DNA of 63,346 nucleotides, the filler included, from Folioceros fuciformis (Eukaryota), in assembly GCA_049999805.1 (NCBI GenBank). It is 7 parts of 7 records of this genome, joined end to end, with 100 filler letters (N's around TTAATTAATTAA, not from the genome) between each part and the next. Parts side by side here need not be neighbours in the genome. Positions count along the whole stretch, not along the records: positions 1 to 25,745 come from JBNGIO010005735.1; 6 more parts are not named here. One strand, written 5' to 3'. Each line of letters opens with the position of its first letter. The stretch's first letter is position 1. This document shows, in pieces, positions 1 through 63,346 of the stretch. Below the pieces are notes generated by a model. It saw nothing but the letters and a program-made list of their open reading frames with translations, was not told the DNA's origin and ran no database searches. The position numbers and the translations under genes were made by a program.

Positions 1-150
1 CTCCAAAACCCCATGGTCCAAGGAGTTCTTGTGTATAAATACTCCTGTTTATTCTCAACCTAAGTCGCTTTCTCCTTCACTTCACAAAAAAAACCAAAGT
101 CCACCAAATCTGTCACTCAGGAAGGGGGTTCGCAATATTTTTTCCTCTAC
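1..150 (+). mobile_element. 3' part of an LTR (fragment)
   Basis: TATAAATA at ~34 and an end in ...AATATTTTTTCCTCTACA. Its reverse complement (TGTAGAGGAAAAAATATTGC) resembles the LTR terminus TGTGGGGGAAAATATTGC at 25201. Confidence 0.4.
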
Positions 151-3100
151 ACATGCCTGATCGGAGCTAGAGGGGAGCCCTTGAATCCATCATCAAGTTG
201 ATTGAGTCCGATCCTCCATCTATAACAGCGAGGAACCCCATCGCTCCTTTATGGGAATGAAACCCAATGTCTCAACGATAGTGGGATAAGTGTGGCCACT
301 AAAGGTCGAACCCATTGGCAAACAATGCCCGGGGTTTTGCTACCACACTCGCCTAGCTCTAAGAGTAGAAGGAGCTGCTAGAGTCTGTCTTTGCATGCAT
401 GGGTTAATGAGCAATACTCAGCCTCGGTTGAGCTAATTACCACTACCTGCTGCCGCTTACTACTCCAACTTGTTGCTATGCCTCCAAGTAGATATACATA
501 GCTACGTGTACTCTTTCTATCAGCAATGTTGCCTGCCCAATCGGCATCGTTAAAGCCTTCAAGTTGTAGAGGCTCTCCTTACTTGATGTGTGATTGGTAA
601 AGCAACCCTAGATCCGAGGTTGCTCTTAAGTATTTGAATATCCTCTTAACTGCCTTCCAATGAGCTTGAGTAGGAGGCGATAAGAACTGTGACAGGGCTC
701 CCAGTGAATATGATAGGTCTGGTCTAGTGCATGCCATAAGGTACATAAGGCTACCTATGGCGGAAGAGTAAGGAGGAGGAGTAGTGTGTGAAATGTGATC
801 TTGTTGGTCTAGTTCCTTGCTCAACTTAAGGTTAATCTCCAGTGGTGTTGAGATAGGTTTAACCTCTAACACCTTAAACTTAGTTAGAATCTCTTGAATA
901 TACTTAGATTGGTGAATAAGAATGCTTCTAGCCTTTCTATCCCTTAGAACTTGAATGCCTAAGCAAAAAGTAAGATCTCTACAAGTAGTCATAGAGAAAC
1001 GTTTAGCTAGCATAAATCTAGTCTCTTCTAATATGGTCTTAGTGTTAGGCATAAGGACTATATCATCTACATATACTCCTGAGACAATAAAGTGAGCATA
1101 TGATCTTTTGATATAAATATTACTATCTAAGTTCAACTTAGTAAAACGTAGTTTCTTAAGACTAATATCTAACTTGGAGTACCATTTCATTGCACTCTGC
1201 TTAAGTCCATAAAAGGATTTTAGTAATAGGCAAACATTGTGCTTTGCTCTATCTTTGACAATTATTCCCTCAGGAATCTCCATGTAAATGGTGTGGTCAA
1301 GGTCACCATATAGAAGAGCTATCTTGATGTCAATTTGCATTAATTCATAGTTATGGTGAGATCTAAAGCTTAAAGAATCCTAAGTAAGGTTATCTTAAGT
1401 ACAAGACTAAAAGTTTTGTCATAATCGAATCCGTACTTCCGATAATATCCTTTTGCCACTAGTCTAGCTTTATATCTTTCTATGCTACGGTCAACATTTA
1501 ACTTAATTTTAAAAGTCCACTTAGAACCTACTAATTTTCTATCCTTAGGTAGACTAGTTACGGTCCAAGTCTTATTAGCTTGTAGGGATTATAATTTTGA
1601 TTTAATTGCCTTTTTCCAGTGTTCCTTTTGTAGGCATATCATGGCTTCCTGATAATTGGCTCGAACAAATCGATCTATGGCTGCATTGAGGCAATAGGCT
1701 GAAGTGTTCTTAGGGTCCCTCCAATTAGTGGGGGGGAATATCTATTAATTATATCTACATTATGTCTTTGAGGACGTCTGCCTCTTGTGTCTTGTTGTGG
1801 AGTGTCTTGAATGTCCTCATGAAGAGGATCTTCATTAGCTTGAGTATATGTAGGTTGGATGATGGAGTTAGGATCATTATTTAAATTAAAATACAATTTC
1901 CTACTTGCTTTTGGGGTCCCCGGTCGAGGGTGAGAGCAAGGCATCAAGTTGTGTGGCCGAGAGTTGCCCCGCGCGTCTATCCTGAATGCTTGGTAAAAAA
2001 TACTCGTATCCACCGGTTCATGATGGCCGTGAGGGCATGCTCCCGAGGATGTGCCACCGTTGTGCGGATCTGGATGGCTGATTGCTTGCTGGGGGCGTGC
2101 TCCTCGTCGTGTGTAGACGCGCGGGCTTGCTGCTAATGAATGCGTGCCTGTTGAGTGCCCTCCGTGCTGGAAATGTCGCTTGCTGTCCTCATCCTGAAGC
2201 GCTTTGGGCCTGCTATTCCCCCATCGACTTGAGGGCTGAAGATGTTGGAGCTTGAGAACGTTTCTGCAGGTAAGGAGGAGTTGAGCTCGTTGTCCATAAA
2301 ATCGCCAAAGAGGATTGATGGAGTTGCTGCTGCAAGCTGAGGCAAAGGGCTTGGCTTTGGTGTAGGTGTAGCTAGTGGCACGAGCTGGGCGGGTGGCTGT
2401 GGTTGAGCGTGCGGGTGAGGAGCCGGGAGATTGGATGGTTTAGGACTCATCTTCGTCACTGTCCTCAGGCTATGCAGTGGTGTCGCTGGAGGATTCTCCC
2501 ACTTTAGGGGTGTCCAGGATGTCCTCAAGGAATGTTACATCTCGAGAATAGGTCAGTTTGTGTGTCTGCGGATGGATGAGTTTATAGCCTTTAATGCCTT
2601 CAGTGAATCCCACGAATAGGTATTTGCTGGCCCTTTCATCCAGCTTTGCTCTAACTGCTTTGGGTGTATGTACGTAAACAGGTGAGCCGAAAACTCTGAG
2701 GGTAGAGAGATTTGGCCTGTGCCCCGTCCAAGCTTCATATGGAGTACCTTAAGGTAGTGCTGTAGTGAGTCCTGTTGATAATATACACAGTGTGTCCCAT
2801 GGCCTCTGACCAGTAACTTTTGGAAAGCTGTACGTGGATAAGCATAGACAATCCGTGATTTTCAACTGTTTAGTTCATTCTCTTCGCCACTCCATTTTGT
2901 TGGGAGGTGTGTGGAGTGGTTACTTGACGATTGATCCCGTGTTCCCTGCAGAACTCTAAGAATAGGCTAGAGCCATACTCGCCGCCTCCATCAGATCATA
3001 AGGAAAGGATGGACTCACCTGCTTGTTTTTCAACCCATGTCTTGTAGTCTTTAAAGCATGTCAATGCCTAGCTTTTATGTTTGAGGAAATATATGACAGT

Positions 3101-5413
3101 GAATCTTGTTAGGTCATCTATTATGAGCACAAAGTACAGGTAGCCATGGAGGGACCTCTTGAAGGGTCCGCACAAGTATGAATGGACTAATTGGAGCCAT
3201 TTGCTAGCTCTTGTTGTAGGGCCCTTCGGGAAGGGAGACCGCTAGCTCTTGCCGAGTGAGCAAGTTGAGCATATGCCGAAATCTTCAACTCGGGTGAGTG
3301 ATATGTTGTCAGCTGCTTCGGTCTCGAGCATGTTTTGCATCCGCTACAGGTGCATGTGTCCCAATCTAGCGTGCCATAAGAAGGTCTGATTTTGTGAGTG
3401 GTTGTTGGTGGCTGCAGCTAGGGATGATGGTGGTGCCCGGGGTATAGCTACATCTAGTTGGTACAAGTCGTCATTTTGTAAGGCTCCTGTAGCAAGGAGT
3501 TCCCCTTGTGGGGTTTCAATGATGCAGCAACCATCCCTGAAGCATACATAACAGCTTAATTCATCTACCTTTCTAATTGAGAAGAGGTTCTTTGTAAGCC
3601 CTGGTACATGAAGAACGTCTGAGATGTGCAAGGTAGATGCTGTTTTAAGGTTAAGTTTGACGGACCCATGACCCTGTATTTTGTGCCTAGAATCATCTCC
3701 AAGACTAATGTACTGAGGTGGCTGTGTAGGGTTGATCTCTATGAAGTATTCTAGGTTTGGTGTCATGTGCTGGGAGGCACCTGAGTCAATGTACCATGTG
3801 TGATGTCCCTGGGCTGCAAGATGCCACATAAGCTGTTGGATTAGAGGAACTTGGTTGATCTAGCTGATCTTGGGATGATTGAGGTGTGTGTGTTAAATAT
3901 GCTCTTGTATGTCTTTTCATTGTGAGGGCGAGTTGTACTGTTTGCTCACGTTGATGTTGTGGGTTGTTTCCACCTTGTCGTTTCCGACATTCCTCGTAGG
4001 TATGTCCTGGAATTTTACAGTACCCGCAGATGGGTTTCCAGGAGGGATTGTTGTATCCTCTTCCTCTATTAGGGTAAGTACCCTGATAATTGCCCCGTCC
4101 ATAGGGGTGTGGTTGTCCTCGCATGGCGCGGCCCCTGCCCCTGAATCTTCTAACTGTAAAATAGGCGCTGGAGGAAGCTTCACCAGCGTAAAAAGTGGTG
4201 GATAATTTGCGTCTTGCTTCTTCTGTTAGCATAGAGCTAATAACTTTGTTGACTGTCAGGAGAGTTACTCCTTGAAGGGATTGCACAGTACTAACCCAAG
4301 ACTCAAGCAGCATGGAAAGGAGTAGGACTGCAGAAAGATCTTGGGTAAGGACGAATCTAGTGTCCTTGAATTTTGTTGACCAGCTGCAGAAGGGCATAGC
4401 ATGTTGGTCGACGAGATTTCCCTTTTGCATGCATAGGCCGAAGAAGTGTTTGATGGTGTGTACGGTGTGCATAATATTTGTGGCTGCATAGATATTGTGC
4501 AATTGTTGCTAGGCAGTTGCTGCAGTGTCTATGTTTTCGATATGTTGGACATTCCCATGACGCATAGCCTGGATGATCATGTTGCTTGCTTGTTGATTGG
4601 CGTGTTTCCAATCCTCCTTTTCTTTTGCTATTCCGTTGGTTGGGTAGGCTATGGGAACAAGGGGGTTGCCTACGCCTTCTACATAGCCCCATAACTTTCT
4701 CTCCTTTAGGATGTTTGTAATCCTGAATTTCCATGTTGGAAAGTTCTGTTGCTGACCATCGAACTTGTCTTCTTTCCCAAGCTAGTGTGGGAGGACATGA
4801 CGTTCTATACGTTGAAGACAATGTTTCTAATTATACTGGATACATCTAACTGCATGGTGAGGACAATTCTGTAAGTTCGTTGAGGGAATTCGATAAGGAA
4901 ATATGGTTCGTCTAGAGTGTTGATTTTCTGTATTATTGAGGTTTGTGTTTCTTGGATTTCCTTTGTAGATGGGAGTCTAAAGAGGTTGTGCTGTCTACAT
5001 AGAGAACTGAGGTGAGAGATTACTTGCTCCTTGACATTTGTGACTGAGATGGGAGCGATGATGTTTAGACATGTGGTAAATTCCCTTTTCATTGTTGGCG
5101 GAAGAGATATTCTACCTGGATGTATGGGAAGTCATAATCATTAGGTTTTAGGTGACCTCTAAGGAGTAGTTCTTCGCCAATTAAAAGTAGGACACTGCAG
5201 GTCTTGAACCAGCCGTAATGCTAGAGGTTTCCTGTGCCTCTTTGAGGTATCGAATCTCTCTATTGGACCTTTGCCATTCAAGGTATGTAGCTTATTTTTC
5301 TGCTTTCTTTGCGAGGCATCTTCGCCTCTGATCACCAGGCATTAGGTCGCAATTGGCGGGGCATTATGGTGTGGCTGGTATGGATGCTATCGGTGATCAA
5401 AGGGCAGGAATCC

Positions 5414-5426
5414 TGCTCTAATACCA
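5414..5426 (-). promoter_or_regulatory. Primer binding site (tRNA-iMet type), one mismatch
   Basis: Minus strand TGGTATTAGAGCA directly after the LTR terminal CA; canonical form is TGGTATCAGAGC. Confidence 0.85.
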
Positions 5427-5605
5427 TGTGATTGTCAGGATTAGATGTGCATTGAAACCTGATCGTTAAGTACAAAGGTGAAACGCTGCAAGGGTACGCT
5501 TAACTGTTCGACTTTTGGTATCGGTCTGTAGACCGAATTGTGCCCTAACCTAGGTAGATATGCATTAATAATAGATATGTTGGCGTGCAGAACTCTCCTC
5601 ACAAG

Positions 5606-5719
5606 CCTCATGTGCTGCACTGCATCCGAGAAAGCTTCTCATTACTTCACATAGTTCAGTCACCTCATGTGCTGCACTGCATCCGAGAAAGCTTCTCATT
5701 TCTTCACATAGTTTAGTCA
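5606..5719. repeat. 57-bp tandem duplication inside the putative copia 5' LTR (5427-~5744)
   Basis: CCTCATGTGCTGCACTGCATCCGAGAAAGCTTCTCATT(A/T)CTTCACATAGTT(C/T)AGTCA at 5606 and 5663, two mismatches. Confidence 0.9.
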
Positions 5720-5759
5720 CGACCTTGGTTCTCCTTCAAGAACATGCCACATGCCACAT

Positions 5760-8700
5760 GCCAGGGGGTGGCAGGTTGCTTCCATGTACGAGCTTGAAGG
5801 GAGAGTACCATGTAGCAGAGTGCTTGGCTGAATTATATGCAAATTCAACCAATGGTAACGCCCCCTCCTACTTACTTTGCCTATGATGGCAATATGGTCG
5901 GAGTACGTCCTCCATTGTTTGGTTGAGTTTCTCGCTTGCTCCATCAGATTGAGGATGATATGTTGAGCCCATACATTGCTTCACTCCCATGCTTCTGCAT
6001 AATGCTTTCTAGAATTCTGAGGTGAACTTGGAGTCACGATCTGAAATCACCTCTTGTGGCATGCCATGCAACCTCACAACTTCATGGAGAAAGATTGGTG
6101 CTAGTTGCCTTGCCTTAACAGTCCCCTTGCATGGAATGAAATGTGCCATTTTAATTGCCTTGTCCATGCACACCCATATTGTGTCATTTCCTCGTTTTGT
6201 TTTGGGCAGGGATGTGACAAAATCACATGCCATGCTCTTCCACTTCCCATCTGGAACTTCAAGCGGCGTCAATAGACCTGCTGGTCTTTTTAGCTCAACC
6301 TTTGTCTGTTGGCAGGGAAGACAACTCTTCACATGTTGCATAGTGTCTCTTCTCATGCCCTTCCACCACACTCTCTTTCAGCCTCTCATAGCTCTTGTTT
6401 ATTCCCATGTGTCCAGCAATTGGGGCGTTGTCTAGGATTCAACAGAGGTTGTTTGAAAAAACGCCGAAGGCTCCTATGGTTAGTGTAAACAGTGAACTCT
6501 AAACCTTACGGATAATGCCTCCAAGCTTTGAGGGCATGCACCACTACTAGCATCTCTTTGTCACGAGTTGTGTAATTCTTCTCTGCACCTTGTAGTTTCC
6601 TTGATAGGAAACTCACAGCCTTGCCCTCTTGCTGCAGAACAGCTCCCATTGCATAGTTTGAAGCATCTGTGCCGATTACAAGTGGCTTGCTCAAGTCCGG
6701 CAAGATGAGTGTGGCAGCTTGAGCTATAGCTTGCTTCAGTTCTTCAAAGGCTACAACTGCTTTGACTGATATTGGAAACTTGGCTGTTTTAATGGTACAA
6801 CCATCTTTGCATACCCAGGAATGAATGATTTTAACTGCACTGCCATTCCCAAAAATTGTTGCAGTTCGGAGAGGTTGCTGGGCAAAGGCCACTCTTGGAT
6901 GATTCTGACCTTCTCAAGGTCGACCTCGACTCCAGTAGCTGAAACTACGAATCCCAAGTAGTGTACCTTCTCTTTGAAAAAAATCACACTTTTGCCTCCT
7001 TGCAAACAGCCTGTGCTCTCTGAGGGCTGTTAACACTAACTTCAGGTGTTCCTTGTGCTCTTCTATGCTTGCAGAGTATATGAGGATGTCATCAACAAAA
7101 ACCTCCACAAACTTTCCCATGAAGCGCCGCGAAATCTTGGTCATGAGCATAGTGAAGCTAGCAGGGGCATTTGACATTCCAATTGGCAAGACCAAAATTG
7201 GTAGTGACCATACCGTGTGCGAAATGCAGACTTGAATTCCTTGCCAACCTTTTTTCGGAAATGGTGGAATCCACTCTGAAGGTTCACTTTGCTGAATACC
7301 TTGGCACCGACGAGATTATCCAGGATCTCGTCTACCCGAGGCATCTGGAACTTGTTCTTCACAATGGAAGCATTAAGACCTCTGTAATCTATGCACATTT
7401 CGATTTTACCATTACGCTGTTTGACAAACAGAACTTGTGCAGCGTAAGGCGAGAGTAACAGGTTGCTCCTCCTTGTACGACTAACTGCTTCCCTTTCCAC
7501 AGAAAAATCATTTAGTAATCATTTTGGGGTCTAATCTCCACAACCAGTCTTGGTCCAAGAGCACTTCATGTGACAGGGCGTCCCCCACTTTTAGCTTGAC
7601 TTGGTCTGTGTAGCCTTAGAAGCTAATTTCAGTCTGGACCTTGTGCATCGTCACCTTCTCAATTGCTCCATTGGCCAACTTCATGTGTTGTTGCGTTTCT
7701 GTCCAGTACCACTCCACTCCAACTGCATCCCTAGCTACGTTTGCACGCACATAGATGTGGGAGGAACCTTCATTGATAAGAAATGAGACCTTCTTGCTGC
7801 TAAGCTTCCCGTCCATGGTCAGTGATTTGTGCTTGACGTGCTGATGAGCTGCTCTTCTCTCCCAAATTCATGCAATTCGCAATTTTTGACGCCTGCCCTC
7901 CTTTTGTTGCAGCGGGCTGGACCAATGGGCAATTCTCCTTGTCCTCCAACTACATGACAGCGTTAACCATTGCCAACTGTGGAGCGCCCTTGGCGGCCAT
8001 TGCCGTTGCTTTCTTATTTTTCAGCCACTGGCCATAAAGATCGCCATAAGTGCAGCCATGGGAGATGTGATCCTTTCCTGCACATATGAAACAAGGCCCC
8101 CTGGCCATGAAATCCTTCTTTTCTGTCTCGTTCCGTTGCTTGAACTCTATTGGCTTCTGCTCAATTTGTTGGTTGACGTGAGCTATGGACCTAGCAACAT
8201 CTACCCTTGGCTTCCAAATGTTTCCTGGGTTGTACTTTGAGCTCGTCCCTTGAGCATGATACTGCATGTGAGGGTTAGAGGAAGGTTGCACTAGATTGCT
8301 TGTAGTTGTTGCTGCCGTTAGGGTTGGAGGCTTCACTCCATAATTCTCGATGTCTAGGGCTGCTTGCATCGCTTCTTCCACAAGAGGTACACTTCTTTTG
8401 CTTGATTCCTAGCTTGTACTCCAGTTTAATTGCATCACAATAACGCGCAAGCTTTGCCTCTTGCTCGAGGTCTGGCAACTTGAGCATGGTCCTCATGAAC
8501 TTGAGGTGAAATTCTTGCAGCGTCCCTGTATGCTTCGGAGCATCTAAGCACTCCAGCAACGCTCCTTGTGATCCTTCGGTAAAAAACTTCGAAGAAGCTC
8601 GGCCTTCATCACCTCCCAGCTCATGATCGGTGTCTTCTCTCCTCGTTGGCTAGCCTCCTTTCTGTTCTCCCACCATGCTCAAGCTAGATCACTTGTGTAG

Positions 8701-10906
8701 TGGGCAGCTAGGTCAATCTTCTCCTTTTCAGCCATGTTCATGGCCTCAAAATAAATTGAGAAAACTCTGGTCCACTCCTGCAACTTGGTTGGGCTACGGT
8801 CTTGACAGCTTAGAACTTCAAACTTGGTGCGCTTCCTCAAGTCAACATTCCTAGAAGGCTCGTGTCCCTTATCAAACAGTCAGCTCTCTTTGACAGTAAG
8901 CTCAGCCACGGTTTAGGTCTGTGGTCTTGCATGTCTGGCTATTTGCAGCCTCCTTGCAATTTCAGCTATTTTGGGGTCCTCTTGTTCTTCTGGTGCTAGG
9001 GCTTGGACTCTGAATCTCAAGCTGTCATTGATGGCACCGGTGTGCTTGTTGCAGGGACAACATATTTGCTTGGAGTCGCAACTGGAGTGACCAGCTCGTT
9101 GCTGGCTTCAGCTCTCGTTGCCTTGGATCCATTGTGTACAGGAATGGGGGGCTCGGGCCTATGGCTCTCCTACCCTGATGCAGGTCTTTGTAAAGCTTGG
9201 TGGGTTTAGGGTTTAGGGTGCTATCTCCTGCTCTTAGTGCTATCTCCTGTTCGACGTTTTGGACACTAGCTCGGCCATCATTTTCTTGTGTTGGTTTCTT
9301 TGTTCTTGCAGAGAACGATGCAACACGAGCTGAGCCTCAACCTCGATCCGAGCTTGGTATGTTGTTGTGTCCATGGTTTCTGTCATACGCACTTCGGTAC
9401 CTCTTGTTTTCGGAATCCGTTCCTCAGATATGTGTGCTCCAACGGACGGGCCGATGTCGGGCAAGTGCACCGCAGGTTCAGGAATGGAATTCCTCGTCGA
9501 AGTTGCTTTCTTGCGACGCTTGACTGTTTGCTCTTGTGGAGGTTCGGTGGGTTGCGATTTCTACGGTCACGCTGGTCTCTTTTTCACTCCACCTCTGGCA
9601 GACAATCCACCGTGAGTCCTCCCTGCACCGCTTGAGGGAGCTAATGGCTTGGCTCCAGTGTTTCGTGTCACTTCATCCATCTGCTTCGTTCTCCTTCGCA
9701 ACCTGGAAGAAGCCCTACTCTCTTCCAGGTGCCAGTAATTGACGGTAAGTCAAAACTGATCTTAATTTAAGGACTAAGATGATTGCTCAACAAAGATCGC
9801 ACTCCGGCAACTTGAGCCGTGCAATGAGGTTGGTTTACATTCGCGTCACGTAGATCGCACTCCAGCGAACTTGGACTGGTGCAATGGCGCAATTGTTGCG
9901 TTTGCCTCGAAGTCGACCAATCTGAAGCATCACAATGCCTCTTGCGTCGTCAAAGGCCTTTCGGATGCACAACCACGAGGTGTCGGGGCTCACCAAGAAC
10001 CCACTCCTCTCTGCTCCTGCTGAATGTCGCGTCGCCCGTATCAGCAAGATGCGCTGAAAGACGCACTTGGGGGACTGGTGACATTCCCAACGGCATCACC
10101 ACTCGCTCGGCTTGACTTGGCACTCCTTTTCCCGCCCCCTCTGCGTTCTTTCTCGCACCACTTCTTATCTTTCCCTTCTTTGAACTTGTGCGGCACCCAC
10201 TTCACACACAACTAGCCATCCCTGTTCTCGCTCTTCACCAATCTTGGTTCATCATCTTAAAGACCAAGGATTTGGACTCTGCGGCTTTCTTCTGATGAAG
10301 TCATGGGCTCCAAATTCTCCTCACACTGGATACCAAAACCTTGGACAACTCAAAAAGCACGAGCACCTGTTTTGCCGACTTGTACCCACTCCTCAACTGT
10401 CTACTACGAGCTCCCACGCCTACGCTTGCGAATCCAATCAAGGACCGCCCCATCCTCCGGAGACATCGCTGCGAACCATCCGTTAGACTCTGATACCAGA
10501 TGTTACCGCACACGGCGGCACGAGCGTGTCGGGAGACCGAAGAAGAGCCCCCGTTCACATCTTGGCGCACATACCTAGGACCCGCGGCCCGCGTCTGATT
10601 TGGGTTCTTGGCTGGGATTTACTAACCATGGTCCAGTTAGCTAACCTAGTGTAGCCCTATCTATGGTTAGTTCCATTCCTAGCTAGCTCTTCTATCTGTA
10701 GTCCTCCACCTCGTCGCTCTTCTAGCTGCAGTCCTCCATCTCGTCGCTCTTCTAGCTGCAGTCCTCCATNNNNNNNNNNTAGCTGCAGTCCTCCATCTCG
10801 TCGCTCTTCTAGCTGCAGTCCTCCATATTGTCGGTGGCTGCTCCTCTATGCACTGATCAGGTGCGATACTCATCCTTGGATCACAGTCTAGTTAGCTACC
10901 GTGACA
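5760..10906 (-). mobile_element. Decayed Ty3/gypsy LTR retrotransposon, integrase interrupted by the copia LTR
   Basis: 5' LTR 10501-10906 (TGTTAC...GTGACA), PBS TGGTATCAGAG at ~10488-10498. Gag knuckle CFICAGKDHISHGC, degenerate protease FLINEGSSH, RT (MCIDYRGLN, VFVDDILIYS), RNase H TDASNYAMGAVL, integrase (CLPCQ, DFVTSLP, ISDRDSKF, LPLVEFAYNS). Gypsy order RT-RH-IN. Confidence 0.93.
10682..10826. repeat. 30-bp tandem repeat in the gypsy LTR (spans a 10-N gap)
   Basis: Unit CTAGCTGCAGTCCTCCATCTCGTCGCTCTT, at least ~4 copies; true number hidden by the gap at 10770-10779. Confidence 0.9.
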
Positions 10907-11514
10907 CAGAGCTTGGTCGAGGATCAGTTTGAGGCCCTCCTGCACCTGCTTCTTCTCGAATAGAGCCATCGCAATGCCCACCCCCCGGTCTCAGCTCGCT
11001 CCCAGCAATCGTTTCCAAAGTCTGTGACTATCGTAAGCTTCTAATGGTTAAGGCTACCACTCTGCGCAAACGGGTCAGGTTTTCCTCCCGTAGACGTTAC
11101 TCTTCCAGTCGACCAAGCCCTACAATTTCTCCCAGCTCCGACACCCGAATTTCCTGCCTCTCAATCTCTCGTCGCAGCTGATCGGATCCAATCCCCTGTC
11201 GTGGGCCCAAGAATGAGACCGCTCCTAAGTCTCCACCTCTCGCAGCGCTTAACTTACATTAGTATTTGCTTAAGAGCTGGCATATACTCAGTGAATCCCT
11301 CAAAACCCCACGCTACTCCACCAGATGGAGTCCTGAATGCGACCCTCGCGCGCCTGACCTGAATCGTCTGCTGGTGGCAGACCCTGCTTCTTGTAGTGTC
11401 CCGTATCCGTTGGTAAGTCTTCGGTGGTGATCACCCCTTCACTTACTGCTTTGGGATTGCCTACCGCTGTGAGTTCTTGCTGTCCGAGACTGCCAGGGGG
11501 CATTCCACTCTGCG

Positions 11515-11619
11515 GCTCCCGGCTTGATGTGATTACCCGCTCCTGTTGCTGCTCCCAGCTTGATGTGATTACCTGCTCCTGTTGCCGCTCCCAGGTTGAT
11601 GTGATTACCTGCTCCTGTT
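11515..11619. repeat. 36-bp tandem repeat x3
   Basis: GCTCCCRGYTTGATGTGATTACCYGCTCCTGTTGCY-like units at 11515, 11551 and 11587. Confidence 0.9.
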
Positions 11620-11739
11620 GGTTTCCTGATATCCTAGGCATAGGTGGAAAACAAGCTTGTCCTTCCGTTACAACCACCAGAGCCAGAGGAATCTCGAAAG
11701 GTTGCAGAGACTCCTCAAATTCCTCATCAGTGAGTAGCC

Positions 11740-12070
11740 TTCATGCTGACCGTGAATGCACCAAAAAGGTGCCAATATAACTACGGCTTGCATTGTCATT
11801 GTCCAAGCTGTTGGGTACTGGGCTTTTGGAGTTTGACCCCATGGTGCATTATCCCATGAAGGGGCGTTACTCCATGTGCCTCACATTAACCCCCACGCTA
11901 AGCATTGATAAGCTAAGGAAGCCAAAGATGTGCTCACCAGAGTGGGCGACAGAGAAAGCCATAGATGTGCCCACCAGAGTGGACGACTGAGATGCCAATT
12001 ACGGTGGTGTTCCATAGCCTCCGCGCATTCTAAGCAAGGGAATGCTAAGAGGGCCGTAGGTGAGGACTGG
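11740..12070 (+). pseudogene. Possible LINE (L1) ORF1 remnant
   Basis: Degenerate KKVPI*LRL...KLLG..LLEFDP...KGRYSMC...YGGVP resembles the PVWVRL...G..L..D...R...Y..LP pattern of plant L1 ORF1. Weak, by eye only. Confidence 0.3.
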
Positions 12071-12630
12071 AACCGAACGGCCACGTTTTTGTAGCTGCCT
12101 TTCAAGCTTGTACATTTTCCACCGACGTGGCTTCACGGACCCTTGACTGCTTGCACACTCCTAGACTACGCAAGAACGTAGACTCACCAGTCCTTCGAAG
12201 ACCTTGCATTTGCATCCGGGCACCTAGATCCAGAGCCTTCTCGGCATAAGCCTCCAGGACTCGGCACCACCTGAAATCATTTTTGTCACGCCACCACCTC
12301 CCTCCAGGCTACCCTTTAAATGCAAATGCCTGTAAGATAGTAGGCGTAAGAGTAGTCAAACCTTCTCTGCAAAAAATTTAAGTAAAGAGTTCGGCACCCT
12401 TGTGCCGAACCCTGGTCTGCTTTACGGATAGTCCTAATTGTGATCTTTAAGTCTACTGCCCGTGCACTGCGACTCACGGTAGACGACATCGTGACGCTCA
12501 GTCTAGGTGCGAGCTGCAGGCGGGCTGTGTTTGGCGATTCGTTCGAAGAGAGTAGTGCTTTGCAGGATGGACTGAGAGTACATGATGCTCATCACGGTCA
12601 ACTATCTTCCACCTCTTGACTTAGGGGGTA

Positions 12631-15600
12631 ATGGAAGTGGATGCATCTATGTTGGGGGAGGCTGAGGTCACACCTTTGTTGGGCCCTTCGCAAGCTCTCC
12701 AGGTTCTTTCTGGGCCTCGCCCGGCTCCCACTTTTAGACTGGTGAGTCACTTCACAGAAAAGCGGGAGGATGGTCCCGGGCCTCGGTGTGGTCACACTTT
12801 GACGGCGGTTGCGGCTATTGGAGAGGAGGGAAGACCCGGATACATTGGCCCTCGATTAATCCTTTTCGGTGGAGCGACAGCTTTGGAGGGAAACACTGCT
12901 GCTGGACCTCAGACTTCGTCTGGAAACGCCGGCATTAGTAAAATGCTACCCTTGCGTCGTTTCTTCTCCTGGTCTATTTTCTGTGACTTAGCTGCTTTAG
13001 TGCCTTAAACAGCTATAGATTGTGGTATCTGCCATAGCTATCATGCTCAGAACTTTGTATATCATCGTTGGGGTCAAGTTAATTTGTTTCTTTAGGATAT
13101 CATTATCTGAAACTGATATCGTTTTCAGCTTTCCAAACTAACGCCTAGCCTAATACGTGTATGAGATATGTGTGAATCCCGTGCAATGCCTCTCTTTTTG
13201 AATTTAAGACCTGTGCTTCATTTGCAGGATTAGCAGGGGCTACAGCCGATGTACATTGTTTTGATGTGCAGTCACAGAAATGGTCAAGGTGTGTCTCTTG
13301 GTGTTGGACGTTTTGTCAGGTTTATGTAATGTTGAAGGCAGTCTCGTGTGATAAAGTTGTAGCTTTTCCGAGAATTGTACATCCTGAGTCTCCTGTCACT
13401 ACCAGTTCAGGGATTGTGTTATATCTTGGTTGCCAGCATGTGTTTTGAGCATACGTTAATGAATTGAGTTTGCAGACTATTACCCATAGGAGACCCTCCT
13501 TCTCCTCGAGCGGCTCATGCAGCCACAGCTGTAGGGACAATGGTTGTGATCCAGGTTGGTGCTCTGATGTGTGTGGTGGGACGATGGGCGTGCATTACAT
13601 GTTCTAGAAGTTCTGGGACTGTTTTCCATTCGGAGTGCAATCCTTTGAATGAGAATCTCTGCAGAAATGGGGCTGGATTTGTCCATTTTGTGCAGCTTCC
13701 TGTGGCCACCTGTGTCAAATACAGGGTTACCATTGAAGCTGCTGTGTAGGGCTTGCATCTGGATGTAGGTGGACTCAATGAACCTCTACAGACTTCGGCC
13801 TTGTCTGAATCTCTTCGTATGCACTTTTGTTTCAGGGTGGAATAGGTCCTGCTGGCCTCTCCACAGATGATCTTCATGTCTTGGACTTGACTCAAGCTCG
13901 ACCCAGATGGCATAGGTCAGGAGATTGCTCGGTTCCAGGTTATTTCTCGTTAAGTTCCAGTTCAAAACGCATCTGATTTGGGTTTGGCTGAACTGCAGGG
14001 TGGTTGTGCAAGGACCAGGACCAGGACCTCGATATGGTCATGTCATGGCTTTGGTTGGTCAGCGATTCCTTCTTTCTATAAGTGGAAATGATGGTCTGTC
14101 ATTCTATTACTCGTCCCCACTGTGTTTTACGCAGGTCCAGGTTTTCCTCACTGCTTGTATACTTTGAGTATTGAACTGTGCATTTACAATATTGCACAGG
14201 GAAGCGGCCTCTTGCTGATGTCTGGGCCCTTGACACTGCGGCAAAACCATATGAATGGAGAAAGTTGGAACCGGAAGGGGAGGGCCCTCCACCATGCATG
14301 TACGATGTGTTAAGTTGCTTTTTTGCGAACCTCATGTGGATTGAAGTTTAGTGTATCTTCCTTTTCCAATCTGCAAGTAGCGTTGGTTTGTTTCTTTGCA
14401 GGTATGCAACAGCCAGCGCTCGTTCAGATGGTCTTCTTCTGCTGTGCGGTGGCAGGGATGCAAGTAGTGTGGTAAGGAATTGTTGAGAGTCTTGCTGGCC
14501 TCCCACTCGTAGGTATACTTCAGGCAGTGGTAGTGTCTAATCACTTGGTCACTTTTTATCAGCAACGTGGGCTCATAATCACATCAATGTTAGTCTTAGC
14601 CATGAAGTGTCTGCAATAGGTGTTGCTGCCGGCTTTCCTGATATTAACTGTTTGCTGAATGTGACAAGTGTCACCACCAGCACAGGATATTTCAAGCGAG
14701 TTTTCCTAGTACTTGAGGTGGAGAGGTCTGATTTACATTGTAGAGTCCTGTTTGAACTTGTTGTGTAATGAGAATGTGTTCGCCCTGTAGCCCCTTGCGA
14801 GTGCTTACGGGCTTGCAAAGCACCGAGATGGACGATGGGAATGGGCTATGGCACCTGGAGTGTCACCATCACCCCGCTATCAGCATGCAGCGGTGAGCAA
14901 GGCTCTGTTCAACACCTATTACGATAATGTGTTTTTTTGTATCCTTCAGTCACGCCATTAGCTTTTCGTGATTGCTACATACATGTACGTACAGTAGTAG
15001 TTAATTTCTTCGTTGTGTCCATCTCAGGTTTTCGTGCATACAAGGCTGCATGTATCTGGTGGTGCACTGGGCGGTGGACGCATGGTGGAGGATTCTTCTA
15101 GTGTTGCAGGTTTAAACCTTGCACTTCAATGGTGGCCTGTGTCTGTGACAAATCCAGTGGGATAAGGATGCTAAAGTTGTCACGTTATTGTAGTCCTAGA
15201 TACAACAGCGGGTGTCTGGTGTGACCGGAAGTCTGTGGTTACATCCCCCCGCACTGGGAGCTTCAGTGCGGATATGGCCGGGGGAGAAGCATCTGTGGAG
15301 CTCACTAGACGATGCCGACATGCAGCAGCTGCAGTCGGGGAATTGATTTTCATGTATGGTGGTCTGAGAGGAGGTAATCCCCACGCTTGCAGTTCGCTAT
15401 CGTCTGGTCTCATGCTAGGATGTATTGTCAGAGGTACATTGTCACCATCTTAACAGTGTGATTGCCAGCAGGGGTCCTTCTAGATGACTTGCTCGTGGCT
15501 GAAGATGGGTTAACAGTGCCCTCAGCATCAGCACCTGGCGCATTGCTGACATTGTCTGATGACCAAAGGTCTCAAGCTTTGCTTAGAGAACGCCCTGATT

Positions 15601-18600
15601 TAAGTTTGAACAATCACGAAGTGGAGGACCCTGCCCAGGGTGCAATCGTCCTGGGCATTCCTGTCACAACCCCTGTGAATGGGGACAATTCTATGGACAT
15701 AAATACTGATCATGCATACCAACGGGGACGGCGGTAATCACGCAACCTTGCATGTGTCTGTTCACACCGTAAGTTGGTTCTTGTTTCTTGACTTAGATGG
15801 TCATCTGGACTTTCAGGAGTGTGGGTGCCGTTGATTCTCTGGTTGAAGCATCTGCGGCAGAAGCAGAAGCCATAAGTGCTGCATTGGCTGCTGCTGTTGT
15901 GCGGCAAAATGATGAGGAAGCGGAGAAGCTCACTCCAGACCGTGACCATTCTGAAGAGTCTACCGCCAGCGGAAAACAATTCACACAGTCGTCTGTCACT
16001 GGTTTCAATGTTCATCCTCCACCATTGAACAGCACTCAGATGCCTTCTCCGGGAGTCCGGCTACATCATCGTGCCGTAAGTGTTGCCTACATACTTTGAT
16101 ATGCCTCCGGAAGAGTAGCTGCAGGAGTTTCCTGATTATGAATCATAAGATGGTACACTAGCATTTGATGTGTGATGGATGGTCAAACCATGGTTGGTTG
16201 GATGGAATTGGATATGCAAGATCTGGTGAATGAGGACTTGCTGCTCTATGTGGCAAATCATGTCTCCACGACACTTTGTTTACAATCAGTTTGCTGGTAA
16301 AATGGTCTGACAGTACATTTTCCTTCTGTCTGTCCAGGTTGTTGTTGCTGCAGAGTCCGGGGGAGCTTTGGGAGGTCTCGTTAGGCAACTTTCCATTGAT
16401 CAGTTTGAGAACGAGGGGCGCAGAGTAAGCTATGGAACACCAGATAATGGCAGTGCTGCTCGACGGCTACTTGACAGGCAAACATCGATCAGTGGGGTCC
16501 AGAAGAAGGTGAAAATCTTCCATTTGAATGCAGTCGTGTCGTATCAGAGGACTGAATACAATCAGTTCCTCAGTACTCTTGAAAGCTTTTGTTCCTGCAG
16601 GTGCTTTCTCAATTGCTGAAACCACGAGGATGGAAGCCACCCGTGAAACGACAGTTCTTTATGGACTGCAGCGAAATTGCAGAGCTCTGCAATGTCGCAG
16701 AACGGCTCTTTGCACGTGAGCCAAGTGTTTTACAGATAAAGGCCCCTGTGAAAATCTTTGGCGACTTGCATGGACAGTTTGGAGATCTCATGCGACTATT
16801 TGATGAGTATGGTTCACCCTCAACAGCCGGGGACATAACGTAAGTCACTCAAAGTGAGTGGTAAACAACTTGTTGCTGTGTCCCCACTCAAGCAGACTTG
16901 CCCGAGATAGTGTGGCTTTACAAACTGATCAGCGCTGCATCAAATTCAGAACTTTTTCTTTAGACATGTTTTCTTGTTTGGAAATGTCGGTTGTCTGGTA
17001 AGAGGCAAGCGTTCATTTCTCTGAGCTGAATATGTAGTTTATTTTTTGCAGGTATATAGATTACCTTTTCCTTGGCGACTATGTAGACCGTGGCCAACAT
17101 AGTTTGGAAACCATAACGCTTTTACTTGCACTCAAGGTTTGTCCTGAGTCAGCTAGTCTCCTTATTGTGTGTGTTTTACTTGTGGTCTGTTGGGCATACA
17201 ATCATTCTTCTGTGTTGTCTGCTGGCAGATAGAGTACCCGAAGAACGTGCACTTGATCCGTGGCAATCATGAGGCTGCAGATATCAATGCTCTCTTCGGT
17301 TTCCGCATTGAATGTATTGAACGCATGGTTTGTGCAAACCCTCAGCCAGGAGTATCCTGTGCAAATGCTTTTGCCCTTGTTCGCCTAGTTATGGAGCTCT
17401 TTGGTGTCAACTTGTTAGGGGGAGAGAGATGGAATCTGGGCATGGCAACGAATAAACAACCTCTTCAACTGGTTGCCTCTGGCGGCATTGATAGAGAAGA
17501 AGATCATTTGCATGCATGGGGGGATAGGAAGATCTATCAATCACGTAGAGCAGATTGAAGCACTGCAACGGCCTATAACTATGGAAGCGGGGTCTGTTGT
17601 GCTCATGGACCTTCTTTGGTGAGATTTGAAGTTTTTTTAGCATGGGTAGTGTGTTGCATCATTCTTCAGATGGATGTCCCATCCTGGTCTCCATGGGCCA
17701 TCTAACCTGGTCATCCTGCTTTGCCAGGTCTGATCCAACAGAAAATGACAGTGTAGAAGGACTACGTCCAAATGCAAGAGGGCCGGGCCTTGTGACTTTT
17801 GGGGTGGAAGCAATCAACTTCAAACCTTCCAGTTGTGATGCATTTGACATTTCTAAAGCCATTCTGGCCATGTTCCTAATGCATGGCTGTGGTGTTTCAG
17901 CCAGACAGGGTTCTAGAGTTCTGCAAGCAGAATGACTTGCAATTAATTGTAAGAGCGCATGAGTGTGTCATGGATGGTTTTGAACGTTTCGCTCAGGGCC
18001 ACCTGATCACCCTTTTTTCTGCAACGAATTACTGTGGTGAGAAATTCTGGAAATTCTGCAATGCTTAGAGTTTTCGACTGGGTGTGGATTGGCATGTGGG
18101 GAATGAGAACAAGGGTGCATAGGGACGTGGTCATTTGTTGGTCCTCGCCACTATTTGGGGGTGCCCATCCCAGGAAGCTCATGTAGCGAAGAGTTAAATG
18201 AAAATGGATCTTGCAGGTACTGCCAATAATGCAGGTGCAATACTCGTCCTTGGTAGAGACCTGGTTGTGGTGCCAAAGCTGATCCACCCTCTACCTCCTG
18301 CCATTATTTCTCCAGAGTCTTCTCCTGAACGCCATGTTGAAGACACTTGGATGCAGGTTGGATTCTCTGTGCAAGGGTTGACGGAATTCCTTGTTTGCTG
18401 GTTATTGTTTCTTTTGTTCTGCGCAGAGTTTGATAAGCCGTGTGCTCTTACCCATATGCTTTGAGCCTACATTGGACTTTGGGACCTCTTCGACTGTCAG
18501 GATTTTGTTTGATGATAGTCTGCCAGTGTCGTTTGGGCTTTATCGTCTTGAAGGCTCTTGACTTTTCACAGTGGCTTACAACTGCCCTTCTTGCTTTTAG

Positions 18601-18719
18601 TTCTGAGGGGCCCAGTATTTTCTGCTTAAATGCAGGAGTTGAATGTACAGAGACCTCCCACTCCTACACGCGGACGACCACAGGCTGCTAGTGAGCGCGG
18701 ATCTTTGGCTTGGATATAG
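12631..18719 (+). CDS. BSL: BSU1-family Kelch-repeat Ser/Thr protein phosphatase (PPKL), BSL2/BSL3-type; 21 exons, 968 aa
   Basis: Exons 12631-12937, 13228-13288, 13476-13554, 13836-13915, 13999-14093, 14200-14299, 14402-14471, 14791-14892, 15028-15109, 15194-15373, 15472-15733, 15817-16075, 16338-16508, 16601-16839, 17052-17136, 17229-17327, 17419-17618, 17728-17803, 17901-18036, 18217-18356, 18636-18719. All GT-AG, total 2907 nt in frame. Kelch motifs ([32 protein letters not shown]), PPP motifs GDLHGQ, GDYVDRG, RGNHE, SATNYC; C-terminus RGSLAWI. Confidence 0.97.
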
Positions 18720-19929
18720 TTCACTGTGCCTATCCTTGGTGGTACAACTGTTGTGTTTTATGTGTCTGCTTTTGTAGAGCAAAAGTTTCAGGAATGGTTT
18801 CTGCCTTTAGATGTCAAGGGTTGTTCTTCCATCAGCCTTAGAATGTAGAATTTCCGGCATCATCAGGAATGAAAGAATCTTATGATAAGTCTCCAAGGCA
18901 GCCTTTTGTGGTAAACTGCCTTCATCTTGGGAATAAATTTTTCACACAATTGTGCCCCGCTAACTAAACAAGGTCTGGCAACCGGGGCAGTTGCAGGGCC
19001 TTGCAGAGTAACATGGAAACTGTATAAGTGTGCATGGAAGGCGTTTGGGATCGTATTCCCTAAACAGGGATTTTTGGAAAGAGAGTCTAGAGGATCAAAA
19101 CACAGTGCCCTCACAAAGGATCTTTGGGAAGATGGTTTGGAAGACAGCAGATTCTTGTCTGATCAAGGACTGATCTTCAGATTCACGTGTGTGGTGATAA
19201 GGGCATGGGCGAGGAAATCTTTGCCTGGATTTCTCGGCACATGCTGGTGAGAGCATAAGCAAGGAAATCTTTGCCTGGACTTGTCGCCGCATGGTGGTCA
19301 GGGCATATGGTTGAGGTTCGGGTCTGTGTCTACACTGTGGCTTGTGAAGGCAGATCAATATTTGGCACCTCGAGCGGAACAACCTGCAGAGTCCCACGTC
19401 AAAGGTGCCTTCTGACAGTGTGCACTGTTGCTTCTATCACTGGCGTCTTTTTATGAAAGGATTTAAATGTGTGTTGCACTAACTTCATCTGCTAGAGAAG
19501 TTCAAGTCAGGCCTACATTTGAAGAGGTCTTTCAGCTGGTCTCGATTTCGAAAGTTTGGGAACTGACGCCATGTGAATCTTGTGGGTGTAAAATTGTCGA
19601 AGTTCCATTTTTAAGTATAATATAATAATACTACATTGAATTAGATAAAATAAGCTATTTCCAGGGCAAGATTTCATCCGCTAGCTGTTTGCAGAAATTA
19701 TGTTCTAGTGACCTCTTTTGTCTACTTGTGCACAAGGTAGTAAAGTGTGATTGACCATGAAATGGAAGTTGTTGGACCTTTGTAAGTAGACACATCAAAC
19801 CCATGGTTTGGCAGAACGTCAAACGTTTATCCTGGGTTGCTTTACCCTCTTTTTTGGGTACAACGAATTTTTCGTCTCCTCTACTTTCTAATAAGGTCTC
19901 TAGTCTATCTTAGTCTGTGATAGGATCGA

Positions 19930-21080
19930 GACCAGGATTTGTGAGCGCAATTAGCTGGTGGAGGGGCGCGCAGGGCTATATCAGCAACGGTGTTGAATCC
20001 TTTCCAGAGGCAAATATAGAAGTAGAGCTTGTGAGGAGGCAAACGCTTCTGCTGAACTCGAGCCTAAAAGTACCGTGTTTCACTAAGTGGCAGATGAAGA
20101 TAAAACTCTTCACCATTTGCGGAATATGCAACACATCACTTAACAGGACAGAACCATCTTCAAGGGTAAAGGTAACACGAAAGGACAATCTTTTCAAGAG
20201 TGAAAGTGACTGTGTCCACATTGGTCAGGTCAGAGTCCGTCGTTGAGAAGGACAAAACGAAACGGAATCAGAAAATGTATGGCGATGGCAGTAGATAGCA
20301 GAAACGTAATCAGAAAATGTAACGAAACGGAATCAGAAAATGTATGGCGAAGAAAATGTATAGCAGAAACGTAATCAGAAAATGTATGGCGATGGCAGTA
20401 GATACCTGCAGAGGCAGCTGAGTCCAATAGCCTAGAGGTCTTGTATTTGAAAGCTACCAAGTCATATTGTGAGGGCAATGTCAACCAACTTCAGCTCGGA
20501 GGTTCAGGCCATATTGGTAGACTTGGATGGATGACATTGCTCTCCAGCTTTCTTCTTGCGGTAGTCAAGCTCCCCATGACACCAATTACAAATACCAAGC
20601 TTGTAGCGAGAACCACCAAGCTCGGAGAATAAAGGGCCATGACAAGGAGCCGGAGAAAGTGCAATGAAGAGCATTTTATTAGGTAGAGGAGGACGATGTC
20701 CTTGCCAAGGTGATTGTCATTGACAGCCTTTGCTCATGAACATAACTCTTTTGCTCATGAACATAACTCTTTTGCCATCATGCTTCGAAGTGTTGGTGTT
20801 GAATATGAAAGCCTCCTCATGTAAAATTGTGCCAGTAATTTCGGAGATGGAAATGTTGGGTATGTGGCTAGCCTTCACCGCTTCATGAGCCTCTTGAACA
20901 ATGCTGTCGTGCACCCATAGGCAAAACTCCACGTTGTGACTCTCGAACAATGGCGAAGGATGGTGGATTGAGCAAAGGCACGAACACGAACCTACACCGA
21001 AGGAATGATTGGACTCACGGGCTCCAAGGGGGAACCTTACCGGTTTGGCGGCTACGTCCCATCCTTTAACGGATTCCATC
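19930..21080 (-). mobile_element. Heavily deleted Ty1/copia gag-protease remnant
   Basis: SISEITGTILHEEA (gag), LLDSAAS (protease site), VTFTLEDGSVLLSDVLHIP (post-protease region). Confidence 0.7.
20259..20404. repeat. Irregular tandem repeat, four copies of GAAACGKAATCAGAAAATGTA
   Basis: Core at ~20259, ~20301, ~20324 and ~20366, derived from codons just after the protease active site. A separate 21-bp duplication lies at ~20730-20772. Confidence 0.85.
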
Positions 21081-22085
21081 CGGGACGACGAAGTGGATTA
21101 GGCGAGGGTGAGCGGAGGCAAGGGGTACGAGCTGGGGTCACATAGTGACAAATACGCAAAGTGATGCTCTTGTCCAGGTGCTTACCTCGGGACGTTCCTA
21201 TCTGGTCATTGCAGCAAGGCTTACCGAGCTCGTCCCTTGAACGTCAGACTTTCCACAATCCCTCAAGAGGGATTTGGACTTAGCCTAGGGAGTGCAAACA
21301 CTTGAGGAGTGCAACTAGCGGAGGGCGGGACTCTCTTGATGACAAGAGGCTGGAAACGCCCTACACGGGTGGCGAGTGAGCAAAAGTGAGGTGGAAGAGA
21401 ATGGAGAGTTGGGACACAAACTTAGCACAATCCGAGGCCCCTACTAGGATAACAGGTCCGTACTTTATAGCAGAAGTGGGCTCCTAGCCCGAGAGACATC
21501 TATAAATGCAAAAAGTATTCTAAGACATTAGTAGGCTAGTCTTGCCAAACAATAGCTAGCTCATCTTAATGAGCCGACGGCGGAGGAGGAATTGGCAGGA
21601 GATCCCTGTGTCGGTGAGGTGGGTCCCAGAGAAGATTTTGCCCCTCCAATTGCTATTGGAAAATGGGCAGAACCGAATTGAGGACGGATTGAGGAGACCG
21701 GACTTACAGCTAGAGGTCCAGTGAGGAAGGTCTAGCGGCGGGGTAGTCAGGGCTGCTTGGCATCGTTCGTCCGCCCATAGGTGTCGGTTTTGTCAACACC
21801 GCCTCCGCTGTGTTGGTCAGGACCCGGAGTATCTCCCCAGGAAGAAGGCATGACTGTCATCCAACTATTGGATGGCATCAACTACCATCCTACGAAGGGT
21901 CTTGTACTCCGGTTGCCATCACGCTTCCGGCAGCTCAGCGTGCTATGCTGTGGAGATGTTGATGTGCCGACGGAGTTCTTCCAGGGCAGCGGAGGTGCCA
22001 GTTGCCGATTCCCGGAGACGGAGAGTGGACAGCGCCTAGGTCTGAGCCCGCAGTAACTCATGTTGGTCCTCCTGGACCTCGTAGT

Positions 22086-25000
22086 TGTTAGATTAATAAC
22101 TATCAAGGGTTGAGTAATCCTAGCTACTTTAGGGTTACAACTTTATTTGTATATAACTCTTTGTTCCATTATTGAATATGCTTTTTGCCTTTATTATCAA
22201 CTACTTGCCTTTGCATGCTAGCTTGCTTAGCTAAGTGCATGAGGCCTTTTATTTACATGGTATCAGAGCCTGATGCCTGATCTTTGTTGCTTGTGCAATG
22301 CCTCGTAGAAGGGAATCCCGCACATTACCTACCTCTCGTGAGGTGTTTCCATGCAATCACAGAGGAGCGCAATGGATTCCCCCAACATGCAATGGACCTT
22401 GGAATCAATATCTTGATGAGTATCGTACCCAAATCCGTGCGCATTGGAAGAGGCAAGCACAAGAACAAAGACAGTATTGCAATCAACTGAGAGATTGCAA
22501 GGGGGAGTCATCATACTATCATCTTGGTCAAAATTCTAGACTACAATCGAATTCTAGACTTCAGAGAACTCGAAGGGATTCATCCATTTATGACACTTTG
22601 CAAAATTCCAAATTAAAGCAAAAATTCTTGAATTTGGATGATGCAATATCAGACGAGGAGAATGATAATGATTTCCCATATTCAAATGAATCATTGTCAA
22701 AATTGATTAATTATCACTATGGTAGACTTGATATGCGAATCTCTCAATTGATTGCACGACAAGATCTTTTTCTTACAGCCTTACATAACCTGGAGAAGAA
22801 ATTGCAACATGGCATGAATCAATATAGCAAGGATATCAGTGATGGTGTGTCTGCTACCCAGCACTTAATCCAATTGTTTATGCAACATTCAGATTTGAAG
22901 AAATTACAAAAATTGGGCCAATTAGGGCAGAGCCCTGAAGATATTACTCTATGACTTCCGTTGTGCGCAAAGGGGGGCATTGCAGTGGCGCGCAGTGCTT
23001 GGGCGCTCACTACTGTCATGCTGGAGCAAGGGATTGAGTGATTTTGCCTGAGATATGATGGAATTCATTCAATTTCTTCTTTGCTGCCAATCGGCAATGA
23101 AAACGGTTATTTGGCTCCTCCCCTGCCATATGAAAAATCCCATGAACACTTTTATTAGTTTTTAGGGCATGTTTCAGAACTTTGGATAGTTTTCCTAATT
23201 AGGGCACCCTTCATATTCTTTTTAGACAATCACTTAGATCTGAATGGTCACACATTACCATACAGATTTTGACACACCTTCTTGTTAGTTGGTAATTCCT
23301 TGTTGATTCCTTCCCCCGTTGCACTTCCCTTCATCCTCCTGCAAGCACACAGCCATGGCCACACCTACTTTCACATATGATCTTAAGGATAAAGACAGAT
23401 TTAACGGCACTAGGTACGACATATGGAGTGTTAGGATGAAATAGACCTTGCTTGCTCGTGGAGTTTGGAAGGTGGTTGATGGATCTGATCCAGATCCAGG
23501 CACTCCCTCTAATCCTACAATAGCAAGAGGTACTGTTACCCAAGCACAGAAGGATACATGGGATAATCTGAATAGGATTGCCATGGCCTTGCTTGTCAAT
23601 GGGCTTGATTCAGATCTTGTCCCCGAAGTAGAGTTCCTCACCAATACCAAAGCAATTTGGGATCAACTTGTAGGAACTTACAAAGTTGAAACCATGATGA
23701 GCTTATGCATAGTAAGGCAGCAATTTTATACCTTGCGTATGAAGGAAGGAGATTCTATTGCAGCATTCACTAGTCGATTTTGGCATTTGCATGCCCACAT
23801 GACTGCTCTTTGCACAACTATGCGAGAGGTGGATGCGGTGGCTCAGCTTCTCACCAGCCTACCTCCCAGTTACCAAACATTTGTCACCACATAGAACGGT
23901 CCCATTCGAACTGCTAGTCAGAATGTCAAGCTCACAGATGTCATTGGGGCTCTTTACCAAGAGGAGATGAGCCACCAGATGTCATCAAGGGGACAGCGTT
24001 CTAAAACCGACAAAGTATTTTCAACAAGAGGAGGTCATTTCAACATAAGAGGTAGAGGGAGAGGTCAATCACCTGCTCAACGTAACATTACCAATCCTTC
24101 TGCTTCAAAGAGACAAGGTAACTATAATTGGTGTGGGACTCCTTGGCATTGGGCCAAAGAGTGTAGAAAGAAGAAATCCAAGGAGCCTCAGCGGGCAACA
24201 CCTCGGCCTGCAACTGCACACGCCACATCACAATCCAGAGATAAGGTTTTAGAACCTTAGTCTAGTAAGCCAGTAGTGAAAATCTTGATAGTTTGCTTGA
24301 GCATTCACACGAGTGAGGTAGACAGTTGGTACCTTGATAGTGTTGCTACAGCTCACATTTGTCGTGATGAGTCCCACTTCACTAGCTTGACGCTTACTAG
24401 TATTTCTGAAAAAGTTTTTTTAGGTGATGAATCCAGCACCACAATTTGCACATACATGGTAGAGGAGTTTGTAAGTTCCCACTTCATGATGATACCATCT
24501 TAGTTTTACCAGATGTTCTCTGTGCCTAAGATGGCTAAAATCTTATGTCACTTAGTAGGATAATGCAGATGAAAGATTTGATACTTACAGTCTCAGGAAC
24601 CACTTGTTGCTTTGTCCATCGCAGCTCCCCTTCTCGCTGCATTTTTCAAGCTGTCCTAGAATCAAAATTGTATCGTCTAGATATCTCTTGCATCCATTGT
24701 GAACAAGTTAATTCTACAACTGTTGGTCCCTTGACAATAGCCCAACAGGCCAGACTTTGGCACGCCCGCCTAGGGCATGCAAATCGCTCTAAACTTGTTG
24801 ATCTATCTAAGCAGGACTGTTACAAGGAGCCCCTCCCTCGCTGCTTTAAAGATCTGCCAATTTGTGAAGTATGTGCTTTGGCAAAACAGTGGGAGACACT
24901 CTTTCCTACAGCTCCTGCATTTCGATCCACAGCAGTTTTGGAGTTAGTACATGCCGACATCAGTGGGAGACTTCAAAAAAAATCTCTTGGTGGAGCACAA

Positions 25001-25200
25001 TATTACTTTACCCTTCCTCATGACTACAGTAGATATACATGGACTTACCCTATGGAGCACAAGAGTGACACCTTTCTTTTCTTTCAAGATTGGTTGCTGG
25101 TTGTTCAAAGGCAAACTGGTTGCATGCTGAAGTTGTTCTGCACTGACAATGGAGGGGAATTCACGATCTTCGCCTTTGAGCATTTCCTGGAGACACAAGG
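22086..25200 (+). mobile_element. Ty1/copia element, 5' half: short LTR (22086-22257), PBS (22258-22270), 1.1-kb leader with extra ORF, decayed gag-PR-IN
   Basis: TGTTAG...TTTACA with TATATAA at ~22150, then perfect TGGTATCAGAGCC. Gag ATG 23355 (DRFNGTRYDIWSVRM), knuckle remnant WCGTPWHWAKEC, WYLDS, LWHARLGH, ELVHAD, TDNGGEF. Cut at 25201 by another LTR. The LTR 5' boundary is inferred. Confidence 0.9.
22298..22954 (+). CDS. Retrotransposon accessory ORF upstream of gag, 218 aa, unknown function
   Basis: ATG 28 nt after the PBS; uninterrupted for 218 codons in AT-rich DNA; different frame from gag; heptad-like helical C-terminal half. Confidence 0.7.
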   Translation: MPRRRESRTLPTSREVFPCNHRGAQWIPPTCNGPWNQYLDEYRTQIRAHWKRQAQEQRQYCNQLRDCKGESSYYHLGQNSRLQSNSRLQRTRRDSSIYDTLQNSKLKQKFLNLDDAISDEENDNDFPYSNESLSKLINYHYGRLDMRISQLIARQDLFLTALHNLEKKLQHGMNQYSKDISDGVSATQHLIQLFMQHSDLKKLQKLGQLGQSPEDITL

Positions 25201-25745
25201 TGTGGGGGAAAATATTGCACCCGGGGGTGCTACGAGGTCCACACAAACCCTCTTTGTCGTTATAGCACTGGAATTCGATCCCAAGGGAATGATTTGTGTC
25301 AAATAACATAGGTTTCCTCTAAAAGTCAGTTACTACCCAAGGTCAGTCTTACTCATCTACCGCGCACCTTCCGCCTATTCGGCTACCTTGACCCTTTCGC
25401 GACTCGACTACCACCGTCGCCTCCTCGACTACCTGATGGACCTACTCGGCTATCGGGGTGCGTGCCACTCCAACTACCGACTCTCGGCTACTTTGTTGCC
25501 CCTATGGCTACCGCTACGCTCGGCTACTCTCATTGCCCTTCCACAACGGTCGCCCAACCGGCAACCTCGGTGAGGTCCACTCTCTCTCTCTCTCTCATGT
25601 TCCTCATGCAGCAACAAAGCAACCAATTCATCCCAACTTGGGAACTCAACTCTCACTAAGATTGATGTGTCAAAAGACTTGTACTCCTTGCCAAGTCCGT
25701 TCAGAGTAACTGCAACCATGTCATCTTCCGTCACACTTGCACCGA
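25201..25745 (-). mobile_element. Nested LTR end plus copia gag fragment
   Basis: Host integrase frame breaks at TGTGGGGGAAAATATTGC. Minus-strand VTLNGLGKEYKSFDTSI...WDELVALLLHEE is a copia gag segment. Confidence 0.7.
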
Positions 25746-25845
25746 NNNNNNNNNNNNNNNNNNNNNNNNNNNNNNNNNNNNNNNNNNNNTTAATTAATTA
25801 ANNNNNNNNNNNNNNNNNNNNNNNNNNNNNNNNNNNNNNNNNNNN
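25746..25845. other. Artificial contig linker N-TTAATTAATTAA-N (also 40021-40140, 43400-43499, 53711-53810, 59098-59197, 61723-61822)
   Basis: Identical six-frame-stop 12-mer centred in N runs, six times. Confidence 0.97.
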
Positions 25846-28127
25846 GCTGAGGCAGTAGTTGCAGCTACCTATATTCTGAATAGGATTGTCACTTCTGCCC
25901 TCCTTGGGCGTACCCCATATGAAGCTTTTTGGGGTCGCAAGCCCAGTCTTCTTCATCTCCGGGTCTTTGGGTCACCTGTGTTTGCATTCATCCCTGAAGC
26001 CAAGAGGGGGAAATTAGATGCAAGGTCAAAGCCTCTCATTTTTCTTGGCTATTCAAAAGAATCCAAAGCTTATAAATTGTTTGACCCCCAGACTCACAAG
26101 GTGACCTTGGCTAGAAGTGTTACCTTTAAGGAGATTACTTCTCCGCAGCCTCCGTCTTCCACCATTCCTTTGGGTCTTGTAGACTCGTTAGAAGATGAAT
26201 TTGAGGATGTGAGTGCTCCTATTCAGGCGGTGTTTCCACAGACAAATGGAGCCTTGGATGGTGAGTAGTTACCTATATCTCTGCCTCCTGAACCAGTGGG
26301 AGATTGTGTTCCTGCCCCAGATGTTCAAGATGATGTTCAATTTACTTCTTCTCATGTGTCTTCGGATGAGGAGGTTGCTGGCAATGATGACCTTGTTGCA
26401 GATCCAGCTCCTAGATATTCCTTGAGGGAGCGTCGCCCAAGAGACCAATGGCTTGAGCAATCTTATCAATCTATTGACTTCAGGAAGCCTTCATCCGATG
26501 TGGCTGCTATTTCAATCCCTAAAGTCTGACCTGATCCTCAGTATTATCGTGAGGCTGTGGAGGGACTTGATGGAGAGCATTGGAAGAAGTCTATTGCCAA
26601 TGAATACAGTTCATTGATCAAGAACAACACTTGGGAGCTTGCTGTCTTACCACATGGAAGAAAGCCCATGACATGTAAGTGGGTATTTAAAACAAAACTT
26701 AAAGCAGATGGGACCATTGCAAGATATAAATCTCCGCTGGTTGCCCGTGGCTTTAGTCAAATTCCAGGTATAGATTATGGGGATACCTTCAACCCAGTTG
26801 TGAAGCCCCCTTCTATTTGAATGCTCTTGGCTATGGCAGCAGAGTTCGATTTGGAACTTCACCAGATGGACGTTTGTAATGCTTTTCTTCATGGAGAGTT
26901 GGAGGAAGTTCTCTACATGACACAACCAGAGGGTTTTGTAAATAAGCAGTATCCGAATAAAGTATGCAAGTTATTGAAGACAATTTATGGCTTGAAGCAA
27001 AGTCCACGTGCATGGTTCAAGCGCATAATGAAATTTCTCAAGCAATCTGGATTTTTTCAATCACCTGTGGACTCAAATGTTTTTTATTTATCCAAGGGTG
27101 CTTTGTTTGTGATCTTGGCTTTGTATGTTAACGACGCTATCTTGTTGAGTAATAGTCTTCAGCAGCTGGACAAGGTTAAGGATCTCCTGCGGTCAGAATT
27201 TGAGATGACTAATCAGGGCCCTCTCCTGTTTTGTTTGGGAGTTCAAATCTTAAGAGATAGGCAGCTTGGTACTATTGTGCTCCATCAAACTAAGTATTTG
27301 AAGGAGATACTAACCAAGTTTCATCTTGAAGCTGCTTGTTCTGCTGCCACCCCTTCTGCAGTGGGAGAAAAGTTGACCATGGAGCAGTCTCCTCAGGCTG
27401 CGACGGAGCAAGAGGATATGTCCTTGGTCCCTTATGCAGCAGCGGTTGGTTGTCTTATTTTTTGTGCTAATTGGACCAGACCTGATATTTGCTATGCTGT
27501 TAGTATGGTCTCGCAGTTTCTTAAGAATCCTGGTAGAACACATTGGCAAGCTGTGAAGAGAATCTATAGGTACCTTAAAGGTACCTTGTCTTACGGCCTG
27601 CAATATACTTCAAGTGGGAGGAAGCAGTTTTCTCTCACGTCCTTTGGGGATGCTGATTGGGCTTCCGATGCTAACTCCCGACGTAGCCTCTCTGCTTATG
27701 TGTGTATCCTAGCATATGGAGCCGTGAATTGGTCTTGTAAGAAATAGGCTTCACTTGCTCTATCCTCGACGGAAGCTGAGTATAAAGCTTTAACGGATGC
27801 ATGCAAAGAGATTGAGTGGGAGCGGCAATACCTTGATTCCATCAAGCTAACACAATCAGGTGCTACTCCTTTGTTTTGTGATAATATGTCTGCAATTGAG
27901 TTAGTGGCAAATCCAAGGTTTATGCACGGACTAAACATATTGAAATATATCATCATTATATACGCGATGTGGCGGAACATGGTTTAGCAAAAGTTCAATA
28001 TGTGAAAACTGAAGATAATTTAGCTGACCTTCTTACAAAAGGTCTTCCACAACCAAAACATTTTCAACATCTTGCTTCTTTGGGTCTTAGGGAGTTTGAG
28101 CTCCCTGTTCCTAATTCTAAACCCTGA
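25846..28127 (+). mobile_element. Ty1/copia pol (IN C-terminus, RT, RNase H), decayed
   Basis: HLRVFG, KLDARS, FLGYS, NNTWELA, CKWVFK, QMDVCNAFLHG, YGLKQSPRAW, LYVND (degenerate YVDD), DADWASD, SSTEAEY, LADLLTK; stop ~28127. Confidence 0.95.
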
Positions 28128-28506
28128 TCTATTACACAAAGGAGTGTGAAGCGGATCTGACCTAAGTGAGCAAAATTGATCTAAGCCTGCCTAGCTAGAT
28201 TACAACTTCACTCTCCTAAGTTCCTCTGGATCAAGGTGCCTGCAGGAGTGTTGGACACACACAGAAAACAAATGGGTGCTGTTAGTTCAGTGGATGAAGC
28301 TACATGGTTACAAATCCAATCGTGGACTTTGGCAGCAACAGAGTTAGGAGAGAAATTCATCACTTAGAATCACAGATCACACACAACAACAAACAAACAG
28401 GGCACAAGACAACGGGATAGCAACATATCTGCATTCAATGTTCACAGGTTTGAAGCAGCCATGCACCTATCTCAGGAGGTTATGCTCAACGCAGCCATCA
28501 TGCTAC

Positions 28507-29148
28507 TCAACTTCTGTGAAAGGACAGAGACGAACACAGAGCCAGAGACAGGAAATTGTCAGCGTACCCTGCTTCTTGCTCTTTCTCGTTGATGATGTCT
28601 CTAATTTCTTCACAGGTGAGCGGTCTGTGGGAAGCGCTGGTGTTTGGTGCTGAGATGCTTGTCAGAAGGCCAGCAAGCTCTTTTGCCACAGCTTGAGTTC
28701 GGAGCAGCAAGTGTGAGAGCTCTCTGCAACTTCTCAGAGGTGTCCTACAGATGCAACAGATGCCAAGAATCAGCGGTCGTGGGCCAACCGGCTGTGGTGC
28801 CTTCTTCTCTTGTTGGCGCTGCTGATTGCTGCTTCCCCCCCCCCCCTTTTCTGGCAGTGATGTTGGCGGGCGTCCGAGGCTGGTTGGCTTTGGCGTTCAA
28901 GGCTGCTGGGTACGCTGTCCACGATGCCAGAGGCCTTCATGCTTGCCTCCCGCCTGTCCTTTGCCCTCCGAGTGGAAATGGTACCAGGGATTGGTGTGCG
29001 GGCCATCCTCTTGCACGATGCTTGGAATTGGAGTCCGGTGTGTGGCGTGGGGGTGCCGAGGTCGATCGCGGTGGTGGTTGATGCATGTTCTACACCGTGG
29101 GCGCACCTTTGAACTGTGGAGAGTGCACGTTGGTACCCGTCTTGCCAT
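28507..29148 (-). pseudogene. Antisense accessory ORF in the region before a copia-type PPT (213 codons, one internal TGA)
   Basis: Track ORFs 28897..29148 and 28507..28710 are in the same frame (offset 438 nt). The only stop between them is TGA at 28897-28899. Confidence 0.5.
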
Positions 29149-29294
29149 CGCAAGGTTCTGGTGTGTCAGGCGTGTGCGTGCGAAAAGTTGTTGTGCCGCA
29201 TGTGGCCTTAATTGGTGGTTATCACGTGCATACGGGTGTATACGTAGTTATACGTGTATTTGTGGTTCCTATCCCTTTCTAACCTCGTTAGGTT

Positions 29295-29455
29295 AAGTGG
29301 GAGTGTTAAGGTGGAATAGTTTTCTTTTAACCTAACTCGGTGGGTTAGTCTAACTTAACTAGGGTTAGACCAGGCCAAGTATATAAACATACACACAAAT
29401 ACCTTTTTATTATTCAATATACAATTTTTGATATAAGCTTCCGCTTTTCCAAACA
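29295..29455 (+). mobile_element. Polypurine tract and short (~152 bp) 3' LTR
   Basis: AAGTGGGAG then TGTTAAG at 29304, TATATAAA at ~29380, end ...CCAAACA at 29455; another copia pol resumes afterwards. Confidence 0.75.
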
Positions 29456-30320
29456 ATTCAAAAAGTCGCTGATTCTAATTTTGCTTCAGTCTTTCCAGAT
29501 GAAGTCAGTTTTTATGATGATGGAGGAACTTCTTCGGATTGCGAGGGGGACAACACCAATGTACATGCTACTTCAGCTTCTCCCAGCAATACTGATGACT
29601 TAGTTGATAGCCCAAGTACCCAAGATGAGGTTGATGAACCTTCACCAATTGCTGAGACACTTGATGCACAAGTTGCTGAACTTGAACAGAACGCTGTTTT
29701 AGATTTTAATCCTGAAGAATTTTCTCTTAGACGGTCTGCTCGTCTTAGAAGACCAATGCATGAGTGGATAGAACCTCCCTTTCAAGGGGGTCTGGTTGTT
29801 TCAGATGCCAGTCTAGCCTCAGTGCTAAGTGTTTCATCTTCCTTAGGTGAGCCAGCCACATATACAGAAGCCATTGAAGGTCCAGAGTTTGTTTTTTGGA
29901 AAACTGCCATAGAATCTAAATATCAGTCATTGCTAAAAAATAACACTTGGAAATTAGTGGACCTTCCTAAGGGCAGAAAGCCTGTAGAATGCAAATGGGT
30001 CTTTAAGAAAAAACTCAATACTAATGGTACAGTAGGAAGGTACAAAGCACGTCCAGTTGCTAAGGGCTATAGCCAGATTCCTGGACTTGATTACAATGAA
30101 ACATTTGCACCTGTAGTTAAGTCTACCTCTGTACAAATTCTTCTAGCCATAACTGTCCATTACAACCTTCTTGTGCATCAACTAGATGTAAAAACAGCCT
30201 TTTTGAATGGTTTGCTTGAAGAGGACATATATATGTGTCAACCAGAAGGGTTCATGGTTCATAAGGATAAGGTCTGTAAGCTTTTGAAGACTTTACATGG
30301 CCTTAAACAAGCTTTGAGAG
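29456..30320 (+). mobile_element. Ty1/copia IN-RT linker and N-terminal RT fragment
   Basis: LRRSARLRRP, EPATYTEA, NNTWKLV, CKWVFK, QLDVKTAFLNG, HGLKQA, then abrupt loss of homology. Confidence 0.9.
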
Positions 30321-31599
30321 CATCAAGAGAATCACGAGGATCGCCCAGCAAGAAGCGGACCAAGATAGGAGAAGCATCTGCAGAGACGCGTCTTATGGCA
30401 CGGCCATCACCACCAGCCGACATGAAACAGGTCCTGCAAAGCTATAGGGTGAGATGGGCTGGTATTTCTGAGATTTCGTGGCACTTGTCTGTAGATGAAG
30501 GGGACTCCATGTCTTCTTATTGCACCGACCCTATCCCGAAAGATAACAACTTTGATCTGAGCAGGGGAGAAGAGGAGGAGGTGAGCAACTGGTCGTCACT
30601 CCAATAGCAGCACCAGTCTGTCGTCACCAATGGGGCTCCGGCCATAATCGTTCAGCAGCAAGTGATTTGATTGCTCGCTTACTCTTCATCCACCTATTGT
30701 TGAATAATCTATTGTCATTGTGACTCTAATATAGGCTACTAATAAAAAAAAATCTTGTGTCATAGGAAACTGGTCATACAAGGCCCTCTGTTGAAGCTCC
30801 TATGGCCAAGAAAATTGAAGAGGGGGAAATTTCATTAGGAATAAAGTGTCCTTCTTCATGGTCTTAGGTTGACGAACTGTAAAGGGATTATTGTGAATCA
30901 AGGACAGCTGCCAAGAATCAGGGAGGGGGACTACATATTTTGAGAATAATTGTAGAAGTTTGTTAGTCCTAAGCCCTCCATATGTTGATAGTGTTTAGTT
31001 TTGGTGGTAGGGTCAACAGGTGTAGGGTTGGCTCATTAATATTGACGGCAAGACATGTTGGGAAAGTCTAAACTAGTGGTTGGTAATAACTGGCTAGACT
31101 AGTTGACTTATTAAAAGAATAATTGTCCTGCAAGAGACAGGTAAGATAAGAGAGAGAGAGGCTTCTATATGATAGAGTGAGCCTGTAGGATTTAGATTGT
31201 CATGCTTACTCTTGTGGTCTATCCATGCTTAGTTCAAGACAAGCACCGTGTTGCCAGCTGTGTAGTCACGCAACATCTGGTAGGATCATGAGGTGCGATA
31301 GCCAAGGTTGAGGGGTTTGCCCTTATGTCAAACGTGAAATTTTGGGATATGGGATGGGCTCCTATCCTACTGTTTTGAGTGTTTTGCCCAAAGAGTGGTT
31401 TTGTTTGTTCCTTCTTTTCTCTTTTGTGTCAGTTTGAAACCTGTTTTGTGTTCCTTGGTCTTTGGTGGTCAATCTACTCATCAGTCATACCTATGCATGT
31501 CGTAGGTGTCAAAATGAAGTAATGCAATAAAATATTGATATATTGATTTGTGCATAAAGCATCTTACAATGTCATTCACATAAAGCTATATATATATAC

Positions 31600-32900
31600 A
31601 TCCCCTCTAAGATAGATAAAATACATACCTACTTACCAGTAGGTATTTCCTATAATTGAAAAAGAGATGGAAAGTCCCATCTACTCCAAAGATTGGAGGA
31701 ACAACTTGAATAGGACCAAAGGCAAAAAAGGGTACTAGCCCCATCAAATATCATTCTCAACAACTACCAAAATGATGTAGAATAACAAAAGGCCTACCTA
31801 CCACTGGTGCCAAAGAAGCCGCTTGACCTATGTTTGTTGTTGTTCTAAAAACCGCATTGGCCAATGCTTGTTGCAAAGCAATGGATACCCATTGTTGAAA
31901 GAAAGCCACCACAGAGGAAAGAGGGAGAACACCATTCTTATTGCTATCATAAACCTTGGCGCACTACTTGATAAACCTTGAAAAGTCCTTGCTCATAGCC
32001 CCATGAGTCTCAAGAGCAAGGGGGATGAAAGTATGCCCATCGTGCAAGGTAGAATACTTATGGACTTTAGCACTTGCAAAACCCTCTGCCGCCTAGACAG
32101 GGAGGTTGATGATGACGTCCTCACAAATCGAATCCCTAGTGGGATCAGTAACAATCACATTAGCAATACAAACCTGTTCCCCTTAGTGAAAAAAAGGTCG
32201 GCTCTAAGTAAAACCCTATTGCACAAAGTATATGGACGCTCCCTTTATGGAAGAAACCCACACTCCCTAGCCATTGAGAACATGACATCCCGAATTGCAT
32301 CATGAGTGGTAATGCGGTGCCCCCCAACGGGACAACATGACAAATGGGACCCTATATCGACAGTGGCAACCCCACAACTACATGTAGAGAGAGAAAAACC
32401 CAAGGGGTGGGCCAAACCTAAGTGAAATCTCATTGTTGTGGCAAAAGTTGCTAGTGTGATTCGAAACGCTTGGATGCAAGGTTGAGCCACAAGCCAAGAG
32501 CCCACTTCTTTACCTGAACAAGATCAAATACGAGCTTGAGAAGACCTAGGGATGCATGAGTTTGAAAGATGAGCTCTTAGTGCTTGGCCATTTTGCTTTT
32601 CTAGGAGGAAGGCTAGGAGACCCTTCAACCCTTCTCTAGAAAAGGAGGTGAAAGGAGATAGAGCCTCACGAGCCTCCAAAGGTAGATAATCCCTCGCTTG
32701 CTTGAGAGATACCTACAAAGCAAAAATGCCCTCATCAACACCTGAGATAAAACTTTCAAGAATAGGGGAATCTTGAAGCAAAAAACGAGAGACCAAAATT
32801 GGAGATGAGAGGGCTCAGCTACCGAGAAAGGCAGTTGGGGCAAAGGCCTCCATGGCCAAAAGAAAAACCCCTCCAAAGGCTATCGGCAAGGAAGCCTGCT
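31600..32900 (-). mobile_element. 3' remnant of a restriction-like-endonuclease non-LTR retrotransposon (CRE-like)
   Basis: GSWLVAQP...F...MRFHLG...CSCG...D..GSHLSCC..GG.RITTHDAIRD (CCHC finger plus RHD motif), then ...E......LRADL and terminal FFQQWVSIALQQALANAV, as in CRE-clade C-termini. Confidence 0.8.
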
Positions 32901-32917
32901 TCCGAGCCAAATCACTG

Positions 32918-33017
32918 GAGAGGAGAAAGAGAGGTCACACTCTCACACGAAGTCTTTCCTTGCAAGGGAGCTTAAGGGGGTATTTATACCCTCTAGAAGA
33001 GCTCCCAAGGAAGCTTC
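32918..33017 (-). mobile_element. LTR fragment of the same copia family as the LTR at 47168
   Basis: Reverse complement matches ~47296-47393 (AAGCTTCCT.GGGAGCTCTTCTAGAGGGTATAAATACCCCCTT.AGCTCCCTTGC...GTGAGAGTGTGACCTCTCTTTCT). Confidence 0.9.
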
Positions 33018-33489
33018 CTACAGTGCTGGATGCTCTTGCCACTGTTCTTAATCAGAATTGCTTGACGCCCCAAGTGAAATTTGCAGTGACCAGGGTGACC
33101 AATTAGCTGCAGGACTTGTGGCTTGCTGAGGTGTTGGAGGGTGAATGTTGTCCTCAACGTCCTTCTGCCACTACTGCTACCTCTTGGCTGCCCCCTTCTC
33201 CTTGCCTGCACTCGCTTAGGAGTAATCCTGCTGGGAATGTCCCCGGTTCGGAGTTCGTAGCGTGGACTGGTCTCACTCTTATCTGGGTGCATCACCCATG
33301 AAACGAAGGTGGTCAGCTCTTCGCACAAATCAGCAACACACGAGACAGTGATTCTAGTCAAATCCCTCCTTGAATTGATAACAAGGTGCACGAAAATCAG
33401 TGCCCTTTAACCTAAAATTGACACATCCATCGTGTGTATGCACATCTAGGTGGGGGTGCTTTGTCCAAGGATTTCACGGGATCTTAGTA

Positions 33490-33831
33490 TGTAACGAGGA
33501 CTAGTCTTATGCTCCTTAGGTTGCATTCCCACATGAACACGCACAACAAACAAAAAGTTGGCTAGCTAGGCTAGGTGAGGAAAAGAAGGAAAGCTAGCAC
33601 TGCAGTCAGGCTTGCAGGCTTGCTGCTAAAGCCAGAAAACTAGACAAGTCCAGAACTGTGAAAATGTCAAAGTCATAGCTGCAAAAAAGACCTTCAAGGA
33701 GCCATTCTAAAGCTAAGATAATAGCTAGGCTACATGTAATGAAAGACCTGAAGTGCCAGTGTCCATAAGAGCCCTGGCCCCTATGCTGCAACAAGAGAGG
33801 AGTTGGTAGCAAATAGCCAACATTCCCCACT
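33490..33831 (-). mobile_element. Putative PPT and 3' LTR of a minus-strand copia
   Basis: Minus strand AGTGGGGAA followed by TGTTGGC at 33822, the same style as the PPTs at 29295 and 39529. Distal boundary (33490) uncertain. Confidence 0.5.
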
Positions 33832-34794
33832 AAAACCCTAGATGACCAAATCCTCCAAGGCATTCAGTCCCTGGATTTCACTCAAAATTGAACAAAAATT
33901 ATACCAACAAATTTGTCTTAATGAGGCAAACAATCTGGTATGTGAATCAAAGGCAACCAACCTTTGTGGTGGATGCTATGAGCTTTGGAAGCCTGGGATA
34001 GCTTGTTGCACGTGGAATGTTGCTACTACTACTAGCACGATAGGGTGTGTTGGTGATGCCGCCTTGCTGTACTTACCTGGCCGCCTCCACCAATCTAAAT
34101 CGCCCCTAGCTTTTGCACGCCATGCTCCAGATTGACATTAGTTGTTGAAGTGAATAAGTGAACGGCATTGCTTGCAGCGCGCTGTCCAGCATTGAAGAGG
34201 ATCACGTAGTTTGCGTGATTACGAGTTGGAAAATCACACCAACACCTGCACACAGCATCTCGTTGCTCAAAAACACGCTTTGAATCTAAGCTTCCATTCA
34301 AGATTACATTCCATATTTTGTTTTCAGTAAGAAGGATCTTGGGATTGCTCCCCTATGTGTAGCACTCTTAGGCGCGACTTCAACAACTGCGTGTAATAGC
34401 CCTAATCCTCCACTTATCTTTGCTCCAGCGTGACGCCATCTTCACACGTGCCTTCCAACCACGTTTGTGCACCTCTTAGCCATGTTTGCGCCTAGCCATT
34501 TCCATCATTCTGCAGCGCATCTGCCCTTGGCGCCCTTCTCCCACATTTTTGCAGCTTGCCTAACTAGCCTACAGCGGGGTTTCATCAACCCGTTCTCTAT
34601 CTTAGGGTTTGCAACTAACATACTTATTTAGCATGTCTACTTGCTTGATAACAAACTAATCACTTATATCCTAAAAATAGGGAATTTCTATACTAACATA
34701 TTCTGCAAATACCCATACTAGAATATTGTGTCTATATGCTCCTTTGATTCAATAAACACTCTTCCTTACCTCGAGTCGTCCGCCACTCAATTGT

Positions 34795-34878
34795 AGGTGG
34801 GACAGTCCCGAGTATTGCGGGATTGGGGACTGTCCCAAGTATACTCGTTGCTGGGATTGTCCCGGGTATGTCCCACCT
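34795..34878. repeat. 84-bp unit with 10-bp terminal inverted repeats and three 27-bp-spaced palindromes
   Basis: AGGTGGGACA (34795) / TGTCCCACCT (34869); GGGAYWGTCCCRRGTAT at 34799, 34826 and 34853. Confidence 0.85.
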
Positions 34879-34889
34879 TATGCTACTTG

Positions 34890-37800
34890 TCTTTCATGAC
34901 AAACTTGGTTGCTAAAAAGCTGTTTACCTTCTAATAAACTCCAAACTGTTGCAAGATAATATCAGGTCGTCAACATACAAAGCTAGGTAGCAAATAATAG
35001 AATTTTTGATGAAAATATAAAAACTACTATTTGCATGACTCTTCACAAATCCTAAAGTAAGTAACTCTTCATCTAAAATTAATGTCCATTCTCTTGCTGG
35101 CTGCTTAAGTCCATAAATGGTTTTAATAAGTTTACAAAATAAATTCTCCTTCCCTTTCACTTCATATCCTAGAGGCTGCTGCATATATATTTCAGTATCA
35201 AGTTTGCCATATAAGAAAGTTGTTTTAACATCTAACATCTGCAGCTCATAATCCTTGCAAGTAGATATAGCACACAAAATTCAGAGTGTAGAAAGCTTGA
35301 CAACAGGAGCAAAAGTATCAAAATAATCCAAACCAAGTACTTGAATAAAACCTCTTGCGACAAGTCTTGCTTTGTATCTATCAAAAGTGTCATATGCTTT
35401 CATCTTAAATACCCATTTGCAAGACATTAGGTTTTTGTCAGGAGGTAATTCCACTAACTCCCAAGTGCCATTTTCAATCAAAGAGTTATATTATGATTTA
35501 ATGGCCGCCTTCAACTATTTACTATCAGGTATACTCAAGGCTTCTTCAAGAGATTGGGGTTCAAAAGAAAGAGAGGTGGCAGCCAGAATTTCTACATAAG
35601 ACACACCTGCTTTACCTACTCTACCAGCTTGGAAGTCTGGAGCTTGATAGTAATCAGGAGCACATCGCTCACAAATTGGGTAGCGGCAAGGTGGAGGTTC
35701 TGGCTCAGGTCCTCCTCTGCAAGATTTTCACCCTGAGTATCAACTACAAGAACAAGAGCTTCTGGAACTTGTTGTGGTGTAACAGGAGATTGGTTGAAGT
35801 GATAGTTCACGTTTGGGTTCAAGGCTGAAAATTGCTCAGGTTCTACGCTAGCTGATGGCAAAGTACCATGAGCTATTTGATCAAATTGAGAAATAGGAGA
35901 TAGAACAAAATCAATACTCTCCTCAACAGCAGAATCCTTATGATCAACTGCTCCCACTAGCCCAAAAGTACTCTCATCCAAAGTAACACTTCTAGCATAA
36001 GAAACTTTATTCTTAGCAATGTCATGTAACTTATAAGCCTTAATACCCTCTGTATAACCAAGCATGAGAAGCTTCCTTGATTTATCTGAAAATTTCTTGC
36101 GCTTTTCCTTAGGCACAAAGACATAAGCAACACAGCCAAAAATCTTGAGATGCTGAATATATGGCTTTCGACCTGTAAATGCTTCATAAGGCATCATATT
36201 CTCCACAGAAATGGTTAGCAACCTGTTTTTGAGGTAGGTGGCTATCATTAAAGCTTCTGCCCAATATGGTAAAAGAAGGTTAGCTTGATGAAGCAAACAT
36301 GCTGTCATTTCTTGCAGAGTTTAATTTAAACGCTCTGATATTCCATTTTGTTGAGGAGTATAAACAACCGTCAACTGTCTCCCAATGCCAACATCTGCAC
36401 AAAAATCCTTGAAAGCATTGGAGGTGAATTCTTCACCATTATCAGATCTCAAGGTCTTCAATTGCTTGCCAGTCCACCTTTCAAATTGTCTTATATAGTC
36501 CTTAAAATAGGAAAAGCATTCATTCTTATTCTTAAAATATATATGAAGTGACAAATCTAGTTTTGTCATCTGTGAATGTCAAGAAATATTTTCCACCACC
36601 TATAGACTCTTGAGAAAGAGGCCCACACAAGTCTGTATGCACAAGCTCCAAAGTGTCATGTGCCCTATGGGGAGTCCAAGTTTTGAAAGCAGCTTTATGT
36701 CTCTTAAACAAAACACAGAATTCACAAAGTGGCAAGTTGGGTAAAGGACCTATTCTCCCATCCTGATATAAATCACTAATGGCCAATTTTTGCAACTTAG
36801 TATTATGTGGGTGTCCCAATCTAGCATGCCATGACTTTGACTTTTCTATTTGTTGGTCTGATGCTAACAAGATATCTTGTGTTAAATTAGAAGCTGCTGG
36901 ATCCTGATTTGTATGAAGGAGAAACAAACAGTCTATAGATGACCCAAAAGCAAGTGCTTTCCCATGATTAAGTGCATCAACAAGTTGGCATTTCTGTTTG
37001 TGTAAACAAAACATGATGATTATTATATGCATACAACTTCCTAATAGATATCAAATTTCTTATCATGTTAGGCACATAATAAACTTCATTAAGAAGCAAA
37101 GTGACTGCAAAAGGTACTAACAATTTAATTATGCCTTTGCCACGTGTAACAAGAGACCTATCATCTCCAAGATAAACATACTCATCCTTGACTGACCAGT
37201 ATGTATTGAATGCACTTCTATCAAAACATATATATGCAGTAGCACCTGTATCTAAAAACCACTCACTTGAACGTTGGGTGAATGACTTTGTTGACACGCA
37301 AATGGGGTGGACTAGTGAGACAACAACATTCTTTCTAGTTAGAATTGTGAGGACAGAAGGAGTAGGTTGTTTATTCACCACCACTTGATTAGATCCACCA
37401 GTTGAAGGCTCCTTGCAATTCTCAACTGCTTGCTTCTTCCTACAATCACGTGCCCAATGACCAAGTATCCCATAATAGTTGCAATTACCCGATCTCTTAG
37501 CTTTTTGATTATTCTGGTTGCTTGACTTCTACTTCGAACTTCCAATCTTTGAAGCTCCTTTGTTTGTAGAATTTGAACCACAAAAGCTTGGCCTTGTGCT
37601 CTTTCTATTGTTGTTGGATGTGCACAGAGCTTGCTGCTTGCTTGCATGTTGATGTTGGCCACTACTTGCCTCCTCTTGCATTAGGACTCCCACTAGCTCT
37701 ACAAATGACATTGACAGTAAAGATACCCCCGCAAGTCTTGCTAGCCTAGCAGCTTGGGTTTGAGCAACTGTGTTTAATGTCACAAAATGTGACCATGATT

Positions 37801-38095
37801 CGGGTAGAGATAACATGAGAGCCATCCAAAGATCCTAATCATCCATGACCTCTCCAGAAGCACTTTCACACTTTGCGGCCAATGCTATAAACGCACCAAC
37901 ATTTTTCCCAATTGTATCTCCCTCCCTCATCTTGTAGTTTTGGAAATTGCGCATAGCTAACATAACACTCACCACATTTCTGGCTGAATACAGGTCCTCC
38001 AAATGAGTCCAAGTTTCTGCTGCTGACTTAGCCCCTCCATTCTACCGTAACATGTTTAATGTTAGGCCACTGCGAATAAGGTACATGGCCACATC
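34890..38095 (-). mobile_element. Decayed Ty1/copia gag-PR-IN-RT (both ends truncated)
   Basis: LMLSLPESWSHF, WFLDTGAT, WHARLGHP, ELVHTDLCGP, LRSDNGEEF, TPQQNGISER, CKWVFK, LYVDD. Confidence 0.95.
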
Positions 38096-38199
38096 ACGTA
38101 CCTTATTCAATGGGTGCACCTTTTCACACAGTACACCCTTGAATAATTAATAAATTATTTAATATGAAACATGCCCTAACCCTAGTTGATATTGGTGAC

Positions 38200-50350: not shown

Positions 50351-51301
50351 GGCACGAGATGCAAGCAGGTGGCCCTTTCTCAAGGGGCTAAGCCAAGCGG
50401 GGCAGTTGGGAGGAGGTTCGTGGCTCCAGAGAAAGAGGCATCAATGTTGCTGTGGGCAATGTTGCTGTGGGCCTTTGGAGCAGTCAACCTGGGTAGCACC
50501 GAATGCCTCGTGGACCATGCATTGCTACTTCTGCAACTAGATTGGGACCAGAGCGACGCACCTCCCCTACGGGCAGCCAGAGGACATAACTAACATTTGG
50601 CTGTCCGTCGACGAGCAGCACGTCGGGCTGCTCGCAGGCGGAAGGTCTGAATACAGACGTTCTACTCGCAGGTGGAGAGCCAGATGGCGGGAACAAGGCT
50701 GCTCCTCAAGGGCATCAGAAAGGTAATTGGGCTAGACCATGGGGCCTCCTTGGCCAACAGGATGGGGAGTAGACGATAAGAGGATGGTGGAGGCTTTGAA
50801 GGGTTGTAGGATGATTCGAGGGAAAGGGATGATTTGAGGGAGGAGAGGAGAGTGTTGAGGAGCACTTCGGATTTTTGCTTAGTTGTGAGAGGCTTACAAT
50901 TTGGACAGAGGGCAACTAGCGGTGTCCAAGAGGGTAACTGGCAATTAGGTGCAGGGGTAGGTTAGAGTTAGGCGCGGGTTAGGTTGCGATCAGAACCAGG
51001 TCTGACTTATGTTTAGGTCTGTTTAGTTTTAGGTTAGACTTGGCTTAGGTTTAGGTCAGAACTGGGTGTAGGTTAGAGCTAGGTGCGGCTTAGGTTAGAG
51101 AGAGGCTGTTAGGTGGTTGATTGAGGTTAACCCTAGTAGACAGAGATGAAGGGTTGGGTGAAGGTAGTATAAGAGGGTAGACCTGCCATTGAGGAGGGGG
51201 CTGTCTACGGTGTGATGTCCCTGGACCTTGTGTGCAGAACTCTTGGCTTAGGGCGCTGAGCTGGTTGAGATTGAACCAAGGTCCTGATTCCCCTTGCCAT
51301 T

Positions 51302-51808
51302 AGGGGAACGTGTAGATCCCAAGACTGTCAAGATCCGTGTGGCCGGATCCACAAGGGCTGAATGATTCGTAGGCAGGTTGGAGTGAAGGGACAGGACCGT
51401 GAGCCTGGAGGGCTATCCAGTCCTAGTATCCACACTATGGCTGCAAGGAGTGAAGCCGTTGTGTTCCAATTTCCAGGGAATAGCTGAGGCAAGGAGAGGA
51501 AGAGTTGGAGTGAAATGCATAAAAGTGAAGGGTGAAGGGCTGAAGTGAAGAGGAAAGGACTGAAGTGGAATCATGAAGGGCTGAAGTGAAGAAGAAAGGA
51601 CTAAAGTGAGAATCATGAGGAGCTGAAGGACTGAAGATTTGGAGTGTGAGTGTTTGTGAGCTGATTTGAGGATAGGCTAGGCTTCTGGCCTCCTTGTTGT
51701 GTGTGTATGGTTAGGCCTATAGACCGGTTGATAGGTAGAAGTGTGATAGGTAGTGTTCCTTAGCACTAGTTCACTCCCCTGGGAGCGAATCACGAGACTG
51801 CAACGACA
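51302..51808 (+). mobile_element. Putative PPT-like tract and LTR with internal ~41-bp tandem repeat
   Basis: AGGGGAACG then TGTAGAT at 51310, ending ...ACGACA at 51808 where the neighbouring ORF is cut. Repeat GGGCTGAAGTGAAGARGAAAGGACTRAAGTG at ~51537 and ~51578. Confidence 0.4.
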
Positions 51809-52377
51809 GTAAGGGGATGTGTGGGTCTTTGGTGGTTCTTGGGTGCAAGAAATCACTCCACAAGCAGCTAGAAGATGGCGTCTGCGATGTGGTTTGTCTT
51901 CTACACCATCAACCAGTGCACGAAGAGCTTGGCCACCACACGCATCCTCCAGTCCTTGAGGTTGTGGATCAACTACCCATTTGAGGTCTTGAACAACCCT
52001 ACGGCCAGCAGCTTTGTCTGCGCCTCCTTCAAGATCGCCTTATTTTGTTGCTCTCCCACGTAAAGTCCGCCCCGCTCGTCGTGGGGACGCTCGTAGACGT
52101 CCCGAAGCATTTGGATCGTCTAGAGCATGGGGATCTTTTGCAACTGCTTGGACATTATCTTCCCATGCACTCATGCCTGAAGGTTGCACAAGAACTCTCG
52201 GACTGCCTCCGTGGATTGCACACTCCAACAGGCCTGGAAGAGTCAAAGGTCCCACTAGACCACCAGGTCTCCAGCCGCTTGCAGCCATGGCATGAAGTTT
52301 ACGTAGCCATGCATCCGAATGTTCTCCTCTACTAGCTTCCAGGGCTGGCCAGCTTCGATAAATTGTCTGGGCGCCAT
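51809..52377 (-). pseudogene. Decayed retroelement accessory ORF, N-terminal ~185 codons
   Basis: Single frame from ATG 52377: MAPRQFIEAGQPWKLVEENIRMHGYVNF...AVREFLCNL...TIQMLRDVYERP...NG*LIHNLKDWRMRVVAKLFVHWL. Eight stops, all TAG/TGA. Confidence 0.5.
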
Positions 52378-52432
52378 CTCTACTACTATCGAGAGGAAGG
52401 GAAGTAGAGAGGAAAACAAACCCTAAAACCCG

Positions 52433-53710
52433 AGAACTCATCAATGAAAGTGACAAAATAAGATGCACCGCCTAACGATACAGTGGGCATAGGTCCACAA
52501 ATGTCACTGTGAACCAACTCAAGAGGTTTACTTTTGTGTTTACCTCTTGCTCCATGTGGTGACTTCGTTTGTTTCCCATACAAACAATGCTCACACACAG
52601 AGAAATTAGGGAAGTCAAAAGCAGGAACGTAACCAAAACGAGATAAGATCTTCATTCCTTTTTGAGACATATGTCCTAACCGACTATGCCACAAGGAAAC
52701 ACTTGGTTGTTCCGTTACACAAATCACATGATCCTTGACAGTGGTTACCTGCAGTGAGTACAAAGTGCCACACTTCGATCCACGAGCTAAGACAAGAGAA
52801 CCTTTGGAGATCTTCCAAGAATGATCTTCAAACCAACAATGGTAGCCAGCGTCATCCAACTGCCCTGCGCTGATCATGCTTTTGGCCAACTTCGGAACAT
52901 GCCTAACATCCTTCAGTATGAATGAAGATCTATTATCGAACTTCAGCTACACATCACCAACGCATGCAACCTCGCATGCGTTGTTATTTCCAAGCCGTAC
53001 ACATCCTTTCCTAGTAGCATCATACGTGCTAAACCACTCCTTATGCGAAGTAAAATGGAAAGATGCTCCAGAGTCAATCATCCAATTAGAGAATAAGTGG
53101 CTCTCCATGGCTCTCAGTTGTGCAGAATCGAAGGAAGAAGAGATGAGAACATCTCCATCGTTAACAGAATTCACCTCGTTAGACTTGGTACTCAGACTTG
53201 CCTTGTTGTCGCTTTGCTTCTTCTCCTTTCCTTTGTCTCTCTTGAACTTCTCGGAGTCCTTCCTAATGTGACCCTTCTTGTGACAATGGTAACACTCAAC
53301 ATTGTTACGACTACGAGATTTGCTACGAGAAGAACTTCGCTCCTTGTACTTCCCCTTTGAAGTGGACCTTCCTCTCACCATGAGGGCATTGGAACCTTTC
53401 GAAGGTTCCATATTTTTCTTGTTCACCTCCTCTGTTAATAGGCTACCTTCTACATTTACAACGGTAAGACCACTGGCAGGAGAGAAATTACTCAGAGCTG
53501 TACGAAAGGTGTCCCAACTTTCTGGTAATGTGACCAACAAAAACATAGCTCTCACGGAATCTAGGAACGAGATACCTTGAGATGAGAGCTGTCTGAAAAT
53601 GGTACTGAACTCGTTCAAATGATTGGACATCCTCGTCCCTTCCTTCATCTTCAAGTCCACCAGCTGTTTCAACCAGTACACCTGAGAAGCCACACTTTGC
53701 TTCTCGTACA
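52433..53710 (-). mobile_element. Second copy (gag-PR-IN N-terminus) of the Tnt1-like copia family at 43500
   Basis: Translation nearly identical to 43503..44828; truncated at FIDEFS. Confidence 0.97.
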
Positions 53711-54278
53711 NNNNNNNNNNNNNNNNNNNNNNNNNNNNNNNNNNNNNNNNNNNNTTAATTAATTAANNNNNNNNNNNNNNNNNNNNNNNNNNNNNNNNNN
53801 NNNNNNNNNNAGTTCTTTCACGTTGTCGGAAGTTGAGTCAGCCGTTCTCTGGATTGTACCTCATGCACATCTATCTAATTTTTGCAAGTTCTTGCCTCTT
53901 TCTGCCGAACCGGGCCGGTTGAATTTCTCGAACGATGTCTGCCGGAATCCAGGTACCTAGCCAGGTGGTTATGCGGTTTCTTTTTCTTCTCGCTTCTCCT
54001 CCCTCAGATTTCTGATGTCAAGCTGCAACCTCTCGATCTCCATGGAGTGATCCTTAGGTTTTCCCAGACATTTTCCACCTGTTTCCGGTATAAATCTGTA
54101 CACACCCTTAAAAGACGAAACATGTGGGGTCGTCGGAATAGTTGCCGTGGAGGCACAGTCATTCTTGAAATTAATGGTTGGGCCGCTACAAATAAGCAGA
54201 CAACAGATCTGCCTAAGGAAGCATAATTACAGTTTAAGGAATGGTAAGTGACGAGATCTGGGAATCACACGAAACTAG

Positions 54279-57090
<2,812 letters not shown>

Positions 57091-57818
57091 NNNNNNNNNN
57101 NNNNNNNNNNNNNNNNNNNNNNNNNNNNNNNNNNNNNNNNNNNNNNNNNNNNNNNNNNNNNNNNNNNNNNNNNNNNNNNNNNNNNNNNNNGCCCCAGTAA
57201 AACGTTAAAATCAATTGAACTAGGTAAAACCAAACCACCCCGAAACGCGAAACGGCGACACCATCCCCCGCCAAGCCTTCAAAATATGTACTGTACAGTG
57301 CTGTGCTGTAATTTTAAAACCCGGCGCCGCAAAATGTGTGACGAAATCGGGCCGGGTGGCGGGAGGGCCCGCCCCATCCGACCAGGATCTGCGGGGGCCC
57401 GCTCCTGCGCCACGGGAAGCCGGGAGCAGGGAAGGAGAGGGAGCAGAAGGGAAGGAGACCGAAGGAGGCGGCCACCAACAAATTCGCGCCATGTCTGCAT
57501 CAAGCTCGACTCCTCCTCGTGGACATTGATCTTCAACTCCGTAAATTTGTTGCGGCCTCCACGTGATTACTTCGCCCCTTCACTCCATGGTGTCGCCAAC
57601 CCTGCGTTCGGCTCAGGAACACACACTCGCCGACAGCATCATCAGCGGCAAGAGCAGAAGCAGGAACGCCAGCCTTTGTCTTGCCGTCCTTGGTGCTGGA
57701 AGAAGCGGCCCGTGCTCCCCCACCTCCAGGACGGATCGCGGCAGGTCGGGTCCCGGTTCTTGGATTGGAGACGCTCCAGAGCCCGGCGCGGGGTGAGAGC
57801 GGGGACGGCGTAGCAGGC

Positions 57819-59097
57819 ATGAGTGTGACGACGATGGTGGCGGGAGCGAGGAAGGGCGGGAATGGGAAGTTTCTGGCGATGGCGGAGCTGCGGAACCGTG
57901 TGGTGGCGGCGCTGAACAAGCTGAGCGACCGGGACACGCAGCAGATCGGGGTGGAGGATCTGGAGGGCATCGCGCAGGGCCTGACGGGGGAGGGGATCGG
58001 GGTGTTGCTGGCCTGCCTCTACGACACGGACGGGGAGCAAAAGACGGTGACGAGGCGGGAGTGTGTGCGGCTGCTGGGGACCCTGGCGGGGCTGCATCCG
58101 GAGCTGCTGTCCCCGCACCTCCCTCGCATGGTGGGGAGCATCGTGCGGCGGCTCAAGGATCCGGACTCCGGGGTGCGCGAGGCCTGCGCGGACGCAATGG
58201 CCAGCCTCGCGGCCCGGGTGCCGTACCCCGCCGGGACCGCCACGGGGGCGGGAAGCGTCCAGGACATCGCGGGGGTAGCGGCCTGCTCGGCCGCGGTGGG
58301 AGTGTACGTGAAGCCGCTCCTGGACGCGCTGCGGGATCAGAGCCGGAGCGTGCAGACGGGGGCTGCCGTGTGCCTGGCGCGGGTGGTGCAGGAGAAGGAG
58401 AAGCAGAAGCAGCTGCCGGTCGGGGTGCTGCAGCGCCTGGTGCCCAGGGTGGTGAGGATGATGGGGAGCCCGGTGTTCCAGGCCAGGCCGGCGCTCATGG
58501 GAGTGATGGCGAGCCTGGCGCCGGCGCTCGAGGCCGCCGGGGTGACCGGGGTCCCGATGCTGGCCTCCCTGCTGCTTTTTTTGTCCGAGGGGCTAGAGAG
58601 CGGGGACTGGGCCCTGCGGAAGGCCGCGGCCGACGCGCTGCTGCGTTTCGCGGATACGCTGGATCCCGCGCTGCTGAGCCCCTATCGGGCCGCGCTGGGC
58701 CCGGCGCTGGAGTCCGCCCGGTTTGACAAGGTGAAGCCGGTGCGGGACAGCGTCGCCGAGGCCCTGCGGGTGTGGAAGACGCTGCCCTGCGACGATGACG
58801 GAGATGGGGCGCCAGAGGTGCCCGCGCCGGAGAAGGTGGACGCCGGTGGTGGCGGAGGGGACTCCGCTGTGAGGAAGCGCAGCCCCGTGCTGAGTGACAG
58901 GAAGACGAACCTGGACTTCTTCAGGAAGATCGGGGGCGGGAGGAGCGACGAGCAGGAGATCCAGATCGATGTGCGCGCGCCTCCTCCGGGTGCCGGTGGT
59001 GTGACGAGCCCCGTTGTGAACGAGATACCCTTGTTCGAAGCAGCCAGGAGGGTGGAGACCAGGGTGGGGATGAGGGAGGTGGAACGGACCTTGGAGA
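57819..59097 (+). CDS. TOR1/SPR2: TORTIFOLIA1/SPIRAL2-family HEAT-repeat microtubule-associated protein, 5' part (truncated by contig end)
   Basis: ELRNRVVAALNKLSDRDTQQIGVEDLE, RRECVRLL, IVRRLKDPDSGVREAC, DWALRKAAADAL, LESARFDKVKPVRDSVAEAL..WK. Uninterrupted GC-rich exon; first ATG at 57819. Confidence 0.93.
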
Positions 59098-59197
59098 NNN
59101 NNNNNNNNNNNNNNNNNNNNNNNNNNNNNNNNNNNNNNNNNTTAATTAATTAANNNNNNNNNNNNNNNNNNNNNNNNNNNNNNNNNNNNNNNNNNNN

Positions 59198-61722
59198 AGA
59201 AAAAATCATGGCGGCTAAGTTCCAACCGAACAGATCAAAAGGCAGGATTCACCCTCCAAGACAGTGAATCTGGGCCATCAAACACCTCAAAGAAGTATGG
59301 AAATTGTAACTGGTGTGGAATACCGGGCCATTGGGCTAGAGACTGCCGTAAGAAAAAGGCAGGCGAACCCCAGAAGAAAGTATCCACCAGTCTTGCTGTT
59401 AAGGATAAGAGCTCGAGTGATCCCTTGACTTCTACAGATAATTGCAAAGGAACGGTTAGAATATACACGATATGCCTCTCAAATTCAATGCATGATAGGG
59501 ACAGTTGGTACTTGGATTCAGGTGCGACTGCCCATATATGCAAGGACAAAGACCTGTTCTTGTGCCTGGACACATCTCATGTCTCTGACAAGGTGTTGTT
59601 GGGTGATGAGAAGAATGAAACAGGCCTTCAAATTGAAGGGAGGGGTAAATGCATCTTTAGGCTACATGATAAAACTAACCTGACTTTGGATGATGTTTTG
59701 TATGTCCCAAGGATGGCCAAAAACCTTGTATCCTTGAGCCGGCTGATGAGCCTGAGGGCATACAATATGTTTGCAGACCAGAGTTCCTGCTCTTTTTACA
59801 CTTTTGCTGTCCCACACAGGCTAGTGTTTAGGGGTATCCCTGATTGTGACCTGTACCGACTGGACGTTCACTTCAGGTCTGAACCTGTCACCATATCCAC
59901 TACCATAGGTCAGATGGACTCCAAACAGTTAGCTTCCTTATGGCATGCCAGGCTTGGCCATGCCAACAGGGCAAAGTTAATTGACATGGCTGCTAAGGAT
60001 TGCTACAGAGAACCCTTACCCAAATGCTTCAAGGACTTGCCTATCTATGAGGCCTGTATCCTTGCTAAGAAGAAGGAGCAGCCATTTCCCAGTACCCCTA
60101 CACATAGGGCCAGCCATGTACTTGAGTTAATTCATGCGGATATATCAGGAAAAATTCATGAGCAGTCCCTTGGAGGCTCTCGGTATTACCTTAGCCTCAC
60201 TGATGATTTCAGTAGATACTCATGGACTTTCTCGATGCAGCTCAAGAGTGACACTTTTCAGACTGGCTTCCTGTTGTGCAACGACAAACTGGACAGGTTG
60301 TAAAATGGCTTCGCACTGACAATGGTGCTGAATTTGTCAATATGCAATTTGATGCCTACCTGCAGGAGTACGGGGTTCAGCGTCAGTTGACGGTCCCATA
60401 CACCCCACAACATAACGGAGTTGCCAAGCGTAAAAATCAGACTTTACTCGGCATGACTCGCAGCATGTTGCTTTGGGCTGGACTTCCCCAAGGATATTGG
60501 GCAGAGGCAGTTGTAGCTGCCACCTACATTTTGAACAGGGTGTATACAAGCGTTGTGCAAGGCCAGACCCCTTATGAGGTGTTTTGGAGACGTAAGCCTA
60601 GTATTCTCCACCTCCGAGTCTTCGGCTCCCGTGCTTTTGCTTATATCCTTGCTGACAAGAGGAGGAAGTTAGACAATAGGGCACAGGGCCTTCTTTTCAT
60701 CGGATACACTGAGAATGTCAAAGCTTACAAGCTGTATGAGAAACATTGGCATTCTATTATCCTGGCGCGAAGTGTTACCTTTTTGGAGCCTCATGTGCCT
60801 GTGGGAGAGCCACCTTCAGAGGGAGCCACAACTGGTCCAGAGGGAGTTGACGAGTGCGATGAATCTTCATTGAATCCTGAGCCTGCACATGTTGACTACC
60901 CTCAAGACGATGTTGTCCCTGATGGTGATCCTCCACTAGAACCTAGCAATGATCTTGCACAAGTTCAACTAGATGTGTTAGCACAGGAAGATCCTCAGCA
61001 GGCAGCACCTCCCGAGCAAGACCCTCTGGGGTTTTTTGACATACGTCAGGATGACCACTTGGATGGAGCTCATGATCTATTGGAAGAGAATGACTTCCAG
61101 GGCATTCCAGAACATGCTGAACCATCACCTGGTGTTGATGACCCACATGAACAAGAGCTTCAATGCTCCACACGATACAAACCTGTTAGGTCGGACTGGA
61201 AGGAACTTCCATACCAGTCAATAGACACTCATCTTCAGCAGTCACAGTGCCCTTACCTGATGAACCCATGACCCTGTTACAAGCCTTCAATGGTCCAGAA
61301 GCTGCACAATGGCATGTAGCAGTCAAGAATGAATATTAGTCCTTAGTTAAAAACAAGACCTGGACCCTTGTACACCTGCCACCTGGAAGGAAACCCATCT
61401 CCTGTAAGTGGGTGTTCAAGTTGAAATTGAATGCAAAAGGTGAAGTTGCAAGGTTCAAGGCAAGACTTGTAGCGAGAGGCTTCACTCAAGTTGAGGGTCT
61501 TGACTACCAGGAAACCTTCTCATCTGTTGTAAGGGCGCAGTCCATCCGAATGATTCTCGCACTCGCCACAGAGTACGATTTAGATCTTCAGCAGATGGAC
61601 GTGTGTACAGCTTTCCTCTATGGGGCTTTGGACGAGGACCTTTACATGCAGCAACCAGAGGCATATGTTGATCAAAAGCACCCACACAAAGTGCTGAAAC
61701 TGCTGAAGTGTATATATGGCCT
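59198..61722 (+). mobile_element. Decayed Ty1/copia gag end-PR-IN-RT, related to the elements at 22086 and 25846
   Basis: CNWCGIPGHWARDC, WYLDSGATAHIC, and LWHARLGHANRAKLIDMAAKDCYREPLPKCFKDLPI (cf. 24545 ORF: LWHARLGHANRSKLVDLSKQDCYKEPLPRCFKDLPI); RTDNGAEF, QMDVCTAFLYG. Confidence 0.95.
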
Positions 61723-61822
61723 NNNNNNNNNNNNNNNNNNNNNNNNNNNNNNNNNNNNNNNNNNNNTTAATTAATTAANNNNNNNNNNNNNNNNNNNNNN
61801 NNNNNNNNNNNNNNNNNNNNNN

Positions 61823-63346
<1,524 letters not shown>

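Follow-up and report, generated by a model that had tools for sequence, protein, structure and literature searches.

An open reading frame of 218 codons (ORF218), lying between the PBS (primer-binding site) and gag of a Ty1/copia element in Folioceros fuciformis, has about an even chance of being a real or recently real coding additional ORF (aORF, class eORF-5'F) in the long leader of an old Ty1/copia subfamily, carried by more than one diverged copy. It is probably a lineage-specific 5' additional ORF, analogous to the 5' ORFs of Ogre and Tekay elements. Add-on genes of this kind are known in retrotransposons; the position is rarely described in copia.

Architecture of the element

The window (the whole stretch of DNA analysed, 63,346 nt with filler, seven parts of seven records joined end to end) is a patchwork of truncated copia and gypsy fragments. 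The element that carries ORF218 is a true Ty1/copia element, with Pfam domains in copia order on the + strand (Retrotran_gag_2, gag_pre-integrs, rve, SH3_retrovirus, RVT_2). The 3' end of its presumed 5' LTR occupies 22066..22257 (+), contains TATATAA at 22150-22156 and terminates in ...TTTACA. The LTR start lies somewhere about 21100-21600 (+); the upstream bound is a minus-strand copia fragment at 19976-20221 (weak Pol_BBD match, E 0.003), and same-organism contigs have break points in the LTR region at 21484-21513 and joints of variable length over 21513-22064.

Directly behind the LTR-like end lies the PBS TGGTATCAGAGCC (22258..22270, +), which we take to be the complement of the initiator tRNA-Met 3' end. 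The preliminary description had reported a perfect tRNA-Met-type PBS, and we find the same: the 12-mer TGGTATCAGAGC has one exact match in the window, at 22258-22269, and the C at 22270 makes 13 nt. Six other window sites match the 12-mer with one or two mismatches, and the resulting seven matches at up to two mismatches were equalled or exceeded in 29 of 100 shuffles. According to excerpts of PMC6317226, the commonest PBS type of copia is the full tRNA-Met.

The leader from PBS to gag is unusually long (1085 nt after the PBS, 1097 nt including it) and AT-rich, as had been claimed (GC 0.41). ORF218 occupies 22298..22954 (+; 218 codons and a TGA stop). The remaining leader, 22955..23354 (+), is apparently non-coding, no frame having a codon score above -0.07, and its 3' end is a pyrimidine-rich run followed by AG right before the gag ATG (pyrimidine/AG site 23345). 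Gag (Retrotran_gag_2; 23355..24260, +) has its Pfam match at 23583-23891 and premature TAG codons at 23442, 23892 and 24258. Pol (24261..28127, +) comprises a protease region, integrase, RT and an RNase H region and ends at a natural stop (TGA, 28125-28127); within it Pfam places gag_pre-integrs and rve at 24545-25303, SH3_retrovirus at 25798-26265 and RVT_2 at 26821-27744, all on the + strand. Two runs of N inside pol (25746-25789 and 25802-25845) are masked. No Rfam match was found over 20000-25700.

ORF218 and its predicted product

From stop to stop, ORF218 extends over 22274..22954 (226 codons). Its ATG lies 28 nt past 22270, and its frame is not that of gag (22298 mod 3 = 2; gag ATG 23355 mod 3 = 0), so that the 218-aa ORF originally reported 28 nt after the PBS, in a frame other than gag, is retained. 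The gap between ORF218 and gag is 400 nt and contains stops. Beyond the TGA, the ORF218 frame meets three further stops before a fourth one at 23378-23380. These stops and the end near 23380 agree with the earlier account, but the ancestral ORF of about 360 aa which it had drawn from them is rejected, the codon score being -0.07 bits/codon there.

The predicted protein has a mass of 25.8 kDa, a pI of 9.1 and a GRAVY of -1.07. Its N-terminus is basic and arginine-rich (residues 1-70, pI 9.7), and DEENDNDFPY forms an acidic patch at residues about 119-127; both properties had been noted before and were recovered. The C-terminal third is less hydrophilic (residues 131-218, GRAVY -0.47), and mean hydropathy over 18 residues peaks at 0.44, with no transmembrane-like hydrophobic stretch evident. 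A heptad-like (coiled-coil) segment, also proposed at that time, finds no support, since 16% of same-residue shuffles score as well, a result that is not significant. A spaced direct repeat of 18 nt in two copies (22532..22563, +; AATTCTAGACT[A/T]CA) lies in the ORF218 frame and encodes NSRLQS/NSRLQR. TRF found 0 tandem arrays over 22000-23500 at a minimum score of 30, and ORF218 is no tandem-repeat artefact.

Database searches and other copies in the same organism

A word-indexed protein search near the length of ORF218 itself gave 0 matches among 405 candidates, and HMMER against 1.84 billion representatives gave no true match; the single HMMER match, a repetitive zinc-ribbon protein, was discarded as spurious, 25 residues having been matched six times. 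In Pfam, no family was found at E up to 0.1 and noise only at E up to 10, and among PDB sequences there was no solved relative (best E 1.5). Scans of metagenome and viral contigs produced 76 and 6 pattern matches, respectively, of which 0 were confirmed in either case, and BLASTP of ORF218 against the element's own gag gave E 14. As controls, a 149-aa gag piece of the same element had no match in the 'longer'-mode protein search, while an RT piece retrieved 4856 proteins, the best 120 listed being 34-50% identical. Since these gag and RT controls are themselves without close kin, the blanks obtained with ORF218 say little on conservation within the lineage. Keyword searching of open-access papers brought up no account of a copia family in which an ORF is conserved between PBS and gag, which does not prove absence.

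No second copy of ORF218 was found in the window by tblastn and blastn. Contigs of the same organism were compared; all runs that cover the stretch come from one sample, probably the assembly source. A non-identical contig over 22692-23044 has 34 other letters and 3 gap letters, and further diverged contigs cover 22685-22881, 22693-22881, 22865-23023 and 23011-23357. Single contigs show the 3' part of ORF218 and the leader; the 5' two-thirds of ORF218 is covered as summed depth only. The alignments indicate that at least the 3' part of ORF218 and the leader occur in more than one copy, these being diverged. The segment was therefore not captured by a single copy; the one-off host-gene capture which the preliminary description had set against its own reading is not borne out by the diverged contigs over 22685-23044 and 23011-23357. 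Gap letters number 0 or 3 in the ORF218 pieces versus 22 in a non-ORF leader piece (X1 record 4). Among the variant places listed within ORF218, four of the six are synonymous in its own frame and none of the six in either other frame; these six, supplied by one to four contigs, are the listed share of more than 1000 variant places, and three of the four synonymous changes are C>T. Meanwhile, a gag relative of 704 nt (X1 record 5 / X2 record 12) aligns from 23340 on, its other 298 nt being unmatched to the leader, and the leader is not common to all relatives at 80% likeness.

These data bear on the possibility that the segment is a neutral passenger, that is, a piece of the host or of another element that entered one subfamily's leader by transduction or recombination and spread along with it while being of no use to the element, the open frame being a leftover of the captured gene. 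We regard this as unlikely. The unusual length of the leader (1085 nt between PBS and gag) and the unalignable leader of the gag relative would suit it, the coding-like codon usage described below would suit a captured gene equally well, and there are documented cases of transduction by plant LTR retrotransposons, Bs1 of maize among them (PMC7264820). However, no host-like homologue appeared among the 1.84 billion representatives or in Pfam, where a conserved plant gene should have shown up, and the segment is found in more than one diverged copy, which the review takes as the mark of an aORF, not of a one-off transduction (PMC7264820).

Coding-likeness and RNA-level features

In dinucleotide shuffles of the 1097-nt leader, a frame of at least 226 open codons arose once in 5000, whereas 150 codons were reached in 60 of 5000. 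Over the span of ORF218 there are 0 stops in its own frame and 9-19 in the other five. With a codon model trained on 3531 in-frame codons from the other copia ORFs in the window, ORF218 scores +0.206 bits/codon, compared with 0.11-0.31 for the gag and pol pieces of the element and with -0.20 and -0.41 for the other two frames of ORF218; the leader remainder and the LTR score negative in every frame. For stop-free Markov controls the mean is 0.077 +/- 0.041, and the score of ORF218 was reached by 1 of 2000. The 226-codon frame scores 0.195 against 0.052 +/- 0.07 for 78 other ORFs (>=80 codons, GC <=0.5). ORF218 looks like real coding sequence, its codon usage matching that of the copia genes of the window, and a chance origin is unlikely.

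At the RNA level, four short uORFs (22215..22308, +; ATGs at 22215, 22239, 22257 and 22273, of 21, 13, 7 and 11 codons) precede or overlap the start of ORF218. In total, 31 AUGs lie ahead of the gag AUG, so that expression of gag-pol would call for re-initiation, internal entry or the splicing out of the leader. A consensus scan of the leader found no good splice donor, the sole match to AG|GTAAGT with at most two mismatches being at 23290. Inside ORF218 there is an inverted repeat (22478-22496 / 22738-22756) with 19-nt arms, 95% complementary and 241 nt apart; an inverted match of 19 nt and equal quality arose in 4 of 300 shuffles. The folding z-score of the ORF218 RNA is -4.07 with 20 shuffles and -2.76 with 30. 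A MITE bounded by the 22478/22756 repeat was set aside, because the ORF218 contigs start at 22685-22693, not at the arms, and because of the same 4 in 300 shuffles. Among the data sets containing the stretch, none of RNA was listed. In X4, guessed to be an RNA run, only three short pieces were found (34-57 nt, <90% likeness), none of them inside ORF218.

That ORF218 is a frame left open by chance, in a leader RNA that is structured but non-coding, is quite improbable. The frame was picked post hoc from a very large scan, and some cases arise genome-wide even at a probability of about 1e-4 to 1e-5 per leader; homologues were not found; and a fold more stable than shuffles (z -2.8 to -4.1), together with the inverted repeat, means that a function at the RNA level could explain some of the constraint. 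Nevertheless, the codon usage is as coding-like as that of the element's gag and RT, at a level seen once among the 2000 stop-free controls, stops are confined to the other five frames, and the listed variants are mostly synonymous in the ORF218 frame only.

Decay of the element

Gag-pol contains nine premature in-frame stops (6 TAG, 2 TGA, 1 TAA) and at least three frameshifts. Six of these stops and at least three frameshifts fall in pol, and gag carries the other three stops. Position 23892 is C in four contigs of each of the runs X1-X3, giving CAG instead of TAG. An uninterrupted ORF218 ahead of a gag-pol with several stops had been emphasised earlier; the contrast is real as an observation but not significant, the probability that ORF218 would stay stop-free at gag-pol's own decay rate being about 0.07-0.16 for stops alone. 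An intact ORF218 in a dead copy is unremarkable (P about 0.1-0.2) and no evidence of selection. As the copy is a dead relic, with a broken gag-pol and no 3' LTR, ORF218 is intact by luck, not by host selection.

The 3' LTR would be expected to start at 28138..28162 (+), where a short purine run, AAAGGAG, is followed by TGTGAAGCGG... However, no window sequence matches 20401-22300, the local alignment of 19000-22257 with 28128-29600 is no better than shuffles, and whole-window self-BLAST gives no LTR pair for the ORF218 element. Within the window, this element has no matching LTR pair with target-site duplication; the copy is truncated or rearranged, and with the 3' LTR absent from the locus, the integrity of the element is not demonstrable there. 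A chimeric locus, in which LTR, PBS and ORF218 came from a different, perhaps non-autonomous, element and were joined to the copia body by recombination, by nested insertion and deletion, or by misassembly, would account for the lack of any 3' LTR like the 5' flank and would fit a window made of truncated copia and gypsy pieces, but is very improbable, given that the contigs over 22692-23044 and 23011-23357 and the one from 23340 make the end of ORF218, the leader and the start of gag appear contiguous in relatives (no listed contig bridging all three) and that the type and orientation of the PBS fit the copia body.

Possible role and significance

If ORF218 is a coding aORF, it would come first among the long cistrons of an LTR-driven genomic RNA, reached after the four short uORFs, and would yield a very hydrophilic, basic protein of 25.8 kDa. 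The arginine-rich N-terminus may serve in nucleic acid binding and/or as a nuclear localisation signal, folding or self-association may be a property of the less hydrophilic C-terminal third, and the protein would be an accessory factor acting for the element. RNA chaperoning or packaging, or nuclear import, can be put forward as a rather doubtful guess at its role, and silencing modulation as a distinctly unlikely one.

The preliminary description had proposed a copia lineage with its own 5' accessory protein. The sense position in a true copia element, the coding-like sequence and the diverged copies speak for this proposal, whereas one gag relative with an unaligned leader speaks against it. 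In its fuller form, that a copia lineage gained its own 5' accessory gene independently of Ogre and Tekay, encoding a basic orphan protein made ahead of gag and entailing non-canonical gag-pol expression past 31 AUGs, the proposal is tentative and stands somewhat below an even chance. If true, it would add a new retrotransposon accessory factor without detectable relatives. The described 5' examples are Ty3/gypsy elements, and a conserved 5' ORF in a copia family would then show convergent gain of leader-encoded proteins in both superfamilies. ORF218, if conserved in a copia family, would also be a compact 218-aa candidate that might bind RNA, take part in nuclear import or counter silencing. 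At present it is known from one decayed copy, the family evidence being indirect, and its value is that of a lead, not a result.

Comparison with known systems

The env-like ORF of SIRE (Sirevirus) elements is, like ORF218, an extra sense ORF in Ty1/copia; however, it lies 3' of pol, whereas ORF218 lies 5' of gag and has no evident transmembrane-like stretch. With transduction of the Bs1 type, ORF218 would share a foreign coding sequence in the internal region, in sense orientation, but it differs in having no similarity to host proteins (HMMER, Pfam, PDB) and in that the segment appears to be present in more than one diverged copy.

Neumann et al. 2019 defined the class eORF-5'F and reported eORFs in 582 Ty1/copia and 3372 Ty3/gypsy elements, those of copia falling into 45 unrelated groups, with a survey threshold of 250 codons (excerpts of PMC6317226). 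In these excerpts, the main text highlights for copia the SIRE 3'-forward eORF alone. The concept is the same, and ORF218 likewise lies outside tandem repeats (compared with excerpts of PMC6317226). Its placement is that of an aORF or eORF-5'F: outside the polyprotein, from PBS to gag, in sense. Its 218 codons (226 from stop to stop) are below the 250-codon cut-off, which is operational, not biological; therefore, the survey would have missed such an ORF. For Vicient & Casacuberta 2020, an aORF is present in all or most copies of a family and conserved like gag-pol.

The closest parallels in position are the 5' aORFs of Ogre and Tekay elements (PMC7264820; excerpts of PMC11728184). An ORF upstream of gag had initially been called a hallmark of Ogre; Ogre does have one, but not Ogre alone, as Tekay chromoviruses have it too (excerpts of PMC11728184). 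ORF218 differs from both in its host, which is Ty1/copia instead of Ty3/gypsy, and is shorter, with 218 codons against about 400 aa in sunflower Tekay 13-2 (from an excerpted source) and 1527 bp for the ORF of a Medicago Ogre family (excerpts of PMC2533021). In addition, the Tekay 5' aORF is conserved family-wide, in 500 of the 523 Tekay elements of the excerpted account. None of the domains of the Ogre ORF1, Retand and Athila families (PF10536 plant mobile domain, PF04195 Transposase_28, PF03078 Athila ORF-1) was found in ORF218, even at E up to 10. On the other hand, ORF218 shares with the 5' aORFs of RIRE3, RIRE8, Retrosat-2 and sunflower Tekay group 2 the sense orientation, the position between 5' LTR/PBS and gag, and the lack of a known protein domain. 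As described in excerpts of PMC11728184, Tekay 5' aORF proteins are mostly disordered and compositionally biased, with an NLS and few helices, and are without similarity between species; ORF218, strongly hydrophilic, with a basic, arginine-rich N-terminus and no detectable homologue, resembles them in these respects.

Structure and decay of the element

The window is plant DNA, largely truncated LTR retrotransposons. In one decayed Ty1/copia element, a tRNA-Met-type PBS (TGGTATCAGAGC(C); 22258-22270, + strand) is the sole exact match to this motif in the window; an LTR-like end (...TTTACA) lies immediately 5' of it and TATATAA further upstream at 22150-22156. On the same strand follows ORF218, a frame of 218 codons from its ATG (22298-22954) and 226 codons from stop to stop, beginning at 22274. 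The copia body starts 400 nt past ORF218 at 23355, where the gag ATG has a favourable context (GCCATGG); the body carries the Pfam domains Retrotran_gag_2, gag_pre-integrs plus rve, SH3_retrovirus and RVT_2 in copia order, and ends at the natural pol stop at 28125-28127. With about even confidence, we regard ORF218 as most likely a genuine lineage-specific 5' additional ORF (aORF), luckily preserved in a dead truncated copy.

As the preliminary description reported, several stops lie in gag-pol behind the uninterrupted ORF: we found nine premature stops (six TAG, two TGA, one TAA) and at least three frameshifts. Eight of the nine stops are TAG or TGA (23442, 23892, 24258, 24501, 26266, 26527, 26818 and 27745), a pattern consistent with a methylated element decaying through C-to-T change, and at 23892 relatives' contigs have CAG against TAG in the window copy. 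No 3' LTR of the element was found in the window: when 20401-22300 was searched by BLAST across the full window, the only match was to itself, sensitive BLAST and Smith-Waterman comparisons with 27500-32000 and 28128-29600 were no better than shuffles, self-comparison of the window gave no LTR pair for the element, and the sequence at the expected 3' LTR start site is unique. Therefore, given also the broken gag-pol, the copy is old, broken, and truncated or rearranged. Because a minus-strand copia fragment with a weak Pol_BBD match lies upstream (19976-20221), the presumed 5' LTR is confined to about 21100/21600-22257. Between this fragment and the presumed LTR sits a short tandem array (20256-20427; 65-nt unit, about 2.6 copies, 71-100% identical).

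N runs occur at 25746-25845, 40041-40140, 43400-43499, 53711-53810, 59098-59197, 61723-61822 and elsewhere, as paired 44-nt runs with 12 unmasked bases between them, plus three runs of 100 nt and one of 10 nt. The pair at 25746-25845, where two records that need not be genome neighbours are joined, falls inside pol of the ORF218 element and hides part of the integrase region; another lies at a copia gag ORF start.

Intactness and other copies of ORF218

ORF218 has 29 codons one transition from a stop (19 CAA, four CAG, three TGG, three CGA). At the gag-pol stop rate, the probability of no stop in ORF218 is 0.07 pooled, 0.16 with TAA treated apart from TAG/TGA, and about 0.1 once frameshifts are counted. 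The intact ORF218 beside a broken gag-pol is thus consistent with neutral decay, and the contrast between them gives no evidence of domestication.

Evidence for a family came from Logan contigs of three DNA runs (X1, X2 and X3) aligned to the window at a likeness of at least 80%; the runs derive from one sample, probably the same source as the assembly. A diverged contig over 22692-23044 differs by 34 other letters and three gap letters, and one over 23011-23357 by 35 and 22. X3 contigs over 22685-22881, 22693-22881 and 22865-23023 have no gaps, their identities being unreliable, with differences mostly C>T and G>A. Gaps are few or frame-neutral in the ORF218 pieces and many in the non-ORF leader (the leader being the 1097-nt PBS-to-gag stretch). 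Among six variant places listed within 22622-22741, a small part of a set with 1045 further places, each in one to four contigs, four are synonymous in the ORF218 frame and none in either other frame. The 5' two-thirds of ORF218 is covered solely by summed depth, which does not equal copy number. At least one diverged copy, two or more by appearance, holds the 3' part of ORF218 or more of it, with the downstream leader, and a single capture event is unlikely. A gag relative (X1 record 5, 704 nt; X2 record 12, 565 nt) aligns from 23340 onward only, the remainder of its contig showing no alignment to the leader, which counts against a family feature. That ORF218 is a neutral captured passenger, as this relative would allow, is unlikely beside the diverged copies.

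ORF218 compared with chance

By two independent measures, length and codon usage, ORF218 is beyond chance. When the 1097-nt leader was shuffled with its dinucleotide composition preserved, one of 5000 shuffles held at least 226 open codons (60 of 5000 held at least 150), and each of the other five frames has 9-19 stops over the ORF218 span. Under a codon model trained on 3531 in-frame codons from the window's other copia ORFs, the ORF218 frame scores +0.206 bits/codon, against -0.20 and -0.41 for the two alternative frames; the element's own gag/pol pieces score 0.11-0.31, and the rest of the leader and LTR is negative in all frames. Stop-free random controls of the same dinucleotide make-up averaged 0.077 +/- 0.041, one in 2000 reaching the ORF218 score, and 78 unannotated ORFs (at least 80 codons, GC at most 0.5) averaged 0.052 +/- 0.07. 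TRF found no tandem array at the ORF218 region. A chance frame is therefore quite improbable, its small residual chance remaining because the finding was picked post hoc from a very large scan. A chimeric locus, in a copy itself truncated or rearranged, is also improbable, the diverged contigs apparently holding ORF218 sequence and downstream leader as here.

The earlier interpretation, a copia lineage with its own 5' accessory protein, is thereby partly supported: the coding-like frame and the segment's presence in a diverged copy favour it, and the intactness is uninformative.

Predicted protein

The predicted protein (25.8 kDa, pI 9.1, GRAVY -1.07) is strongly basic over residues 1-70 (MPRRRESR...; pI 9.7), bears an acidic patch (DEENDNDFPY) and is less hydrophilic in its C-terminal third. 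These residue features, like the positions and frames of the PBS, ORF218 and gag ATG, were correctly described before; the proposed heptad-like segment does not stand out, being equalled by 16% of shuffles. ORF218 has no Pfam family, no PDB relative and no similarity to the element's own gag; no homologue was found among 5.8 billion clustered / 1.84 billion representative proteins, bar one spurious repeat match, and metagenome and viral contigs gave no match. The closest database protein to the element's RT, among the matches listed, is 50% identical, and its gag piece has no database match. Since the databases hold no close RT or gag kin, a fast-evolving accessory protein of the lineage would be unlikely to surface.

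Leader RNA

The ORF218 AUG is the fifth after the presumed start site, preceded by four uORFs (7-21 codons), and 31 AUGs lie upstream of the gag AUG. If the family was active with such a leader, no long cistron would precede ORF218 on the genomic RNA, and gag-pol would be expressed via re-initiation, internal entry or leader removal. A pyrimidine-rich run and AG lie directly 5' of the gag ATG; no good splice donor for leader removal was found. The ORF218 RNA fold is more stable than shuffles (z -4.07, 20 shuffles; -2.76, 30 shuffles), with a 19-nt, 95% complementary inverted repeat equalled by 4 of 300 shuffles, suggesting that the leader may also function as RNA.

Other elements in the window

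A minus-strand Ty3/gypsy element (6009-8650; RVT_1, RT_RNaseH_2, Integrase_H2C2) has in its 7950-8408 ORF a CCHC-type motif (CFICAGKDHISHGC), recognised by visual inspection. Its one-mismatch tRNA-Met-type PBS (TGGTATCAGAGT, 10487-10498, minus strand) sits about 1.8 kb upstream of the first gag-like ORF, and the element is therefore likewise long-leadered; several 100-aa minus-strand ORFs in this leader have no Pfam match. The window's single host gene, TORTIFOLIA1-like, is represented by an N-terminal coding stretch (57567-59150, + strand; GC about 0.72; PF24714, E 1e-91) adjoining a copia gag-protease-integrase body (59146-61271, + strand), with masked N runs flanking the junction; this suggests a retrotransposon inserted within or beside the gene. 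A 1244-nt inverted duplication of 92.8% identity (43500-44743, +; 52432-53675, -) spans copia gag-protease-integrase in two opposed copies of one family, about 8 kb apart. Two adjacent ORFs (91 and 100 codons; 15462-16096, + strand; coding-like at 0.25-0.28 bits/codon, no Pfam match) may be what remains of an unrecognised element or gene.

Comparison with known additional ORFs

Plant LTR retrotransposons are well known to carry additional ORFs (PMC7264820). Sense ORFs 5' of gag occur in gypsy Ogre elements, e.g. a 1527-bp ORF in Medicago (PMC2533021), and in Tekay chromoviruses, where the proteins are mostly disordered, NLS-bearing and unlike between species, and the ORF is conserved in 500 of 523 sunflower elements (PMC11728184). 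Neumann et al. 2019 defined the 5' forward class (eORF-5'F) and reported 582 copia elements with eORFs of at least 250 codons, these eORFs forming 45 unrelated groups; for copia, the paper singles out the SIRE 3' ORF alone (PMC6317226). A keyword search of open-access literature turned up no account of conserved ORFs lying between PBS and gag in any copia family. ORF218 falls below the 250-codon cut-off of that survey (PMC6317226); therefore, similar ORFs may have gone overlooked. Our preferred reading of the product, a putative basic nucleic-acid-binding or nuclear accessory protein, is akin to roles discussed for other aORFs. The ORF218 locus resembles a 5' aORF in its working and fits no sequence family.
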